Part shown: positions 1-64,000 of the stretch, one piece after another
Numbering within the stretch: the first letter of the stretch is position 1
How the letters are laid out: each line of letters starts with the position of its first letter
Assembly (NCBI GenBank): GCA_965216935.1
Contig: OZ244217.1
Location: 1,018,316 to 1,082,315 of the forward strand
Length of the DNA stretch: 64,000 nt
Source of the DNA: Acidobacteriota bacterium
GTDB taxonomy: Bacteria > Acidobacteriota > UBA890
Direction of reading: 5' to 3'
Notes under the pieces: generated by a model
Seen by the model: the letters and a program-made list of their open reading frames with translations, nothing else
What the model was told of the DNA's origin: nothing
The model's database searches: none
Translations under genes and position numbers: made by a program

Positions 1-247
1 CGCCGCCGCGGGCCAGGCTGTTGTCGCCCATCGTCGGCTGGCCGGCGAATGCCGTACCGGTAGCGGTCCAGCCACGCAGGTCACCGGTCTCGAAGTCCAG
101 GGTGATTCGGGGCCCCGTCGGCGCCTGCGCCTGTGCGGCGACCGCCGGGCGCGAGGGCGCCTCTGGGCCACCGATGACCGGTACGAGGCCGACGCACAAA
201 ACGCTAGAGAGGATCTTCGACAGTTTTCCCGGCTCCCTCGCCCCCAC
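1..247 (-). CDS. N-terminal fragment of a secreted hypothetical protein. The gene continues beyond the window start.
   Basis: Minus-strand reading from a GTG at 247 gives VGAREPGKLSKILSSVLCVGLVPVIGGPEAPSRPAVAAQAQAPTGPRITLDFETGDLRGWTATGTAFAGQPTMGDNSLARGG. This has a signal-peptide-like hydrophobic segment and runs off the window edge. It is not in the ORF track because it is partial. The plus-strand ORF 21..419 is considered spurious. Confidence 0.35.
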   Translation of the reverse strand, partial: MGAREPGKLSKILSSVLCVGLVPVIGGPEAPSRPAVAAQAQAPTGPRITLDFETGDLRGWTATGTAFAGQPTMGDNSLARGG

Positions 248-498
248 GTTGACACGCCCCGTTTCTATACTGGCCTCGCGGCCTGGTCGCTTCAAGGCTA
301 CGGGCTCGGCTCTCGCCGGCGATGCGGGCCGGCGCGGGGCCGCGTCGAGGGCGCCGCGGGGGACTCGGAGCGGCGTGGGAAGCCGCGAAAACGAAACTCG
401 TCCCGCTGCGGCAGCGTAACGACTACGAGTCCTACAGAGATCGCCGCGTCCCGCGGCCCTCGTGCAGAGGCTGCGGGTCGCCGGAACAGGAGAATTTC

Positions 499-1476
499 AT
501 GCGCACGCTCCGCTTCATCGTCGCCTTGGGCATCGTCATCGGGTTGTCAGCCGCCGCCTTCGGAGCGGCCCCTGCGGCGCAGTGGTCGTTCGACGGCGCC
601 GACAGGATCTCTCTCGAGGGGGTTTCGGGCGACATCACCGTGCGCGCGGGTAGCGGCTCGCAGATCACGATCGAGGTCGTCGAGGACGTCAGCCCGGCGA
701 ACGCGTTCGAGGCCGAGGTCGAGCGCGACGGCTCGACCATCCGGGTGCGCGAAGACTGGGGCCGTCGGGGCAGGGGCAGCGTCGAGTGGACGTTCGTCGT
801 GCCGGCAGACTCCCAGGTGACGATCGCCGCCGAAACGGCCTCGGGCGACCTGATCGCGGAGGGCGTGAACGTCCGCTTCGACTTCAGCACCGCCAGCGGG
901 GACGTTCGCATCGCCGACGCGACCGTGGCGGACGGATCTTCGTTCACCACCGCGAGCGGGGACCTGGTGCTGACCGACGTCACCGTCGGCGACGACGTGG
1001 ACATGAGCACCGCGAGTGGCGATGTCGAGTTCAGCGGCGTGAGCGCGGGACGGGAGTTCGGCGCATCGACGGCGTCGGGCGACGTCTCGGTCGAGGACTC
1101 CCAGGGGATCGGTGCGGCGAGCTCGGCCAGCGGAAACGTCCGCGTAACGGAAGATCGCCTGTCGGGACCGAGCTCTTACTCGTCGGCATCCGGCGACGTC
1201 GTGGTCACGCTCGGCGCCTCGCCTGCGCACGAGCTGGTCGTCTCGTCGGCGTCTGGCGATGCCCGGTTGGAAGCGCCCTTCGGGGACGACTTCACCCTCG
1301 TTCTCACCAAGCGCCGCGATCGCGGCAGCATCGACAGCCCCTTCGAGCCCACCTCGGAGCGGGAATTCGAGCGTAACGGACGCACCTATGTCGAGCAGAC
1401 GGTTGTGCGCGGCTCGGGCCAGCCGGAGGTTCGCGTGAGCACCGCGTCGGGCTCGATCGAGGTGCGCAACCGCTAG
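499..1476 (+). CDS. DUF4097-like putative adhesin, a beta-strand repeat protein with a signal peptide
   Basis: The ATG at 499 is preceded by AGGAGA about 8 nt upstream. The N-terminus MRTLRFIVALGIVIGLSAAAFGAAPAAQ is a signal peptide. There are many repeats of the (S/T)ASGD(V/L) motif spaced about 20 aa apart, typical of the DUF4097/YvlB family. The 5' part of the 322..1476 ORF upstream of 499 is rejected. Confidence 0.7.
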   Translation: MRTLRFIVALGIVIGLSAAAFGAAPAAQWSFDGADRISLEGVSGDITVRAGSGSQITIEVVEDVSPANAFEAEVERDGSTIRVREDWGRRGRGSVEWTFVVPADSQVTIAAETASGDLIAEGVNVRFDFSTASGDVRIADATVADGSSFTTASGDLVLTDVTVGDDVDMSTASGDVEFSGVSAGREFGASTASGDVSVEDSQGIGAASSASGNVRVTEDRLSGPSSYSSASGDVVVTLGASPAHELVVSSASGDARLEAPFGDDFTLVLTKRRDRGSIDSPFEPTSEREFERNGRTYVEQTVVRGSGQPEVRVSTASGSIEVRNR

Positions 1477-1682
1477 CGACGGCCGGCTGGCAGGCCGTGG
1501 AGAAAGGGTCTGGTCGGGCTCCCGGACGGTCACGGTCTCCTCGCCCGCCGTCCCTGCGATAGGGGTCGAAGCACCACGGGTCGGCAAAGGCCCGTGGCGA
1601 ACCGCCATGGCTCTGGCTAAGATCGGGCGCATCTACCTCGAATCCCCACCGTCGATCGCCTACCGAATCCGGGAGGGTCGCC

Positions 1683-4178
1683 ATGCGTTTCCTGTCCGCC
1701 GTCTTTCTCTTCGTCGCTGCCCTGGGCCTCGGTATCGCGCCCGCGGCGGCGCAGTCCAGCGGCTTCGGCCTCTCCGTCGTTGTGGACGGCGACGAGCTGA
1801 TCATCGGCGAGCCCAACAACAGCTTCCGGCCGGGCACCGTCTACATCTACCGCAAGAGCGGCGGCGGCTGGGAGGAAGCGGCGCAGCTTCGCGCCCCCGA
1901 GCCGGAGCGGGCGGACGGATTCGGTGCCGTGCTGGCACTGGCAGGAGACACCCTCTTCGTCGCTCATCGTGGCGGCTTGCTGTACACCTTCGAGCGCGAC
2001 GGCGGCGGCTGGCGCTCGACCGGTACCCTCAACGTAGACGGCCTGACCGGGCCGGACCCCGGATGCGGACAGCAGTACGGCTACTGCGGTACGGACTTCG
2101 GCGTCGCCGTTGCCGCCGAAGGTGACTGGATGTTCGTCGGAAAGCCGGGGCAAGCGGCACGCGCCGGCGGTCGCAGGGGGCCGGAGCAGCCGGCGGAGCC
2201 GGGAGCGGTGTTCGTCTATCGCCGGGGCGCCGGCGGTGGCTGGAGCTTGCAGGGGAATCTGGAGCCCGACCAAGGGATCGTCCCGGGTGACGGCTTCGGC
2301 ACGACGATCGCCGTTTCGGGCAACCGCGTGCTTGTCGGAGCCCCCACCCGCGCGGCCGATGCTGCGGCCGAGGACGCCGGAGGCGGGCGGGGTGGTCGTC
2401 GTGGCGGCCGCGGAGCCGCGCCGGTCGCCGATATGCCGCCGGTCGAAGCTGTCGGCAGGGTGTACGAGTTTCGCTTCGAGGACGGCAGTTGGCGTGAAAC
2501 CGCGTCGCTCGGCTCCGAGAACGAGCGCAACGCCAACTTCGGAGCCGCGCTGGCGCTGACCGGCAACACCGCCGTTATCGGCGCTCCGGGGAGCGGCGAC
2601 GGACACGGTGCAGCATACGTCTACAAGTATGACGAAACCGACAGCGTCTGGTCGGAGCACTCCAGGCTCGCCGCCTTCAGCGGCATTCGGGGCGATCGCT
2701 TCGGAACCGCCGTGGCGATCGATGGCGACGACGTGTGGGTCGGCGCTCCGGCGCCGCGCGGCACCGATACCGGCAGGGTCTACCTCTACCGGGGCGACGG
2801 CAGCACGGAGCTCATGGATGCGCCGAGCCGTCTGCGCCTCACAGAAACGGTGACCCGCGACGCCTTCGGCGACCGCATCATTGCGGCCGGCGGCATCGCG
2901 GCGGTGACGGCCACCGGGATGGACCACCAGGCCGGAGCCGTCTACGCCTACGAGCGCAGTGGAACGGGCGACTGGCAGAGCCAGGGCGAGCTGGTCAGCG
3001 AGCCGGACGGCATCGAGCCCATGCTTGGCGAGTTGCGCGAGTGCACGGACGGCAAGATCGGGCCGTTCGATTGCGACGGCATCGACCTGCTGGCGTTCGT
3101 GCCCGGCTCGATGCTCAAGGCGTCGGGCGACTCTCGCGGGGTGCGGACGAACGACAACTGGGGCTGGACCGACCCGGCGACCGGTCGCGAGTACGCCCTC
3201 ATCGGCCGCAACGACGGCACCTCGTTCTTCGACATCACCGATCCGCTCAATCCGTTGCTGGTCGGCGATCTGCCGAAGACGGAGGACACGCCGCCGTCAC
3301 AGCTCTGGCGCGACATCAAGTTCTACAACGAGCACGCCTTCATCGTCGCGGACGGCGCCGGCGCGCACGGCATGCAGGTGTTCGACATGAGCAAGCTGCG
3401 CGATGTGCCGAACATGCCGGTCGTATTCCAACCCGACGCCCACTACGACCTGGTCGAGAGCGTTCACAACATCGCCATCAATACGGACACGGGCTTCGCC
3501 TATCTTGTGGGGTCGGACGGTCAGGAAAGCTGCGGCGGTGGCCTGCACATGATCGACATTCGCGACCCGCTCAATCCGCAGTTCGCCGGCTGTTTCCGCG
3601 ACGAGCGCGGCACCCACGACGTCCAGTGCGCCGTGTATCGCGGACCGGATGAGCGTTATCAGGGTCACGAGATCTGCCTGAAGGCGAACGGCGAATGGCT
3701 GAGCATTTCCGACGTCACCGACAAGGACAACCCGGTGCTGCTCGGCCGGGGCACGTATCCGAATCCCGCCTACCTGCATCAGGGTTGGCTCACCGACGAC
3801 CACGCCTACTTCATCATGGACGACGAGTCGGACGTCATTCGAGGCAACGCGGAGACAACCCGGACGACGATCTGGGACATGCGTGACCTGGAGGATCCGC
3901 TGCTGGTGACGATGTTCATGGGCTCGATGCCGGCAAGCGCGCACAACCTGTATGTGAAGGGTGACTACGTTTACCAGGCGAACTATCGCTATGGGCTCCA
4001 CATCCTGGATGTCACGGACCCGGAGAACCCGGTCGAGGACGGATATTTCGATACCGCGCCGTACCTCGAGGGTCCCGGCTTCAGCGGTGCGTGGAGCACC
4101 TACCCGTTCTTCGAGAGCGGCACGATCATCGTCACCAGCTTGATGGAAGGGATGTTCCTGCTGAAGAAACAAGATTGA
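1683..4178 (+). CDS. Secreted FG-GAP repeat protein with a C-terminal choice-of-anchor B / LVIVD-repeat beta-propeller region
   Basis: The signal peptide is MRFLSAVFLFVAALGLGIAPAAAQ. There are repeated G-FG-x-A/V-x-G-D (FG-GAP-like) units. The C-terminal half carries DNWGWTDPATGREYALIGRNDGTSFFDITDP and HNI/HNL-type LVIVD repeats (choice-of-anchor B family signature). Confidence 0.8.
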   Translation: MRFLSAVFLFVAALGLGIAPAAAQSSGFGLSVVVDGDELIIGEPNNSFRPGTVYIYRKSGGGWEEAAQLRAPEPERADGFGAVLALAGDTLFVAHRGGLLYTFERDGGGWRSTGTLNVDGLTGPDPGCGQQYGYCGTDFGVAVAAEGDWMFVGKPGQAARAGGRRGPEQPAEPGAVFVYRRGAGGGWSLQGNLEPDQGIVPGDGFGTTIAVSGNRVLVGAPTRAADAAAEDAGGGRGGRRGGRGAAPVADMPPVEAVGRVYEFRFEDGSWRETASLGSENERNANFGAALALTGNTAVIGAPGSGDGHGAAYVYKYDETDSVWSEHSRLAAFSGIRGDRFGTAVAIDGDDVWVGAPAPRGTDTGRVYLYRGDGSTELMDAPSRLRLTETVTRDAFGDRIIAAGGIAAVTATGMDHQAGAVYAYERSGTGDWQSQGELVSEPDGIEPMLGELRECTDGKIGPFDCDGIDLLAFVPGSMLKASGDSRGVRTNDNWGWTDPATGREYALIGRNDGTSFFDITDPLNPLLVGDLPKTEDTPPSQLWRDIKFYNEHAFIVADGAGAHGMQVFDMSKLRDVPNMPVVFQPDAHYDLVESVHNIAINTDTGFAYLVGSDGQESCGGGLHMIDIRDPLNPQFAGCFRDERGTHDVQCAVYRGPDERYQGHEICLKANGEWLSISDVTDKDNPVLLGRGTYPNPAYLHQGWLTDDHAYFIMDDESDVIRGNAETTRTTIWDMRDLEDPLLVTMFMGSMPASAHNLYVKGDYVYQANYRYGLHILDVTDPENPVEDGYFDTAPYLEGPGFSGAWSTYPFFESGTIIVTSLMEGMFLLKKQD

Positions 4179-4249
4179 ACCGGGGCGGAGGCGCGGCCGA
4201 GCCGGCCGGTCCCCTGCTCGTCGCCCGTTAGCTCCAGGGAGGTGCCGCC

Positions 4250-7123
4250 ATGAAACAACCGTCGTTGCGAACGACGGCCGTCGTCCTACTGCTGGTTTCC
4301 GCGCTCGTAACCCTCGGTTGCGGGGGCGCTGCGTCTCCCCCGGATCCGGGCGAGGTCGACGAGGGTCTGTCGATTCCGTTCGAGCGCTATGAGCTCGCCA
4401 ACGGCCTCGACGTGGTGCTGCATCAGGACGACTCCGATCCCATCGTCGCCGTCGCGCTCCTTTACCACGTCGGTTCGGCGCGCGAGTTGCCGGGGCGGAC
4501 GGGCTTCGCCCACCTGTTCGAGCACTTGCTCTTCCAGAGCTCGGAGAACCTCGGCGAGGGCGGCTTCATCAACGGTATCCCGGCGCTCGGCGGCACCTTC
4601 AACGGCGGTACCAGCAACGACAGCACCGTGTACTACGAGGTCGTCCCGAAGGATGCGCTCGAGCGGGTGCTATGGATGGAGTCCGATCGCCTCGGCTTCT
4701 TCATCAACACGGTCACCGAGCCGCGGCTGGAAAACGAGAAGCAGATCGTCAAGAACGAGAAGCGACAGGGGGTCGACAACAACCCCTACGGCCACACCAA
4801 CGACGTCATCGACCGCGCCCTCTATCCGGAGGGGCATCCCTATAGCTGGCAGGTGATCGGCTCTCTCCAGGACCTACAGGCTGCGACGCTCGACGACGTG
4901 CGGAACTTCTATGCAGACTGGTACGGGCCGGAGAATGTCACCCTCGTCCTGGCGGGCGAGTTCGACGCCGACGAGGCCAAGGCGCTGGTCGAGAAGTACT
5001 TCGGCGAGATCGAGGGTGGGCCCGAGCCGGACGACCTGCCGGTGGCCAACGCCGTGCTCGACGCTACGGCCAGCCTCTACCACGAGGACAACTTCGCCCA
5101 GCTTCCCGCCTTGACCCTGGCGTGGCCGACGGTGGAGCAGTTCCATCCCGATTCCTACGCCCTCGACGCCCTGGCGCAGCTTCTCGCCGGCAGCAAGGAG
5201 GCGCCGTTTTACAAGGTGGTCGTCGAAGAGGTCGGGCTGGCGCCCAACGTGAGCGCGTTCAACCGGAGCTCGGAGGTCGCCGGCAAGTTCCAGCTCTCGG
5301 CACGAGCCTTCGCCGGCACCGACCTGGACGACCTGCAGGCGGCGTTCGATACCGCCTTTGCCCGCTTCGAGAGCGAGGGCGTCAGCGACGACGACCTCGA
5401 GCGGATCAAGGCGAGCACCGAGACCAGCTTCTACAACGGCATCTCGAGCGTCCTGAACAAGGCCTTCCAGCTGGCCCAGTACAACACCTTCGCCGGCGAT
5501 CCGGGGTTCATTACCGAGGATCTCGAGCGCGGGCTCGCGGTGACCGTCGGCGACGTGAATCGCGTCTACGCCCAGTACATCAAGGACAGGCCGTTCGTTG
5601 CCACCAGCTTCGTTCCCCGGGGACAGGCGGAGCTGGCGCTCGCCGACGCAGTCGTCGCGGACGTGTACGTCGAGCCCATCGTCCAGGGGGCCGAGGCCCC
5701 GGTGGGCGACCTGTCGTCGGTACCGTTCGAGCGAACGCCGTCGACAATCGACCGCAGCACGCCGCCGCCGCTGGGTGCACCGCCCGTATCCCCCGATCGG
5801 GACGTCTGGCAGGCCTCGCTTCCCAACGGGTTGCAGGTGTACGGAATCACCCACAGCGAGTTGCCGCTGGTGAGCTTCAGCCTGCGGATGAAGGGTGGCA
5901 TGTGGCTCGACGACCCGGACAAGGTCGGCGTCGCCAACCTGGTTACGGACCTGCTGATGGAGGGCACAGCCGCCAAGACCCCGGAGGAGCTCGAGGCCGC
6001 GATCGATCGGCTCGGCGCCACCCTCGACGTGTCCGCTTCGAGCCAGTACATCACCGTGTCGGGCAGGTCGCTGGCGCGTAACTTCGCCGCCACGATGGAG
6101 CTCGCGCAGGAGATCTTGTTGCAGCCCCGCTGGGACGAGGCCGCCTTCACGCGCGCCAAGGACGGCGCCCTGGCGAGTATCCGGCAGGCATCGTCGTCGC
6201 CCGGGGCCATCGCCGGCCGGGTGTTCAACAAGCTGGTGTACGGTGCCGACCACGTCCTGGCCAACAGCACGCTCGGCGACGAGGCTTCGGTGCAGTCGAT
6301 CACGCTCGGTGACCTGCGTGCTTACTACGACAGGGCGATTTCGCCGAGCGTCGCCGTGCTCCACGTCGTCGGCGACGTTGCCGAAGCCGACGTGCGCACC
6401 GCCGCGGCGGGTCTCGGGGATGCATCGGTGTGGGCACCGAAGGACGTCGCATTTCCCGAGTATCCGATGGACGGGGCGGCCGATGCGCCGGCAGTGTACT
6501 TCGTCGACGTTCCCGGGGCGCCGCAGTCGGTCATTCGGACCGGTTACCTGGCCATGTCTCAAACCGATCCGGACTATTACCCCGCGGTGGTCATGAACCA
6601 CCAGCTGGGCGGCGGCCTCACCGGCCGGCTCTTCCAAATCCTCCGCATCCAGAACGGCTATACCTACGGTGCCGGGTCTTTCTTCGGTGGTACCGACGTT
6701 CCCGGACCGTTCGGCATCTCGACCTCTGTTCGCGCCAACGTGACCTACGAGTCGGCGGCGCTGATCAAGGAAATCCTGGAGGGCTATGCGACCGAGTTCT
6801 CGGACGAGGATCTGTCCGTTACCAAGGACGCCCTGATCCGGGCGAACTTCGTCAATTACGAGACCCTCGGCGCGATGCGCAACATGTTGCAGAACATCAG
6901 CGCCTACGGCTATCCGGACGACTACGTTCGTCAGCGCGAGCAGGTCGTTGCGGGCATGACCGTTCCGATCGTTCAGGAGATCGCGGCGCAGTACGCCGAC
7001 CCCGAGCGGATGATCTGGGTCGTCGTCGGGGATGCGGCCACGCAGCTCGAGCGGCTCGAGCAGCTCGGCTACGGCGCCCCGGTGATCTTGGATCGCGAAG
7101 CTCGCCCGGCGCGCCGGCCGTGA
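4250..7123 (+). CDS. M16 family zinc metallopeptidase (pitrilysin/insulinase-like, tandem M16 units). It has a signal peptide and is possibly a lipoprotein.
   Basis: There is an inverted zincin motif HLFEHLLFQ (HxxEH) near the N-terminus. The 957 aa length is consistent with two M16 active/inactive domain pairs. The N-terminus MKQPSLRTTAVVLLLVSALVTLGCGG is signal-like. Confidence 0.85.
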   Translation: MKQPSLRTTAVVLLLVSALVTLGCGGAASPPDPGEVDEGLSIPFERYELANGLDVVLHQDDSDPIVAVALLYHVGSARELPGRTGFAHLFEHLLFQSSENLGEGGFINGIPALGGTFNGGTSNDSTVYYEVVPKDALERVLWMESDRLGFFINTVTEPRLENEKQIVKNEKRQGVDNNPYGHTNDVIDRALYPEGHPYSWQVIGSLQDLQAATLDDVRNFYADWYGPENVTLVLAGEFDADEAKALVEKYFGEIEGGPEPDDLPVANAVLDATASLYHEDNFAQLPALTLAWPTVEQFHPDSYALDALAQLLAGSKEAPFYKVVVEEVGLAPNVSAFNRSSEVAGKFQLSARAFAGTDLDDLQAAFDTAFARFESEGVSDDDLERIKASTETSFYNGISSVLNKAFQLAQYNTFAGDPGFITEDLERGLAVTVGDVNRVYAQYIKDRPFVATSFVPRGQAELALADAVVADVYVEPIVQGAEAPVGDLSSVPFERTPSTIDRSTPPPLGAPPVSPDRDVWQASLPNGLQVYGITHSELPLVSFSLRMKGGMWLDDPDKVGVANLVTDLLMEGTAAKTPEELEAAIDRLGATLDVSASSQYITVSGRSLARNFAATMELAQEILLQPRWDEAAFTRAKDGALASIRQASSSPGAIAGRVFNKLVYGADHVLANSTLGDEASVQSITLGDLRAYYDRAISPSVAVLHVVGDVAEADVRTAAAGLGDASVWAPKDVAFPEYPMDGAADAPAVYFVDVPGAPQSVIRTGYLAMSQTDPDYYPAVVMNHQLGGGLTGRLFQILRIQNGYTYGAGSFFGGTDVPGPFGISTSVRANVTYESAALIKEILEGYATEFSDEDLSVTKDALIRANFVNYETLGAMRNMLQNISAYGYPDDYVRQREQVVAGMTVPIVQEIAAQYADPERMIWVVVGDAATQLERLEQLGYGAPVILDREARPARRP

Positions 7124-7133
7124 TCGGCAAACC

Positions 7134-8336
7134 GTGAGTTTCGACCGGCGGCGGTTCGTCGAGTCGGTGTTGCGTGGCGGCACCGGACTGGCGCTCGGCG
7201 CAAGGCTGCCCGAGGTGGAGGACGGAGGGGCGCTGTTGCAGTCTCTGGTCCGGGCGCCCGATTTCGGGGCGCCCGGTGCCACGGGTACCAGGACTCCGGC
7301 AGAGCAGGGCGAGATCATTCCTTTCCTGGGTGTCACGGAACCGGAATTCGACGTGCCGTACGGCGACGGCCTCGGCGGGCGCCTGGTCACCGATCTGTCG
7401 AAGTTGACCCCGGAGACACTCGTACTTCCCAACGACAGGTACTTCATTCGCACCCGCAAGCCGGGACTGCTCGACGATTCCGGGCCGTGGAGCATCAAGG
7501 TCGGAGGCCTGGTGCGCGAGCCGTTCGAGCTATCGCTCAGCGAGCTGCTGCCACGAGTGGCGCCGCAAGGGGTCCACGTACTGGAGTGCTCCGGCAACCC
7601 GAGGCGACGGCGTTTCGGGTTGCTCAGCGCCGCGGCGTGGAGCGGCGTCCCGATGGCCGAGGTGCTGGAAAGGATTCCGGCGCGGCGCGGTGCCACCCAC
7701 GTTCTCGTTCAGGGGTTCGACGAGCACACCGATCGGGAGGGAGGCATTCCCGGCGCGAGCTGGGTGTTCACCCCGGATCAGCTGGCGGAAACGGGGGCCT
7801 TTCTGGCCACCGAGATGAATGGCGAGACCCTGCCCGAGGATCACGGCTACCCGGTGCGACTCTACGTTCCCGGCTGGTATGGCTGCTGTTGCGCCAAGTG
7901 GGTCGACCGCATCGATCTGGTGGACGCCTCCTATCCGGCGACGGCGCAGATGAAGGAGTACGCCAACCGTACGCACCAGGATGGAATCCCCGAGGTTGCC
8001 TCGGAGTATGGTGCGGCGAACATGGAGCTTGCGGCGATGCCGGTGCGGGTGGAGCGGCGGATGATCGAGAGCAAGGTCCGCTATCAGGTCACCGGAATCG
8101 CCTGGGGCGGCGATCGCCTCACCGACCGGCTCATGATTCGCTTCCACGACGACGAACCCTTCGTCCCCGTCGACGACTTCGTCCACCGGTCGACCGCCAC
8201 CTGGAATCTCTGGACTCATGGGTGGGATCCGCCGGGCCCGGGGTTGTACGCCATCCGGCTCCATGTCGATGATCCCTCGATTCCGACCCGACGCCTGGAT
8301 CGGGGCTATTACACGCTTCGCGTGGAGCTGCCCTAG
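7134..8336 (+). CDS. Sulfite oxidase-family molybdopterin-dependent oxidoreductase, Tat-exported
   Basis: The twin-arginine signal is MSFDRRRFVESVLRGGTGLALGA. The Moco-domain core LECSGNPRRRRFGLLSAAAWSGVPMAEVL is present. The 400 aa length is compatible with a Moco domain plus a dimerisation domain. Confidence 0.8.
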   Translation: MSFDRRRFVESVLRGGTGLALGARLPEVEDGGALLQSLVRAPDFGAPGATGTRTPAEQGEIIPFLGVTEPEFDVPYGDGLGGRLVTDLSKLTPETLVLPNDRYFIRTRKPGLLDDSGPWSIKVGGLVREPFELSLSELLPRVAPQGVHVLECSGNPRRRRFGLLSAAAWSGVPMAEVLERIPARRGATHVLVQGFDEHTDREGGIPGASWVFTPDQLAETGAFLATEMNGETLPEDHGYPVRLYVPGWYGCCCAKWVDRIDLVDASYPATAQMKEYANRTHQDGIPEVASEYGAANMELAAMPVRVERRMIESKVRYQVTGIAWGGDRLTDRLMIRFHDDEPFVPVDDFVHRSTATWNLWTHGWDPPGPGLYAIRLHVDDPSIPTRRLDRGYYTLRVELP

Positions 8337-8342
8337 CAGCGG

Positions 8343-8366
8343 CCGGCTAGGCTCCTAGCCGGCCTC
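8343..8366 (+). terminator. GC-rich perfect hairpin immediately 3' of the sulfite-oxidase-like gene (candidate intrinsic terminator, no U-tract)
   Basis: ggccggctag-gctc-ctagccggcc, a 10-11 bp perfect stem starting 7 nt after the stop at 8336. Confidence 0.4.
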
Positions 8367-8565
8367 TACCGGCTCGCTGGGGGGCGGTGCTTCACCTCGC
8401 CACCTCCCGTTCGTGCCGCTTACAGAAGTGTCGCCGAGACTCGGGAAGAGCGGGTCGAAACGTGGCACCATTCCCTGCAACTGCTCCGACCGGTTCATCA
8501 CACCCTGACCCTTCGCCCCGCGGCGCGAGCCGCTCCTTGGCTTCGCCGGGCACAGCAACCGAGGA

Positions 8566-10323
8566 TTGATCGGTTTGATCGCACGTTCTGGCAAGAGCCT
8601 CATGGCTGCCGCGCTTCTGACCTTCGTCGCGACGACGGGGTTCGCCGGGCAGGCCGGGCCGACGAGCATCGAGCTTACGCCGGCGTATGAAACGGCGTCG
8701 GCGCATCCGGGATCGACGTTTCGGATGGCGGTCGGCGTGCAGCTCGACGAGGGCTACCACGTCAATTCCGAGGAACCGCTGGACGAATTCCTGATCCCGA
8801 CGGAGTTGCTGGTTGCACCGGGCGACGGCATCGCGGCCGAGAGCCTCGCCTACCCCGAGGCGTACTTGTTCGACCAGGTCGGCGACCTCCAGCTGCTCGT
8901 CTTCGAAGAGCACTTCCACATCGGCGTGGCGCTGAAACTGGCGGAGGACCTGCCGCTGGGTGAGCACGTCGTGCCGGCACGGCTCAAATACCAGGCGTGC
9001 GACGACACGACCTGCTATTCGCCGACGCACCGCGACTTCGAGTTCCGTTTCGAGGTCGTGTCGGCGGATCACGAGCTGCAACCGCTCGATCCGGAGCTTT
9101 TCGGTGGGTTCGAATTCGACGCCGCGCCGGGAATCCTGGATCCCGCCGACATCGCGCCGGACCCGGGTACGGCACGTCCCGATCGGACGGGCGACGTCGA
9201 CGTCATGAGCCTCCTGGACGATTTCGAAGTCATCGGCACGTCCGGCGGCTACATGGGCGCCGACGACTTTCTCGCGTTCATCGACGCGGCGGAGTCGGGA
9301 GAGGGGAACAGAGGCTTCTTCGAGGGCCGCGGACCGCTGGCGATCCTGCTGATCACGTTGCTGGGCGGTTTGGCGCTCAACCTGACCCCGTGTGTCTTGC
9401 CGATGGTGCCGATCAACTTGGCGATCATCGGCGCGGGCTCCAACCGCGGCTCACGGGCGCGCGGCTTTGCTCTCGGGTCCGCCTACGGGCTGGCGATGGC
9501 ACTGGTTTACGGCGTGCTCGGCCTGATCGTGATCCTCACCGCCGGCACGTTCGGCACGATCAACGCCTCGCCCTGGTTCAACCTCGGCATCGCGGTGCTC
9601 TTCGTGGTGCTGGCGCTGGCGATGTTCGACAAGCTGGTGATCGATTTCTCCAGCCTGCAGTCGAAGCTCAGCTTCGGCGAGGGCGGCAAGGGATCGTTTC
9701 TGGTCGCCTTCGGCATGGGAACCGTCGCGGCGCTGCTCGCCGGTGCCTGCGTCGCCCCGGTGGTCATCCAGGTGGTCGTGTTCTCCAGCAACCTGTATGC
9801 GACGGGCACGACGCTGGCCCTGGCGCTGCCCTTCGTGCTCGGGCTCGGCATGGCCATTCCGTGGCCGATCGCCGGCGCCGGTCTCGCCGCTCTGCCCAAG
9901 CCGGGTGCATGGATGAACCACGTGAAGCACGCTTTTGGGGTGTTCATCCTGGCGACCGCGGCGTACTACGGCTACCTCTCTTATGAGCTGTTCGCGCAGT
10001 ACTGGGTGGATCCCGACGAGGTCGCCGGAAGCGTCGAGGAGTTGCTCGAAGAGGGATGGAACGCTTCTCTCGTTGGCGGCCTGGACGAGGCCGCGGCGGA
10101 CGACAAGCTCGTCCTCGTCGACATGTGGGCCACCTGGTGCAAGAACTGCCTGGTCATGGACCAGACGACCTTGAAGGATCCCGGTGTGGAGGCGGCGCTC
10201 GCCGATTACGTCAAGATCAAGTACCAGACCGAGGACCTCAATGCCGAGACCGTCCGCGACGTGGTGAAGCGGTTTGACGCGGTCGGATTGCCCGCCTACG
10301 CCATTCTGCGACCGAGACGCTGA
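8566..10323 (+). CDS. dsbD: Thiol:disulfide interchange protein DsbD (alpha domain, transmembrane domain, thioredoxin-like gamma domain)
   Basis: The N-terminal periplasmic domain has a Cys pair (KYQACDDTTCYSP). The multi-pass TM core is LNLTPCVLPMVPINLAIIG. The C-terminal thioredoxin motif is WATWCKNC. An alternative start is the ATG at 8599. Confidence 0.8.
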   Translation: MIGLIARSGKSLMAAALLTFVATTGFAGQAGPTSIELTPAYETASAHPGSTFRMAVGVQLDEGYHVNSEEPLDEFLIPTELLVAPGDGIAAESLAYPEAYLFDQVGDLQLLVFEEHFHIGVALKLAEDLPLGEHVVPARLKYQACDDTTCYSPTHRDFEFRFEVVSADHELQPLDPELFGGFEFDAAPGILDPADIAPDPGTARPDRTGDVDVMSLLDDFEVIGTSGGYMGADDFLAFIDAAESGEGNRGFFEGRGPLAILLITLLGGLALNLTPCVLPMVPINLAIIGAGSNRGSRARGFALGSAYGLAMALVYGVLGLIVILTAGTFGTINASPWFNLGIAVLFVVLALAMFDKLVIDFSSLQSKLSFGEGGKGSFLVAFGMGTVAALLAGACVAPVVIQVVVFSSNLYATGTTLALALPFVLGLGMAIPWPIAGAGLAALPKPGAWMNHVKHAFGVFILATAAYYGYLSYELFAQYWVDPDEVAGSVEELLEEGWNASLVGGLDEAAADDKLVLVDMWATWCKNCLVMDQTTLKDPGVEAALADYVKIKYQTEDLNAETVRDVVKRFDAVGLPAYAILRPRR

Positions 10324-10335
10324 GCGCCGGTCGCC

Positions 10336-10357
10336 GCGGCCGGCCCGTACCGGCCGC
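10336..10357 (+). terminator. Hairpin 3' of dsbD (candidate terminator)
   Basis: gcggccgg-cccgta-ccggccgc, an 8-bp perfect stem 13 nt after the dsbD stop. Confidence 0.3.
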
Positions 10358-10546
10358 CTCCATTCGATAGACGCGCGAGAGCTCGATACCCGCGCGGAGA
10401 GCTCGATGGCGCCGGCGTGCTGACCGGGCCGGACCCGCCGCCCGGAACCGATTGCGTCTTCTCGTGCAGACGCCACTGTGCCAGTATCTGGCCGTAGCGT
10501 GGGGCTACGCCGTCGGCCGAGCAAGGGCCCCGGCAGGCAGGCTTTC

Positions 10547-12019
10547 GTGCACAATTCCACCCCAGATCTGCTTCGGGTCGCCATCGTGGGAGGCGGCCTT
10601 TCCGGGCTGACGACGGCATACGAGCTCGTTCGTCGCACCCGCATCGACCTTCTGCCGATCGAGATTCGTCTCTACGAGGCCGAGGACCGGGTCGGTGGGA
10701 CGATCCGCTCCGAGGTGCGTGACGGATACCTCGTCGAGCACGGAGCCGATTCGTTCCCGACCGCCAACACCGCGGCGTTGCGCCTGGCGAGCGAGCTCGG
10801 GCTACGTGACGAGCTCGTCCCGGCGCACATCGAGCGGGGGATGTTGGTGTGGTGGGAGGGGGCGTTGCACCCCTTGCCGCCGGGGCTGTCCCCCTTGGCG
10901 GAAGTCTCGCGTCGCGCTCTTCTCAGGAGCTCGTTGTTGTCGAAGGGCGCGCGGGCCAGGGTGGCGATCGAGCGCCTGATTCCGCGGCGCTCGCGACGGA
11001 GTGACGAGTCGGTTGCCGCCTTCGTCTCGCGTCGATTCGGCCGCCAGATGCTCGAGCGCGTCGGCGACCCGTTGCTCGCCGGGAGCTACTACGGCGATCC
11101 CGAGGCTCTGGGTATGCGGTACACGTTCCCCGAGCTGCTGGCGCTGGAGCGCGAGTACGGCAGCCTTTCCAAGGGCTTGCGCCGCGCCGCTCCCAGCCAT
11201 GACGGCAACGACCCGTTTCCCGGGGTGCCGAAGAAGGTCACCCGATCCCCCGTGGTTTCCTTCCGTGCCGGCATGCAGACGCTCATCGACGCGGTCGCCA
11301 ACGCGATCCGGCGCAACGACACCGGGGCGCTGCAGATCGGGCGACCGGTCCGGAGCATACGCCCGGCCGGCGATCCCGTCGGGGCGGCCGCCTACGGTCT
11401 GGAAACGGCGGACGGTGAGATCTGGGTGGCGGACATTTGCGTGCTCGCCCTGCCCGCGCGGGTGGCGTCGAAGTTGGTGGGGTCGTTCGCGCCCGAGGTC
11501 GGCGAGGGACTCGCCACGATACCGCACGCCTCGTCGCTCGCCGTATACCTCGGATATCCCGGAGCGGTCAAGAAGGCCCCCGAGGGAATCGGCTGCCTGG
11601 TACCTCACGTGCTGGAAAGGCCGACGGCTTCCTGCTCGTTGGTGCACAACGCCTTCGCCTTCCGGGCACCCCCCGGCGCTGCACTCGTGCGCGTGGACAT
11701 GGGCGGCGAACGCAAACCCGCGCTGGTCGACTGGGAAGACCCGAGCGCCGTCCGCGTGGCGCGCAAGGAAGTAGCGGAGATGCTCGGCATCCGCGGAGAG
11801 CCGGATTTCGCGAAGGTCCTGCGGCGTCCCCGGGCCCACCCGCAGTATCTGGTGGACCACGGCAAGCGCATCGAGGCGATCGAGCGGGAGCTCGGCTTTC
11901 ACTCCGGCCTGCTTCTCGCGGGGAGTTGCTTGTATGGCGCAACCGTTCCCGACGTGATCGACAACGGCCGCGCCACCGCCGGAACGATCTCGGACCTGGC
12001 ACGCACCCGCATGGCCTGA
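10547..12019 (+). CDS. hemY: Protoporphyrinogen oxidase (FAD-dependent, HemY-type)
   Basis: An N-terminal dinucleotide-binding motif VAIVGGGLSGLTTAYEL sits right after a GTG at 10547. The family-typical length and the EHGADSFPT region are present. The ORF track allows an earlier ATG at 10478, which would add an atypical 23-aa basic extension. Confidence 0.7.
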   Translation: MHNSTPDLLRVAIVGGGLSGLTTAYELVRRTRIDLLPIEIRLYEAEDRVGGTIRSEVRDGYLVEHGADSFPTANTAALRLASELGLRDELVPAHIERGMLVWWEGALHPLPPGLSPLAEVSRRALLRSSLLSKGARARVAIERLIPRRSRRSDESVAAFVSRRFGRQMLERVGDPLLAGSYYGDPEALGMRYTFPELLALEREYGSLSKGLRRAAPSHDGNDPFPGVPKKVTRSPVVSFRAGMQTLIDAVANAIRRNDTGALQIGRPVRSIRPAGDPVGAAAYGLETADGEIWVADICVLALPARVASKLVGSFAPEVGEGLATIPHASSLAVYLGYPGAVKKAPEGIGCLVPHVLERPTASCSLVHNAFAFRAPPGAALVRVDMGGERKPALVDWEDPSAVRVARKEVAEMLGIRGEPDFAKVLRRPRAHPQYLVDHGKRIEAIERELGFHSGLLLAGSCLYGATVPDVIDNGRATAGTISDLARTRMA

Positions 12020-12177
12020 GCCCGGCACGCCTCGGGCAGGGCTGCAAGGCCTGGGCGATGTCGCGCCAATCGAAGCGATCGCTAATTCGTTGCCGGCGGG
12101 CAACCTCCCGGCCGGGTCCTTGAGACCGGCGGCACGCATGTGTAGATTGCCCGCATCGTCGGATAGGGTCGGGGACC

Positions 12178-13026
12178 ATGGATTGGGGACCATGGGAGGA
12201 GCTGCGTGCCCCGATTCGCCCCTTTCTCCAGGATCGCCGCCGGCTCCACTTCGCCCCGGGCGGCACGACCCGAGATCGCCACGTCGGCCCGCCGCGCCCC
12301 CGCCGACCGCGGCCCGAGGCCGCGATGAGCCTCACCGAGGCCCCCGGCGTCATCCGCATCGCCCACGAAGACGGGCTCAACCGTCTGATCGACAGCCGTT
12401 GCATCGGCCACGGTGATTGCTTCGCGAAGAAGATGTCCGCCGCCGGCACGGTTCGCTACATCGTCACCCGTCCGTCCGGGGTGTATCAGCCGATCGGTGC
12501 GACAGCCTTCACCGTCAAGGTGAAGGCGAGCAGCAAGCCGGCGAAAGAAGGGTGGCAGCACGACGTGAGGGTGAGCCGCGACGCTCGCGGATTCACCGTC
12601 GATCGGCCGGTTCTGGAGGTCGAGCAAGGGGACTCCGTCCTGTGGCACGCTCCCGGTCCGCGCGTCCCGGGGTTTGCCGTCTGCGGAGAGCATGGGCGCC
12701 ATCGATTCGACAGCTTTCGCATCGACCAGGAGGCCGTCTACACCCACGCTTTCGATTTGCCGGGCGAGTATCGCTGGGTTGACGCCCACGGCAGCGGGTT
12801 GTCCGGCGTCGTCGTCGTGCGCTCCCCCGACAAGGGCGACAGGAAGTCACATCGGGCCTGGATCAAGGCCCTGTCCAAGGGTTCCCTCGTGCACATAAGG
12901 GGGGGTAGGGCGATACCGGCGAAGATCGAGCTGGTCACCGGCCAGACGGCGTTTTGGGCGGTCGAGAGCGCGCCGGGAATCAGCATCACCGACGAGCGAC
13001 TGCTGGGAAGCAAATCGGTGAGCTGA
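12178..13026 (+). CDS. Hypothetical protein
   Basis: The ORF has coding-like GC3 bias. The C-terminal part (EQGDSVLWHAPGP...GEYRWVDAHGSGLSGVVVV) resembles a cupredoxin-like beta-sandwich but has no clear Cu ligand set. The start is uncertain (ATG at 12178 or at 12325 for MSLTEAPG). Confidence 0.45.
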   Translation: MDWGPWEELRAPIRPFLQDRRRLHFAPGGTTRDRHVGPPRPRRPRPEAAMSLTEAPGVIRIAHEDGLNRLIDSRCIGHGDCFAKKMSAAGTVRYIVTRPSGVYQPIGATAFTVKVKASSKPAKEGWQHDVRVSRDARGFTVDRPVLEVEQGDSVLWHAPGPRVPGFAVCGEHGRHRFDSFRIDQEAVYTHAFDLPGEYRWVDAHGSGLSGVVVVRSPDKGDRKSHRAWIKALSKGSLVHIRGGRAIPAKIELVTGQTAFWAVESAPGISITDERLLGSKSVS

Positions 13027-13082
13027 GCGTGCCCGGGTCGGGTCGCCGCCGGCTGCGTAGCTTCGGACGTGGCCACGGCCTC

Positions 13083-15464
13083 CTAGCGGTCGCGCACCTT
13101 CAGCACGAAGACGCCCTCCCGGCCGCTCGACACGACCACGATGTCGCCGTCGAAGAACGGGTAGTTGCTCCAGGATCCGATCGAGCCGGAGATGATGTCG
13201 CCCATGCCGAAGTCGGATCCCCACGGGACGGTGTCGAAATAGCCCAGCGGTTCCGGGTTCTCGGGGTCGGAGACATCGACGACACGCAGCCCGCTGCGGT
13301 AGTTGGACTGGTACATGATGTCGCCGACGACGTAGAGGTTGTGATCGGTGGCGGGATTGTCGGTCTCGTAGGTCCCCGTCAGGATCGGGTCGTCGAGCTC
13401 CTGCACGTCGAAGATCAGCGTCCGCGTTCCCGAGACCAGCCCGGAGAACTCGTCGAGCTCGTCGTTGAGGTAGAAGTAGCGATGATCCGGGCTCAACCAG
13501 CCCTGATGCGAGTACGCCGTGTTCGGGTACTCGCCGCGGGAAAGCACCACCGGGTTGCGCTTGTCGGTGACGTCGCCGATCGATAGCGCCGTGCCGTTGG
13601 AGCTGAAGCAGATCTCGTGGCCGGTGTAGCGATCGTCCGGGCCGGCGTACGTAACGCACTGGGAGTCGTGCGACGATCCCGAGCCGCCGCCCGTCATGAC
13701 GTCGGCGAAGCAGCCGACGAAGGCCGGGCTCTTGGGGTCCTCGATGTTGACCATGTGCAGCGCGCCGCCGCAGCCGTTGGGGCCGCTTCCGCCGACGATG
13801 AAGGCGAAGTCCGAGCCCGGATTGACGATCATGTTGTGGGCCGAGGTAACGCCGCGATACGTCGTGTCGGGATCGAACGTCAGCGGCGTGCCGGAGAACT
13901 CACGCAGCCGGGTCATGTCGAAGACCTGCATACCGTGCTCGCCGGCGCTGTCCGAAACGATGAAGGCGTGGTCCTTGTCGACCTTGACGTCGCGCCACAG
14001 GCTGGCGTTGGCCTCGTCGGTCTTGGCGAGCTTGCCGATCCACACCGGGTTCGACGGATCCGTGACCTCCACGAACGTCGTGCCGTCGCGCATACCGACG
14101 ACGACGTAGTCGCGATCGGTCTCGGGGTCGGTCCAGCCCCAGATGTCGTTGACGCCGACGCCGCGATCGCCGCCGATCATGTGCACCGGCAGAAAGGAGA
14201 CGATGTCGACGTTGTCGCACAGGAAGGGCCCGGCCATGCCGTCGACGCAGGGCACGCCCTCGCCCAGCACCGGTTCGAGGCCGGCGCTGTCAGACAGCAC
14301 CGAGGTGCGGTTCCAGCCCAGGTGATCGCGATCCATGATGACCGCGGTTCCGGCGCCGTAGTCGTTGCCCGGCACGCCGGCGACGAGCACATCGCCGTGC
14401 GCGGCGACGGCGGCCGACAGGATGGAGAACTGGCGCAGGCCGGAGGCGCCGATCTTCACGGCCGAATCCCAGCTCGCCAGCCCGCTGCGGCTGAAGTGAT
14501 AGACGCGCCCGAGCCGCCCTGCGGCACCGGGCGAGCCGACGAACGCCTCGTCGTCGCCGAGGGCGAGGGAGGAGCCGAAGTAGCTTCCCGGCATCCGGTC
14601 GTAGGGCTCGAGGCCGGGGAGTTGCGCCCAGCTCTCGGCGGTCGGGTTGTAAACGAAGCCATAGACGGCGCCCATGTATCCGTTGGCGCCGGGTGCGCCC
14701 ATCATCACCTGGCCGTTGTGCAGGGCGACCGCGTGGCCGACGAACGCGCCGTTTCCGGCGCCGGCGCCGGTCAGCCGACTGTCCTGCGACCATCCGCCGT
14801 CGTCCCGACGATAGACGTACGCCGCACCGGGCGCGGCACCGGTCGCGTAGCCGGCGAGGAAGAAGTCGATCTTCCCCTGCGGTGCTCCCGCCACGGCAAA
14901 GTCGCCGTCGATGGCCACCGATGCGCCGAGCCGCGCGGGCGTCGGATCGTCGTCGCCGGCGAACTTCGCAACCTGTTGCCAGGAGGTGCCGGAGAGCTCG
15001 AAGAGGTAGGCGGCCCCGCGACTCCCGTCGGCTTCCGGGGCGCCGACCACGAGGCGGTCGCCCGACAAGCCCACAGCGGCGCCGAACAGGTCGGTTGCCG
15101 CCGCATCTCCAGGCTCGATCTTCGCCACCTGCACCCACTCGTCCTCGCTGCGCTCGAAGACGTATACGGCGTTGGCGTTCTCGGCGCCGATGGCCATGCG
15201 CGTTCCCTGAACGGATACGCCGCTGCCGAAGCCATCGGCGTCGAAGGCGTCGTCGGCGCGGAGAACCCGAGCCTCGGTCCAGACGCCGCCGTCTTGGCGG
15301 TAGACGTAGACGAATCCCGGAGTGGCCTGATTACCGGGCTCGCCGACGAAGACTTCAGCTTCGCCCACGGCGACGGCGCGGCCGAACCCGATCTGGGCGA
15401 AGGCCGGGGTGGAAAAGGAGACAAGAACGGCAAACACGACGAGAGCAGGAAGTAGTTTTCGCAT
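13083..15464 (-). CDS. Secreted FG-GAP repeat / choice-of-anchor B (LVIVD) protein, paralog of 1683..4178
   Basis: The signal peptide is MRKLLPALVVFAVLVSFSTPAFAQ. It has the same architecture and many colinear motifs as the paralog (FG-GAP repeats, IWGWTDPETDRDYVVVGMRDGTTFVEVTDP, HNM/HNL repeats). Confidence 0.8.
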   Translation of the reverse strand: MRKLLPALVVFAVLVSFSTPAFAQIGFGRAVAVGEAEVFVGEPGNQATPGFVYVYRQDGGVWTEARVLRADDAFDADGFGSGVSVQGTRMAIGAENANAVYVFERSEDEWVQVAKIEPGDAAATDLFGAAVGLSGDRLVVGAPEADGSRGAAYLFELSGTSWQQVAKFAGDDDPTPARLGASVAIDGDFAVAGAPQGKIDFFLAGYATGAAPGAAYVYRRDDGGWSQDSRLTGAGAGNGAFVGHAVALHNGQVMMGAPGANGYMGAVYGFVYNPTAESWAQLPGLEPYDRMPGSYFGSSLALGDDEAFVGSPGAAGRLGRVYHFSRSGLASWDSAVKIGASGLRQFSILSAAVAAHGDVLVAGVPGNDYGAGTAVIMDRDHLGWNRTSVLSDSAGLEPVLGEGVPCVDGMAGPFLCDNVDIVSFLPVHMIGGDRGVGVNDIWGWTDPETDRDYVVVGMRDGTTFVEVTDPSNPVWIGKLAKTDEANASLWRDVKVDKDHAFIVSDSAGEHGMQVFDMTRLREFSGTPLTFDPDTTYRGVTSAHNMIVNPGSDFAFIVGGSGPNGCGGALHMVNIEDPKSPAFVGCFADVMTGGGSGSSHDSQCVTYAGPDDRYTGHEICFSSNGTALSIGDVTDKRNPVVLSRGEYPNTAYSHQGWLSPDHRYFYLNDELDEFSGLVSGTRTLIFDVQELDDPILTGTYETDNPATDHNLYVVGDIMYQSNYRSGLRVVDVSDPENPEPLGYFDTVPWGSDFGMGDIISGSIGSWSNYPFFDGDIVVVSSGREGVFVLKVRDR

Positions 15465-15548
15465 CGCGCCATTTTACATGGTCACGAATCGGCAACGCCG
15501 TCAGCCGGGATCCCCGGCCGGTCGAGGCGCCCTCGTCGCGAGAGGTCG

Positions 15549-16765
15549 TCAATCGGCGTAGAGCTGCAGGGTGGTGCCGACGAAATCGGCCATCTCCAAC
15601 GTCGTCTCGAGATCGGGATGCCGCAACATGACGAATCCGTCGCCGACGATGCTCCGCCGCCAGTCCTTCGCCGGCTCGCCGACGCCGGTGAGCTCGACGG
15701 CGCAAACGTGGTGGCCGATGGTGGCGAGCACCCGGTCGAGACCCTCGATCCGACGCACGACCCCCTGACCGTGCGCGCGTTTGAAGATGCCGGCGGAGTT
15801 GTACTTGCGCTCGACGGGCTGCGTGAAACAGCCGTGGCAAACGGCTTCCGCCCAGCCGCGGAACAGGTCGATGTCCGAGGCGAAATTCATCAGGTCCACC
15901 GTCCGCGCGCCGGGCGATCGAGCGCCGATCTCGCAGAATACCGCCTCGCCGTCGGTCGTACGGAACCATTCCATGTGGGTGAACCCGGTCTGCACGCCGA
16001 GCGCGGCGTGTACCGCCCGGCCCATCTCACGCCCCGCGGCGACCGCATCGCCCTCGACGTCGCGGCGGCAGATGGTCTGCGGGCTGATCCACTGGCCGCT
16101 CTTGTTCACCAGGGCCCGCGGCCGATAGAAGGCGATGTTGTCGTAGAGGATCTCACCCTCCACGGTGACGGTATCGAAGGTGTAGTCATCGCCGTCGATG
16201 TACTCCTCGATGCTCACCTCGGCGATGTGCCCGAGCCGTGCGAGCGCGTCCTCGAGCTCGCCGGCGTCGTCGACGCGGTAGGTATCCTGCGAGCCGGCGC
16301 CGGCGATGGGCTTGAGGATGAGCGGATAGCCGATGTCCTCGGCCGCCTCGCGGCATTGGTCGGCCGTGTGCGCGCGGCCATGTCGTGGCGTGCGTATCCC
16401 GGCCTCGTCCAGGCGCACCTTCATGGCCTCCTTGTCGCGAAACGGTATGGTCTCGGTAACCGTCATCCCGGGCAGCCCGAGCTCCTCGCGCATGCGGGCG
16501 GCGGCGACCATCAGCGGTTCCCACAGGCACTCGACCCGGTCAATCGTCACGCGCGATGCGATCTGCTTGGCCGTGGCCACCATGCCGGCCTCGTCGGCGA
16601 AGGAGTCCGCCCTCACGTAGGCCGAGAGATGACGGCGGCCGTGCTCCGGAACCGAGGCTTCGGGTTGATCGCCGATCCCGATGACGCGGGCGCCCACCTC
16701 CGCCAGCCCGCGGGTGAAGTGCGGCATTTCGGCGGGAAAGCCGGGCGACAGCATCAAGACGTTCA
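15549..16765 (-). CDS. ATP-grasp domain ligase (paralog A of three)
   Basis: The ATP-grasp signatures are GYPLILKPIAGAGSQDTYRV, EEYIDGDDY and HMEWFRTTDGEAVFCEIGARSPGA. I prefer the start at the GTG at 16765 (VNVLMLSPGFP), which aligns with the N-termini of paralogs B and C. The ORF track's GTG at 16814 would add 16 aa. Confidence 0.75.
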
Positions 16766-16830
16766 CAGGCGCTCTCTTTCTCGTCGAGGGGCTCTCGACC
16801 GTGCCCACATCCACCAGCTCATACCCTCGC

Positions 16831-18081
16831 TCATCCGAGCTCCACCCGGATTGTTCGTATCAGCCTGTCCAGAGCCTCGGTGACCACCGTGGTTTCGGGA
16901 TGCCGGACGATGACGTACCCGTCGCCGTCGTAGGACGGCGACGGCGTTTGACCGAGTTTCGGCAGGCGGACCTCCATGGCGATCTCACCGGACTGGCGCT
17001 GCGCCTCCTCGAGGCCGCGGATGCTCCGCACACGGCCGCTGCCCTGGCCGCGGAGAAACGCCGCCCCTGCGGCGTATGGGCGGTCGGGAGGGTCGAACTC
17101 TCCGAACACGACGAGGCGGGCCCATGCGCCGTACATGTCGACGTCGTGGGCGTACGAGATCAGGGTGGAGAACTGAGCTCCGGGCGGGCGGGCGCCGACC
17201 TCCGAGATGGCGAAGGTGCCGTCCGGTCGGCGAAACCACTCCATGTGGCTCAGGCCGTCTTGCATGCCGAGCGCCCCGAGGGCGGCCTCGGCCAGCGGCC
17301 GGAAGGCAACCACGTCCGCGCGGTCCGTTTCGCGCGGAAGCACGACGCACCACTGGATCCAGGGGTTTTCCATCACCTCGAGCGGCCCCGGGTGGTAATC
17401 GGTGTGCGAGCTCCAGACGATCTTCCCCCCCAGCCAGACACTGTCGAAGGAATGCTCCTCCCCGCGGACGAATTCTTCCAGCATGATCGGCGAGCGGCCT
17501 GACGCCTCTTCCCCACCTGCGAGGGCGCCGGGCGGCAGCAGCTGCCGGAGCGCGATGCGCAGCTCGTCCGGGTTGCCGACGCGGAATGTCCCGCGCGACC
17601 CCGACCCGGCGATCGGTTTGACGACGAGAGGAAAGCCGGTGCCGGCGGCGAACGTCTCGGCTTCGGCGAGGCCGCCGACGCGCTGGTGGCGGGCGCACGG
17701 TAGGTCGTGGGCGGCGAGGATCTCCTTCATGCGGGCCTTGTCGCGAAAGTTCGCCGCCGTTTCCCCGTCCATGCCCTCGATGTCGAGCGCCGAGCGTACT
17801 TGCCCGAGTGGCACCTGGAGTTCCTCGAGCGCTCCGATGAGTCGGTCCACCGAGCCCATGCGGCCGCCGAGGACGCGCACGCCCGATTCGATGTGGCCGG
17901 GGTCCAGGGCGTCGGGCGTCTGTTCGATTGCTGCGAGTCGCGCGCGGATGCGCTCCGGAAGCCGGTCGACCGGATCCTGGGTGAGCAAGCCCACGCGTGC
18001 CCCCTCGAGCCGCGTGGCCGCGCCGACGAACCGCAGGGTCGTTTCGAGCAAGAAGGGCGCGACGAAAACGACGTTTGCCAC
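16831..18081 (-). CDS. ATP-grasp domain ligase (paralog B)
   Basis: It has a GTG start (M)ANVVFVAPF. The ATP-grasp signatures are GFPLVVKPIAGSGSRGTFRV, HMEWFRRPDGTFAISEVGARPPGA. It is homologous along its length to paralogs A and C. Confidence 0.75.
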   Translation of the reverse strand: MANVVFVAPFLLETTLRFVGAATRLEGARVGLLTQDPVDRLPERIRARLAAIEQTPDALDPGHIESGVRVLGGRMGSVDRLIGALEELQVPLGQVRSALDIEGMDGETAANFRDKARMKEILAAHDLPCARHQRVGGLAEAETFAAGTGFPLVVKPIAGSGSRGTFRVGNPDELRIALRQLLPPGALAGGEEASGRSPIMLEEFVRGEEHSFDSVWLGGKIVWSSHTDYHPGPLEVMENPWIQWCVVLPRETDRADVVAFRPLAEAALGALGMQDGLSHMEWFRRPDGTFAISEVGARPPGAQFSTLISYAHDVDMYGAWARLVVFGEFDPPDRPYAAGAAFLRGQGSGRVRSIRGLEEAQRQSGEIAMEVRLPKLGQTPSPSYDGDGYVIVRHPETTVVTEALDRLIRTIRVELG

Positions 18082-18220
18082 CGGGTGTGACCTCCTCTAC
18101 CGCAGCGCTCCGCAGACTCGAACCGGCGTCCCGAAAGCGCGTTTCAGCCTCGCTTCTGACCGCCGCCGGCCGGTTTTCAGCACGCGATCGCCAGGGCGTG
18201 GTGAATGGTACGCTTCGCGC

Positions 18221-19726
18221 ATGAATTCTACCCGGGTGCTCCATGTCGCTTCCGAGGTGGCGCCCTTCTCGAAGACCGGAGGGCTTGCCGACGTCGCGGC
18301 GGCGCTGCCCGCCGCCACCGCCCGGGCCGGCCACGAGCCGCGGATCTTCACCCCCCTGCACGGCGCCATCGACCGCTCGGCGCACGAGCTCGAGAACGTA
18401 GAGGGAGGTCCCTGGCGTCTCTTTCTGGGCGAGCGGAGCTTCGAGTATTCGCTCTGGCGCGGGAAGGTCCCCGGGACCGGCGTCGAGGTCGAGTTCGCCG
18501 ATTGCCCGGCGCTCTTCAACCGGCCCGGCATTTACGGCGGGGCCGACGACGAGCACCTACGGTTCCTGTTCCTGCAACGGGCCGCCCTCGATGCAACGGT
18601 GCGCAGGCAATGGGCGCCCGATATCGTCCACGTCCACGACTGGCACACCGGCCTGGTGCCGCTCTACCTGAAGACCCTGTACGCCGAGGAGCGCGTCCTC
18701 GCCTCGGCCCGCTCCGTCCTGACGATGCACAACCTCGGTTATCAGGGAATGTTCGGCGCAGACGTGGTGGGCGCCACCGGGCTGACACCCTTCGCTCGTT
18801 ACCTCCACCAGGACGACCTCGCCGCCGATCGTTTCAACTTCCTCAAGACCGGAATCATGTACGCGGATGTGCTGACCACCGTCAGTCCGACGTACGCCGA
18901 GGAGATCCAGACCAGCCGCCACGGCTTCGGTCTCGACGAGCTGCTGCGTCAGCGGGCCTCGAACCTGGTCGGAATTCTTAACGGCATCGACACCGCAACC
19001 TGGAACCCGCGCGCCGACAACCATCTCGACTACCGCTACTCCGTCAAGAGCTTGTGGCGGAAGGAGAAGAACAAGGAATCGCTGCTGGCGGAGTGCGGCC
19101 TCCCTTACGAGAAGGGTAGGCCGGTGATCGGGATGGTCGGGCGGTTGACCGCGCAAAAGGGAATCGACCTTCTCGACGGGCCGCTGGCGGACGTTCTGGC
19201 GCGGCACGACGTATCGCTTGTGGTGCTCGGCCAGGGGGAGGAGCGTTACGAGCGTTTCTTCCGCGGGCTGCAGGCGGCGATGCCCGCCCAGGTCTTCTTC
19301 TACTTTGGCTACCACGAGGTGTTCGCACATCGCGTCGAGGCGGGCGCCGACATGTTTCTGATGCCGTCGTTGTACGAGCCGTGTGGCCTCAACCAGATGT
19401 ACAGCCTTGCCTACGGCACGGTTCCCATCGTCCACAAGACCGGTGGGCTCGCCGATACGGTGACACTGTTCGACCCGGCGACCGGCGAGGGGAATGGCAT
19501 CGTCTTCGACCATCCCACCGCGGAGGGGGTTCGCTGGGCCCTGGAGACCGCGCTCACGCTGCATCTCGATCGGAAGCAGTGGAAGCGTATCGTCGCCAAC
19601 GCGATGGCGGCCGACAACTCCTGGGACCGTCGGGCCGCCGAGTATCACGACCTCTACGCACGCCTCGCGGGGCATCGCGAACGTGGATCGGCCCGGTCGG
19701 CAGGCTCTGTGGAGGCCTCCGGCTGA
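18221..19726 (+). CDS. glgA: Glycogen (starch) synthase, ADP-glucose type (GT5)
   Basis: It is colinear with E. coli GlgA. Matching signatures are LHVASEVAPFSKTGGLADV, HDWHTGLVPLYL, a TVSPTYA motif and GGLADTV. The start is taken at the ATG at 18221. The upstream 819 nt of the ORF 17402..19726 is antisense to ATP-grasp B and is rejected. Confidence 0.85.
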   Translation: MNSTRVLHVASEVAPFSKTGGLADVAAALPAATARAGHEPRIFTPLHGAIDRSAHELENVEGGPWRLFLGERSFEYSLWRGKVPGTGVEVEFADCPALFNRPGIYGGADDEHLRFLFLQRAALDATVRRQWAPDIVHVHDWHTGLVPLYLKTLYAEERVLASARSVLTMHNLGYQGMFGADVVGATGLTPFARYLHQDDLAADRFNFLKTGIMYADVLTTVSPTYAEEIQTSRHGFGLDELLRQRASNLVGILNGIDTATWNPRADNHLDYRYSVKSLWRKEKNKESLLAECGLPYEKGRPVIGMVGRLTAQKGIDLLDGPLADVLARHDVSLVVLGQGEERYERFFRGLQAAMPAQVFFYFGYHEVFAHRVEAGADMFLMPSLYEPCGLNQMYSLAYGTVPIVHKTGGLADTVTLFDPATGEGNGIVFDHPTAEGVRWALETALTLHLDRKQWKRIVANAMAADNSWDRRAAEYHDLYARLAGHRERGSARSAGSVEASG

Positions 19727-20949
19727 TGCACGTCGTGTTCATCGAGCCCGCGTTTCCGGTCAACCAGCAGGAGTTCGTCCGCGGGCTGCACGCGGTGGGT
19801 GCGCGGGTGACGGGGATCGGCGAGCGCCCCCTCGATGCGCTGCCGCAGTGGTTGCAGGAGAGCATGCTCCACTACGAGCAGGTGGGCTCGGTGGTCGACG
19901 ATCAGAGCATGCTCGAGACCGTTCGCCGCGTCGACGGGAGGCTTCCGGTCGATCGGCTGGAGGCGACGGTCGAAGCTCACATCATGACCGCGGCGCGTAT
20001 TCGCGAAGCCTGTGGGATCCCCGGAACCTCGGTACGTACGGCGCATCTTTGTCGCGACAAGCCGGCGATGAAAGAGGCCCTGCGGCAAGCCGGAATTCCC
20101 TGCGCCGCGTCGATCGGCACGGACTCGGCCGACGAAGCACGGCGGTTTGTCGCCGAGGTCGGCCTACCGGTGATTCTCAAGCCGCGTTCAGGCGCCGGCG
20201 CCAGCGGCACTTTCCTGGCGGCGTCGGACGCCGAGCTGGAGGACGCCATCGCCGCGAGTGGGCGCGGTCGTGGTGGGTCCGTCGCGGTGGAGGAGTTCAT
20301 CGAAGGGCACGAGGCTTTCTTCGACACGCTCACCATCGGGGGTCGGATCGTGCACCACTTCATCACCCACTACTTTCCGGGGGTGCTCGAGGCGATGCGG
20401 ACCCGCTGGATCTCACCGCAGTTCATCGTCACCAACCGGACCGATAGCGAGCCGTCGTACGACGAGGTCAAGGACCTCGGCCGGCGGGTCATCGAGGCCC
20501 TCGACATCGAGACGTCGGCGACGCACATGGAATGGTTTTTCGGGCCCAAGGGCCTGAAGTTCTCCGAGATCGGCTGCAGGCCTCCGGGCGTCGGTGCCTG
20601 GGATCTGTACTGCGCAGCCGACGAGATCGACCTGTATCGGGAGTGGGCGCTGGCGGTTTGCACCGGGAGCACGGCGGCGAATCCTTCTCGACGCTACTCT
20701 GCCGGGATCATCGCGCTGCGCCCGGATCGCGACGGCCGCATCTCGCACGTCGAGGGGCTCGACTTCGTCCGCGAGGCCTTCGGTGAGTGGATCATCGACT
20801 TCCATATTCCGCCCTCCGGAACGCTCACCCAGCCGGTGGAAGCCGGTTACATGGCCAACGCCTGGATTCGCATGAGACACCCCGATTTCGACGAGCTGAA
20901 GAGCATGCTCGACACGGTCGGCGAGCGGGTCCAGGTCCGTGCCGACTGA
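19726..20949 (+). CDS. ATP-grasp domain ligase (paralog C)
   Basis: The ATG at 19726 overlaps the glgA stop (ATGA). The N-terminus MHVVFIEPAFP matches the paralog N-termini. The ATP-grasp signatures are GLPVILKPRSGAGASGTFLA and HMEWFFGPKGLKFSEIGCRPPGV. Confidence 0.75.
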   Translation: MHVVFIEPAFPVNQQEFVRGLHAVGARVTGIGERPLDALPQWLQESMLHYEQVGSVVDDQSMLETVRRVDGRLPVDRLEATVEAHIMTAARIREACGIPGTSVRTAHLCRDKPAMKEALRQAGIPCAASIGTDSADEARRFVAEVGLPVILKPRSGAGASGTFLAASDAELEDAIAASGRGRGGSVAVEEFIEGHEAFFDTLTIGGRIVHHFITHYFPGVLEAMRTRWISPQFIVTNRTDSEPSYDEVKDLGRRVIEALDIETSATHMEWFFGPKGLKFSEIGCRPPGVGAWDLYCAADEIDLYREWALAVCTGSTAANPSRRYSAGIIALRPDRDGRISHVEGLDFVREAFGEWIIDFHIPPSGTLTQPVEAGYMANAWIRMRHPDFDELKSMLDTVGERVQVRAD

Positions 20950-22027
20950 GCTCGTGTCAGCTTCCGGTTCGTCCGCGTCGCCCGCATCGTCCGGGTCGGG
21001 TTCGTCCGCGTCGCTTGCTTCGTCCGCTTCGCCCGGTTCGTTCGCTTCGCCCGCATCCGAGGGCGGCGATCCGTCGGCTGTCGACTTGGCTCCCGAGAAC
21101 GGCCGGGCCGTCGTGCTCCTCGGGCCGCAGGGACGGCGGGAAACGCTCGCCGGCAAGCTCGACGAGCTCGGAGTGTCGGGAACCGTCGCCGTGGTCACCG
21201 CGGGGTGGCAGGAGCGGGAAGACGAGATCCTGGCGCTGCAGACCCACCTCGACAGGCCGATCGAGAACCTCCGCCTGCACGCGCGCGCCCGCGAGATCTT
21301 CACTCAGGACGAAGACCTGGGCGTGGCACACCGCCGGCGGCAGCGGACCCTCCGGCATCTGCGACGCCTGTACAACGTCCGCCTCTCCCATGCCATCGAC
21401 GCGCTTTCGGCCCTGGCCGGACGGCCGGAAGATTCTGATCTGGTCGAGGACGCGCGCGACGCCGCGATGGAGGCGGTGCGCCGGATCGACGACGATCATC
21501 TGGGTCGAATCGACCGAGTCCACCGGCGATGGGAAGAGGAGGGCCGGGTCGAGGCGAGCGCCGCGGTTGCCCGGCATCGCGAGGAGATCGCCGCGATCCT
21601 GTCGCGGTGCTCCGCCGTGGCCATCGCCGGAGGGCACGTCGTCGTCCTGCTCAACCGCTTGCGACTATTCGACGTCGCGTCGTTGGGGGCCGACCTCCCC
21701 CTGGTGGCGTGGTCCGCCGGTGCGATGGCGCTCACCGAGCGAGTCGTTGCCTACCACGACACGCCACCGCAGGGCTTCGGTAATCCCGAAGTGCTCGAGC
21801 GCGGCCTCGGTCTGGTGCGCGGCCTTGTTGCCCTGCCGCATGCGCGCCGCAGGCTGCTGCTCGACGACCGGGATCGCGTGGCGCGGTTCGCCCGGCGTTT
21901 CGCCCCGGCGCGGTGCGCCGCGATGGACGGAGGGTCGGCCCTGCGGTTCGCACCCGGATCGCCGGTTGTTGGCGAGGCTATCCGGGTGCTCGCGACGGAT
22001 GGCTCGCTCGGGAGCCTGGAGCCATGA
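20939..22027 (+). CDS. Peptidase S51-like serine peptidase (cyanophycinase / dipeptidase E family) with a Ser/Ala-rich low-complexity N-terminal region
   Basis: A GTG start at 20939 overlaps the end of ATP-grasp C. By manual comparison with cyanophycinase motifs, AIAGGHVVVLLNRLRL resembles the GG(D)..L.RL motif and LVAWSAGAMAL resembles GxSAGA around the Ser nucleophile. The first roughly 40 aa are SASGSSASPASSGSGSSASLASSASPGSFASPAS. The true start may lie downstream. Confidence 0.55.
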   Translation: MPTELVSASGSSASPASSGSGSSASLASSASPGSFASPASEGGDPSAVDLAPENGRAVVLLGPQGRRETLAGKLDELGVSGTVAVVTAGWQEREDEILALQTHLDRPIENLRLHARAREIFTQDEDLGVAHRRRQRTLRHLRRLYNVRLSHAIDALSALAGRPEDSDLVEDARDAAMEAVRRIDDDHLGRIDRVHRRWEEEGRVEASAAVARHREEIAAILSRCSAVAIAGGHVVVLLNRLRLFDVASLGADLPLVAWSAGAMALTERVVAYHDTPPQGFGNPEVLERGLGLVRGLVALPHARRRLLLDDRDRVARFARRFAPARCAAMDGGSALRFAPGSPVVGEAIRVLATDGSLGSLEP

Positions 22028-23184
22028 CGGACGCGACTCCCGCCCCCGCCCGGCGGGCCATTCGCAACCTCGAGCGAGCCGGCCCGCCGGCCGCCGCGGA
22101 CATCGACGCGTTCCTCGCCGGTCACGAGTTCCCGCTGGTCGAAGGCAACAGCGTTACGTTTGTTTTTCGCGGCGAGGTCGATGCGGTGGCGTTGCACCAC
22201 TGGATCTACGGGTTGCCGTCGTCGCAGGAGTTCCGCCGCATCGACGGTAGCGACCTGTGGTACCTGAGCCTCGAGCTGCCCCCCGGCTCCCGCGTCGAAT
22301 ACAAGCTCGAGGTCCGCACCGGTGACGACATTCGTCTGATCGAAGATCCGCTCAACCCGCGCCGGGCACGGGACCCCTTTGGCGCCAACTCGGTGTGCGC
22401 CACCGGCGGTTACGAGGATCCCGAATGGACCCGGGAAGACCCCGAAAGCAGGCCGGGTACACTCGAGCCCCGCCTCATTCGCAGCAATGCCTACGGCGGC
22501 GACGTCGCCGTGACGCTTTACCTGCCGGCGCGCTATCGGCCGACCGCGCGCTATCCGCTGCTGCTGGTGCACGACGGCAGCGACTACGTCAACTACGCCG
22601 GCCTCAAGACCGTCCTGGACAACGTCATTCATCGCCACGAGGTCGCTCCGCTGATTGCCGTGCTGATCGATTCGCCCACGCGCTTGCACGAGTTCGCCAA
22701 CCACGAGCCCCACGCGGTCTTTCTGGCCGAAGAGCTGGTGCCGCAGCTGCAGAAGGAATTGCCGCTGCGCGAGGGGCCCTTGTGGCGCTGCCTGATGGGG
22801 GCGAGCTTCGGGGCCGTGGCGGCGTTTTCCACCGCCTGGAGATATCCCGACGCGTTTGGCAGGCTGTTGCTGCAATCCGGGTCATTCGCGTTCTCCGACA
22901 TCGGCGGCCACGCCCGCGGCCCCGTTTTCGATCCGGTCGCGGATTTCGTCAACGCGTATCGGGACGACCCGGTTCGCGTGGCGGAGAAAGTGTTCATGAG
23001 CTGTGGCATGTACGAGTCGCTCATCTACGAGAACCGCTCGCTGGTACCCGTCTTGCGGGACACCGGAATGGACGTCCGCTATGTCGAGACGCGGGACGGG
23101 CACAACTGGGAGAACTGGCGCGGACGGCTCCGCGAGGCGCTCTCGTGGCTTTTCCCCGGGCCGCTGTGGATGTTCTATGAGTAG
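22024..23184 (+). CDS. Esterase family alpha/beta hydrolase (PF00756-like, enterochelin-esterase-like) with an N-terminal Ig/CBM-like domain
   Basis: The ATG at 22024 overlaps the upstream stop (ATGA). The N-terminal beta domain is VTFVFRGEVDAVALHHWIYGL...YKLEV. The hydrolase core is LLLVHDGSDYVNYAGLKTVLDNVIHRHEVAPLIAVLID...GASFGAVAAFSTAWRYPDAFGRLLLQSGSF. Confidence 0.65.
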   Translation: MTDATPAPARRAIRNLERAGPPAAADIDAFLAGHEFPLVEGNSVTFVFRGEVDAVALHHWIYGLPSSQEFRRIDGSDLWYLSLELPPGSRVEYKLEVRTGDDIRLIEDPLNPRRARDPFGANSVCATGGYEDPEWTREDPESRPGTLEPRLIRSNAYGGDVAVTLYLPARYRPTARYPLLLVHDGSDYVNYAGLKTVLDNVIHRHEVAPLIAVLIDSPTRLHEFANHEPHAVFLAEELVPQLQKELPLREGPLWRCLMGASFGAVAAFSTAWRYPDAFGRLLLQSGSFAFSDIGGHARGPVFDPVADFVNAYRDDPVRVAEKVFMSCGMYESLIYENRSLVPVLRDTGMDVRYVETRDGHNWENWRGRLREALSWLFPGPLWMFYE

Positions 23185-23280
23185 ACGGGTGGGGGGGCAG
23201 CGGCGCTGGCAGAGACGGCGACCCGGGCATGGCCCGCGACACGGGCAGGACCCGCGACGCACCGCTGGGAGTGGCGGCTG

Positions 23281-24543
23281 ATGGCGACCATCACCCGCCG
23301 CATCGGGCTTTCACTCGGCGCCGACATCTGCTGGCCGATCTGCTACGAGGAGATCCTCCGTCGGCTCGATCTGTCGATCCGGCACGACGGCGACACGCTG
23401 CGGTTCGAAACCGAACGGGTGACGATCGAGCCGTTCGACCTGCGGCAGTCGATCCGCTACGACCTGATCATCGATCGGCTGACGCACTGGTACAGTCCGA
23501 GCCGCGAGTGGATCAAGAAGTCGATCCTGCTGAACGACGTCTACGTGTACAACAACCCGTGGACCGTCCAGTCGATGGAAAAGCTGACGTCGTATTGCGC
23601 CATGATCCGCCTGGGCATGCCCATCCCGACGACCTGGATGGTACCGCCGAAGGAATACGCAACGCTCCCCGACCTGCGCCCGACCCTCGAGCAGTACGCC
23701 CGGTACTTCGACTTCGACGAGCTCGGCGAGAAGGTCGGCTACCCGATGTACATGAAACCGTACGACGGCGGTGGCTGGGTCGGCGTCAGTCGCATCGACG
23801 ATGCCAGCGGGCTGCGCGCCGCCTACGAGCAGAGCGGGTCTCACGTCATGCAGTTGCAGCGAGCGGTGCATCCGTCGGATCTGTTCGTCCGGGTCATCGG
23901 CCTCGGGCCGCAGGCTCGCATCGTTCGCTACGATCCCTCCCAGCCGCTGCACGATCGCTACACCATGGCGCGTGACTTCGTCAGCGACGAGGAAGCATCG
24001 TGGCTCATCGACACGACGATGACGATCAACGCCTTCTTCGACTGGGACTTCAACTCCTGCGAAGTCCTGCGGGACGAAGCCGGCGACCTCTTTCCGATCG
24101 ACTTCGCCAATCCGTGTCCCGACTCGCAGGTCACGTCGTTGCACTATCACTTTCCCTGGCTGATCAAGGCGAACCTGCGCTGGTCGCTGTTCAACGCCGC
24201 GGTGGCGAGAAAGAAGCCACCGAGCCTGAGCTGGGCACCCTTCTTTGAAATCGCTGCGCTCGAGATCCCCTATCGCGAGAAGCTGCGACGATACGCGCAC
24301 ATCGCCCGCGAGCGGTTCTCGAGCGATCGGTTCGAGGAGTTTTGCGATCGCCACCTGGCCCATCTCGATGAGGTCGCATGGGAGTTTTTCGGATCGCCCG
24401 CCACGCGTGACGCCGTGTACCAGAAGGTGAAGGCGCTCTACCCGGCCGACGAGGTTGACCGCTTCACCGAGCTGTTCATCGAGCGAATCGAGGTCTGGCG
24501 GGGCGCCGCCGAGAAGGAAGAGCCGGGGGCGGGCGTCCGGTGA
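23281..24543 (+). CDS. Hypothetical protein, possibly ATP-grasp fold (glutathionylspermidine synthase-like)
   Basis: A clear ORF with an ATG at 23281. The segment VGYPMYMKPYDGGGWVGVSRIDD recalls the ATP-grasp core of YgiC/GspS-family proteins (KPIFSREGANVSI). The assignment rests on manual motif comparison only. Confidence 0.4.
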   Translation: MATITRRIGLSLGADICWPICYEEILRRLDLSIRHDGDTLRFETERVTIEPFDLRQSIRYDLIIDRLTHWYSPSREWIKKSILLNDVYVYNNPWTVQSMEKLTSYCAMIRLGMPIPTTWMVPPKEYATLPDLRPTLEQYARYFDFDELGEKVGYPMYMKPYDGGGWVGVSRIDDASGLRAAYEQSGSHVMQLQRAVHPSDLFVRVIGLGPQARIVRYDPSQPLHDRYTMARDFVSDEEASWLIDTTMTINAFFDWDFNSCEVLRDEAGDLFPIDFANPCPDSQVTSLHYHFPWLIKANLRWSLFNAAVARKKPPSLSWAPFFEIAALEIPYREKLRRYAHIARERFSSDRFEEFCDRHLAHLDEVAWEFFGSPATRDAVYQKVKALYPADEVDRFTELFIERIEVWRGAAEKEEPGAGVR

Positions 24544-25268
24544 AGTCGAGCGAGACCTGGCATTCCGGGCGCCTGGAGCGTTCGGTGACGCTGGTTCGCT
24601 GGGGGCATTTCGGTGTGCCGGTGCTCATCTTCGCCACCGCCGGCGGCGACGCCGAGGAAATCGAACGCTTCCATCTCGTCGGGGCGCTCTCCGAGCTCAT
24701 CGAGGCCGGTCGCATCAAGGTCTACTCGTGCGACAGCGTCGCCGGCCGTGCGCTGATCACGCAGGAAGGCTCGGCCCAGCACCGGGGTTGGTTGCAGCAC
24801 CAGTTCCAGGAGTTCATCTACCATGAGGTCGTGCCGGCCATACGCACCGATTGCGCCGCCGAGGACATCGAGGTGATCGCGGCAGGCGCCTCGATCGGCG
24901 CGTTCCAGGCCCTCGCGGCGGTTTGCCGATACCCCGACACGTTCGCCAAGGCGCTCTGCGTCAGCGGCACGTACGACCTTTCTCGCTTTATCAAGGACGG
25001 CGACCCGGGTCGGTTCTTTCACGAATCGTCCCCGCTTCACTACCTGACGGACCTCGACGAGGATCGGCTGGAGGCGATCCGTCGCCGCTTCGTGCTTTTC
25101 GCCAGCGGCGAAGGTCGGGCCGAGGACATCGGCGAGTCGTGGCGGGCGGCGCACGTCCTGGGAAGCGCCGGCATTCCGAACCGGGTCGACAACTGGGGCC
25201 CGGAATGGGATCACGACTGGCCGACCTGGCGGGTGATGCTGCCCCAGTACCTTTCGGAGTGGACATGA
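24540..25268 (+). CDS. Esterase family alpha/beta hydrolase (PF00756-like)
   Basis: A GTG start overlaps the upstream stop (GTGA). The Ser motif is in AAGASIGAFQAL (GxSxG-like GASIG). It has the typical esterase-family length and segments (VYSCDSVAGRA, HYLTDLDEDRLE). Confidence 0.65.
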   Translation: MKSSETWHSGRLERSVTLVRWGHFGVPVLIFATAGGDAEEIERFHLVGALSELIEAGRIKVYSCDSVAGRALITQEGSAQHRGWLQHQFQEFIYHEVVPAIRTDCAAEDIEVIAAGASIGAFQALAAVCRYPDTFAKALCVSGTYDLSRFIKDGDPGRFFHESSPLHYLTDLDEDRLEAIRRRFVLFASGEGRAEDIGESWRAAHVLGSAGIPNRVDNWGPEWDHDWPTWRVMLPQYLSEWT

Positions 25269-25371
25269 GCGACGGCAGCGTTGAACGAGCCACCACCTCG
25301 AGAGCAGCCCGCAGCTCGATCTCGATGGTCCGCTGACGATCGCCGTCCGAGTCCGTGTCGACGAGCTCGGT

Positions 25372-25809
25372 TTGCACCAGCACCTGTTCGCTTGCGATGA
25401 CAAGTGGGCCCTGTGGATCACGCCCGACGATCGCTACCGCCTCGGCGACACCCGCGGTGGGGGTTGGTCCAGCGAGCCGGGCCGGGTACGGCGGGGCGAG
25501 TGGGCCGCCGTCGTGGCGGTGTTGCGGGGCACCCGTGGCGACCCGCTGACACCGCAGGCCGTATCGCTATACGTCGACGGCGACGGCAGCGCGGCGTCGA
25601 TGCATCAACGCACCGGCGAGGCGGTCGAGTTCGGCACCTGGAACCCGGGCGAGCTTTACCCGCGCGATGCCTGCTACATCGGCTTCGAGTCTCACCAGGG
25701 CATGGAGTCGCACCGCACGATGGCATTCATCGGAGCCATCGACGAAGCGATGGTGTTCGCCCGCGCCTGGAGCGAGGCCGAGGTGGTGGCGTTCTCGCCG
25801 CGTCGCTGA
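25372..25809 (+). CDS. Hypothetical protein (possible concanavalin/LamG-like fragment)
   Basis: A TTG-start ORF. An in-frame stop lies at 25282 and there is no ATG/GTG upstream. The C-terminus MAFIGAIDEAMVFARAWSEAEVVA resembles the LamG-like ...IDEVRIYNRALSAEEI ending. Confidence 0.35.
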   Translation: MHQHLFACDDKWALWITPDDRYRLGDTRGGGWSSEPGRVRRGEWAAVVAVLRGTRGDPLTPQAVSLYVDGDGSAASMHQRTGEAVEFGTWNPGELYPRDACYIGFESHQGMESHRTMAFIGAIDEAMVFARAWSEAEVVAFSPRR

Positions 25810-25902
25810 CCGGCGACCCGAAGAAAGGGTTGTTTGCGGCGGTGATGTCCTAGTAGCTTGGGACACGAAGCTTCGGAATCACCGCGACGCAAGGGGTCGG
25901 CG

Positions 25903-26910
25903 ATGACCGATGTTCCATCTGTAGCGCAGAGGATCCTGGACCAGCTCGAGCGGGCGATCTTCGGCAAGCGCGAGGCGCTCGAGCTCGTGCTCACCTGCCT
26001 TCTCACCGAGGGGCACCTGCTCATCGAGGACGTCCCCGGGACCGGCAAGACGCAGCTGGCGAAGGCCCTGGCGCGCATTTTCGGCGGCTCGTTTCGTCGA
26101 TTGCAGTGCACACCCGACCTTCTCCCGGCCGACATCACCGGATCGAACGTCTTCAACCAGAACAGCAACGAGTTCGAGTTCCATCCGGGGCCGGCGTTCA
26201 CCAACATTCTTCTGGCCGACGAGCTCAACCGCGCGACGCCGAGAGCCCAGGCAGCGTTGCTGGAATGTATGGCGGAACGCCAGATCAGTGTCGAGGGGCA
26301 GACGTACGAGCTGCAGCGCCCGTTCTTCGTCATCGCGACGCAGAACCCGGTCGAGCACGAGGGAACCTTCGACTTGCCGGAGGCGCAGCTCGACCGCTTC
26401 CTCATGCGGTTGGCCATCGGCTACCCGGACGAGGAGGCCGAGGAGACGATGCTCATCGAGCTCGATCGTCGCGACCTTCTGGAGGAGGTCGAGGAGGTTT
26501 CGACTCTCTCGGAGCTGATCGACCTGCAGGAAAGCGCCCGCTCGGTCCACGTCCACCCGGTCGTGCGCCAGTACATCATTCGCACGGTCGCGGCGACGCG
26601 CGAAAGCAAGGACTTCGCCCTCGGCGCCGGCCCGCGAGCCAGCATCGCCCTGTTTCGTTCGTGCCAGGCTCTCGCCGCGATCAGCGGCCGCAGCTTCGTG
26701 TTGCCGGACGACGCCAAGCGGCTCCTCCCTGTCGTGCTGCCGCACCGGCTCATTCTCTCGACCGAGGGACGCCTGAAGCGCCGCGGCGTGGTCGACGCCT
26801 TGCACGAGACGATCGATACGGTGCCGGCGCCGGTCGTCGGACCCGAAGGCATCGTGCAGCCGCCCCAGGACGCCGACGGGGACGACATGGCACGCCGGCG
26901 GAGTGGCTAG
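25903..26910 (+). CDS. MoxR-family AAA+ ATPase
   Basis: The N-terminus is MTDVPSVAQRILDQLERAIFGKREALELVLTCLLTEGHLLIEDVPGTGKTQLAKALA (Walker A GTGKT). The MoxR hallmark second region is present. The ATG is at 25903. Confidence 0.85.
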   Translation: MTDVPSVAQRILDQLERAIFGKREALELVLTCLLTEGHLLIEDVPGTGKTQLAKALARIFGGSFRRLQCTPDLLPADITGSNVFNQNSNEFEFHPGPAFTNILLADELNRATPRAQAALLECMAERQISVEGQTYELQRPFFVIATQNPVEHEGTFDLPEAQLDRFLMRLAIGYPDEEAEETMLIELDRRDLLEEVEEVSTLSELIDLQESARSVHVHPVVRQYIIRTVAATRESKDFALGAGPRASIALFRSCQALAAISGRSFVLPDDAKRLLPVVLPHRLILSTEGRLKRRGVVDALHETIDTVPAPVVGPEGIVQPPQDADGDDMARRRSG

Positions 26911-28297
26911 CCCGGGGGAGTCCCCGTCGAGCGACGCTCCGCGGCCTGAAGCCGCATCGCGTTCGTTCGCCGGCCTGGCGCGGTTGTTGCGCCGGCCCGT
27001 AGGAGACTTCTGGACCCGCTATACCCAGGTTGCCGTGTGGGGGGTCGTCGGCGTGCTGACAACACTGTTGCTCGCCGTCTTCTCTTCCGGCCTCTTCCTG
27101 TATGCCGTGTTGGTGGTCGGCATTGCCCTGGCCGCCTCGCTCTTGTTCGCCAGCGTCGCGGTCAGTCACCTGAGCGTGCAGCGAGAGGTGAGCGACGCCA
27201 CGGTGCCTGCCGGGCGGAGGGTAGACGTCACCTTGACGATCGAGAACCGGAAGCCGTTGCCGGTTCCCTGGCTCTACTGCGAAGACAAGGTCGAGGACGG
27301 CCTCGAGGTCGACGGCGGCACCGCGGTGTTGCAAACGCTGCCGGCCGAAGAGCGGCTGACTCTCAGCTACAAGGTCAGCGCGAATCGCCGAGGTCTGTAC
27401 CGCATCGGGCCGTCGATCGCCGAAGCGTCGGACCCGATGGGTTTGGTCCGCCGCTTCAAGACCGATCGACACCCGGAGTTCCTGACCGTCACCCCGAAAG
27501 TGCTCGGCCTCGGGTCCGGCTGGCCGCTGGGGCACAACGCCCTGCACCGCACGCCCCGCCGGCGGAGCTTGTTCGAAGATCCGTCGCGCTTCATCGGCAT
27601 CCGGGACTACCAGCCGTCGGACAGCATTCGACGGATCCACTGGCGGGCGACGGCGCGACTGGGCTCGTTGCAGGTGAAGACGTTCGAGCCGGCGGTGCTG
27701 CAGGGGGCGCTATTGATCGTCGACGGGGCGCCGAGCCCGGACGAGGAGCTGTTCGAGCTCACCGTCACGACGGCCGCGTCGGTCGCCGACTACGTTCTCT
27801 TTCAGGGACAGAAGGTCGGCTTGCTGTCGAACGGAGGCGACGCGGCCGAGCGATACCCACGCGACTGGTCGGGCGAGACGTTCCGCCGCATCGAGGACGT
27901 CGTCGAACGAACCGAGGCGCGCGAGGCGCTCAGCGGCTTTCGGCCGCTGGAGCTGCGTCCCGGGCGGGGCGACGGGCAGCGGTCGATGGTCCTGGCGGCG
28001 CTGGGTCGCCTGGTGCCGGCCTCCGGCGTGACCCTGGCGCAGTTGCTCGAAGTAGAGATGCCGCGCATACCCCGAAGCCTGGTTGCCATCGTCGTTACCC
28101 GAGCAATCGACGACGAGCTGGTCTTTGCCCTGGACGGTCTGCGTCGTGCCGGCGTCGAGTCGTCGGTGATGTGGATTCGGCCCGGAGAGCCGTCGCCGGC
28201 CTCGGAGGCCGTCTTCCCCGTCTTGCCGCCCGGCGTCACGTTCCACGCGATTTCCGACGAGGCGCACCTCGAGGACCTGGGAGCGCAGACGCTATGA
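26903..28297 (+). CDS. DUF58 domain protein (MoxR partner)
   Basis: The start overlaps the moxR end. The DUF58 signature is FIGIRDYQPSDSIRRIHWRATARLGSLQVKTFE. There are two N-terminal TM helices. Confidence 0.8.
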   Translation: MASPGESPSSDAPRPEAASRSFAGLARLLRRPVGDFWTRYTQVAVWGVVGVLTTLLLAVFSSGLFLYAVLVVGIALAASLLFASVAVSHLSVQREVSDATVPAGRRVDVTLTIENRKPLPVPWLYCEDKVEDGLEVDGGTAVLQTLPAEERLTLSYKVSANRRGLYRIGPSIAEASDPMGLVRRFKTDRHPEFLTVTPKVLGLGSGWPLGHNALHRTPRRRSLFEDPSRFIGIRDYQPSDSIRRIHWRATARLGSLQVKTFEPAVLQGALLIVDGAPSPDEELFELTVTTAASVADYVLFQGQKVGLLSNGGDAAERYPRDWSGETFRRIEDVVERTEAREALSGFRPLELRPGRGDGQRSMVLAALGRLVPASGVTLAQLLEVEMPRIPRSLVAIVVTRAIDDELVFALDGLRRAGVESSVMWIRPGEPSPASEAVFPVLPPGVTFHAISDEAHLEDLGAQTL

Positions 28298-29874
28298 GCA
28301 AGTGCCAGCTCCATCCGTTCACCGAGGCCACGCACCGGTGCACCGGCTGTGAGCGGCCGCTGTGCGAGGAGTGCGGCACCCGGCTGAGCTATTGCGGGGC
28401 ATGCGGCGCCCCGGTGGTGCGCGAGGGCGAGGAGGCACCCGAGCACTGGTTCGACGAGCTGTTCGAGAAGGTCTCGCTACGCACCGGGGAGGGCGACCTG
28501 TTCGCCTTCGTCATGCTGCACGTCGTGGTTCCCGCCGCCATCATCGGGATGGTCTATGCCTTCCTCTTCTACCTCCTGCTGGTGCGCTCGATCTTTTTCG
28601 GCAATACCGGCGTGCTGCAGTGGGTCGGGTTCCTTTTCATCTTCGCCACCGTGCTGACGGCGCGGTACGGCCGGACGCGGGGAGACAAGGCGACGCAGGC
28701 CCTGTATTCGATCGTGCTGTTCGCCGCGACGAGTATGGCGATGGTCACCCGCTCGCCGACCACCGCGTCGGCCGTCGCGAACATCGTCATGCTCGGCGTC
28801 GTCTGGCTGTACGCCACCGGGGTGACGCTGGCGCTCAGCCTGGAGGGCAAAGGCGAGACGTCGACGCGCGGGGCGGTGGCACCGGTCGTCGGCCTCGGTG
28901 TGCTCGCCATGCTGGTGTTCGCCGCCGGCGAGCCGTTCATGCTCAACGCCAGCCCGGAGATCGCCATCCAGGCGATTCTGGCGATCATCTCGTTCCTGCT
29001 GTTCACCGGTGTGGCGTTGGCCGCGGCGTCGACCGTGTCGCAGGCGCGCCGCGCATATCGCACGGGGGGCGACGTCTCCCTCGGGGTGATCCGGCAGCGC
29101 ATTGGTGCGGCTGCACTGGTCGTGCTGCTCGTCATCGGCCTCGGGTTGGCGATCCCCGGGGTCGAGTATTCCGGGAGCGGCAGGCTGGAGCTGGCCCCCG
29201 ACGACCTGCTGCAGCAACGCCGCATGCAACGTGGCTACGACGCGACGGCCGGAGCTCTCGGCGAGGCGCTGGCAGGTGGGCTGCCGTGGGGCTGGTTGTC
29301 GGGCTTCGAGTCGCTGACACGGAGCTCCGGGCAGGGAGCGGCGGCGTTCGCCGCGGTTCGGTTCCTGCAGTTTTTCGGCCTGATGGTCGCGCTTCTGGTC
29401 GTAGTTGCGGCCGTGGGCCTGGCGGTGCGGCAACGGGCGGACGTGTTCGGCCGGTTGGCGCCGGGTGTCCGGCGGGTCCTCGATTGGCTGCAGGCCCGCC
29501 TGGCCCGGAGCTTGCCGTCGTGGCCGAGGCGAGGTGGCGGCACCCGCGAGCAGCGAATCACCGATCCGTTTGCCGGGCTCGACGCGCTTGGGGCGCGGCC
29601 GGCGCGGGAAGCCGTGATGGAGGTCTACGTGCGCTCGACGGTCCTCCTCGAAGGCCTGGGGTACCCGCGGCCCGCCGCGGCAACGCCCTTCGACCTGCTC
29701 GGCGCCTTGCCCGATCGCCTCGCCTACCTCGGCGACCCGCTGCGCGATATCACCGGGTTGTATGTCCGGGCGGCGTACAGCAACGAGGAGATGCGCCCGG
29801 CCGATCGCGACGGCGCGCTTGCCACGCTGCGGACCTTGCGCGACCGGATCTCGGAGCGAACCGACGATGCGTGA
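28294..29874 (+). CDS. Polytopic membrane protein with an N-terminal zinc-ribbon and a C-terminal DUF4129-like domain
   Basis: The ATG at 28294 overlaps the upstream stop (ATGA). A Cys4 cluster CTGCERPLCEECGTRLSYCGACG is followed by multiple hydrophobic helices. The C-terminus DPFAGLDALGARPAREAVMEVYVRSTVLLEGLGYPRPAAATPFDLL... resembles DUF4129, which often follows MoxR/DUF58. The upstream part of the 27037..29874 ORF is rejected. Confidence 0.65.
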   Translation: MSKCQLHPFTEATHRCTGCERPLCEECGTRLSYCGACGAPVVREGEEAPEHWFDELFEKVSLRTGEGDLFAFVMLHVVVPAAIIGMVYAFLFYLLLVRSIFFGNTGVLQWVGFLFIFATVLTARYGRTRGDKATQALYSIVLFAATSMAMVTRSPTTASAVANIVMLGVVWLYATGVTLALSLEGKGETSTRGAVAPVVGLGVLAMLVFAAGEPFMLNASPEIAIQAILAIISFLLFTGVALAAASTVSQARRAYRTGGDVSLGVIRQRIGAAALVVLLVIGLGLAIPGVEYSGSGRLELAPDDLLQQRRMQRGYDATAGALGEALAGGLPWGWLSGFESLTRSSGQGAAAFAAVRFLQFFGLMVALLVVVAAVGLAVRQRADVFGRLAPGVRRVLDWLQARLARSLPSWPRRGGGTREQRITDPFAGLDALGARPAREAVMEVYVRSTVLLEGLGYPRPAAATPFDLLGALPDRLAYLGDPLRDITGLYVRAAYSNEEMRPADRDGALATLRTLRDRISERTDDA

Positions 29875-31258
29875 GCCCGCGATGCGACGGTTCCTTGCCG
29901 GCCTGGCCATCCTCGGGTTGGTCGTGTCTGCAATGGGGTGCGACATCGACACCGACTTCGCCGACAACCTGGTCGATCAGACGGCCGACCGTAACCGGCG
30001 CCGGGCGTTGGAGATGCAGCGCCGGGAGCTGCCGCTCCCGGACCCGGACGAGATCGACTACATCGCCGTGATTCCCGAACAGATCGAGCCGACGGAGGAT
30101 TTCGTGGTCAGCTTCGTCGACGACCTGGTCGTCGGCGACGACGAGGACGAGCCGAAGGCGTTGTTCACCACGTTCATCGGTCGGGCCTCGGCGCTCGGCA
30201 ACGTCGCTGTCGGTGCCGACGGCCGCATCTATGTCCTCGAGACGCGTTCCGACGAGGTGCGTGTCTTCGATCCCGAGGGCGGCTTCCTGTTCGCGTTCGG
30301 GCAGCCGGGCGAAGGTCCGGGGGACTTCAACGCGCCGTTCGGGTTGAACCTCGCCGGCGACCGGGTGCACGTGCACCATCGTCGCTTCTATTCCAGCATC
30401 TGGGATTTGGAAGGGAACTTCCTCCGCGACCGGCAGACCCTTCGGACCCCCGAGGCGCTCGAGGCCGAACGTCTCGATGCGTCCAGCAGCGGAACGAACG
30501 CCACGAGCGCGTCCGAAGCGCGGCGGCGCGACCTGGCGCAGCGATTCCGAACGCCCTCATGGGTGCACGGTCGCCCCGACGGTTCGATGGTGATGGTGAC
30601 CCATGCCCGGCCGTCGGAGAGCCGCGGACGCATCGCGACATCGTACGTCGTGGTCGTCGGGCGCTACGAGGACGGGGCCGAGGCGCAGCGTTACCTCGAG
30701 GCGCCCGATTGGGCTACGCCGTCCGTGGCGGTCGCCCCGGACGGCGGCGTCTACGTGGCGTTGTTCGGTCACCTCCGTACCGAGTACTACCTGCTGTCTC
30801 TCGACCCCGCCGGGGAGCCGCGCTGGGTGTTGACGATTCCTTGGGACACGGACACGCCGCCTCGAGCCGACCTGCGTGTCGACGAGCAGGGACGGCTGTT
30901 CGTCATGCCGAACTTTCTCCTCCCGGCCGAGCTCTTCGCCCCGAAGACGGCGGAGGGTGCCGCCGAAGCGAAAGACGATCTTCGCGATGCGTTCACCGGG
31001 GGTGTCACCGGAGAGACCCTTCGGGCCGTGGGCATTCGCCCTCCGGTTCAGGTCTACTCCCGCGATGGCGAGATCATCGGCTCCGGATACCTCGATCGTT
31101 ACCCGACGCACCTTCACTGGCAGACTGCTGCCGGCGATCGCGTCTATGGCGTACGGGTGAATCCGGATTCGGGCGAGTGGGAGGTGGTTCGCTACCGGTT
31201 GGAGGCGCGCCGCGAGCGGCCCGACGCCGATCCCGGGCTGGACTTCCCGGAGCGCTGA
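29867..31258 (+). CDS. NHL-repeat / 6-bladed beta-propeller lipoprotein
   Basis: The ATG at 29867 overlaps the previous gene by 8 nt. The N-terminus MRRFLAGLAILGLVVSAMGCDID is lipoprotein-like. The NHL-like repeats are GRIYVLETRSDEVRVFDPEGGFLFAFGQPGEGPGDFNAPFGLNLAGDRVHV. Confidence 0.65.
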   Translation: MREPAMRRFLAGLAILGLVVSAMGCDIDTDFADNLVDQTADRNRRRALEMQRRELPLPDPDEIDYIAVIPEQIEPTEDFVVSFVDDLVVGDDEDEPKALFTTFIGRASALGNVAVGADGRIYVLETRSDEVRVFDPEGGFLFAFGQPGEGPGDFNAPFGLNLAGDRVHVHHRRFYSSIWDLEGNFLRDRQTLRTPEALEAERLDASSSGTNATSASEARRRDLAQRFRTPSWVHGRPDGSMVMVTHARPSESRGRIATSYVVVVGRYEDGAEAQRYLEAPDWATPSVAVAPDGGVYVALFGHLRTEYYLLSLDPAGEPRWVLTIPWDTDTPPRADLRVDEQGRLFVMPNFLLPAELFAPKTAEGAAEAKDDLRDAFTGGVTGETLRAVGIRPPVQVYSRDGEIIGSGYLDRYPTHLHWQTAAGDRVYGVRVNPDSGEWEVVRYRLEARRERPDADPGLDFPER

Positions 31259-31485
31259 TCTCCGGAATCCCGCGCCCGCCCACCCGGAAGGCGAAGCATC
31301 TATCTTTCGACGCTGTGCCCCGGTGCCCTCTCGCGCAACCGAGACGCCCGGAGTAGGCTTCCGGCGCTGGTTCTCATCGAGCCGAACGGCCGGTGACCGG
31401 CGTGTGTGGAAGCGCGCCCGGGCGTGGGCGAGGCCGGAGGCGCCACCGGGCAACGGCGGGGTCGAGGCCGCAACGAGGGAGGCGG

Positions 31486-33024
31486 GACGTGTCGGGAACC
31501 GAAGAGCGCCATCCGAACGGCAGGCTTCACGGCGGCCTCCATCTCGCCATCCGGGTCGGCGTTACGTCGGCCTGCCTCGCGGGCGTCATGGCCATCGTGG
31601 CCCCCGCGGGTGTGCAGGGTAGCGCGGATCTCGCGGGCGCCACCGGTTTCGTAGGCGTTACCGGCGTTGCCGAAGCCCAGCAGCGTCCCGACTACTGCGC
31701 CGTGGAGACACCCGGCGCGCGGGTGGAGATCGTCCGGCCCGGCGACGATGAGCCGCCGATCGACGACGTCAACTGGTTTGCTCGCCCGGTGCCGAATGTC
31801 GAAGGCGATCTGATCATCGGCTTCGCCAGCCACGATGAGAACTACCTCTACAACCTGACCCGTGGCGCCAGGATCCGCATCCCCGACGCGTCGGACGCCG
31901 TGGCGACACCCGACGGTCGCTACATGACGGTGCCCGGCAACTACACGCCGGACGGCACGGTGCGTTTCTACGACCTGCCCGAGCTTCTCGATGCTTTGCG
32001 CCGCGGTGAAGACGCAGCAGGCGCCGAGCCGGTGTTCGTCCACCGGGACGAGACGCTCCGCGGCGCCTATTACCAATCGGTCGGCGTGGTCGGAGGCGCG
32101 GAGGCGCCGCGGGCGTCGCTCGATCCGGTCCACCACACGACCTACCGGATGATCTTCTCCGGGAATCCCGACCCGACGGGTTTCCGCATGGTCGACTACG
32201 AGTTCTCGCGCACGGAGGCGGGCCTGCAGGTGACGCCGAGCGCGCCGATGAAGATCTGTCCCGCCTTGGTGCGCAACGACTTCAACACGCCGTTCATCTC
32301 CAAGGACGGGCGCTACGTCGCCGCCTACACGAGCTCACGGCCGGACCGCGCCTACACCGATGGCTCCTCGCTGCGGATCTTCGAGATTACCGGCACCGAT
32401 CCGGGCGCCGGCACGTCGATGTGCGTGGAGCGGGTAGATTTCGGCTTTCCCGCCGGAAAGGCCGACTTCAGCTTCGATGGGGACTATCTGACGTTTCACA
32501 TCGCCCAGAGCCGCTACCTGGTGCCGTTCGTCAACGGTGGCCTCGATGCCCCGGTCATGACCGATGTCGTGGTTGCGGAGCTCGAGCGGGATGCCGGCGG
32601 CAGCATCGTCGGATACGGCGATTTGGCGCGGGTCACGACCTCGCAGACCGGCGGGGTCGGCAGCTACTTTCCGGCGTTCTTTCCCGACGGGCGGCTCTTC
32701 TACATTCACAACGAGCAGCCGAAACAGAGCGAGGGCGAAAAGCGGTTCCATTTCGTCGTGGTCGAGCCGGCGGCGGAGCTCTACATCGCCAATCTGTTCG
32801 CCGATCCCGAGGCGGCGGCCGCCGCCGGGAGCATCGGTCGTATGTGGCACGCGGCCTGCACGCCGGGCGACCCGCCGTTGACGGATGTCGAAGCTCCCTG
32901 GCTCTTGATGAGCCTCAGCCAGCCGCAGTGCACCGCGCTGGTGCGCGACAACTGGAAGGGGCCGGACGCCGAGGCGAGCTACCTGGAAAGCTCCTGCGCG
33001 AAGCTGTCGATGAACTCCAGGTAG
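31486..33024 (+). CDS. Hypothetical secreted protein, beta-propeller-like
   Basis: A GTG at 31486 gives a signal-like LHLAIRVGVTSACLAGVMAIVAPAGVQG. There are TolB/PD40-like repeats (ISKDGRYVAAY, FFPDGRLFYIH). The start is uncertain (ORF track 31393). Confidence 0.5.
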   Translation, partial: DVSGTEERHPNGRLHGGLHLAIRVGVTSACLAGVMAIVAPAGVQGSADLAGATGFVGVTGVAEAQQRPDYCAVETPGARVEIVRPGDDEPPIDDVNWFARPVPNVEGDLIIGFASHDENYLYNLTRGARIRIPDASDAVATPDGRYMTVPGNYTPDGTVRFYDLPELLDALRRGEDAAGAEPVFVHRDETLRGAYYQSVGVVGGAEAPRASLDPVHHTTYRMIFSGNPDPTGFRMVDYEFSRTEAGLQVTPSAPMKICPALVRNDFNTPFISKDGRYVAAYTSSRPDRAYTDGSSLRIFEITGTDPGAGTSMCVERVDFGFPAGKADFSFDGDYLTFHIAQSRYLVPFVNGGLDAPVMTDVVVAELERDAGGSIVGYGDLARVTTSQTGGVGSYFPAFFPDGRLFYIHNEQPKQSEGEKRFHFVVVEPAAELYIANLFADPEAAAAAGSIGRMWHAACTPGDPPLTDVEAPWLLMSLSQPQCTALVRDNWKGPDAEASYLESSCAKLSMNSR

Positions 33025-33776
33025 CCCTCGACCGCGCGGGCTCCGGGGAGCACGGGGCCGACGAGCTTTCCGCGCCCGAACAGCTGCACCGACGGGGCGT
33101 GCCCGGTGAAGCCGCGGAACAGCAACTCCACGGAGGCGACCGGGCGCAGTGCGGCAGGGGGGAGCCCGGCGGATTCGGCCGCCGTGCGAGCGAAGGAGAT
33201 ATCGGATGCCGGGTCCAGCACCGGGATCAGGTCGAGATCCCGAGCGTCCGCCGCGGCGGTAATCGCGCCGAACGCCTCGACGGAGAACCGCATGTGCGGC
33301 GACCACAAGTAGAAGACGCCGGGGCGCCCGTCGCCGATCGCGGCCTCGAGGGCCTCGTCGGTGAGGCCGCGCGCGATGGTGTCGGGGGAGAAGGGTCCTG
33401 TTTCCGATCGGCTGATCGGTGCGCAGGAGGAACCCCAGCGGACGCGCTCGACGCCGTCCGCCTCCACCCGGGACGCTTCGATCTCGCCGCTTTCCGTTGC
33501 GGTCAGCGTCAGCCAGGCCCCGCGTCGCGATGTTCGGACCCGATACGAGGCTGCGTGCGATCCCGCCAGGGGCGCGGCGCTCGTCGCGATCTCCGCTGCC
33601 GCCCGCGCTCTCAGCCAGGCGAGAGCTTGTTCGCCGCAGCGAGCGCTTGCGGTGATGTCCGTGATCGGGATCTGTCGAAGGCCCGCGTCCTGTGATTCGT
33701 TGTCCGGGGAGGTGAAGCCGAAAAGCACCGTACCCGACACCAGGGCGATGCACACGTGCCGGAGCCGACGGGTCAT
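32979..33776 (-). CDS. Hypothetical protein
   Basis: The start overlaps the ankyrin gene stop by 4 nt on the same strand, suggesting translational coupling. It has a hydrophobic N-terminus. There is a 46-nt convergent overlap with the 31486..33024 ORF. Confidence 0.45.
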   Translation of the reverse strand: MTRRLRHVCIALVSGTVLFGFTSPDNESQDAGLRQIPITDITASARCGEQALAWLRARAAAEIATSAAPLAGSHAASYRVRTSRRGAWLTLTATESGEIEASRVEADGVERVRWGSSCAPISRSETGPFSPDTIARGLTDEALEAAIGDGRPGVFYLWSPHMRFSVEAFGAITAAADARDLDLIPVLDPASDISFARTAAESAGLPPAALRPVASVELLFRGFTGHAPSVQLFGRGKLVGPVLPGARAVEGYLEFIDSFAQELSR

Positions 33777-34552
33777 GAGTCGTTTGCCGGCGGTTCGGCG
33801 GCGCCGCCGTCCAGGAGCTCGATGAGCTCGCTTGGTCCACCCGAACGGGCGAGGTCGAGCGGCGTCAAGCCGTCCTCGTTGCGAACAGCCGGATCGGCGC
33901 CCGCTGCCAGCAGGAGCCCGGCGAGGTCCGCCCGCTGCAGCCTCGCGGCGTGGTGCAGCGGCGTCATCCCTTGGTTGTCGGCCCGATGCGGATCGGCGCC
34001 GGCGTCCAGCAGCAGCTGTGTCATGGCGAGGTCGCCGGCGTTGATCGCGATGCTCAACGCCGTCTGGTGACCATAGGTGTAGTTGGTATCGGCACCGTGA
34101 GTTTCCACCAGGCGGCTCGCCAGTTGAACCTGGCCGTGCTGAGCCGCCGTCATCAGCGCCGATGCCCGGTTGCCCCCCGGTGGGTCCACCGCAACGCCGG
34201 CCTCGAGCACACGGGCGAGCAGGTCGATGTTGCCGGCGCGGGCGATGCTGTTGAGCGATGCGGAGCGGATGTCGGCGCCGGCCGCAACCAGAGCGTCGAA
34301 GACTTCATTGCCCCGGCAATCCGCCACCTGCAGCGCCGTCACCCCGGCGGAACTCCGTGCCTTCGCCACGGCACCGGCCTCGAGCAGCAGCGCGACCAGC
34401 TCGAGGTCCCCTTGCCGCGCGGCGCTCATCAGAGGCGTGAAGCCGAAGTCGTCGGAGGACGTATTCGGGTGGGCGCCCTCGGCGATCGCCCTTTTCGCGC
34501 GGCGGATGTCGCCCTTGTTGCAGGCGTCCAGCAGCTCTTCGTCAGGGTTCAT
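33773..34552 (-). CDS. Ankyrin repeat protein
   Basis: There are about 7 ankyrin repeats with the characteristic G-TPLH-AA-G-LVALLLEAGAD pattern (GFTPLMSAARQGDLELVALLLEAGA, GMTPLHHAARLQRADLAGLLLAAGADP). Confidence 0.8.
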   Translation of the reverse strand: MNPDEELLDACNKGDIRRAKRAIAEGAHPNTSSDDFGFTPLMSAARQGDLELVALLLEAGAVAKARSSAGVTALQVADCRGNEVFDALVAAGADIRSASLNSIARAGNIDLLARVLEAGVAVDPPGGNRASALMTAAQHGQVQLASRLVETHGADTNYTYGHQTALSIAINAGDLAMTQLLLDAGADPHRADNQGMTPLHHAARLQRADLAGLLLAAGADPAVRNEDGLTPLDLARSGGPSELIELLDGGAAEPPANDS

Positions 34553-34626
34553 GGCGGTCTATACCGAACTTCCGCACACGCTTGATTGCGGCGTGCGCCG
34601 GGTGCCGGCGCACCGGGGGAGGCGGC

Positions 34627-35067
34627 CTACACCAGGTCGTGTTCTTCGAGGAGGCGTCGAGCGCGTGCCAGCCCGACGATCTCCGCCAGCCGCCGGGCTT
34701 CGAGCGTGGCCGCCTCGTGCCCGGCTTGGGTAATCCGATAGTACCGTCGGCGCTCATCGTCCTCTTCCGTTGCCGGGCGTTTCGACGATACGTCGATCAG
34801 TCCGTCGTTACGCAGGCGCTTGATCGAACGGTACAGGGTCCCGGGGGGCAGGCGCATCTCTCCGCGCGTGGCCGCCTCGACGAACTGCATGATGCCGTAG
34901 CCGTGGCGTTCGCCGTCGGCGAGCGCCATCAGGATGTGGAACATCGCCGGCGTCAGCTCGATGCGCGCCCTCGCGTCCTCGCGACGACCGCTCGTGTCGC
35001 CGCTGCCCGGGTGATCGCTTTTCGGCCGTTTGTCGTCGCTGGGCGTCATGGCCACCTCCTCCGTCAT
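34627..35067 (-). CDS. PadR family transcriptional regulator
   Basis: The winged-HTH PadR signature is MFHILMALADGERHGYGIMQFVE...GTLYRSIKRLRNDGLI. Its start overlaps the stop of the upstream permease by 4 nt. Confidence 0.8.
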   Translation of the reverse strand: MTEEVAMTPSDDKRPKSDHPGSGDTSGRREDARARIELTPAMFHILMALADGERHGYGIMQFVEAATRGEMRLPPGTLYRSIKRLRNDGLIDVSSKRPATEEDDERRRYYRITQAGHEAATLEARRLAEIVGLARARRLLEEHDLV

Positions 35068-37925
35068 TCCGTTCGCAGTGCTCGGGACGGATCCGCAGCC
35101 GTGGCTCGCCGGGCCGGGATTCCGATCGCCGCCAGGCCGACGAGGGCCGTCGCCAGGACGGTCGCCGTCAGGGTCATCGGGTCGTGCGGTTCCACTTCGA
35201 AGAGGAAGCCGGCAATCAGGCCCCCCGCCGCCAGGCTCAGCAGGACGCCGCCGACGATGCCGATGAGCAGCGGCGTGGCCGCGGTTCGAAGGACCAGCCG
35301 CAGGAGGTCGGCGCGCCGGGCGCCCAAGGCCATGCGTATGCCGAGCTCGCGCGTTCGGCGAGCGACGTTGAAGGCCACCACCCCGTAGATACCGACCGCC
35401 GCGAGAACCAGGGACACCAGGCTGAACAGCCCCAGCAGCGTCGCCCCCATCTGTTGCGAGCGGGTCTGCTCACCCATGTGGTCGGTCCACGTGCGGATGT
35501 TCGACAGCGGTACGGCTGGGTCGATGCCCTCCACCTGCGCCGCCACGGCCGCCGCGATGGTTGCCGGGTTCGAGCTCGTGCGCACCGCCAGGCGGCGGGA
35601 GCCGACGCTACCGTCGAAGAACAACGGCGCATAGATGTAGGGGAACGGGTCCTCTTCGAGGCGGCGCATCTTCGTCGTCGCGGCTACGCCCACCACTTCG
35701 AATTCGCTGCTACGGCCCAGGCGGAGGCGCTTCCCGAGTGGGTTCTCGCCGGGCCAGTAGCGCTCCGCCAGGAAGGCGTTGACCACCACCTCGCGCGAGT
35801 CCGGCCGTGTGTCCGGCGCCCGACCGCGTTGGAGCGCAATGCCGATGGTCTCGAAGTACGAGTCCGAGATCACGTTCATGTGAATGGATTGCACCCGGCT
35901 CTCGTCCGCGGCCGGCACGTAGCCTTCGACCAGCACGTCTTCCACGTACCCGCGGGACTCCACCGGTACGGCGTTCGACCAGCTGACCGATTCGACGCCC
36001 GGAAGGGCGCTGATGCCCTCGTCGACCTGCCGGTAGAACGATTCGGCCCGGGCGACGTCGTAGCCCTGTGCGCCGAGCCGGATGTCGGCCACCAGGACGG
36101 TTCCCGCGTCGAACCCGAGGTCGGTGACGGTCGCGTTGATCAGGCTGCGGACGAACAGCCCGCCGCCCAGCAGCAACACCAGGGAGAGGGCCACCTGCAC
36201 CGCCACCATCGCGTCGCGCAAGAGAGCGCCCGAGGCGCCGTCGGGCCGCCGCCGGTGCGCCCCGGCCGGGTCCGAGGCCTTCCACGCCGGCAAGGTGCCG
36301 AAAACGACTACGGTGAGGCCGGCGAGCGCCAGGGCCAGCAAGAGCGTTCCGGGTCGCAGTCCGAGGCCGAGCGATGCGATGTCGATTCGCCCCGGCAGCT
36401 GGAAGCGCTGCAGCAGGGCGAACGTCCATGATGCGACCACGACGGCCATCGCACCTCCGCCGGCGGCCAGCAACGCGCTCTCGGTGAGCATCTGGCGCAC
36501 CACCCGGCTGCGGGTCGCGCCCAGCGCCAGGCGCATGCCGAGCTCGCCGCGTCGCTGCTCATTGCGCACCAGCAGCAGGTTGCTGACGTTGACGCAGGCG
36601 ATCAGCAGGGCGGTTCCGACCGTTCCTGCGATCAGCACGATGAATCGCGACAGGTCCTCTCTGCGGGTGATGGTGGCGACCGAGCTCGCCGGCAGCAGCT
36701 CCGAGAACTGCCATTCGCCGTCGGTGCGGGGGTGTTCCTCGGCCAGCTGCTCGCCGATGAGGTTGAGCTCCGCCAACGCCTGCTCGTTCGTCACGCCCGG
36801 CGCCCGGCGCCCCATCATCCGGATCCACCAGGAGTTCCTGTTCTCGAGCTGCCCGGCGCCGCCCTCGGTAAGCAACGGGTGCATGGCAAGGGGGATCCAC
36901 ATTTCCTTGACGTCATTCAATCGCTCACCCTTGAAGCCCGGCGTGGCGACGCCGATCACCGTCAGCGGGTAGCCGTTGACGAGGACCTCGCGGCCGACGA
37001 CGGTCGGGTCGGCGGCGAACTGCCGCTCCCACAATCCGTGGCTGATGACGGCGACCGGAGATGCTCCCGCCCGCGCGTCGTCCGCGGGCTCGATGGTTCG
37101 GCCGACGGCGGCGCCGATGCCCAGGACATCGAAGTAGTTGCCCGACACGAGGACGCCGGAAACCTCGACGACAGCGTCTTCGATACGGAGCGCCATGCGC
37201 CGCCCCATCGTGTCCCAGGCGGCGATGCCCGAGAATGCCCGGGAGCGGTCGCGGAAATCGGTGTAGGCGGGATAGGTCATGATCTGCGAGCCGGGCGACA
37301 GCAGCTCCTCCGGACGCTCGAGCGGCACCGGACGCAACAGCACGGCGTCCACCACGCTGTAGATGGCGACGTTGGCGCCGATGCCGAGGGCGAGGGAGGC
37401 CATCGCTGCGGCGGTCACCCCGGGACGCTGCGCCAGGGTTCGAAGGGCGTAGCGGAAGTCTTGCAGCAGCTGATCGATCATCGATGCGATTGTCTTTCCG
37501 GGGAGGAAGGGCGGGTGGCCACCCACGGGGTTGGGTGTTCCGATCGTGGGGGGGCTGCACTTTTCGGCGTTACCGCGGGCTGCGCGGGCCGATGTACGCT
37601 CGTTCGGATGCGTGTTTCGATGCTCGGCCCGCTCGGCCCGGCGCTCGGCCCGGCGCTCGGCTACGGCCGTGTGCAACAGGTCGGTCAGGCCGACCCACGT
37701 GCAGCGAGCGGCGCCTCGAGCACCACCACGTGCCCGGGCGTCCGCCAGTGCGTCGTCGAACGAGGCCGCCATCTCGGCGCCGTACTCGCGCCGAAAACCC
37801 GTTGGCAGCATCCGCGAGATGGCGCGAAACAGTCCGCCGGCCAGCGTCGCGAAAGCGTGTTTGCCGCGCCGGTTGTCGGGAATGGTTGCAGGCACAGAAT
37901 GATCCACGGTGGATGTATCCACCAT
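35064..37925 (-). CDS. ABC transporter permease with duplicated FtsX/MacB-like domains ('ADOP'-type) and an N-terminal 'permease prefix' domain
   Basis: The N-terminal segment FRREYGAEMAASFDDALADARARGG...WVGLTDLLHTAVAERRAERR matches the permease-prefix architecture. MIDQLLQDFRYALRTLAQRPG begins the MacB-type periplasmic domain. Two FtsX 4-TM modules give 953 aa. Confidence 0.8.
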   Translation of the reverse strand: MVDTSTVDHSVPATIPDNRRGKHAFATLAGGLFRAISRMLPTGFRREYGAEMAASFDDALADARARGGARGAARCTWVGLTDLLHTAVAERRAERRAERAEHRNTHPNERTSARAARGNAEKCSPPTIGTPNPVGGHPPFLPGKTIASMIDQLLQDFRYALRTLAQRPGVTAAAMASLALGIGANVAIYSVVDAVLLRPVPLERPEELLSPGSQIMTYPAYTDFRDRSRAFSGIAAWDTMGRRMALRIEDAVVEVSGVLVSGNYFDVLGIGAAVGRTIEPADDARAGASPVAVISHGLWERQFAADPTVVGREVLVNGYPLTVIGVATPGFKGERLNDVKEMWIPLAMHPLLTEGGAGQLENRNSWWIRMMGRRAPGVTNEQALAELNLIGEQLAEEHPRTDGEWQFSELLPASSVATITRREDLSRFIVLIAGTVGTALLIACVNVSNLLLVRNEQRRGELGMRLALGATRSRVVRQMLTESALLAAGGGAMAVVVASWTFALLQRFQLPGRIDIASLGLGLRPGTLLLALALAGLTVVVFGTLPAWKASDPAGAHRRRPDGASGALLRDAMVAVQVALSLVLLLGGGLFVRSLINATVTDLGFDAGTVLVADIRLGAQGYDVARAESFYRQVDEGISALPGVESVSWSNAVPVESRGYVEDVLVEGYVPAADESRVQSIHMNVISDSYFETIGIALQRGRAPDTRPDSREVVVNAFLAERYWPGENPLGKRLRLGRSSEFEVVGVAATTKMRRLEEDPFPYIYAPLFFDGSVGSRRLAVRTSSNPATIAAAVAAQVEGIDPAVPLSNIRTWTDHMGEQTRSQQMGATLLGLFSLVSLVLAAVGIYGVVAFNVARRTRELGIRMALGARRADLLRLVLRTAATPLLIGIVGGVLLSLAAGGLIAGFLFEVEPHDPMTLTATVLATALVGLAAIGIPARRATAADPSRALRTE

Positions 37926-37957
37926 GGATACATTAGCCGGAAGGCCAGGTCAAGGAC

Positions 37958-47319: not shown

Positions 47320-50300
47320 ATGGATCTCACACGTTTCGCGATCGAGAAGACCCGCACCACCATGGTCTTCTACCTCGTGGTCGCCGGCTTCGGCTACATC
47401 TCCTACCTCGGCATGTCGCGCGCCGAGGACCCCGGCTTCATCATCCGGGCGGCGCAGGTCACGACGGTTTTCCCGGGCGCCAGCCCGGAGCGCGTCGAGA
47501 TGCTGGTGACCGACAAGCTGGAGAAGGCGATCCAGGAGATGCCGGAGGTCGACTTCATCGTCAGCGAGTCGAAGACGGGCCTCTCGGTGATCGTCGTCAA
47601 CGTGCTCGAAAGCCTCACCGACATGCGCCCGATCTGGGACGATCTGCGGCGCAAGGTCGAGCGCGCCGCGCCCGATCTTCCCGCAGACGTCATCGGGCCG
47701 ACGGTGAACGACGAGTTCGGCGACGTATTCGGCACCATCGTGACGCTGTCCGCCGACGAAAACGAGTTCGAGTACGCCTACCTGAAGGACATCGCCGACG
47801 ACGTTCGCGACGAGCTGCTGCTGATCCACGAGGTTGCCAAGGTCGAGATCTTCGGCGCCCAGGACGAGCGCATCTTCGTCGAGTACAACAACGCGCGCTT
47901 GTCCGAGATCGGCATCGCTCCGGTGCAGCTGGCCCAGATCCTGGCGTCGCGCAACATCACCGCGCCGGGCGGCGACGTGATCACCGATTCCGAGCGCATC
48001 GTGCTCGAGCCGTCGGGCAACTTCGAGAGTCTCGAGGACCTCCGCAACACCGTGGTCAACCTGCCGGGCAGCCGCGACGTCATCCTGCTGCAGGACGTCG
48101 CCCAGATCTACCGCGGCTACATCGACCCGCCGGAGTCCATGACGCGGGCCTCCGGAGCCCGCAGCCTGGCTCTGGCGATCTCGTTGCGTGAGGGTGGCAA
48201 CATCCTGGCGCTGGGTGAGGCGGTTCGCGCCAAGGTCGAGGAGCTGCAGGGCATCTATCCGATCGGCATCGAGTTCGACTTCCTGCAGTTCCAGGCCCAG
48301 GAGGTACAGCGCCTGGTCGACGATTTCATCGGCAACTTGCTGCAGGCGGTGGGCATCGTCACGCTGGTGATGTTGCTCTTCCTCGGACTGCGCACCGGGT
48401 TCGTCGTCGCCAGCCTCATTCCCATGGCGATCCTGATGGCGCTGATGATCATGGGCATCGGCGGGACCGGGCTGGACCAGATCTCGATCGCGGCGCTGAT
48501 CATGGCCCTGGGGATGCTGGTGGACAACGCCATCGTCATGTCCGAGTCGATCATGACCCAAATGGCCGAGGGCAAGCCGCGGGTCGAAGCGGCGGTGGAC
48601 TCGGCGCGGGAGCTCCGTATTCCCTTGCTGACCTCCTCGCTGACCACGTGCGCCGCCTTCCTGCCGATCTACCTGGCCGAGGCCGCCGTGGGTGAGTACA
48701 CCGCGGCGCTTTTCGTCGTCATCACGATCACGCTGCTGAGCTCGTGGCTCATCGCCTTGACCCTCATTCCTCTTCTCTGCGTCCTCTTCGTCCGCGTGAA
48801 GGTCCGTGCTCCGGTCGAGGATGCCGAGGATGCGGACGACGCGAGCGCCTACGACACCCGCTTCTACCGTCTCTATCGGGCCGCCCTACTCGCCGGCCTC
48901 AAACATCGGTTCGTGGCGCTTGCCGGGGTGGTCGTCACCTTCATGGCGGCGATGAACCTCTTCGGGCTGGTGCCGCAGATCTTCTTCCCGCCGAACGAGC
49001 GCGCCACGCTGACGGGCGAGCTGCTCCTGCCGACCGGCACGCCCTTTCGGGCGACGGAAGCGCTGGTACGGGAGTTCGATCGCTTCATCGCCGAGAACCT
49101 CGCGGCCGACGGCGAGGGCGGGGAGGGGATCGTCAACTGGGGCGTCTTCATCGGCCAGGGTGCGCCGCGGTTCATCCTCCCGTTCACGCCCGAGAATCCG
49201 CGGCCCGAATACGCCGGCATGATCCTGAACACCACCTCGCGCGCCGAGGTCGACCGGGTCATCCCACAGCTCGAGGCGTTCGCGCGGGAGAACTTCCCCG
49301 ACCTCAAGGCGGTGTTCATCCCGCTGCAGCTCGGTCCCCCCGCCTGGCCCCCGGTCGAGGTACGTATCTCCGGGACCGACGCAGACACCATTTTCGCCAT
49401 CGTCGACGACGTCAAGGAGCAGCTCCGTCGCACCCCCGGGACGAAGAACATCGACGACGATTGGGGAGCTCGCACCAAGAAGCTGCTGGTCGAGGTCAAC
49501 CAGCCGCGGGCGTTGCGGGCCGGTGTGTCGAGCCAGGACATCGCCGTCTCATTGCAGAGCTTCCTCACCGGGTTCGATACGACCGAGTTTCGCGAAGGGG
49601 ACAAGATCATTCCCGTCACCCTGCGGTCGGTCGACACCCAGCGCAACGACGTGAATCGCATCGAGTCGCTGAACGTTTACTCGCAGGGCACCGGTCAGTC
49701 GGTACCGCTCGCCCAGGTGGCCGACGTTCACGTCGAGTGGCAACCGGCGCTCATCCACCGTCGCGACCGGCTCAAGACGGTAACCGTGGAGTCGGCCCTG
49801 CAGCCCGGGTACACCGCCGCGGACATCAACGCCGCGATCACGCCGTGGCTCGAGGAGGCGCAGCAGGGCTGGCCGCGCGGCTATTCGTGGTCGCTGGGCG
49901 GCGCCGAAGCCGAGTCGGAAAAGGGGAACCAGGCCATCGGCGCCAAGCTGCCGATCGCGGCGATGATCATCCTGATGTTGCTGGTGGCCCAGTTCAACTC
50001 GATCCGCCGTCCGCTGATCATCCTGATGACGATTCCGCTGGCCCTCATCGGCGTCGTTATCGGCCTGCTGGTCTTCGACCTCTACTTCGGCTTCATGACG
50101 CTCCTGGGGGTGATCTCTCTCGCCGGGATTGTCATCAACAACGCCATCGTCTTGCTCGATCGCATCAACATCGAGATCAACGACGAGGGCCGGACGCCCG
50201 CCCGCGCCGTCGTCGAGGCGGCCCAGCGGCGCTTGCGCCCGATCCTGCTGACGACGACCACCACCATCGGCGGGCTGTTGCCGCTCTACCTCGGCGGCGG

Positions 50301-50430
50301 CGCGATGTGGGAGCCGATGGCGATGACGATCATGGCGGGCCTCCTGTTCGCCACGGTCCTGACGCTGGGTGTCGTGCCGATCCTGTATTCGGTAATGTTC
50401 GGCGTCAGCTTCAAGGATTTCGAGTACTGA
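47320..50430 (+). CDS. RND family efflux transporter permease (AcrB/AcrD/AcrF-like, 12 TM)
   Basis: It is 1036 aa with an [41 protein letters not shown]-terminus. There are two large periplasmic loops. The conserved TM4/TM10 regions ([28 protein letters not shown]) are present. Confidence 0.9.
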
Positions 50431-50512
50431 TCGACAGCAACGGCTGACCGCTCGCGCGCACGGCCGTTCTCATGCCGTCCCGTTTCGCCGGGCGGTCCCG
50501 GGAGGTTGCAGC

Positions 50513-50965
50513 GTGAGCGTCATCGAGCTTCGTATCCAGCGGTTGCCCCACGCCGAGGGGCTCGAGCTACCCGCCTACCAGACGTCAGGCTCGTCGGGGA
50601 TGGACCTGCGCGCGGCCGTCGACGAGTCCGTCCGGATCGCCAGCGCCGAGGGCGCCGTGATCCCGACCGGATTGATGCTGGAGATACCCCTGGGCTACGA
50701 GGGCCAGGTGCGAACGCGCTCCGGCCTGGCGGCGAATCACGGCCTCGCCGTGCTCAACTCGCCCGGCACGATCGACGCCGACTACCGCGGCGAGGTGAAG
50801 GTGATCCTGATCAACATGGGATCCGAAACCGTGACCATCGATCGCGGAGATCGCATCGCCCAATTGGTCGTCGCGCCCGTCGCCCGGGTAGTCGTCGCCG
50901 AGGTGGAATCGGTCGACGAGACGGCACGGGGACAGGGCGGTCTCGGTTCCACCGGTACCAAGTAG
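50513..50965 (+). CDS. dut: dUTP diphosphatase
   Basis: It is colinear with E. coli Dut. The motifs are [41 protein letters not shown] and a C-terminal [10 protein letters not shown]. Confidence 0.9.
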
Positions 50966-51048
50966 CCGGGCGGAACAAAAGGCGCGGTCGTGAGGCGCGC
51001 AATCGAGACACGAGGCACGAGCGCGAAGTATGGCGGGCCCCGCAGACG

Positions 51049-53526
51049 TCAGTCTTGTTTCAACGCCACCATCGGGTCCACCGAGGCGGCGTGCCGGGCC
51101 GGAATCGCCGCCGCAACGAACGCGGCGACGACCACCACGGCAACGGCGACGGCGAACGTCACCGGGTCGCGGGTGCCGACGCCGTAGACGATCGAGCCCA
51201 GCGCGCGGAGGCTGCCGAGCGCCGCCAGCACCCCGACGACGATGCCGAGCGCCGTGACCGTTCCGGCGCCGCGCATGACCAGCCGGTAGAGGTCCTTCCG
51301 CTCCGCTCCCAGTGCCTTGCGGACGCCGAGCTCGCGGGTGTGCGTGGCCACGGCAAAGGACAGCACGCCATACAGGCCGACGGTCGCCAGGGTCAGTGCC
51401 GTGACGCCGAAGAAGTTCAGCAACCACATGAGCACACGCTGCTTTGCCAGTGCTTGTGCCAGCCGGTCCTCCATGGAGCGGACGTTGTACACCGGGATCT
51501 TCGGATCGAGCTCGTGGACGATCCGCGAGACCGCCGGCGCAAGCGCGGCGGGGTCGGTCCGAGAGGCGGCGGATCCGTTGCTTGCTTCGGCGTCGATCCG
51601 GAGCACACCGAAGAGCGCCCGCGACGCCGACGCGGCATGCGGCATGAAAACCGCCGGGCGCGTATCGGCATCGAGCCCGTAGTGACGAACCGTTTCCACC
51701 ACGCCGACGATGGTGACGCGCTCGGTGAAGTCGTTGCCGATCCACTTCCCCACGGCATCTTCGACCGGCCAGAAGCGCTCGGCGAAGTCACGATTGACGA
51801 TCGCCACTTGCGGCTCGCCGTCGTCGCCGCTGTCGAACGTGCGCCCGGCGACGACGTCGACCTGCATGGCTTCGAAGTAGCCCGGCGTTGCCACCATGAC
51901 GTCCGCGACGATACGGGCGTCCGGGTTGTCTTCGTTGAATCCCTCGACGACGTAGTCGGTCCAGGCGAGGCCCCGGGTCAGCGGGAGCATCGACGTTCCG
52001 CCCGCATGGGTGACCCCCGGCAGGTTGCCCAGACGGGTGAACACCTGTTCGTAGAAGCGAACTCGTGCGTCCGCGTCCCGGTAGCGGGGCCCCACGAGCG
52101 GGACGCGGAACGACAACGTCCCTTGCGGGTTGAATCCGGGGTCGACCGCCTGCAGCTCACGGAAAGTGCGCACCAGGAGCCCGGCGCCGATGACCAGGAG
52201 CAGCGACAGGGCGACCTGCATGACGACCAGCAGGCGCGAGCCGTCGCGCCGCCAGGCCGAGCGGGCCCCTACCGCGGTGGCGCCCTGGCGCAGGACGTCG
52301 CCCGGCTGGACCCGAGAGGTTCGAATCGCCGGACCCAAGCCGAACAGCAGGCTCGAAAGCAGGCACAGGGCGGCGGCGAAGATCAACACCGGTGCATCGA
52401 CGGCGACGTCGCGCAGACGAGGCAGCTCATCCGGCGCCGCGATGTGGAGCGCTCGCACACCGAGCACCGCCACCGCCAGTCCGCCCGCACCGCCCAGGAG
52501 CGAGAGAAGCAGGCTCTCGATCAGTGCACGCGACATCATGCGACCGCGGTGGGCGCCGAGGGCGGCGCGGATGCCGAGCTCGCGCTGGCGTGTGGCGGCG
52601 CGGGTGAGCATCAGGTTGGCGACGTTGGCGCAGGCGATGGCCAGCAGCGCCGTGGTTGCCGCGAGGAGAACGACGAGATACAAGCGCGCTCCGCCGACGA
52701 TCTGATCGAAGAGCGGCACAACGGCGATGAAAAACTCGCTGCCCACCGTGAGCCCGGCGCCCAGAGCCCCGGGATCGTCGGAAAAGACCTGTGCTACCTC
52801 CAGAAGCTCCGTGTCGAGCCGGTCTCGGGTAGCGTTGGCCCGCAGCTTGCCGATGACGTTGAAGTTTTCCGAGCCACGCGACGAGCGTTGCGGATCCGAC
52901 AGGGGGAACGAGAGCAGCAGGTCGAATTCGGGGACGGTCACCAGCGGCACCATCATATCGGCGTCCAGGACCATCGAGGGCAACACACCGACGACCTCCA
53001 GCCGGTTTCCGTCGATCATCAGCGTGCGGCCGATGAGGGCCGGATCGGCGGAGAACTGCTGGCGGTAGAGGCGCTCTCCCAAGATCACCTTGCGCGGCGC
53101 GTCCGGGACGTCGTCGGTCGCTTCGAACCTCCTCCCGGCGATCGGCATGATGCCCATGACGTCGAAGAAGGACGACGAGACGCGGAGGGCGCCCAGTCGA
53201 GTGGGCTCGAGATCGTCTCCGGTGAGGGTGACCTCCTGTCCGAAGCTCACCGCGACGTGCTCGAGGCTCGTCGCTCCCTCGCGGATGTCGAAGTACTGGG
53301 CCGCCGAGAACCAATCCTCGGTGACGCCGACACCCGGCGCCCGTTGCCACAACATGACCAGGCGGTCCTGGTCGGGGAACGGCAAGGGACGCAACAAGAC
53401 GCCATTGACGACGCTGTAGATCGCGGTCGTGGCGCCGACGGCGAGCGAAAGGGTGATGACCACGACCGCCGAGAACCCGGGCGCCCGAACCAAGGCGCGG
53501 GCAGCGTACTTGAGCTCCTGCATCAT
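51049..53526 (-). CDS. ABC transporter permease with duplicated FtsX/MacB-like domains ('ADOP'-type), no prefix domain
   Basis: The N-terminus is MMQELKYAARALVRAPGFSAVVVITLSLAVGATTAIYSVVNGVLLRP. There are two FtsX 4-TM modules. It is a paralog of 35064..37925 and 55246..57942. Confidence 0.8.
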   Translation of the reverse strand: MMQELKYAARALVRAPGFSAVVVITLSLAVGATTAIYSVVNGVLLRPLPFPDQDRLVMLWQRAPGVGVTEDWFSAAQYFDIREGATSLEHVAVSFGQEVTLTGDDLEPTRLGALRVSSSFFDVMGIMPIAGRRFEATDDVPDAPRKVILGERLYRQQFSADPALIGRTLMIDGNRLEVVGVLPSMVLDADMMVPLVTVPEFDLLLSFPLSDPQRSSRGSENFNVIGKLRANATRDRLDTELLEVAQVFSDDPGALGAGLTVGSEFFIAVVPLFDQIVGGARLYLVVLLAATTALLAIACANVANLMLTRAATRQRELGIRAALGAHRGRMMSRALIESLLLSLLGGAGGLAVAVLGVRALHIAAPDELPRLRDVAVDAPVLIFAAALCLLSSLLFGLGPAIRTSRVQPGDVLRQGATAVGARSAWRRDGSRLLVVMQVALSLLLVIGAGLLVRTFRELQAVDPGFNPQGTLSFRVPLVGPRYRDADARVRFYEQVFTRLGNLPGVTHAGGTSMLPLTRGLAWTDYVVEGFNEDNPDARIVADVMVATPGYFEAMQVDVVAGRTFDSGDDGEPQVAIVNRDFAERFWPVEDAVGKWIGNDFTERVTIVGVVETVRHYGLDADTRPAVFMPHAASASRALFGVLRIDAEASNGSAASRTDPAALAPAVSRIVHELDPKIPVYNVRSMEDRLAQALAKQRVLMWLLNFFGVTALTLATVGLYGVLSFAVATHTRELGVRKALGAERKDLYRLVMRGAGTVTALGIVVGVLAALGSLRALGSIVYGVGTRDPVTFAVAVAVVVVAAFVAAAIPARHAASVDPMVALKQD

Positions 53527-53698
53527 TGCCGCGTCTTCGCTACGTGCGGGGCGGGCGCACCGGGTCGTTGGGCGTGTTCCGTCGCATGGGGAGCCTGTTG
53601 GCTGGGCGCATCATAGCAGCTTGCCGGTGTCGGTTGTCCAGCGACCCGCTGCGACAGACCCTCTCCGCAGCATGCGGGAGCACTGGCTTCCTCGGGGC

Positions 53699-54509
53699 GA
53701 TGACGCCGGAGATGCCCAGCCGGTACCATGGGCGCATGACCCTCGTCGCGCCTCTCGTTGCCCTCGGGCTCGCCATGACCCACGCCGCCGCTCCCATCCA
53801 GCGCCAGACACTGACTCTCGACGACGGGTCCGACCTGCGCTACGCGATCTCCGTTCCCGCCGGCTACGACGGATCCGAGCCGGCTCCGATGATCCTGGCT
53901 TTGCATTTCGGCTGGGGAGAGGCGCTGCCGCCGAACTACAGCGCCGTTTTTCTCGAGATCCTGGTGGAGCCGGCCCTACGCGAGCTGGGCGCGATCATCG
54001 TCGCTCCGCTGTGCCCGGCGCGCACCTGGGTGGATCCGCGCAGTGAGGCGGCGGTCCTTTCGCTGCTGGAGCACGTTCGATCGGCGTACCGGATCGACCC
54101 GGCACGCACGGCGGTGACCGGGTTCAGCCTCGGCGGCATGGGGACCTGGTACTACGCCTCGCATCACCCCGAGCTGTTCGCCGCGGCGATTCCGGTTGCC
54201 AGCGTGCCGATGGTGGCGCAAACGACCGAGAGCGGGGCGGAAACGGTGCGGCGTTATGTCGAGTCCGGCAGCGTCGACTGGCCCTCATCCCTGGTCGAGA
54301 TGCCGCTGTACATCATGCACAGCCGCGACGACGAGCTCATTCCCATCGAGCCGGTCGAGCGGGCGACGGCGGAGCTGCGGGCGCTCGGCGCCGAGGTCGA
54401 ATTCCTTGCGATCGACGCCGGCATCGGTCACCACGAAACCCCCCGCTACGTGCCTTTCCTGCAACGCGCGGTGCCGTGGTTGCAGTCCGTCTGGGCAGAT
54501 TCGCGGTGA
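53699..54509 (+). CDS. Alpha/beta hydrolase (esterase/lipase-like), secreted
   Basis: The signal/hydrophobic N-terminus is MTLVAPLVALGLAMTHAAAP. The nucleophile elbow is GFSLGGMGTW (GxSxG). The ALHFGWGE oxyanion region is present. The start is ambiguous (53699 or 53738). The 5' part of the 53526 ORF is antisense to the permease and is rejected. Confidence 0.65.
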
Positions 54510-54660
54510 GCCGCGACCTCGCCGGGGGTATGAGCTGATGCGATACCTGGTCCGGGCCAGGCTCAAGGAAGGCCGGCGCGAAGCCCTCGAGAAGGCGATC
54601 CAGGACGGCAGCCTCGGGGCGGGATCGATCGCCCGCGGTGCCTACGCCAAGGCTATGTGA

Positions 54661-54937
54661 GCAGGCCGTGGTGAACGTGTGATGGGTCTGGCGAAGGGGA
54701 GTTGCGTGAGAGGACAAGGCGAGCCGACGCAGGCGATGCCTGTGCGCATCGTCGAGGAGGCCCAACGTCGTCATCGCGCGCAACCCCCCTTCGCCCAAAG
54801 GGTTACGAGGTAAAGAGGCCGCCTGCGGCGTTCCCGCTCCTCGACGATGCGCATCGGCATCGCCCTCGTCGCGGCGCCTTGCATCCAGCCTCTTTTCCTC
54901 GCAACCAGACCCATCACACGTTCACCACGGCCTGCTA
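54661..54937. repeat. Roughly 277-bp imperfect palindromic element with perfect 31-bp terminal inverted repeats (MITE-like or long-hairpin RNA candidate)
   Basis: 54661-54691 gcaggccgtggtgaacgtgtgatgggtctgg is the exact reverse complement of 54907-54937. The adjacent about 70-100 nt of each arm are also mutually complementary at roughly 80% (for example tgcgcatcgtcgaggag on both arms). It lies in a 735-bp non-coding island. Confidence 0.6.
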
Positions 54938-55245
54938 GAAGCGCGGCGCTTCGACGACGGCTCCATCCGATGGGTCGAAGTCTGTTATTGCCCGACCCCG
55001 TTGGAGGAAGAGACGCCCTACTGGGAGGAGTATTTCGAGCTCGAGCGCGTCGCCAACGCCCACAACCCGGCCAAGTGCCGCGACGAGAACGGCACCGAGC
55101 CCTGGGCGTGCAGCAGCTGCGACTGCACCGAGCGTCTCGAGGCCTGGTTGCAGCGGCAAGGGTCACCGTTTCGTCCATCAACGGACGACGACTGAGGCCC
55201 CGTTTGCAGCTCTGATCGCGCTGCAAGCCCACACGCTGCGGGTGC

Positions 55246-57942
55246 CTACTGATCGCGTCGCAAGACCACCACGGGGTCGATCGCTGCGGCGCGCCGGGCG
55301 GGCAGGCTGCAGGCCAAGAGGGCAACCGCGACGAGCGTCGCGCCGACGGCGACGAAGGTGGCGGGGTCGTTGGGGCTGGTCTCGTACAGTAGGTGGGCGA
55401 ACGCCCGGCCGAGCGCCAGGCCGGCGGCGGTACCGACTGTCAGGCCGAGCGCGGCCAGGGCCGCGCCTTCCAGCAGGATCGCGCGAACCACGGCCGCCGG
55501 GCTTGCGCCGAGCGCGACCCGAACGCCGATCTCCTGCCGGCGGCGGGTGACGCCGTAGGCCATGACGCCGAACACGCCGATGGCGGCGAGGGTCAGCGCC
55601 AATGCCGCGAACCCGGACAGCAGCCAGGTGTTCAGACGCTCCTGCGCCATCGAGCGCTTCGTTCTTTCGACCAGTAGCTCCACCGAGTAGATGGGTAGCT
55701 CGGGGTCTAGGTCGGCGACGACGCGGCGAATTCCGGGTATCAGCGAAGCCGGATCGCCGCTCGAGCGGACAACGTAGGACATGACCGAGCGGGCGTCGTA
55801 CTGGCCGAACGGCCAGTACATTGCCGGGGGCGCCGAGCTGGATGGCCCGGAAAGTCGGACGTCTTCGACCACGCCGACGACTTCGAGCTCGTCCGGATGG
55901 TGACCCCAACCGGTCGTGACCCGGCGACCGATCGGGTTGTCGTCGCCGAAAAGCCGGGTCGCGGCCGTCTGGTTGAGAATGATCACGGGCGGGGCCCCGG
56001 GGACGTCCGTTTCGTCGAAGCTACGGCCCTGCAGCACGCGCGTTCCCATCGCCTCGAGAAAGCCGGGCGTGGTGTGACGGAACTGCACCTGCTCGAGCGG
56101 GGAGGCCTGGTCGCCGACGATGCTCAGCTCGGTCGTCTGCGAGGCGAAGAAGGGCAGCAATCCGACACCGCCGACCGCCTCGACGCCGGGATACCGGGCC
56201 AGCTCGCCGCGCAGCCGTGTACTGAACGCGGCCCAGTCCTCGGTGGCTTCGTATCGGGTCGTCGGCAGGCCGATGCGGAACGTCACCGCTCCCTGAGCAT
56301 CGAAGCCCGCGTCTACGCCCTGAAGCCGGGTCAGGCTCTTGACCAGGAGGCCGGCGCCCAGCACCAGCACGACGGCGAGGGAGATCTCCGCCACCACCAG
56401 GGCGCGATGAAGGCCGAAGCCTCCGCTTCCGGCGAGCGTCCGAGATGCGGACTTCATCGGCGTCGAAAGATCACGCCGAACGGTCCGCAGCGCCGGTATC
56501 AGCCCGACGCCGATACCGGTGACGCAACTGATTGTGAAAGCGAAGCCGAGGATCCGGAGGTCCATCGATACCGAAGTCACGCGTGGCAGCTCGGCCGCCA
56601 ACGTATCGATCGCCGCCCGCACGCCGAGGGACGCGAGCACGACGCCGAGCGCGCCCCCGATCAGCGTCAGCGCCAGGGCTTCGGCGAGAAGCTGGCGCAT
56701 GAGCCGGCCGGTGCTGGCCCCCAGTGCCGAGCGCAGGGCGATCTCCCGGCCGCGCGCGTCCGAGCGCGCCAGCAGGATCGAAGCGACGTTGGTGCAGGCG
56801 ATCAAGAGCAAGATACCAACGGCGCCGAGCAGCATCATCAGCGGCCGGTCGACGTCGCCGAGGATCTGTTCTTGGAGGGGTTGCAGCGTGGCGCCGCGGT
56901 CCTCGTGGGAATCCGGGTGGGCGGCGGCGAGGCGGTCCGCGAAGCCGGCCACTTCTTCGTTCGCGACGGAATGGGGGACTCCCTCGGCGATCCGACCGAT
57001 TACCGGGTACATGTGCCCGCCGCGGTTCCGGAGGCCGCTTTCGGTGATCTCGAACGGCACCCAGAGGGCGGGCTCGCCGCTGCCGAGGTCGATGTTCTCG
57101 GGGGCGATCCCGATGATGGTGTGGTCGACACCGTCCAGGCGCAGCGGCTGGCCGAGAACGGCCCGGTCGGCGCCGTATCGGGTTCGCCAGAAGTTGTTTC
57201 CGAGGATCGTCACCGGGGCCGCGCCCTCGGCTTCGTCGGCGGGCGCGAACGGACGTCCGAGCGCCAGAGGCAACCCCAGCGTCTCGAAGAGCCCCGGGCT
57301 GACCCGCATCCCTCGGATCCGGGAGGCGTCGCCGTCCCGAGAAAGGGTCAACGAGGCCGTTTGATATACGGCGACGCTGTCCAGGTTCGCCACCTGCTCG
57401 CGCAGGTCGACGAAGTCGGGCATCGACAGCGACCAGGTATCGCCGTCGGGCAGTGTCTCGTGGACACGGACGAGACGCTCTGCCGCGGGAAACGGCAGGG
57501 GTTGCAGCAGGACGCCGTTGACGATGGTGAAGACTGCCGTCGTGGCGCCGATGCCCAGCGCCAACGTGAGTAGGATAACGGCGGTTGTCAGCGGCGTCGC
57601 TCGCCAGCCGCGAGCAGCGCTGCGCAGGTCGAAGAACAGGTCGTTCAAGATGTCTCTCCGCGGGGAGCGCGGGGGAGTGGGTGTCGAGGCGTTGGTGCGG
57701 AAGAGCGCGGGTCGGCCGGGTCGCTGCGCCGTCTCGTACCGCTCGCGGAAGGCCGTCGACAGAACGGACCCGAGCTCCTTGCAGGCGAAACGGAGTCGCG
57801 TCCACGGGCCGGCGTCGGTCATCTCTCGAAAACGCTCACGGAAGGTCTCTTCCATGCCGACCCCCCAGGCGTGGCGTGATTCGGCCGGGTACAGTCGCAG
57901 CAGCAACGCGTACGCGCGTATCAGTGGGTGTCCTCGGGTCAT
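55246..57942 (-). CDS. ABC transporter permease with duplicated FtsX/MacB-like domains ('ADOP'-type) and an N-terminal 'permease prefix' domain
   Basis: The N-terminal YALLLRLYPAESRHAWGVGMEETFRERFRE prefix is followed by ILNDLFFDLRSAARGWRATP and two FtsX modules. It is 898 aa. Confidence 0.8.
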   Translation of the reverse strand: MTRGHPLIRAYALLLRLYPAESRHAWGVGMEETFRERFREMTDAGPWTRLRFACKELGSVLSTAFRERYETAQRPGRPALFRTNASTPTPPRSPRRDILNDLFFDLRSAARGWRATPLTTAVILLTLALGIGATTAVFTIVNGVLLQPLPFPAAERLVRVHETLPDGDTWSLSMPDFVDLREQVANLDSVAVYQTASLTLSRDGDASRIRGMRVSPGLFETLGLPLALGRPFAPADEAEGAAPVTILGNNFWRTRYGADRAVLGQPLRLDGVDHTIIGIAPENIDLGSGEPALWVPFEITESGLRNRGGHMYPVIGRIAEGVPHSVANEEVAGFADRLAAAHPDSHEDRGATLQPLQEQILGDVDRPLMMLLGAVGILLLIACTNVASILLARSDARGREIALRSALGASTGRLMRQLLAEALALTLIGGALGVVLASLGVRAAIDTLAAELPRVTSVSMDLRILGFAFTISCVTGIGVGLIPALRTVRRDLSTPMKSASRTLAGSGGFGLHRALVVAEISLAVVLVLGAGLLVKSLTRLQGVDAGFDAQGAVTFRIGLPTTRYEATEDWAAFSTRLRGELARYPGVEAVGGVGLLPFFASQTTELSIVGDQASPLEQVQFRHTTPGFLEAMGTRVLQGRSFDETDVPGAPPVIILNQTAATRLFGDDNPIGRRVTTGWGHHPDELEVVGVVEDVRLSGPSSSAPPAMYWPFGQYDARSVMSYVVRSSGDPASLIPGIRRVVADLDPELPIYSVELLVERTKRSMAQERLNTWLLSGFAALALTLAAIGVFGVMAYGVTRRRQEIGVRVALGASPAAVVRAILLEGAALAALGLTVGTAAGLALGRAFAHLLYETSPNDPATFVAVGATLVAVALLACSLPARRAAAIDPVVVLRRDQ

Positions 57943-57952
57943 CGGATCGGCC

Positions 57953-58297
57953 TCAACCGCCGGTGAGCAGGCGCTTCTTGCGGGCGTCGACGACGAGGGC
58001 GCTGAGGCGACGGGCTTCCGCCTCGGCCACCTTGCGTCCCAGGTCGGTCAGCCGGTAGCTAAGCCGGCGACTGTCGTCGACCGCACCGGGCGCGTCCTCG
58101 ATGAGCCCGTCCTGGCTCAACCGCTTGAGCACCTGATAGAGCGACCCGGTCGCGGGGTTCAGCATGCCTTCGGATCGGCGCTCGACCTCTTTGCCGATGG
58201 CGTAGCCGTGCGCCGGCCCGTCGCCGAGCGCCAGCAGCACATGGAAGGCGAGGTTGGTGAGCGGCAGGAAGCCGCGCGGGTCCGGCAGCGTGCTCAT
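57953..58297 (-). CDS. PadR family transcriptional regulator
   Basis: MSTLPDPRGFLPLTNLAFHVLLALGDGPAHGYAIGKEVERRSEGMLNPATGSLYQVLKRLSQDGLI is the PadR wHTH. It lies 10 nt upstream of the permease gene. The start is taken at the ATG at 58297 rather than the ORF track's 58462. Confidence 0.75.
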   Translation of the reverse strand: MSTLPDPRGFLPLTNLAFHVLLALGDGPAHGYAIGKEVERRSEGMLNPATGSLYQVLKRLSQDGLIEDAPGAVDDSRRLSYRLTDLGRKVAEAEARRLSALVVDARKKRLLTGG

Positions 58298-58518
58298 GAT
58301 CGACCTTCTCCTCGATGGGGACGGGCACGTGGTTTCGACTACCGTGAGGGGCGGCGCGTGGTTCCGACTATAGTGGTTGCCACTATACATGCGCAAGTGT
58401 CCGACAAGCGGCGCCCCGGGGCTCGGGCTCACGCGCCCTCGGCGGGCGGGGGCGGCGTCCACCCGCGTTCGGATGATCGGCAGCTGTTTCGGTGCCTCGA
58501 GTCGATGCCCGCCGGGCG

Positions 58519-61146
58519 CTATTGCCCGGAGATGATCCGCTCGAACACCGCGCGGGCCTCATCGAGGGCGTCCAGGTACGATCGGCGGTCGTCTTCCGAT
58601 CCCCAGGAATCGCGCTCTACGACCCGGTCGCGGAGCGCCTCGATCGTCTCGAGAAGGAAGCGCGCGTCCTCCGCGGATCGGTAGGGCACGCCGTCGCGTA
58701 CCACGTACACGGGGCTGGTCTGAGCGAACGGGAAGTCATCGCCGACGTACTTGCTCGGCGGACCGATGGCCCGTGCCGCGATCCAGCCGCTGCCCGAGAT
58801 CTCGATCGACGTTTCGTCGCTCCACGCTGCGCCGCCCGCAGGGTCGGCCGTGGCTCCGGCTTGCTCCCCGGCGCCGAACGAATGCGCCACTTCGCCGTTG
58901 ACGATTAGCTCGACGGTGTCGAGCGGAACCATCGACAGGACGTCGACACGGACGTTGAACGACGACGAGTTGTCGCCGTCGAGCCGCAGCTCGTCTCCCG
59001 GCTCGAGCCATCCCCGGCCTTCGTGTTCGTCGTGGGCAACGGAAAGGAACAGCAACGGCCCGCTGGTGCCGAAGGTGCGGCCCCGGCGGATCGCGTCGAG
59101 CCAGGCGGCGAACGTCAGCGGCGGGGCCCCGTCGAGGTGGGCGTACGTTCGCGCCGTTCCTCCCGACGGATCGAGCCACACATCGGAGAAGTTGTCGGTC
59201 CCGCCGGTGGCGGCGAGGCGGAAGCCGGAATTCAGCAGGCGGTAGTACATCGCCGTCGATTCGCGCTCGCGCGAAGCCACCGAGACGACGTCGAAGAACT
59301 CACCGCGACCGAGGGCGACGTGCACCGGGATGTCGGCCGACGCGGCAGACCGTGGGTTGTCGACGGGGCCGTTGTACGGGTGCACGAACCCGGCGATGCC
59401 ACCCTGCTCGTGGGCCGCGTCGATGTGGTCGAGCTTGAGCACGTCCGCTGCGTAGGGCGTTCCCCGGGCGCCGCCGATCAGAGGCATGATGAAGCGCTGC
59501 AAGCCGAGCAGCGCGACGTGCCCGTAGGAGCCGCGGAACTCCTGCGTGTAGTAGAGGATGCGGTTCCCGTCCGACAGTCGGAAGGGCTCGCCGGTGAGGT
59601 CGTCCCAGCGACCCATCAGCTTCGTCCCATCCATGTGAATCAGAGCATTGGCGACGCGCACGTCGTCGGCTTCGAGTTGGCGGAAGAACATCTCCTGGGT
59701 CAGGCCGAATCGGCCCTCGTGCAGGTCGTGCGTATGCGTATCGGAGGAGTACCAACCGTCCTGGTACAGGGGCGGGCGGCCGCCGATGCGCTCGAGGCGC
59801 ACGGTGACTTCGCCGATGCCGTTCGCCGGCACTTCGGTGGACGCCGACGCCGGCACATACTCGAAACCGCGCATCGCATCGATCGTTATCGGTCCCGCCG
59901 GCACTTCGATCTCGAACGTTCCGTCGGTGTGCTGGTAGTGGGTGCCGCTGGCCCAGGCCTTACGGTGGAAGCCGCCGTCCTCGGTGTAGGCGCGGCCGTC
60001 CGAAGCCATGACCATGACGCGCGCCGGGGTCGTTGCACCGGTCTCGTCGAGGACGCGGCCACGAATCAGGCCGGTGGGGGAGCGGCTGCGGCGAGACGAG
60101 AGCACCACCTCGCGCCAGGCGCTCCGCGGGCCGCCGGCCGCGGGCATCGTGTACAGGCGTGTCGGCCCGTCGTGGTTCGAGACGAACGCGATGCGCTCCC
60201 CGTCCGGGCTGACCGCGACCCCGAACTCGTCCGACGGGGCTTCCGTGAGGCGCACGGGGTTGCCGCCGGTCGCCGGAACGACGGCGATGTCGTTGTTCCC
60301 GGCGACGTCGGTGGAATAGAAGATCGAATCACCGTCGGCCGACCAGGCCGGCTCGGCCCGATAGCTGGTCTCTTCGGCGCGCACCAGGTACGGCTCGAAG
60401 GCATCCGCGGCATCCGCCGTGTCGCCTGCCTGCGTGGCGCTCCCGCCATCTGTGGCGTCGCCGGCACCCGCTTGCCGCTGCCGCTTGACCCAGATCCCGC
60501 CGCTTCCGATCGTCCCGGGCGCCGGCGCGACGAAGGCGATATGCGTTCCGTCCGGCGAGACCACCGGCTGGTACTGGTTTCCGCGCTCGCCGAAAGCTCG
60601 CTCGATGCGGACCGCGCCCGTGCGGAGATCCTCGGGCCGCACGGGATAGGCCGTGAAGATGTCGAAGTTACCGTCGCCGCCGCGGGAAGCGAAGAAGATT
60701 GCTTCGTCGTTGCTCGACCAGGTCGGCTGCAGATCGTAGCCGGGCGTCTCGGTGATGCGTTGCACCGGCCCGCCCTCGGCATCGACCACACCGATCTCGA
60801 GGTCTCCGTCGATCTCGTAGGTCAGGGCGATACGGGTGCCGTCGTGGCTCCAGGCGGGCTCGAAGTGGTAGTGGGGACCGCCGGTGAGTGCCACGGCTTC
60901 GCCGCCCTCCGCCGGAGCCTTCCAGATGTCGCCGCGCATCGAGAACGCCAGCCACTCGCCGTCGGGACTCCAGGCCGGGTCCATCGGCCCGGTGGACACC
61001 GGCGGGAGGAGGTGGAACTCGACCCGCGTTGCCTGGCCCGACGCCAGTGTCGGAAGCAACAGGACGAGCATTGCCAGAAGCGACACGCGCAGGCGAGTCG
61101 CTTGGCTTGCCTCGTGCAGCGGTGTTCGCCCCGCATGCATGGTCAC
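58519..61146 (-). CDS. Secreted fusion protein: N-terminal TolB-like (PD40/WD40-type) beta-propellers plus a C-terminal CehA/McbA-family (PHP-like) metallohydrolase domain
   Basis: The signal is LRVSLLAMLVLLLPTLASGQA. There are multiple PD40-like repeats (PAWSPDGEWLAFS, PAWSHDGTRIALTY, PTWSSNDEAIFFASRGGDGNFDIF, PVVSPDGTHIAFV, PAWSADGDSIFYSTD, VAVSPDGERIAFVSN). The C-terminus has WYSSDTHTHDLHEG...GFVHPYNGP and VALGRGEFFDVVSVA, typical of CehA/McbA metallohydrolases. Confidence 0.7.
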   Translation of the reverse strand: MTMHAGRTPLHEASQATRLRVSLLAMLVLLLPTLASGQATRVEFHLLPPVSTGPMDPAWSPDGEWLAFSMRGDIWKAPAEGGEAVALTGGPHYHFEPAWSHDGTRIALTYEIDGDLEIGVVDAEGGPVQRITETPGYDLQPTWSSNDEAIFFASRGGDGNFDIFTAYPVRPEDLRTGAVRIERAFGERGNQYQPVVSPDGTHIAFVAPAPGTIGSGGIWVKRQRQAGAGDATDGGSATQAGDTADAADAFEPYLVRAEETSYRAEPAWSADGDSIFYSTDVAGNNDIAVVPATGGNPVRLTEAPSDEFGVAVSPDGERIAFVSNHDGPTRLYTMPAAGGPRSAWREVVLSSRRSRSPTGLIRGRVLDETGATTPARVMVMASDGRAYTEDGGFHRKAWASGTHYQHTDGTFEIEVPAGPITIDAMRGFEYVPASASTEVPANGIGEVTVRLERIGGRPPLYQDGWYSSDTHTHDLHEGRFGLTQEMFFRQLEADDVRVANALIHMDGTKLMGRWDDLTGEPFRLSDGNRILYYTQEFRGSYGHVALLGLQRFIMPLIGGARGTPYAADVLKLDHIDAAHEQGGIAGFVHPYNGPVDNPRSAASADIPVHVALGRGEFFDVVSVASRERESTAMYYRLLNSGFRLAATGGTDNFSDVWLDPSGGTARTYAHLDGAPPLTFAAWLDAIRRGRTFGTSGPLLFLSVAHDEHEGRGWLEPGDELRLDGDNSSSFNVRVDVLSMVPLDTVELIVNGEVAHSFGAGEQAGATADPAGGAAWSDETSIEISGSGWIAARAIGPPSKYVGDDFPFAQTSPVYVVRDGVPYRSAEDARFLLETIEALRDRVVERDSWGSEDDRRSYLDALDEARAVFERIISGQ

Positions 61147-61274
61147 GGGTTCCGTCCTCTCTCCGCCTCATGGTGAACGCGAGGCGCCAGTATAACGGCC
61201 GGGATCCGTGTGGCTCCGTCGCGTGGCGGGACGTACACTCCGGGAATGTCCATCGACGGCCCGGTTGTCTGACC

Positions 61275-62150
61275 ATGCCCGAGAAAGCGCCCGAGAGCTC
61301 CGCGTCGACCGTCGTTCCCGACGGCGCCCCGAACGACGAAGCCTTCGATCGCATCACCCACGTGGGCATTGGCGCGCACCAGGACGACCTCGAGATCATG
61401 GCGTATCACGGGATCGTCCACTGCTTCGGTGATCCGGATCGGTGGTTTGGCGGAATCACCTGCACGGACGGCGCCGGTAGTCCGCGCGTCGGCGACTTCG
61501 CCGGGCTCTCCGACGAGCAGATGCGCCACGTGCGGCGGGCCGAACAAGAAGAGGCGGCTCGTGTAGGCGATTACGGCGTCATGGTCCAGCTCGGGCACCC
61601 GAGCGCGGTCTTCGCCGACGAGCCTGGCCGCCGCTCGGTCGAAGCCGAGCTGGCGCGCCTGCTAGAGCGGATGTCCCCACGGGTCGTGTACACCCACAAT
61701 CTCGCCGACAAGCACGAGACCCACGTCGCCGTCACCATGGCTGCCTTGCGCGCGATTCGCCGCCTACCCGCGGCCGATCGGCCGAACGCCGTTTACGGTT
61801 GCGAGGTTTGGCGAGATCTCGACTGGATGCCGGACGAGGACGTGATCGTTCTGGACGTCAGCCCCCGACCCGAGCTGGCCAGGGAGCTCGTCGCGGTCTT
61901 CGCTTCTCAGGTCGCCGGCGGCAAGCGCTACGACTTGGCGGCCGCGGGACGATCGCTGGCGAACGCGACCTTCCGCGCCCCCACCGAGGTCGATCGGGTC
62001 GAGCGCGGTTGGTTGGCGATGGATCTGACGCCGCTGATCGCCGACGACGCGCCCGATCCCGCGGACCACGTGGAGGCGCTGCTGCAACGGTTCTCCGCTG
62101 ATGTGCGGGCTCGGCTGGAGCGGCACGCGTCTCTTCCCCGGAACGACTGA
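61275..62150 (+). CDS. PIG-L (LmbE-like) family N-acetylglucosaminyl deacetylase
   Basis: An ATG at 61275 gives MPEKAPESS. The PIG-L motif is ITHVGIGAHQDDLEIMAYHG (HxDD) and the later HETH (ADKHETHVAV) is present. The 5' extension of the 60888 ORF is rejected. Confidence 0.7.
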   Translation: MPEKAPESSASTVVPDGAPNDEAFDRITHVGIGAHQDDLEIMAYHGIVHCFGDPDRWFGGITCTDGAGSPRVGDFAGLSDEQMRHVRRAEQEEAARVGDYGVMVQLGHPSAVFADEPGRRSVEAELARLLERMSPRVVYTHNLADKHETHVAVTMAALRAIRRLPAADRPNAVYGCEVWRDLDWMPDEDVIVLDVSPRPELARELVAVFASQVAGGKRYDLAAAGRSLANATFRAPTEVDRVERGWLAMDLTPLIADDAPDPADHVEALLQRFSADVRARLERHASLPRND

Positions 62151-62163
62151 CGGAAGCCTCGGC

Positions 62164-62940
62164 ATGGAAGTCATCATCCAACCTGACGAGCGCCGGGTCG
62201 CGGTGCTGGCGGCGGCCCGCATTGCCGCTCTCGTCCGCGCCCGGCCGGATGCGGTTCTCGGTCTGGCGACCGGCCGCAGTCAGCTGGGCATCTACGAGGA
62301 GCTCGCGCGTTTGCACCGGCAGGAGGGCCTGGATTTCGGGCAGGTGACGACGTTCAACCTCGACGAGTACCTCGGACTGGACGCCGATGATCCGCGCTCG
62401 TTTCACGCATACATGCGGGAGCATCTGTTCCGGCACGTCAACCTGGATGCCGGGCGGGTCCACCTGCCGGACGGCCGTGTCGCCGACGTGCCGGCGCACT
62501 GCGCCGAATACGAGGCGGCGATCGAAGCGGCCGGGGGCATCGACCTGCAGCTTCTCGGCATCGGTGGGGAAGGCCATATCGGTTTCAACGAGCCGTCGTC
62601 GTCGTTGGCGTCGCGGACGCGCATCAAGACGCTCACCGCCGGAACCCGACGCGACAACGCCGACGCCTTCGCCGATGGTGAGGTGCCGCGCCACGTCATC
62701 ACGATGGGAATCGGGACCATCATGGACAGTCGCGAGTGCCTCTTGCTGGCATTCGGCGATCGCAAGGCCCGTGCCGTCGCCGACACCGTGGAAGGCCCGA
62801 TCACGGCCAGCGTGCCCGCATCCATCCTGCAGATGCACCCGGCCGCCCGGGTGATCATCGATGAAGCAGCGGCGTCGCGCCTGCAACGGGCCGACTACTA
62901 CCGCAGCGTCTACGAAGGGAAGCCCGCCTGGCAGCGATAG
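62164..62940 (+). CDS. nagB: Glucosamine-6-phosphate deaminase
   Basis: It is colinear with E. coli NagB, including an exact NEPSSSLASRTRIKTL stretch, the LGLDADDPRSFHAYM region and GIGGEGHIGF. The ATG is at 62164. Confidence 0.85.
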   Translation: MEVIIQPDERRVAVLAAARIAALVRARPDAVLGLATGRSQLGIYEELARLHRQEGLDFGQVTTFNLDEYLGLDADDPRSFHAYMREHLFRHVNLDAGRVHLPDGRVADVPAHCAEYEAAIEAAGGIDLQLLGIGGEGHIGFNEPSSSLASRTRIKTLTAGTRRDNADAFADGEVPRHVITMGIGTIMDSRECLLLAFGDRKARAVADTVEGPITASVPASILQMHPAARVIIDEAAASRLQRADYYRSVYEGKPAWQR

Positions 62941-62947
62941 GGGAGCC

Positions 62948-63060
62948 GCCTGGCGGTTGCATGGAAGCCCCGCCCGGTAGCGGTAGGGATTCCCGCCCCC
63001 GGCAGCACTGTGGAACCCTGCCCGGCAGCGCTGGTGAACCCGCCCGGCAGCAGTGACGCC
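62948..63060. repeat. Four degenerate direct repeats of about 24 nt in the convergent intergenic region
   Basis: ggaagccccgcccggtagcggtaggg / attcccgcccccggcagcactgtg / gaaccctgcccggcagcgctggtg / aacccgcccggcagcagtgacg share the core cc(c/t)gcccggcagc. Confidence 0.6.
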
Positions 63061-63069
63061 GCCAGCCGC

Positions 63070-63951
63070 TCAGGGATCGGTGCGCAACGCCCGTTGCATG
63101 CCCAAGCCCTTTGCGAGCGTCTCTTCGTACTCCGCCTCGGGGTCGGAGTCGGCAACGATGCCGCCGCCAACCTGGTACCAGATGCTCTCGTCCTGGCGTA
63201 CGAGGGTGCGGATGAGAATGTTGAGCGACATGTCGCCGTCGTCGCCGATGAAACCCGCGGCGCCCGTGTAAGGGCCACGGCGCACGGGCTCGAGGCCCTC
63301 GAGAATTTCCATGGCGCGGATCTTCGGCGCGCCGGTCACGCTGCCTCCGGGCATGGTCGCCGCGAGAATGTCCACGATATCGACGTCCTCCCGTAACGTC
63401 GCTTCGATGACCGAATAGGCGTGATGCACGGTGGCGTGACTCTCGAGCTCTCGCAGGCGCGCCACGTCGACGGTGCCGTATTCGGCCACGCGGCCGAGGT
63501 CGTTCCGCAGCAGGTCGGTGATCATGAGCAGCTCGGCCCGTTCCTTTTCGCTCTCTTGCAGCTCCTTCAGCAGCGCGGTGTCCGCGTCCGGATCCGCGGC
63601 GCGCGGTCGGGTCCCCTTGATCGGACGGGTTTGTAGCCGGCGGCCCGTCTTGCGCAGGAACAGCTCGGGGCTGGCCGACAGAATCTCGGGTCCGCCGGGA
63701 AGGGAGATACAACAGGCGTAGGGGGATGGGCTCGCCGATCGCAGCCGGCCGTAGATGTCGGCGCAGGGCTCCGCCGTCCGGGCGGTGAATCGGTGGCTGA
63801 AGTTCGCCTGATAGATGTCGCCTTCGCGGATGTGCTTCAGGATGGTGTCGATGCGTCGCCGGTATGTGGCGCGATCGATCATCGGCGCCGGGTCGGTCGC
63901 AGTTTCCTTGCGGAGCGCCGTGGCCTCGGAGGGGCCGCGTTCGCGGTTCAC
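63070..63951 (-). CDS. Chorismate-binding enzyme, aminodeoxychorismate synthase component I / anthranilate synthase component I family (short form or N-terminally truncated)
   Basis: The chorismate-binding domain signatures are YRRRIDTILKHIREGDIYQANFSHRF, PYACCISLPGGPEILSASPELFLR, GTRPR, TMPGGSVTGAPKIRAMEILEGLE and RGPYTGAAGFIGDDGDMSLNILIRT. The ORF starts 49 nt from the window end, so the true N-terminus is unresolved. Confidence 0.7.
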   Translation of the reverse strand: MNRERGPSEATALRKETATDPAPMIDRATYRRRIDTILKHIREGDIYQANFSHRFTARTAEPCADIYGRLRSASPSPYACCISLPGGPEILSASPELFLRKTGRRLQTRPIKGTRPRAADPDADTALLKELQESEKERAELLMITDLLRNDLGRVAEYGTVDVARLRELESHATVHHAYSVIEATLREDVDIVDILAATMPGGSVTGAPKIRAMEILEGLEPVRRGPYTGAAGFIGDDGDMSLNILIRTLVRQDESIWYQVGGGIVADSDPEAEYEETLAKGLGMQRALRTDP

Positions 63952-64000
63952 GGCGTCGGTCGAGCCGGCGGCGATCTCGGTATCAGGAGCGTCCGTAGCT

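What the first reader, a model, noticed from the sequence alone, without database searches (positions are those of the whole stretch)
15549..25809. Translationally coupled island: three paralogous ATP-grasp ligases, a GspS-like ATP-grasp protein, glgA, a cyanophycinase/PepE-like S51 peptidase and two PF00756 esterases
Seen in sequence. There are three mutually homologous about 405-416 aa ATP-grasp proteins. Two are on the minus strand (15549..16765, 16831..18081) and one is on the plus strand (19726..20949). They share a distinctive EIG(A/C)R(P/S)PG motif (a spacing variant of the E-x-N catalytic motif). They are arranged divergently around a canonical glgA. The plus-strand genes are chained by ATGA/GTGA start-stop overlaps: glgA / ATP-grasp C / S51-like peptidase / esterase, then after a 96-nt gap a GspS-like ATP-grasp protein / second esterase. 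The S51-like protein retains a GG(H)..L.RL segment and an SAGA nucleophile motif comparable to cyanophycinase (established knowledge: cyanophycinase CphB and dipeptidase E are S51 serine peptidases, and cyanophycin is made by the ATP-grasp-containing CphA). Inference: an operon combining multiple amide-forming ligases with an S51 isopeptidase-like hydrolase and esterases suggests synthesis and turnover of an uncharacterised amino-acid polymer, oligopeptide or peptide-conjugate. It is possibly linked to an alpha-glucan because glgA is embedded and coupled. No canonical CphA (ATP-grasp plus Mur-ligase fusion) is present, so this would not be classical cyanophycin.
Basis: partly seen in the sequence, partly recalled or inferred. 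Interest (0 to 1): 0.85.

Follow-up and report, generated by a model that had tools for sequence, protein, structure and literature searches.

The report
Conserved ligase–hydrolase cluster around glycogen synthase
This is a real, uncharacterised eight-gene cluster (four ATP-dependent ligases, a glycogen synthase, a cyanophycinase-like peptidase and two Fes-like hydrolases) conserved in bacteria of at least seven major lineages, and it probably makes and breaks down an unknown peptide-type compound tied to glycogen storage.

Summary
All eight genes exist at about the stated coordinates, and they form a genuine conserved unit.

**Gene identities**
- The three 405-416 aa ATP-grasp proteins are full-length paralogues (32-36% identity). 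They belong to the L-amino-acid-ligase type; the nearest solved structure is RizA.
- glgA is a canonical GT5 glycogen synthase.
- Both esterases are PF00756 members with an intact GxSxG motif and His.
- The "GspS-like" label is wrong. That protein is an ATP-grasp enzyme closest in fold to synapsin, RimK and ITPK1. It has no Pfam or NCBIfam family and is 62-75% identical across phyla.

**Conservation**
- In 80 related loci the core is Est1 plus this ATP-grasp, usually with S51 and Est2.
- GlgA sits next to a Lal gene in 28 of 32 loci, in several different gene orders.

**Function**
- No described function or paper was found.
- Best reading: a cytoplasmic cassette that synthesises and degrades a peptide or polyamide, linked to glycogen.
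- Bolder reading: a peptide-decorated α-glucan.
- The function remains unproven.

The parts
15549..16766 (-). LalA: ATP-grasp ligase of the L-amino-acid-ligase type (405 aa from GTG 16766; ATG 16754 is an alternative start)
   Evidence: Pfam ATP-grasp_4, ATP-grasp and ATPgrasp_N are above cut-off. It is 36% identical to LalC, E 3e-80. Orthologues at 46-71% identity occur in 34 of 80 related loci.
16831..18081 (-). LalB: second ATP-grasp paralogue (416 aa)
   Evidence: Pfam ATP-grasp_4 scores 35.8 bits and LAL_C2 gives a weak hit. It is 32% identical to LalA and LalC. The exact product is a called public gene. Orthologues occur in 28 of 80 loci, usually paired with LalA.
18082..18220 (.). 139-nt divergent intergenic region between LalB and glgA, the presumed promoter region for both arms
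   Evidence: The sequence was read directly. No sigma-70 consensus site and no Rfam match were found, so the regulatory role is inferred from the geometry only.
18221..19726 (+). GlgA: GT5 ADP-glucose-type glycogen/starch synthase (501 aa)
   Evidence: TIGR02095 scores 527.8 bits (cut-off 328) and Glyco_transf_5 scores 248.9 bits. E is about 1e-89 to Arabidopsis SS4 and E. coli GlgA. The KTGGL, HDWHT, NGID..WNP and EPCGL..TGGL motifs are present. It lies next to a Lal gene in 28 of 32 related loci.
19726..20949 (+). LalC: third and best-conserved ATP-grasp paralogue (407 aa); its ATG shares one base with the glgA stop codon
   Evidence: Pfam ATP-grasp and CPSase_L_D2 are above cut-off. RizA (4wd3) matches at E 3e-18. 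Orthologues are 60-71% identical across phyla and lie directly downstream of GlgA in 26 loci. All homologues listed carry only generic or automated names; none has a characterised function.
20939..22027 (+). S51-like serine hydrolase (362 aa from GTG 20939; alternative starts at 20954 and 21113) with a helical insertion of about 110 residues
22024..23184 (+). Est1: Fes-like PF00756 alpha/beta-hydrolase with an N-terminal beta-sandwich domain (386 aa); ATGA overlap with the S51 gene
   Evidence: PF00756 scores 75.6 bits. A profile of the family matches enterochelin esterase 2b20 at E 1e-22, with GASFG and GHNWENW aligned to the Fes Ser and His. It is present beside the fourth ATP-grasp gene in 73 of 80 loci. 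In the N-terminal domain, Enterochelin_N matches in 16 of 16 members and there are weak, short CBM_20 and CBM_48 matches.
23281..24543 (+). It is a synapsin/RimK/ITPK-like fold plus a C-terminal helical domain, belongs to no Pfam or NCBIfam family, and is the anchor gene of the cluster.
24540..25268 (+). Est2: short PF00756-type alpha/beta-hydrolase (242 aa); GTGA overlap with the fourth ATP-grasp gene
   Evidence: PF00756 scores 39.3 bits. A GASIG nucleophile elbow is seen in the sequence. It lies directly downstream of the fourth ATP-grasp gene in 59 of 80 loci.

Best explanation
The region 15549-25268 is a self-contained cytoplasmic cassette, probably two divergent operons, with a synthetic arm and a degradative arm for an unknown peptide-type compound. 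Its expression and inheritance are tied to glycogen synthesis.

**Shown**
- There are four intact ATP-grasp enzymes. Three are RizA-like L-amino-acid-ligase paralogues. One is a new RimK/synapsin-like family.
- There is a canonical GT5 glycogen synthase.
- There are three serine hydrolases with their nucleophile and His intact: one cyanophycinase/PepE-like S51 enzyme and two Fes-like alpha/beta-hydrolases.
- The set is conserved across phyla.

**Inferred mechanism**
- LalA, LalB and LalC each activate an amino-acid carboxylate as an acyl-phosphate and add the next residue. This would give a short peptide or the repeating unit of a polyamide.
- The fourth ATP-grasp, the ancient core, performs the committing or elongating ligation, as RimK tails a carboxyl terminus.
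- S51, Est1 and Est2 take the product apart again so that its amino acids can be reused.
- GlgA is co-translated with LalC, so the compound is made when glycogen is laid down. That would make it a combined carbon and nitrogen reserve, or a glycogen-associated metabolite.
- Acidic residues (Asp or Glu) are the most likely building blocks.
For: **Gene identities and intact catalytic motifs:**

**Cytoplasmic location:** no N-terminal signal-like segment is visible in any of the eight products (sequence).

**Tight coupling:** three of the plus-strand junctions overlap by 1-4 nt.

**Conservation**
- At least 563 matches encoding a relative of the fourth ATP-grasp were found in a scan of 185,579 species-representative genomes.
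- Among 33 loci with at least 8 kb on both sides, the counts are Est1 32, S51 26, Est2 24, LalA 23, LalC 23, LalB 19 and GlgA 18.
- GlgA lies within 400 nt of a Lal gene in 28 of 32 loci. This holds across at least five different gene orders.
- The lineages are Eiseniibacteriota, Myxococcota, Binatia, Planctomycetota, Acidobacteriota and Steroidobacteraceae, and one Gemmatimonadota locus (L008) carries the GlgA-LalC pair too.
- In L004 a divergent GlgA (29% identity) still sits between two Lal genes, next to a small AMPK1_CBM protein.

**Bias towards acidic amino acids**
- The S51 enzyme has an invariant Arg-rich LPHARRRL segment after the catalytic His.
- Its structural relatives cut Asp-containing peptides (established knowledge of PepE and CphB).
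- Related loci add a GCS2-type carboxylate-amine ligase fused to CBS domains (26-29 loci) and an AstE/AspA-type deacylase (7 loci).

**Nothing else explains it**
- No defence-system match was found.
- No paper on this combination was found.
Against: - No product, substrate or phenotype is known, and none of these families has a characterised member.
- The minimal form found in some Gammaproteobacteria and Acidobacteriota has one ligase and three hydrolases (S51-Est1-ATP-grasp-Est2). That looks as much like salvage or repair as like storage.
- Acidimicrobiales keep the four ligases and both esterases but lack S51 and GlgA nearby. Neither gene is therefore indispensable.
- PF00756 enzymes normally cut esters, which a pure polyamide model does not need.
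- The high identity across phyla (61-75%) suggests horizontal transfer of the whole block. That could inflate the apparent independence of the GlgA-Lal adjacency.
- The third triad residue of the S51 enzyme is unresolved. D272 is nearly invariant, but the position that would match the canonical Glu varies.
Confidence: 0.45

Rival explanations
1. Peptide- or aminoacyl-decorated alpha-glucan. The fourth ATP-grasp esterifies an amino-acid (or other) carboxylate onto a glucan hydroxyl. The Lal enzymes extend it into short peptides. Est1 and Est2 cleave the ester anchor, and S51 trims the peptide. GlgA builds the scaffold.
For: - This model explains why the esterases are the most constant partners of the fourth ATP-grasp: Est1 in 73 of 80 loci and Est2 in 59 of 80.
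- It explains why GlgA stays beside the Lal genes.
- Est1 has an N-terminal beta-sandwich with weak CBM_20 and CBM_48 matches in 9 and 3 of 16 members. Profile hits include CE1 esterases that carry CBM48.
- L004 has an AMPK1_CBM protein next to its glgA, and glgB occurs in 5-6 loci.
- The fourth ATP-grasp is unusually rich in aromatic residues. It has 13 Trp, nine of them invariant, as sugar-binding sites often are.
Against: - The CBM matches are short (about 30 residues) and below threshold. Enterochelin_N fits better.
- No aminoacylated glycogen is known.
- Lal-type enzymes are known to form amides between free amino acids.
- The core module exists without GlgA within 10 kb in many genomes.
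- Trp richness is only suggestive.
Confidence: 0.12
2. Reversible protein tailing. The fourth ATP-grasp adds amino acids to a protein carboxyl group, as RimK, LysX and ArgX do. The hydrolases remove the tail.
For: - A conserved C-terminal helical domain (residues about 290-412) could recognise a target protein.
Against: - No conserved small carrier or target gene lies in or near the cluster. The all-against-all comparison of flanking ORFs found only GCS2-CBS, AstE/AspA, glgB and lineage-specific genes.
- The intergenic gaps in the window are too short for one.
- Three RizA-like free-amino-acid ligases and a glycogen synthase have no role in such a system.
Confidence: 0.13
3. glgA is a bystander. 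A housekeeping glycogen synthase happens to sit beside an unrelated peptide-metabolism module and travels with it.
For: - GlgA is missing from the neighbourhood in 15 of 33 fully covered loci, including all Acidimicrobiales and most Gemmatimonadota loci.
- GlgA is canonical in every motif.
- No glgC or other glycogen gene is in the window.
Against: - GlgA abuts a Lal gene in 28 of 32 loci, in at least five different gene orders and in both orientations.
- GlgA to LalC spacings of 2-100 nt are typical.
- There is a one-base overlap in the window.
- A non-orthologous GlgA occupies the same position in L004.
Confidence: 0.15
4. Secondary-metabolite cluster for a dipeptide or oligopeptide antibiotic (of the rhizocticin or bacilysin kind) with self-resistance hydrolases, or a siderophore-recycling locus built around a Fes-like esterase.
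For: - RizA and BacD are the nearest characterised relatives of LalA, LalB and LalC.
- Est1 is Fes-like.
Against: - At least 563 matches were found in the scan of species-representative genomes, across many phyla, with 60-75% identity. This is unlike strain-specific biosynthetic clusters.
- There is no exporter, TonB receptor, ABC importer or tailoring enzyme in the window cluster or recurrently in related loci.
- All products appear cytoplasmic.
Confidence: 0.05

Closest known systems
Cyanophycin metabolism (CphA synthetase plus CphB cyanophycinase)
   Different: There is no CphA: no Mur-ligase M domain, and TIGR02068/PRK14016 score 24-42 bits against cut-offs of 850-877. There are four separate ATP-grasp proteins instead of one multidomain synthetase. 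The S51 enzyme carries a helical insertion of about 110 residues and shares only about 16% identity. The two alpha/beta-hydrolases and the embedded glycogen synthase have no counterpart in cyanophycin metabolism.
L-amino-acid ligases of dipeptide antibiotic pathways (RizA, BacD/YwfE, BL00235)
   Same: LalA, LalB and LalC share the domain plan (ATPgrasp_N, ATP-grasp, LAL_C2). RizA is the best solved match (E 3e-18), including the E-I-x-x-R-x-x-G segment that replaces E-x-N.
   Different: Identity to RizA is low, and the alignment covers residues 68-291 only. The three paralogues are conserved across phyla next to a glycogen synthase rather than in strain-specific antibiotic clusters. Their substrates are unknown.
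RimK / LysX / ArgX (carboxyl-terminal amino-acid tailing) and the synapsin C domain
   Different: Sequence identity is 9-16%. There is no TIGR00768 or Pfam RimK hit. The Mg motif is D-x-x-N rather than E-x-N. There is an extra C-terminal helical domain of about 130 residues. No target protein is encoded nearby.
Enterochelin esterase Fes and CE1 esterases with an N-terminal beta-sandwich (CBM48-bearing feruloyl esterases)
   Same: Est1 has the two-domain plan, with the GxSxG Ser and the C-terminal His aligned to Fes. Like Fes, it appears to be cytoplasmic.
   Different: It scores 99.7 bits against the Fes equivalog cut-off of 222. There are no siderophore genes nearby. The partner genes are ligases and a glycogen synthase.
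Classical glycogen operons (glgBXCAP)
   Same: The same GT5 GlgA family with all motifs. glgB occurs near the cluster in a few related loci.
   Different: Here glgA is detached from glgC, glgP and glgX. It is translationally coupled to an amino-acid ligase instead.

Membership tests
Cyanophycin system (CphA/CphB) | A synthetase that combines an ATP-grasp G domain with a Mur-ligase-type M domain | tested here: not met
   No Mur-ligase domain is found in any of the eight products. The cyanophycin-synthetase models match only the ATP-grasp segment, at 24-42 bits against cut-offs of 850-877.
Cyanophycin system (CphA/CphB) | An S51 exopeptidase specific for beta-Asp-Arg | not testable with these tools
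Peptidase family S51 | S51 (class I glutamine-amidotransferase-like) fold | tested here: met
Peptidase family S51 | Pfam PF03575 at or above the gathering score | tested here: inconclusive
   The window protein scores 22.4 bits against a cut-off of 23.9. Many close homologues carry a precomputed PF03575 hit.
Peptidase family S51 | Catalytic Ser in the nucleophile elbow, plus His | tested here: met
   In WSAGAM, S201 is conserved in at least 90% of sequences. In LPHARRRL, H243 is conserved in at least 90%. Both align with CSAGS and IPHA of D. radiodurans peptidase E (the sequence E-value is weak, so the support comes from the fold).
Peptidase family S51 | Acidic third member of the triad (Glu in PepE and CphB) | tested here: inconclusive
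   D272 is nearly invariant, but the next position varies and is Gly in the window protein. That is where the canonical Glu would fall, judged from recalled family knowledge.
L-amino-acid ligases (Lal; RizA/BacD type) | ATP-grasp core with the Lal-specific N- and C-terminal domains, and sequence relatedness to characterised Lals | tested here: met
   ATPgrasp_N scores 28.5 bits (above cut-off) in LalA. LAL_C2 gives sub-threshold hits in LalB and LalC. RizA matches at E 3e-18, with BL00235 and BacD at about E 1e-7.
L-amino-acid ligases (Lal; RizA/BacD type) | ATP-dependent formation of alpha-dipeptides from free L-amino acids | not testable with these tools
   This needs an enzyme assay.
Glutathionylspermidine synthetase (GspS, PF03738) | Match to GSP_synth, or a GspS-like pre-ATP-grasp fold | tested here: not met
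RimK family alpha-L-glutamate ligases | Match to TIGR00768 or RimK-type Pfam models | tested here: not met
ATP-grasp superfamily (for the 420-aa protein) | ATP-grasp fold with conserved ATP-binding Lys and Mg-binding acidic/Asn residues | tested here: met
GlgA (GT5 glycogen/starch synthase, ADP-glucose type) | TIGR02095 above cut-off and conserved catalytic motifs | tested here: met
   It scores 527.8 bits against 328.45. KTGGL, HDWHT, NGID..WNP, RL..QKG and EPCGL..YG..P..TGGL are present and aligned to SS4 and E. coli GlgA at E about 1e-89. It scores below every species-level equivalog cut-off.
PF00756 'putative esterase' / Fes-like hydrolases | Pfam above cut-off with the GxSxG Ser and C-terminal His | tested here: met
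   Est1 scores 75.6 bits and Est2 39.3 bits against a cut-off of 22. GASFG and GHNW in Est1 align to Fes. GASIG is present in Est2. The Fes equivalog cut-off is not reached (99.7 against 222), so Est1 is not filed as Fes.

The most novel reading that the evidence does not exclude
The cluster makes a previously unknown intracellular reserve in which short peptides or amino acids are attached to, or co-deposited with, glycogen. The new RimK/synapsin-like ATP-grasp forms the link, possibly an ester to a glucan hydroxyl. The three Lal paralogues extend the peptide. The Fes-like hydrolases and the S51 peptidase release it again. This would be a third way for bacteria to store nitrogen with carbon, distinct from cyanophycin, and it would be widespread in soil and sediment phyla.
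Probability: 0.12. Interest if true: 0.9.

Novelty: new variant of a known kind. Interest (0 to 1): 0.66.

Why it matters
- It defines a widespread gene set with no described function. At least 563 matches were found in a scan of species-representative genomes, and thousands of metagenomic homologues exist.
- It includes a very strongly conserved ATP-grasp family that no Pfam or NCBIfam model covers.
- It links amino-acid ligation physically and evolutionarily to glycogen synthase, a connection found in no paper searched here.
- If the product is a reserve polymer or a decorated glucan, it would change how carbon and nitrogen storage is understood in Myxococcota, Gemmatimonadota, Acidobacteriota, Planctomycetota and related groups.
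- It could also add new ligases and depolymerases for biopolymer work.
- A cultivated carrier exists for testing: Sandaracinus amylolyticus.

Tried and rejected
- **GspS identity of the fourth ligase.** Rejected.
- **Ddl, CPSase, PurT or PurK identity of the Lal paralogues.** All scores are far below the curated cut-offs. JGI names such as 'GAR transformylase' or 'carbamoylphosphate synthase large subunit' are generic ATP-grasp transfers.
- **Anti-phage defence system.** No PADLOC hit for any of the eight proteins.
- **RNA elements or a riboswitch at 13-28 kb.** None found.
- **Promoter and terminator scan.** No promoter-like site, and terminator-like sites at the level expected by chance. This is uninformative in a 68% GC genome.
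- **LamG-like ORF and the MoxR/DUF58 genes downstream.** Not part of the cluster, because they are absent from all 80 related loci.
- **Other glycogen or cyanophycin genes elsewhere in the window.** None found.
- **Exact look-up of the source contig through P0001.** Not on record. The best matches are Eiseniibacteriota-type sequences at 74-88% identity.
- **Sequence-only PDB search for the S51 protein and its family profile.** No significant hit. Only the fold comparison worked.
- **Foldseek against the AlphaFold database.** The library was not available.
- **Iyer et al. 2009 amidoligase survey.** Not held in the library.
- **Five literature searches combining ATP-grasp, glycogen synthase or glgA, esterase, S51, cyanophycinase and L-amino acid ligase.** Nothing relevant was returned.
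- **CBM_20 and CBM_48 matches in Est1.** Kept only as a weak lead, because they are short and below threshold.

Full report
**1. What is in the sequence**

The window is about 68% GC throughout. ORF listing, third-position GC and translation define eight genes between 15549 and 25268.

| Gene | Coordinates | Length |
|---|---|---|
| LalA | 15549..16766(-) | 405 aa |
| LalB | 16831..18081(-) | 416 aa |
| GlgA | 18221..19726(+) | 501 aa |
| LalC | 19726..20949(+) | 407 aa |
| S51-like | 20939..22027(+) | 362 aa (long form) |
| Est1 | 22024..23184(+) | 386 aa |
| Fourth ATP-grasp | 23281..24543(+) | 420 aa |
| Est2 | 24540..25268(+) | 242 aa |

- The junctions were read directly:
  - The glgA stop and the LalC start share one base (TGATG).
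  - S51 and Est1 overlap as ATGA.
  - The gap before the fourth ATP-grasp gene is 96 nt.
  - That gene and Est2 overlap as GTGA.
- The S51 start is ambiguous.
  - The public gene call is a 304-aa form starting at 21113.
  - Homologues conserve a 'DP' motif upstream of VxLLGPQ, and the only in-frame starts upstream of it are GTG 20939 and GTG 20954.
  - Close coupling to LalC is therefore likely but not certain.
- The exact products of six of the genes are called genes on one 5.87-Mb public contig, and none carries a name. The S51 gene is on record only in its 304-aa form.

**2. Identity of each product**

*LalA, LalB and LalC*
- They are full-length paralogues: 32-36% identity, E 2e-56 to 3e-80.
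- They have ATP-grasp cores and the accessory domains of L-amino-acid ligases.
- Every curated NCBIfam model is missed by a wide margin. The best are PRK02186 and PRK07206, at 47-74 bits against cut-offs of 302-625.
- The best solved relative of LalC is RizA, the rhizocticin L-amino-acid ligase (E 3e-18), followed by BL00235 and BacD.
It aligns with EIAMRIGG in RizA, so it is a feature of the Lal family rather than a peculiarity of this cluster.

*GlgA*
- It is canonical, scoring 527.8 bits against TIGR02095.
- It matches Arabidopsis SS4 and E. coli GlgA at E about 1e-89, with all signature motifs present.

*S51-like protein*
- It sits just below the Pfam threshold and has no significant sequence match in the PDB.
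- An alignment of 43 homologues shows strongly conserved motifs, most positions invariant or nearly so.
- That alignment gave a confident model, pLDDT 89.8.
- The Ser of WSAGAM and the His of LPHARRRL align with the corresponding residues of a Deinococcus peptidase E.
- The acidic third residue is unresolved.
- A helical hairpin of about 110 residues is inserted between the first strand-helix unit and the AGGH segment.

*Est1 and Est2*
- Est1 is Fes-like, with its Ser and His aligned to Fes.
- Est2 is a shorter PF00756 protein with a GASIG elbow.

*The 'GspS-like' protein*
- It has no Pfam match at all.
- Its homologues number at least 5785. The 120 best listed are 65-75% identical, and those that carry a name are called hypothetical.
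- Invariant residues include the ATP-grasp Lys, E261 and a D274-x-x-N277 Mg site. The spacing variant of E-x-N is therefore in this protein. There are also nine invariant tryptophans.

**3. Is it a unit?**

*Scan and map*
- A scan of 185,579 species-representative genomes with the alignment of the fourth ATP-grasp found at least 563 matches encoding a relative. It returned 80 loci.
- I mapped all window proteins onto these loci by tblastn.

*Counts*

| Gene | All 80 loci | 33 loci with at least 8 kb on both sides |
|---|---|---|
| Est1 | 73 | 32 |
| Est2 | 59 | 24 |
| S51 | 56 | 26 |
| LalC | 45 | 23 |
| LalA | 34 | 23 |
| GlgA | 33 | 18 |
| GCS2-CBS ligase | 29 | 15 |
| LalB | 28 | 19 |

*GlgA adjacency*
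- GlgA lies within 400 nt of a Lal gene in 28 of 32 loci.
- In 26 loci it lies directly upstream of LalC on the same strand, with small spacings.

*This holds across different gene orders*
- The window order also occurs in Binatia, Eiseniibacteriota and unclassified MAGs.
- In Myxococcota, GlgA-LalC leads the plus-strand genes and LalA/LalB lie several kb downstream.
- In Planctomycetota the order is LalC(-) GlgA(-) LalB(+) LalA(+).
- In Steroidobacteraceae a LalA(-) GlgA(+) LalC(+) block lies downstream of the core.
- In Acidobacteriota GlgA(-) LalB(+) LalA(+) lies downstream of the core; in two of the three loci it directly follows Est2.
- In L004 a GlgA only 29% identical sits between two Lal genes, beside a small AMPK1_CBM protein.

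*Variants*
- Acidimicrobiales carry LalA, LalB, LalC, Est1, the fourth ATP-grasp and Est2, without S51 or GlgA.
- Most of the Gemmatimonadota loci lack GlgA next to the Lal genes; L008 has the GlgA-LalC pair.
- Some Gammaproteobacteria and Acidobacteriota have only S51, Est1, the fourth ATP-grasp and sometimes Est2 within 10 kb.
- The ancient core is therefore the new ATP-grasp plus Est1. The Lal triad and GlgA form an accessory block that travels together.

*Extra genes in related loci, absent from the window*
- A GCS2-type carboxylate-amine ligase fused to CBS domains follows Est2 directly in 26-29 loci.
- An AstE/AspA-type deacylase occurs in 7 loci.
- glgB occurs in 5-6 loci.

*Boundaries and a cultivated carrier*
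- Sandaracinus amylolyticus, a cultivated myxobacterium, has a dispersed version of the cluster.
- The flanks of the window cluster are unrelated, so the boundaries are sharp. Upstream lie a choice-of-anchor B protein, an amine oxidase and DsbD. Downstream lie MoxR/DUF58, efflux and MacB/FtsX genes.

**4. How it most likely works**

*Shown*
- There are four apparently active ATP-grasp enzymes.
- There are three apparently active serine hydrolases.
- There is a canonical glycogen synthase.
- None of the eight has a visible signal peptide.
- They are tightly coupled and co-inherited.

*Inferred*
- The Lal paralogues make peptide bonds between free amino acids, as their relatives do.
- The new ATP-grasp does a RimK-like ligation that defines the pathway.
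- The S51 enzyme and the two alpha/beta-hydrolases take the product apart.

*Why a made-and-reused compound, and why acidic residues*
- Encoding both synthesis and breakdown together is the pattern of reserve compounds such as glycogen, cyanophycin and PHB. I know this from the literature on those systems; it was not tested here.
- Several hints point to Asp or Glu chemistry:
  - the Arg-rich segment after the catalytic His of S51;
  - the Asp-directed relatives PepE and CphB;
  - the GCS2 and AstE/AspA genes in related loci.
- I put 0.45 on this general model.

*Main weakness*
- PF00756 enzymes normally cut esters.
- Some alpha/beta-hydrolases related to polyester depolymerases are known to cut polyaspartate amide bonds. 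That is recalled knowledge, not tested here.

*Rivals and their confidences*
- A peptide- or aminoacyl-decorated glucan (0.12). This best explains the constant esterases, the GlgA link, the weak CBM-like signals in Est1 and the Trp-rich ATP-grasp.
- Reversible protein tailing (0.13). No target gene was found.
- glgA as a bystander (0.15). The adjacency statistics argue against it.
- An antibiotic or siderophore locus (0.05). The breadth, the conservation and the lack of transport genes argue against it.
- A defence role has no support.

**5. Comparison with what is known, and novelty**

- It works somewhat like cyanophycin metabolism, but it fails that system's defining test because there is no CphA.
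- Its ligases resemble RizA-type Lals and RimK. Only the Lal resemblance is supported by sequence.
- Its hydrolases belong to S51 and PF00756 but to no characterised subfamily.
- Five literature searches found nothing on this combination.
- All homologues listed carry only generic names.
- I classify it as a new variant of a known kind, namely ligase/peptidase cassettes for non-ribosomal peptide-type compounds. The chance that it is something categorically new is real but minor.

**6. Verdict**

It has one wrong family label, one coordinate off by one and one uncertain overlap.
- The interpretation passed every computational test that its author proposed. It remains an inference about function.
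- Interest is 0.66. The finding is a well-delimited, widespread and experimentally tractable unknown, with an unexpected and robust link between glycogen synthase and amino-acid ligases. It has no product and no phenotype yet.

Noticed in passing
window 25265..25809 (+): The LamG/concanavalin-like ORF (Laminin_G_3, 30.6 bits) has no proper start. The domain sequence continues upstream of the listed TTG at 25372 (...LDLDGPLTIAVRVRVDELG) to a stop codon. An ATG at 25265 overlaps the Est2 stop as ATGA but lies in another frame. This is likely a frameshift, either a pseudogene or a sequencing error, near 25290-25330. The ORF has no counterpart in the 80 related loci.
   Followed up: partly
window 20939..21112 (+): An S/A-rich low-complexity stretch (SASGSSASPASSGSGSSASLASSASPGSFASPAS) lies at the 5' end of the S51 ORF. 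Third-position GC in this frame is lower here (0.70) than in the rest of the gene. It is unclear whether the stretch is translated.
   Followed up: partly
related loci, e.g. L032 12018..13976, L010, L012, L014, L019-L021, L023, L025, L027: A protein of about 650 aa, made of a GCS2-type carboxylate-amine ligase fused to two CBS domains, directly follows Est2 in 26-29 related loci. It is absent from the 64-kb window. This is a fifth ligase belonging to the extended system.
   Followed up: partly
related loci L010, L014, L019, L027, L031, L061, L062 (e.g. L062 14051..15028): An AstE/AspA-type (succinylglutamate desuccinylase/aspartoacylase) protein recurs downstream of the GCS2-CBS gene in 7 loci. 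It hints at N-acyl-Asp or N-acyl-Glu chemistry.
   Followed up: no
L005/L007 (Eiseniibacteriota) 1..3045, and L004 17814..18143: In L005 an ATP-grasp_IQCH/PGM1_C-type ligase and a CBM48 alpha-amylase-family gene (glgB-like) lie upstream of LalB and LalA. In L004 a 109-aa AMPK1_CBM (glycogen-binding module) protein lies next to a divergent glgA that is flanked by Lal genes.
   Followed up: no
L023, L044, L047, L052, L077 (Acidimicrobiales and other Actinomycetota): This is a variant cluster: LalA, LalB, LalC, Est1, the fourth ATP-grasp and Est2, with neither S51 nor GlgA within 10 kb.
   Followed up: partly
L087 (Sandaracinus amylolyticus CP070225.1, 6933690-6954919): A cultivated myxobacterium carries a dispersed version of the cluster: LalA, LalB, an unknown 450-aa gene, GlgA, inserted genes, LalC, inserted genes, a 324-aa gene, Est1 and a 432-aa ATP-grasp. 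It could serve as a genetic model.
   Followed up: partly
window 25858..28297 (+): A MoxR-type AAA+ ATPase (AAA_3, 206 bits) followed by a DUF58 protein lies immediately downstream of the cluster. This is a typical MoxR/DUF58 pair and is unrelated to the cluster in other genomes.
   Followed up: no
window 34627..37925 (-), 51049..53526 (-) and 55246..58462 (-): There are three large MacB_PCD/FtsX permease genes. Two of them (35064..37925 and 55246..57942) are each preceded by a PadR-family regulator. This repeated PadR-FtsX arrangement was not examined further.
   Followed up: no
window 53526..54509 (+): Another alpha/beta-hydrolase with weak Peptidase_S9 and PF00756 matches lies 28 kb from the cluster. 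No link to it is evident.
   Followed up: no

What the first reader, a model, noticed from the sequence alone, without database searches (positions are those of the whole stretch)
25903..31258. MoxR - DUF58 - zinc-ribbon/DUF4129 polytopic membrane protein - NHL lipoprotein operon with consecutive start/stop overlaps
Seen in sequence. There are four genes with overlaps of 8, 4 and 8 nt (26903/26910, 28294/28297, 29867/29874), implying tight translational coupling. Established knowledge: MoxR AAA+ ATPases pair with DUF58 (a vWA-like fold) proteins, and often with DUF4129 or transglutaminase-like proteins, as chaperone-like maturation systems. Seen in sequence: the third protein combines a cytoplasmic Cys4 zinc ribbon, about 8 predicted TM segments and a DUF4129-like C-terminus. 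The fourth is an NHL-propeller lipoprotein. Inference: the NHL lipoprotein may be a dedicated periplasmic client or partner of this MoxR module. A second NHL lipoprotein paralog (37958..39166) sits next to a DUF4097 protein elsewhere.
Basis: partly seen in the sequence, partly recalled or inferred. Interest (0 to 1): 0.5.

Follow-up and report, generated by a model that had tools for sequence, protein, structure and literature searches.

The report
MoxR membrane operon with propeller lipoprotein
An uncultured soil-type Acidobacterium carries a common but poorly understood three-gene ATPase/membrane-protein cassette to which one lineage has added a tightly coupled gene for a periplasmic propeller lipoprotein, a modest new variant that shows the cassette with and without an outside partner.

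Summary
Four same-strand genes (25903-31258) overlap by 8, 4 and 8 nt. They encode a MoxR AAA+ ATPase (AAA_3), a DUF58 protein with an N-terminal TM hairpin, a polytopic protein (G3) and a lipoprotein (G4). G3 has a B-box-like 8-ligand zinc finger, 8 TM helices and a DUF4129 C-terminus. G4's AlphaFold model is a six-bladed NHL-type propeller.

MoxR-DUF58-G3 is conserved across Acidobacteriota (42 loci). G4 follows G3 only in one lineage, but there in every assessable locus (17 of 17), down to 35% G4 identity, usually with an in-frame start overlapping the G3 stop.

G4-bearing loci also share an LPWGW motif in G3's only sizeable periplasmic loop (14 of 14 with G4, 0 of 22 without; one evolutionary split). 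G4 has a conserved helix after the lipid-anchor Cys that its paralogs lack.

G4 has a Sec/lipoprotein signal with no conserved twin-arginine. A cytoplasmic MoxR "client" role is therefore unlikely, and a periplasmic partner of G3 fits better. The function of the cassette remains unknown.

Verdict: a new variant of a known kind, of moderate-to-low interest.

The parts
25827..25866 (+). Conserved upstream element. It comprises GGGTTGTTT (25827-25835), a 15-nt gap, TAGTAG (25851-25856), and the palindrome TGTCC-N10-GGACA (25846-25865). Probable promoter/operator of the operon.
   Evidence: This is the only conserved block in otherwise unalignable intergenic DNA of four lineages. The exact pattern lies upstream of MoxR in L001, L029, L031 and L037 only. 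It is unique in the window, with 0.01 matches expected by chance. Function is inferred, not shown.
25903..26910 (+). G1: MoxR (MRP-type) AAA+ ATPase, 335 aa.
   Evidence: AAA_3 at 1.9e-61 and AAA_lid_2 at 1.3e-19. Best solved relative is 2r44 at 3.6e-65. Walker A (GTGKT), Walker B (LLADE) and EAQLDRF are visible in the translation. AAGGGG lies 8 nt upstream of the ATG.
26903..28297 (+). G2: DUF58 protein, 464 aa, with an N-terminal TM hairpin (about residues 44-90). The MIDAS motif is not canonical (DGAPS).
   Evidence: DUF58 at 4.6e-12. Hydropathy. The MIDAS position reads D-G-A-P-S/T/V/C in the close clade and E-M-G-K/R in the distant clade. No solved relative. GTG 26903 overlaps the G1 stop by 8 nt; relatives have ATGA there.
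28294..29874 (+). G3: polytopic membrane protein, 526 aa. Order of parts: cytoplasmic zinc finger, 8 TM helices, cytoplasmic DUF4129 helical bundle.
   Evidence: DUF4129 at 2.3e-9. AF2 helices at 69-102, 106-128, 132-153, 157-181, 195-217, 221-256, 264-286 and 344-380. Positive-inside count. Family size: 3399 representatives at E<=1e-3. No solved relative.
28303..28404 (+). G3 residues 4-37: B-box-like binuclear zinc finger (C4-x2-H7, C16-x2-C19, C24-x2-C27, C34-x2-C37).
   Evidence: Sub-threshold zf-B_box at 0.0042. All eight ligands are conserved in close orthologs and in those distant members that have the domain.
29152..29322 (+). G3 residues 287-343: loop between TM7 and TM8, predicted periplasmic. 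It carries the LQQRR and GLPWGWLSGFES motifs.
   Evidence: AF2 pLDDT is below 50 here. The LPWG[WF] motif is present in 14 of 14 assessable loci with G4 and in 0 of 22 without. In G4-less relatives the loop is replaced by low-complexity sequence.
29867..31258 (+). G4: lipoprotein, 463 aa. It has a signal peptide with lipobox (residues 1-25, Cys25 at 29939-29941), a conserved post-Cys helix and PLPDP linker (residues 26-60, 29942-30046), and a six-bladed NHL-like propeller (about residues 110-446).
   Evidence: Invariant Cys and Asp/Asn at +2 in 19 orthologs; the N-terminal stretch is the most conserved part. AF2 model. NHL-domain fold matches. Homology to paralogs starts only at about residue 110.

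Best explanation
The locus is one transcription unit that encodes a membrane-bound MoxR (MRP-type) AAA+ module.

Shown by sequence, models and comparison:
- G1 is a catalytically competent MoxR ATPase.
- G2 is a DUF58 (vWA-like) protein held at the membrane by a TM hairpin.
- G3 is an 8-TM protein. Both of its large soluble parts, the N-terminal B-box-like zinc finger and the C-terminal DUF4129 bundle, face the cytoplasm.
- The G1-G2-G3 triad is conserved across Acidobacteriota.
- In one lineage a fourth gene, G4, is translationally or transcriptionally coupled to G3. G4 is exported by the Sec/lipoprotein route.

Inferred:
- G4 is tethered by its lipid anchor (Asp/Asn at +2) near the inner membrane.
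- G4 docks through its lineage-specific conserved helix (residues 26-60) onto G3's only sizeable periplasmic loop (the LPWGW motif).
- The NHL-like propeller then supplies a periplasmic binding platform.
- ATP-driven remodelling of G3's cytoplasmic domains by MoxR, with DUF58 as adaptor, would be linked across the membrane to a periplasmic binding event.

The direction of coupling and the ligand are unknown. G4 is therefore best read as a dedicated periplasmic partner of G3, not as a substrate of the ATPase.
For: - Gene identities.
- Start/stop overlaps.
- Triad conserved in 27 genome loci, with G4 only in the close clade.
- G3 then G4 in the same order in all 17 loci where it can be assessed, including the divergent L050 (G2 52% identity, G4 35%).
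- An in-frame ATG or GTG overlaps the G3 stop in 8 of 9 loci examined. A-ending codons are rare at this GC3, so ATGA is unlikely to arise by chance.
- A conserved promoter/operator-like block lies upstream of G1 only. There is no intergenic space before G4.
- The loop motif co-occurs perfectly with G4.
- G4's most conserved segment is the post-Cys helix, which paralogs lack.
- The +2 residue is Asp/Asn in all G4 orthologs and Ser in the paralogs NHL2 and P0028.
- Identity falls from inside to outside: G1 84-92%, G2 70-77%, G3 61-74%, G4 47-60%. This is as expected for an exposed partner.
- Precedents exist for extracytoplasmic proteins encoded with MoxR-vWA/DUF58 modules: EsrA (bioRxiv 10.64898/2026.09.08.750141) and FN3 in the bifidobacterial PFNA cluster (as summarised in PMC12067865).
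Against: - No physical interaction was tested. AlphaFold-multimer was not available.
- The loop-motif/G4 co-occurrence reflects a single phylogenetic split, so it counts as one event.
- The loop is predicted with low confidence (pLDDT below 50).
- The +2 Asp retention rule comes from Enterobacteria (my own knowledge) and is untested in Acidobacteriota.
- In some lineages the overlapping start would give a 38-91-residue signal peptide. The true start may then lie 20-190 nt downstream. Translational coupling is firm only in the window, L001, L048, L049 and L050.
- The biochemical role of any MRP-type MoxR-DUF58-DUF4129 cassette is unknown.
Confidence: 0.45

Rival explanations
1. Passenger gene. 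G4 is an independent periplasmic binding protein or enzyme of the acidobacterial NHL/DUF5128 lipoprotein family. It landed downstream of G3 and shares its transcript without any functional link to the MoxR module.
For: - G4 belongs to a multi-copy family. The window has NHL2, the same genome has a third paralog P0029, and L042 has three tandem copies.
- The triad works without G4 in most Acidobacteriota.
- The slot after G3 is variable in other lineages: a beta-lactamase-type lipoprotein, an FG-GAP protein, or convergent genes.
Against: - Adjacency and same-strand tight spacing persist down to 35% G4 identity without exception.
- ATGA-type overlaps are retained.
- G4 has an N-terminal module that paralogs lack.
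- G3's periplasmic loop changed in step with G4.
Confidence: 0.25
2. Client. MoxR and DUF58 act as a chaperone for maturation or export of the NHL lipoprotein, as reported for MoxR1 and RipA in Mycobacterium tuberculosis.
For: - MoxR ATPases are regarded as chaperone-like.
- MoxR1 was reported to be needed for Tat export of RipA, which is encoded next to the moxR operon (Bhuwan 2016, as cited in PMC12067865).
- The window's own G4 has an RR pair in its signal peptide.
Against: - The RR pair is not conserved. Orthologs P0002, P0004, P0005, P0015, P0016 and P0024 have one Arg or none before the hydrophobic core. Export is therefore by Sec/signal peptidase II, in an unfolded state.
- The triad exists without G4 in most relatives, so G4 cannot be its primary substrate.
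- The G3 loop co-variation points to a periplasmic contact, not a cytoplasmic one.
Confidence: 0.12
3. Conflict or defence system of the MoxR-vWA ternary type, or membrane-proximal proteolysis of the MoxR-vWA-TGL type.
For: - Weak bpMoxR Pfam hit for G1 (4.3e-8).
- A propeller is encoded in the operon.
- G3 has the same 8-TM plan as the YebA-like TGL proteins, with an insert site between TM7 and TM8 (PMC3495828).
Against: - AAA_3 scores 206 bits against 33 bits for bpMoxR.
- No propeller is fused to the vWA protein, and there is no VMAP, iSTAND, FtsH or effector domain (definitions in PMC7159879).
- No PADLOC match for G2-G4.
- No Transglut_core in G3 or in 10 longer relatives, so no peptidase is present.
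- The locus is in stable chromosomal synteny, not on a variable island.
Confidence: 0.08

Closest known systems
MoxR-Proper (MRP) operons: MoxR - DUF58 - membrane protein with transglutaminase-like/DUF4129 domains. Sources: Snider & Houry 2006, as cited in PMC12067865; the 'MoxR-vWA-YebA-like TGL' three-gene operon of Zhang & Aravind 2012, PMC3495828.
   Same: AAA_3 MoxR followed by DUF58 and then an 8-TM protein ending in DUF4129. The three genes are tightly coupled. The cassette is widespread and of unknown biochemical function.
   Different: G3 has no transglutaminase-like core, and neither do 10 relatives checked. It carries an N-terminal B-box-like zinc finger instead. The DUF58 MIDAS motif is degenerate. 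A fourth gene for a periplasmic NHL-like lipoprotein is appended in one lineage.
Esr threat-sensing pathway of Actinomycetales (bioRxiv 10.64898/2026.09.08.750141) and the bifidobacterial PFNA cluster (summarised in PMC12067865; primary paper PMC8430577 listed but not read).
   Same: An extracytoplasmic protein (the beta-propeller/Ig-repeat sensor EsrA, or FN3) is encoded together with MoxR, a vWA/DUF58 protein and a membrane protein of the TGase/DUF4129 type.
   Different: Those are monoderm systems with a WD40-class propeller on a long stalk. They also have a catalytic transglutaminase, Ser/Thr kinase, phosphatase and FHA outputs. None of these is present in or next to this operon.
Beta-propeller-containing MoxR-vWA ternary conflict systems (Kaur et al. 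2020, PMC7159879; Pfam bpMoxR PF20030).
   Same: MoxR, a vWA-like protein and a beta-propeller are encoded in one neighbourhood, with a membrane link.
   Different: There the propeller is fused to the vWA protein, and a third TPR + propeller component is present. Here the propeller is a separate secreted lipoprotein, and the ATPase is the classical AAA_3 type.
Mycobacterial ripAB-moxR1-DUF58-vWA neighbourhood (MoxR1-dependent RipA export; PMC12067865).
   Same: An exported envelope protein is encoded beside a MoxR-DUF58 operon.
   Different: RipA is a Tat substrate and an NlpC/P60 hydrolase encoded upstream. G4 is a Sec-type lipoprotein propeller encoded last, and the third gene there is a vWA membrane protein rather than DUF4129.
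DUF5128/DUF4221 six-bladed propeller exported proteins (PF17170; PDB 3s9j, 4raa) and NHL-repeat propellers.
   Different: G4 adds a conserved helix-PLPDP module of about 85 residues after the anchor, plus two helical inserts. It is the only subfamily found linked to a MoxR operon.

Membership tests
MoxR AAA+ ATPase, MRP subfamily | AAA_3 ATPase core with intact Walker A/B and an AAA lid | tested here: met
   AAA_3 at 1.9e-61 and AAA_lid_2 at 1.3e-19. GTGKT, LLADE and EAQLDRF are present in the translation. 2r44 at 3.6e-65.
MoxR AAA+ ATPase, MRP subfamily | Adjacent downstream DUF58 gene | tested here: met
   DUF58 at 4.6e-12, overlapping the G1 stop. Conserved in all 42 loci examined.
vWA co-chaperone (as partner of MoxR) | MIDAS motif DxSxS | tested here: not met
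   The position reads DGAPS in the window, D-G-A-P-S/T/V/C in the close clade and E-M-G-K/R in the distant clade.
MoxR-vWA-YebA-like TGL membrane system (PMC3495828) | Eight-TM protein | tested here: met
   Eight long helices in the AF2 model. Hydropathy gives 7 peaks plus one weaker.
MoxR-vWA-YebA-like TGL membrane system (PMC3495828) | Transglutaminase-like peptidase domain between TM7 and TM8 | tested here: not met
   No Transglut_core hit in G3 at E<=0.1 or in 10 longer family members. The loop is 57 residues. Remote homology of the TM region to DUF3488 was not tested.
DUF4129-containing proteins | C-terminal DUF4129 domain above the Pfam threshold | tested here: met
   37.6 bits against a 24.8 cut-off, residues 445-513. 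Helical bundle 437-525 with pLDDT about 80-93.
Beta-propeller MoxR-vWA ternary conflict system (PMC7159879) | Beta-propeller fused to the vWA component, and a third TPR + propeller protein | tested here: not met
   G2 has only DUF58. G4 is a separate lipoprotein. There is no TPR component in the operon.
Beta-propeller MoxR-vWA ternary conflict system (PMC7159879) | bpMoxR-type ATPase | tested here: inconclusive
   PF20030 scores 32.9 bits (cut-off 27), but AAA_3 scores 206 bits on the same region. No phylogeny was made.
Esr pathway (bioRxiv 10.64898/2026.09.08.750141) | Ser/Thr kinase, phosphatase, FHA protein and transglutaminase in the cluster | tested here: not met
   None found among genes from 13083 to 47301.
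NHL-repeat / DUF5128 six-bladed propeller | Sequence match above the Pfam gathering score | tested here: not met
   DUF5128 at 22.6 against 22.9 bits; NHL at 17.3 against 20. Several orthologs do carry a precomputed PF17170 hit.
NHL-repeat / DUF5128 six-bladed propeller | Six-bladed propeller fold | tested here: met
Bacterial lipoprotein (signal peptidase II substrate) | Signal peptide ending in a lipobox with invariant Cys | tested here: met
   ...VVSAMG-C25 in the window. Cys is invariant and the lipobox-like context is present in 19 orthologs and in L050. Lipidation itself cannot be tested here.
Tat-exported protein | Conserved twin-arginine motif in the signal peptide | tested here: not met
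   RR is present in the window but absent in at least 6 orthologs.
Known anti-phage defence systems (PADLOC 2.0) | Match of any component to a defence-system model | tested here: not met
   Only trivial P-loop hits for G1. Nothing for G2-G4.

The most novel reading that the evidence does not exclude
The four proteins form a trans-envelope signalling device of a kind not yet described in diderm bacteria. The NHL-like propeller lipoprotein would sense a periplasmic ligand or envelope state. It would transmit this through the LPWGW loop of the 8-TM protein to that protein's cytoplasmic B-box zinc finger and DUF4129 bundle. The state of those domains would be read or reset by the MoxR-DUF58 ATPase pair. 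This would be a Gram-negative, kinase-free analogue of the actinobacterial Esr threat-sensing pathway. The G4-less relatives would then represent the 'sensorless' core.
Probability: 0.15. Interest if true: 0.7.

Novelty: new variant of a known kind. Interest (0 to 1): 0.35.

Why it matters
MRP-type MoxR-DUF58-TGase/DUF4129 cassettes are among the most widespread prokaryotic operons without a known mechanism. No DUF58 protein or DUF4129 membrane protein of this family has a solved structure. This acidobacterial lineage provides a natural pair: the same cassette with and without a dedicated periplasmic lipoprotein, together with a matching change in the only periplasmic loop of the membrane subunit. 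That yields a concrete, testable interface. It also suggests that the polytopic DUF4129 protein is the hub connecting the cytoplasmic ATPase to the envelope. If the interface is confirmed, it would give the first handle on what these cassettes act on. If it is not, this is simply a lineage-specific operon extension.

Tried and rejected
1. TGL-less derivative idea. I asked whether G3 is a YebA-like transglutaminase protein that lost its TGL domain. The profile search found 3399 relatives. The 10 longer ones I scanned have only DUF4129. The idea is not supported, and remote TM homology to DUF3488 was not tested.
2. 'Rosetta stone' B-box + NHL fusion. P0031 has both domains but is a low-GC, TRIM-NHL-like protein that looks eukaryotic. 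Rejected as irrelevant.
3. Tat export of G4. The RR pair is not conserved.
4. Defence system. PADLOC gave nothing.
5. Fold search of G3 against the PDB gave no match with E<=0.001 (best E about 1.3). The afdb50 library was unavailable.
6. Sigma-70 and terminator scans of 25000-33200 gave nothing above the shuffle expectation. Rfam and tRNA scans of the window were empty.
7. Exact look-ups of P0001 and P0015 for genome context failed. Cluster look-up gave no names or accessions. The organism is therefore placed only as Acidobacteriota, from the titles of related loci.
8. P0053 looked like a G3 protein with a C-terminal extension. It is a frameshifted assembly running from G3 into G4.
9. I first took P0029 to be the window's NHL2. 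It is a third paralog elsewhere in the genome.

Full report
**Observation**

The window is 66-70% G+C. ORF listing and a GC3 filter give four consecutive + strand genes:
- G1, 25903-26910
- G2, 26903-28297
- G3, 28294-29874
- G4, 29867-31258

Reading the junctions directly confirms overlaps of 8 nt (GTG 26903 against TAG 26910), 4 nt (ATGA at 28294-28297) and 8 nt (ATG 29867 against TGA 29874). A GGAG lies 10 nt upstream of the G4 ATG. A second ATG at 29882 would give a 7-nt gap instead. Either way there is no room for an intergenic promoter.

**Gene identities**

*G1* is a classical MoxR:
- AAA_3 at 1.9e-61 and AAA_lid_2.
- Closest solved relative is 2r44 at 3.6e-65.
- Walker A and B are intact.

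*G2* is a DUF58 protein:
- DUF58 at 4.6e-12, with an N-terminal hydrophobic hairpin.
- Its MIDAS position is degenerate: DGAPS here and EMGK/R in distant relatives.

*G3* is a polytopic membrane protein:
- C-terminal DUF4129 at 2.3e-9, and a sub-threshold B-box hit at the N-terminus.
- The finger has eight conserved ligands (CxxH, CxxC, CxxC, CxxC), not four.
- The AF2 model (pLDDT 69) shows eight long helices and a confident C-terminal helical bundle. It also shows a 57-residue low-confidence loop between TM7 and TM8.
- K+R counts favour an N-in/C-in topology. That makes the TM7-8 loop the only sizeable periplasmic segment (inference).
- G3 has no solved relative.

*G4* is a lipoprotein with a propeller:
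- Pfam gives only sub-threshold NHL/DUF5128 hits.
- The AF2 model built from 19 orthologs (pLDDT 76, pTM 0.77) is a six-bladed propeller. Its best matches are NHL domains and Bacteroides DUF4221/DUF5128 exported proteins.
- The lipobox Cys25 is invariant.

**Distribution**

A genome-collection scan with a G3 alignment returned 27 loci, all Acidobacteriota by record title. MoxR-DUF58-G3 is present wherever the contig reaches upstream, in the same order and tight spacing. A G4 homolog follows G3 only in the two closest loci.

In the others the next gene is convergent or unrelated. Examples are an ECF-sigma-like gene, a beta-lactamase-type lipoprotein, an FG-GAP protein and a PIN protein.

A metagenome scan with a G4 alignment, four exact-protein look-ups and the two close genome loci give 17 loci where a G4 ortholog has upstream DNA. 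G3 precedes G4 in all of them.

These include L050, a deeper branch with G2 at 52% identity, the best G3 segment at 50% and G4 at 35%. L050 still has 4-nt overlaps by the source's own gene calls. L051, at a similar G2 distance, lacks G4.

At 50% clustering the G4-bearing lineage is essentially one cluster. The family has at least 100 clusters at E<=1e-30 and 3399 at E<=1e-3. The triad is therefore the conserved unit and G4 is a lineage-specific addition.

**Coupling**

In 8 of 9 loci examined, an in-frame ATG or GTG overlaps the G3 stop by 4 nt. The G1/G2 and G2/G3 junctions are ATGA throughout.

There is a caveat. In some lineages that start would give a signal peptide of 38-91 residues, so the real start may lie 20-190 nt downstream. 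Same-strand adjacency within 190 nt or less is universal. Strict translational coupling is secure in the window, L001, L048, L049 and L050.

Upstream of G1, four lineages share a block of about 40 nt that is otherwise unalignable: GGGTTGTT, then N15, then TAGTAG, overlapped by the palindrome TGTCC-N10-GGACA. It occurs only there in the loci and once in the window, against 0.01 expected by chance. I read it as the operon's promoter/operator. This is inference.

**Link between G3 and G4**

- G4-bearing loci share the motif LPWG[WF] in the TM7-8 loop of G3: 14 of 14 with G4 and 0 of 22 without. G4-less relatives have low-complexity sequence there, plus a basic insert in the cytoplasmic loop between TM4 and TM5. 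This split is a single evolutionary event, so it is suggestive and not statistical.
- G4's most conserved stretch is the roughly 35 residues after the lipid-anchor Cys, of the form C-[DN]-x-D-T-D-F-A...TAERN...QQRxELPLPDP.
- Homology to paralogs begins only at about residue 110. Paralogs lack this module and have Ser at +2, where G4 has Asp/Asn.
- In Enterobacteria Asp at +2 retains lipoproteins in the inner membrane. This is my own knowledge and is untested in this phylum.
- Sequence identity within the clade falls from G1 (84-92%) through G2 (70-77%) and G3 (61-74%) to G4 (47-60%).

**Mechanism**

I commit to G4 as a dedicated periplasmic partner of G3. This extends a membrane-bound MoxR-DUF58 remodelling module across the inner membrane (confidence 0.45).

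G4's signal is Sec/SPII-type and the twin-arginine is not conserved. The triad also persists without G4.
- A passenger-gene reading remains plausible (0.25).
- Conflict-system and TGL-protease readings fail their defining features. There is no propeller-vWA fusion, VMAP or effector domain (PMC7159879). There is no PADLOC hit and no transglutaminase core (PMC3495828).

**Comparison with known systems**

- The triad is an MRP-type MoxR operon, a known kind (PMC12067865, PMC3495828).
- The closest functional analogies for an extracytoplasmic partner are the Esr pathway (bioRxiv 10.64898/2026.09.08.750141) and the PFNA cluster (as summarised in PMC12067865). This locus lacks their kinase, phosphatase, FHA and TGase parts.
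- Full-text searches found no paper holding both DUF4129 and MoxR, and only two holding DUF4129 at all.

**Context of the second NHL paralog**

In relatives G4 is followed by a convergent ortholog of the window's DUF4097 gene (39255-40163), and then by an ortholog of 41228-42127.

The window carries about 8 kb of extra DNA between G4 and DUF4097. It holds a 543-aa secreted protein, a 265-aa protein, an ankyrin protein, PadR, an ADOP-type MacB-like permease and NHL2.

NHL2 is therefore part of a lineage-specific block. It is not a sister of the MoxR-linked gene.

**Verdict**

This is a new variant of a known kind. Interest is 0.35.

Noticed in passing
window 31259-39254: About 8 kb is present in the window but absent from 8 or more related loci, where G4 lies directly convergent to the DUF4097 ortholog. 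It holds a 543-aa secreted protein with no Pfam hit (31393-33024, repeated 'DGR[YL]' motifs, possibly another propeller), a 265-aa unknown, an ankyrin-repeat protein, PadR, a 953-aa duplicated MacB/FtsX (ADOP-type) permease, and the NHL paralog 37958-39166. No flanking repeats were looked for.
   Followed up: partly
window 25827-25866; L001 585-605; L029 3776-3796; L031 3907-3927; L037 3130-3150: A conserved promoter/operator-like block with the palindrome TGTCC-N10-GGACA lies upstream of moxR in the G4-bearing clade only. More distant loci show TAGAAT/TAGAGT-like motifs at a similar distance instead.
   Followed up: partly
L009 9587-14492 (Holophagales MAG): Here the MoxR-DUF58-G3 triad is followed on the same strand by a beta-lactamase-family lipoprotein (27-nt gap), a small vWA protein, a PP2C phosphatase and a protein-kinase-like gene. 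This is reminiscent of the kinase/phosphatase parts of the Esr and PFNA clusters.
   Followed up: no
L042 845-4824: Three tandem NHL2-like lipoprotein paralogs lie on one metagenome contig. The same genome as the window also has a third paralog (P0029, 402 aa) outside the window. The NHL/DUF5128 lipoprotein family is expanded in these Acidobacteriota.
   Followed up: no
P0053 (681 aa, ENA contig of 22.6 kb): This database protein appears to be G3 fused to extra sequence. It is a frameshifted assembly that runs from G3 into fragments of G4. It is an annotation artefact, but it is again consistent with G3-G4 adjacency.
   Followed up: yes
window 15549-18081 (-) and 13083-15464 (-): Two tandem ATP-grasp (L-amino-acid-ligase-like) genes sit next to a 793-aa FG-GAP repeat protein. 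The glycogen-synthase ORF 17402-19726 overlaps the first ATP-grasp ORF, so its true start must lie further downstream.
   Followed up: no
window 20939-25809: Upstream of the operon lie a peptidase S51-like gene, two putative esterases (one with an enterochelin-esterase N-domain), a 420-aa unknown and a LamG-like fragment. None of them is conserved upstream of moxR in relatives.
   Followed up: partly

What the first reader, a model, noticed from the sequence alone, without database searches (positions are those of the whole stretch)
54661..54937. 277-bp palindromic element with perfect 31-bp terminal inverted repeats in a long non-coding island
Seen in sequence. gcaggccgtggtgaacgtgtgatgggtctgg at 54661-54691 is exactly reverse-complementary to 54907-54937. 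The arms interior to the termini remain about 80% complementary for another about 70-100 nt (shared tgcgcatcgtcgaggag, gcgatgcc, caaggcg). So the whole element could fold into a roughly 100-bp-stem hairpin with a roughly 70-nt central region. This is the architecture of a MITE (miniature inverted-repeat transposable element), of an IS remnant that lost its transposase, or of a large structured RNA or attenuator. It sits in an unusually long (735 bp) intergenic region of an otherwise tightly packed window. It lies between an esterase gene and a PadR-regulated permease.
Basis: seen in the sequence. Interest (0 to 1): 0.65.

Follow-up and report, generated by a model that had tools for sequence, protein, structure and literature searches.

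The report
Mobile palindromic repeat splitting a gene
A 275-bp transposase-less mobile repeat (a MITE) from a family scattered through uncultured Acidobacteriota has inserted into a small conserved gene and knocked it out; this is an ordinary kind of element, but the family appears undescribed and the "non-coding island" is really a broken gene.

Summary
The inverted repeat is real. The setting was misread. The "735-bp intergenic island" is a small conserved gene cut in two by the element: codons 1-40 at 54538-54657 and codons 42-126 at 54938-55195. Joined, the halves match more than 7,500 uninterrupted homologs. Syntenic relatives carry the intact gene with one codon where the window has 280 nt, so the net insertion is 277 nt. 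The element belongs to a dispersed repeat family in Acidobacteriota genomes and sediment metagenomes: 37 half-element matches in 310 kb, including four two-ended copies. Nineteen of 30 termini abut TA within a Y-T-A-R motif, the same flank geometry as IS630/Tc1-mariner elements. The window's left flank is GA, not TA, so the duplication is imperfect. The family's conserved fold is Y-shaped, a terminal stem plus two co-varying hairpins, not one 100-bp stem. I found no partner transposase. Verdict: a MITE insertion that made a pseudogene. It is a new member of a known kind and of low to moderate interest.

The parts
54538..54657 (+). 5' half of the split gene (codons 1-40, MRYLV...AYAKAM). Reading now ends at TGA 54658-54660, which straddles the insertion junction.
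   Evidence: Translation. It aligns to residues 1-40 of uninterrupted homologs.
54659..54660 (.). Left flanking dinucleotide GA, where the family rule predicts TA.
   Evidence: Flank tally and position profile. Empty sites in relatives read CGA or AGG here.
54661..54691 (+). Left terminal inverted repeat, GCAGGCCGTGGTGAACGTGTGATGGGTCTGG. It has 0 mismatches to the family consensus.
54690..54795 (+). Internal hairpin A (left module). Its stem co-varies between copies.
   Evidence: Inverted repeat I3. Consensus fold and pair counts: 8 of 37 pairs changed on both sides, 0 of 500 shuffles reach this.
54801..54906 (+). Internal hairpin B (right module), an inverted homolog of module A. Its stem co-varies between copies.
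   Evidence: 9 of 38 pairs changed on both sides, 0 of 500 shuffles. The core of A is 79% complementary to the core of B (I1).
54905..54935 (-). Right terminal inverted repeat, the exact reverse complement of the left one.
54936..54937 (.). Right flanking TA, within cTA|G when read outward. This is the family's canonical flank.
54938..55195 (+). 3' half of the split gene (85 codons EARRFDDGSIRWVEVCYCP... plus stop), shifted by +1 frame relative to the 5' half.
   Evidence: Translation. It aligns to the C-terminal two thirds of homologs and keeps every invariant residue.
53736..54509 (+). Upstream neighbour: alpha/beta hydrolase (Peptidase_S9 / esterase). It is syntenic with relatives that carry the intact small gene.
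55246..57942 (-). Downstream convergent neighbour: MacB_PCD/FtsX permease, with a PadR gene at 57953-58462 on the minus strand.

Best explanation
The feature is a complete, apparently recent copy of a non-autonomous transposable element (MITE). It is 275 nt long (54661-54935), has 31-nt terminal inverted repeats, and has no coding capacity. It belongs to a repeat family dispersed in uncultured Acidobacteriota. It inserted into codon 41 of a small conserved gene of unknown function, about 125 codons long. The insertion terminates the reading frame at a junctional TGA and shifts the 3' part by +1, so the gene is now a pseudogene. Shown here: the insertion, the family, the conserved termini and the TA-rich Y-T-A-R flanks. 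Inferred: a DDE transposase supplied in trans binds the two termini, excises the element and integrates it at a TA within YTAR. That transposase would be IS630/Tc1-mariner-like (TA duplication) or IS5-like (4-bp YTAR duplication). Internally the element is an inverted dimer of one module, a 31-nt head plus a hairpin of about 105 nt. This is why it can fold either as one long hairpin or as a Y. Only the Y (terminal stem plus two hairpins) is conserved across copies.
For: Split gene: the halves translate cleanly in frames that differ by 1. Joined, they hit 7,556 proteins, the best at 85% identity over about 121 aa. All 49 invariant columns are retained.

Empty sites: the syntenic loci L005-L007 (permease, esterase, intact gene) and L036 have a single codon, AGG or CGA, where the window has 280 nt. 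The net insertion is therefore 277 nt, which equals 275 + 2.

Family: the terminus occurs in 4 loci of 3 Acidobacteriota MAGs and in 28 metagenome loci. nhmmer finds 37 half-element matches in 310 kb. Four copies are two-ended: the window, L001, L002 and L010.

Flanks: TA lies directly outside 19 of 30 distinct termini against a 1.5% background, P = 7e-28. The position profile is Y(28/30) T(22/30) A(26/30) | R(28/30), with background from -4 outward. A real IS630 copy shows the same geometry, C-TA|IS|TA-G. IS630-family elements insert at TA and duplicate it (PMC2170065).

Recency: both window termini match the family consensus 31/31, and the gene halves carry no other lesions.

Structure: hairpins A and B co-vary.
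Against: The window copy does not have a clean duplication: GA on the left, TA on the right. Relatives' empty sites (CGA, AGG) contain no TA. The TA-duplication model therefore needs an unobserved TTA ancestor plus a later T-to-G change. A no-duplication reading (CGA ancestor plus one C-to-T change) is at least as parsimonious. Only 1 of 4 two-ended copies has matching TA on both sides. No autonomous element was found: no terminus pairs at IS-like spacing, and no tblastn match to four divergent IS630-family transposases in the window or 36 loci, best E 0.013. The IS630 terminal sequence itself is unrelated. Co-varying internal hairpins are not required by a simple DDE cut-and-paste model. The window's own genome could not be found, so its copy number there is unknown.
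Confidence: 0.8

Rival explanations
1. The element is a structure-dependent non-autonomous element moved as single-stranded DNA by a HUH/Y1 transposase, in the manner of IS200/IS605-derived PATEs or REPINs with RAYT. It would insert without target duplication, and the enzyme would recognise the hairpins.
For: Both internal hairpins are maintained by paired changes. The window junction is most simply read as an insertion without duplication next to an ancestral CGA codon. Many one-ended fragments exist.
Against: Both ends carry the same 31-nt non-palindromic sequence in inverted orientation, and both show the same palindromic Y-T-A-R flank. IS200/IS605 elements lack terminal inverted repeats and use a one-sided target (my knowledge). 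REP units are 20-40 bp palindromes with GTAG or CGTC heads (PMC3733652 abstract), which is not the case here. No such transposase was found in the held loci, but no specific search for one was run.
Confidence: 0.1
2. The element is a cis-acting structured RNA (attenuator, terminator or sRNA) that the host selected at this locus.
For: The fold is extremely stable on either strand. Stems co-vary, and there are a few conserved G-U pairs on the plus strand.
Against: No Rfam family reaches threshold. The only hit is a plant miRNA hairpin at 42.7 bits against a gathering score of 137. There are no promoter-like or terminator-like sites. Copies lie at unrelated loci next to unrelated genes. Here it destroys a coding sequence that is intact in relatives. 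Neither strand is clearly favoured.
Confidence: 0.04
3. The element is an intervening sequence that is removed or bypassed (intron-like splicing, RNase III cut and religation, or ribosome hopping), so the gene still works.
For: The two gene halves are otherwise undamaged, and removing exactly 277 nt restores the frame.
Against: Removal at the repeat boundaries leaves an in-frame TGA (sequence). There is no intron family hit. No matching take-off and landing codons flank the element (sequence). Other family members are mostly outside genes. Intact halves are equally expected after a recent insertion.
Confidence: 0.03
4. The feature is a local inverted duplication or a metagenome assembly artefact, not a mobile element.
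For: The source looks like a MAG. The repeat often coincides with contig ends, so junction bases such as the odd GA could be chimeric.
Against: The same element, with the same ends, occurs in independent assemblies from several projects and in two-ended form in L001, L002 and L010. The interior has no other match in the window.
Confidence: 0.03

Closest known systems
RUP (repeat unit of pneumococcus), a MITE thought to be mobilised by IS630-Spn1
   Same: It is non-coding, has terminal inverted repeats, is TA-flanked and multi-copy, and can inactivate genes it lands in (PMC2229807).
   Different: RUP is 107 bp with short repeats that resemble a known IS. This element is 275 bp with 31-nt repeats, has two co-varying internal hairpins, and has no identified partner IS.
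Correia / NEMIS elements of Neisseria
   Same: They have terminal repeats of about 24 bp, TA at the termini, size variants that differ by internal segments, and transcripts that form long stem-loops. No partner transposase is known (PMC2229807).
   Different: Correia elements are 107-155 bp and carry an IHF site and promoter elements. No promoter-like site was found here. The sequences and the host phylum are unrelated.
CIR repeats of Caulobacter and Brucella
   Same: Their RNA model has two separate long stem-loops joined by a linker (PMC2229807), like hairpins A and B here.
   Different: CIRs lack terminal inverted repeats and carry a GANTC methylation motif. This element has strong 31-nt terminal repeats that close the two arms into a Y.
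IS630 / ISY100 (bacterial Tc1-mariner relatives) and eukaryotic Stowaway MITEs
   Same: They share the flank geometry: a TA duplication, often inside CTAG. This was seen directly in a Shigella IS630 copy and shown in vitro for ISY100, where 5 of 39 junctions were irregular (PMC2170065).
   Different: The terminal sequences are unrelated, and no IS630-type transposase was found near any copy. A 4-bp YTAR duplication (IS5-type; my knowledge) fits the flanks equally well.

Membership tests
MITE (generic non-autonomous DNA transposon) | Terminal inverted repeats of at least 10-15 bp | tested here: met
   31-32 nt perfect repeats in the window, conserved across 30 termini.
MITE (generic non-autonomous DNA transposon) | Small size and no transposase gene | tested here: met
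   275 nt. The only internal ORFs are 44 and 78 aa, on the list of mechanical ORFs.
MITE (generic non-autonomous DNA transposon) | Multiple dispersed copies at unrelated sites | tested here: met
   in other genomes and metagenomes. Copy number in the source genome itself is not testable: only one copy lies in the 64-kb window.
MITE (generic non-autonomous DNA transposon) | Filled versus empty site at an orthologous position | tested here: met
   L005-L007 and L036 carry the intact gene in the same synteny. The net insertion is 277 nt.
MITE (generic non-autonomous DNA transposon) | Target-site duplication flanking the element | tested here: inconclusive
   TA abuts 19 of 30 termini, and the net insertion equals 275 + 2. 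However, the window has GA on the left and TA on the right, and only L001 has TA on both sides.
IS630/Tc1-mariner-mobilised MITE | Terminal repeats similar to those of an IS630-family element in the same host | tested here: not met
   There is no similarity to the IS630 termini. No terminus pair at IS spacing and no IS630-type transposase were found in the 310 kb held. An unknown acidobacterial partner cannot be excluded.
IS630/Tc1-mariner-mobilised MITE | Insertion at TA with a 2-bp TA duplication | tested here: inconclusive
   The Y-T-A-R flank profile fits a TA duplication, but it fits a 4-bp YTAR duplication equally well. The window junction is irregular.
REP / REPIN (RAYT-associated) | A 20-40 bp self-palindromic unit with a GTAG or CGTC head | tested here: not met
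   The 31-nt head is not self-complementary and begins (TA)GCAGG. The definition is from the PMC3733652 abstract.
IS200/IS605-derived PATE | No terminal inverted repeats, a one-sided target motif and no duplication | tested here: not met
   Both ends have identical inverted 31-nt termini and the same flank motif.
Any curated RNA family (Rfam 15), including group I/II introns and riboswitches | A covariance-model match at the gathering score | tested here: not met
   The only hit is MIR1858 at 42.7 bits against a gathering score of 137.

The most novel reading that the evidence does not exclude
The family may be a previously undescribed class of structure-dependent mobile repeat in Acidobacteriota. 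In this reading it is an inverted dimer of a 'head plus hairpin' module, and its Y-shaped fold is needed for mobility (for example a single-stranded or cruciform intermediate recognised by an unknown enzyme that inserts without a true duplication) or for an RNA-level role. The fold is maintained by paired substitutions in both arms.
Probability: 0.12. Interest if true: 0.55.

Novelty: new member of a known kind. Interest (0 to 1): 0.25.

Why it matters
For annotation, the 735-bp "gap" should be called a pseudogene plus a mobile element, not intergenic DNA. The repeat breaks metagenome assemblies of these Acidobacteriota, because many matches lie at contig ends, and it could mislead MAG binning and ORF calling. 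The pristine copy suggests a transposition system that is still active in an uncultured lineage where little is known about mobile DNA. Its termini are a ready probe for finding the partner transposase. The insertion is also a natural knock-out of a very widespread, uncharacterised, cysteine-rich small protein family.

Tried and rejected
- Rfam scan with permissive thresholds: only a sub-threshold plant miRNA hairpin.
- Pfam, NCBIfam and PDB searches for the split gene: no match.
- Element against viral contigs, plasmids and phages: no match.
- Exact-protein look-ups of the window's esterase, permease and 40-aa stub, to find the same strain: not on record.
- Search for an autonomous parent. 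No terminus pairs at 0.7-3 kb. ORFs inside solo termini look like ordinary or spurious high-GC ORFs. tblastn with IS630-family transposases from Shigella, Streptomyces, Sinorhizobium and Salmonella found nothing.
- Promoter and terminator scan: none.
- Single long hairpin as the conserved structure: rejected. L001 breaks 25 of 77 interior pairs and has 2 compensatory changes.
- 3-bp (TNA) duplication and bypass or splice parses of the junction: rejected on reading frame and sequence.
- Using homolog residues to fix the ancestral codon: failed, because the position is hypervariable, with 12 residue types among 120 homologs and Leu in 3.
- A first fuzzy-regex scan timed out and was replaced by a vectorised scan.

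Full report
**1. Observation**

The sequence shows a perfect inverted repeat of 32 nt, at 54660-54691 and 54905-54936. A search allowing 3 mismatches finds only these two sites in the 64-kb window, and none in 100 shuffles. Inside the termini, 54715-54770 and 54826-54881 are 79% complementary over 56 nt. The 277-nt stretch folds at -187.5 kcal/mol on the plus strand (z = -15) and -194.2 on the minus strand (z = -14). The repeat is real and far beyond chance.

**2. The "non-coding island" is a split gene**

Directly left of the element, an ATG at 54538 opens a 40-codon reading frame that ends at TGA 54658-54660. Directly right of it, 54938-55195 encodes 85 residues and a stop, in a frame shifted by +1.

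- The two pieces joined give a 125-aa protein with 7,556 database matches. The best are 121-130 aa and up to 85% identical over nearly the full length.
- The alignment keeps all 49 invariant columns. Homologs have exactly one residue between "KAM" and "EARR".
- The window has 280 nt between those codons, so the net insertion is 277 nt.
- Contigs encoding the closest homologs give orthologous empty sites. L005-L007 have the same gene order (MacB-type permease, S9/esterase, intact 121-aa gene) and read ATG AGG GAA GCG. L036 reads ATG CGA GAG GCG.
- The window reads ATG TGA [GCAGG...CCTGC] TA GAA GCG.

**3. A dispersed repeat family**

- A 22-nt word from the terminus occurs in four loci of three Acidobacteriota MAGs. 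A 19-base pattern occurs in 28 metagenome loci, often at contig ends.
- It does not occur in viral contigs, plasmids or phages.
- BLAST, a mismatch scan and profile HMMs map 37 half-element matches in 310 kb.
- Four copies have both ends: the window (275 nt), L001 (277 nt), L010 (189 nt) and L002 (168 nt).
- The remainder are one-ended pieces of 25-150 nt, which looks like a decay series. Long palindromes are deletion-prone (my knowledge).
- One MAG has four members in 13.7 kb of held sequence.
- The window's genome itself is in none of the collections.

**4. Ends and target**

- Among 30 distinct termini, the dinucleotide directly outside GCAGG... is TA in 19, against a 1.5% background (P = 7e-28). 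CTA occurs in 13 and TTA in 5.
- The position profile is Y (28/30), T (22/30), A (26/30) | R (28/30), with background from -4 outward. This is the palindrome Y-T-A-R centred on the T|A step.
- A genuine IS630 copy fetched for comparison shows the same geometry, gatC-TA|AATAGCTGCGCGG...|TA-Ggatc, although its terminal sequence is unrelated.
- IS630-family elements insert at TA and duplicate it. In vitro, 5 of 39 ISY100 products had irregular junctions, including three with TA on one side and only A on the other (PMC2170065).
- Two parses fit the net 277 nt equally well: 275 nt plus a TA duplication, or 273 nt plus a 4-bp YTAR duplication (IS5-type; my knowledge).

The window copy is irregular. 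The right flank is the canonical cTA, but the left flank is tGA. A TA-duplication model needs a TTA ancestor plus a T-to-G change. The relatives' CGA suggests instead a C-to-T change and no true duplication. The residue is hypervariable in homologs, so this stays open. In all four two-ended copies the right flank is canonical, while the left is TGA, TTA, CCA and CCA. This asymmetry is unexplained, and the sample is small.

**5. Internal anatomy**

- The left and right halves are homologous in inverted orientation. The self-match is 70.7% over 283 nt, and the central cores are 79% complementary. The element is therefore an inverted dimer of one module: a 31-nt head plus a hairpin of about 105 nt.
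On that model, L001 breaks 25 of 77 interior pairs and has 2 compensatory changes.
- L001 and the window's minus strand fold as a Y.
- Each sub-hairpin is conserved with changes on both sides of pairs. Hairpin A has 8 of 37 pairs in 3 copies, and hairpin B has 9 of 38 in 4 copies.
- Both controls support this. No shuffle out of 500 reaches the observed counts, and slid registers give 0-2 paired changes. The caveat is that only 3-4 sequences were available.
- In the window copy, the Y fold and the long hairpin differ by only 4-10 kcal/mol.
- The co-variation could reflect selection for structure or arm-to-arm correction in palindromes. I cannot tell which.

**6. Mechanism**

Shown: an insertion of a repeat-family member into a gene, with conserved termini and TA-rich palindromic flanks. 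Inferred: cut-and-paste by a DDE transposase supplied in trans.

No partner was found. There are no terminus pairs at IS-like spacing, and four divergent IS630-family transposases give no tblastn hit in the window or loci. Only 310 kb was available, and multi-copy ISs rarely assemble in MAGs.

The consequence here is a truncated 40-aa product and an untranslated 3' part. The next gene is convergent, so no polar effect is expected. The perfect, consensus-identical termini and otherwise intact gene halves argue for a recent event.

**7. Comparison and verdict**

The element behaves like the TA-flanked bacterial MITEs RUP, Correia/NEMIS and ERIC, and its two-arm fold recalls CIR repeats (PMC2229807). 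It is larger, at 275 bp against about 100-200 bp. Its terminal repeats are longer, and its sequence is unrelated to theirs. I found no description of it: no Rfam match, and nothing specific in a literature search on MITEs in Acidobacteria.

It meets the generic MITE criteria except for a clean target duplication, which is inconclusive. Assignment to an IS630-derived subgroup is not established. It is a new member of a known kind, and interest is low to moderate. The open points are the irregular junction, the co-varying hairpins and the missing transposase.

Noticed in passing
window 54538-54657 + 54938-55195; L005 2493-2858; L036 309-674: The interrupted gene belongs to a very large uncharacterised family. 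It has 7,556 hits of about 121-130 aa, no Pfam or NCBIfam model and no PDB relative. It has six invariant cysteines (C56, C58, C87, C98, C101, C103), which hints at a metal-binding or redox protein. In relatives its ATG overlaps the stop codon of the upstream esterase gene.
   Followed up: partly
window 51049-53526 (-), 55246-57942 (-), 57953-58462 (-): Two long MacB_PCD/FtsX permeases flank the locus, and the second is preceded by a PadR regulator. Relatives share the permease-esterase-small gene order.
   Followed up: partly
window 55212-55232 and 55249-55269: A 21-nt direct repeat (86% identical, 37 nt apart) lies at the junction of the two convergent genes and overlaps the 3' end of the permease gene.
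   Followed up: no
L009, L010, L011, L013, L019, L023, L027 (matches within about 280 nt of a contig end): The repeat often lies at metagenome contig ends, so it appears to break assemblies of these Acidobacteriota.
   Followed up: no
L001 2242-2518 and 7818-7883; L003 3220-3273 and 5502-5642: One MAG (Acidobacteria bacterium B66T1B5) carries four family members within 13.7 kb of held sequence. The repeat density there is much higher than in the window, which has one copy in 64 kb.
   Followed up: partly
L017 5453-5493: A canonical tTA-flanked terminus is followed by an unrelated, AT-richer interior (tcaaaagggcccccagtggcctgtaaaagg...). It may be a different subfamily or the end of a longer element.
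   Followed up: no
window 54675-54921, both strands: There is a sub-threshold Rfam match to the plant MIR1858 precursor (42.7 bits against a gathering score of 137). This is a generic long-hairpin artefact.
   Followed up: yes
two-ended copies: window, L001, L002, L010: In all four, the right flank is a perfect [C/T]TA, while the left flank is TGA, TTA, CCA and CCA. This is an unexplained left/right asymmetry, and the sample is small.
   Followed up: partly
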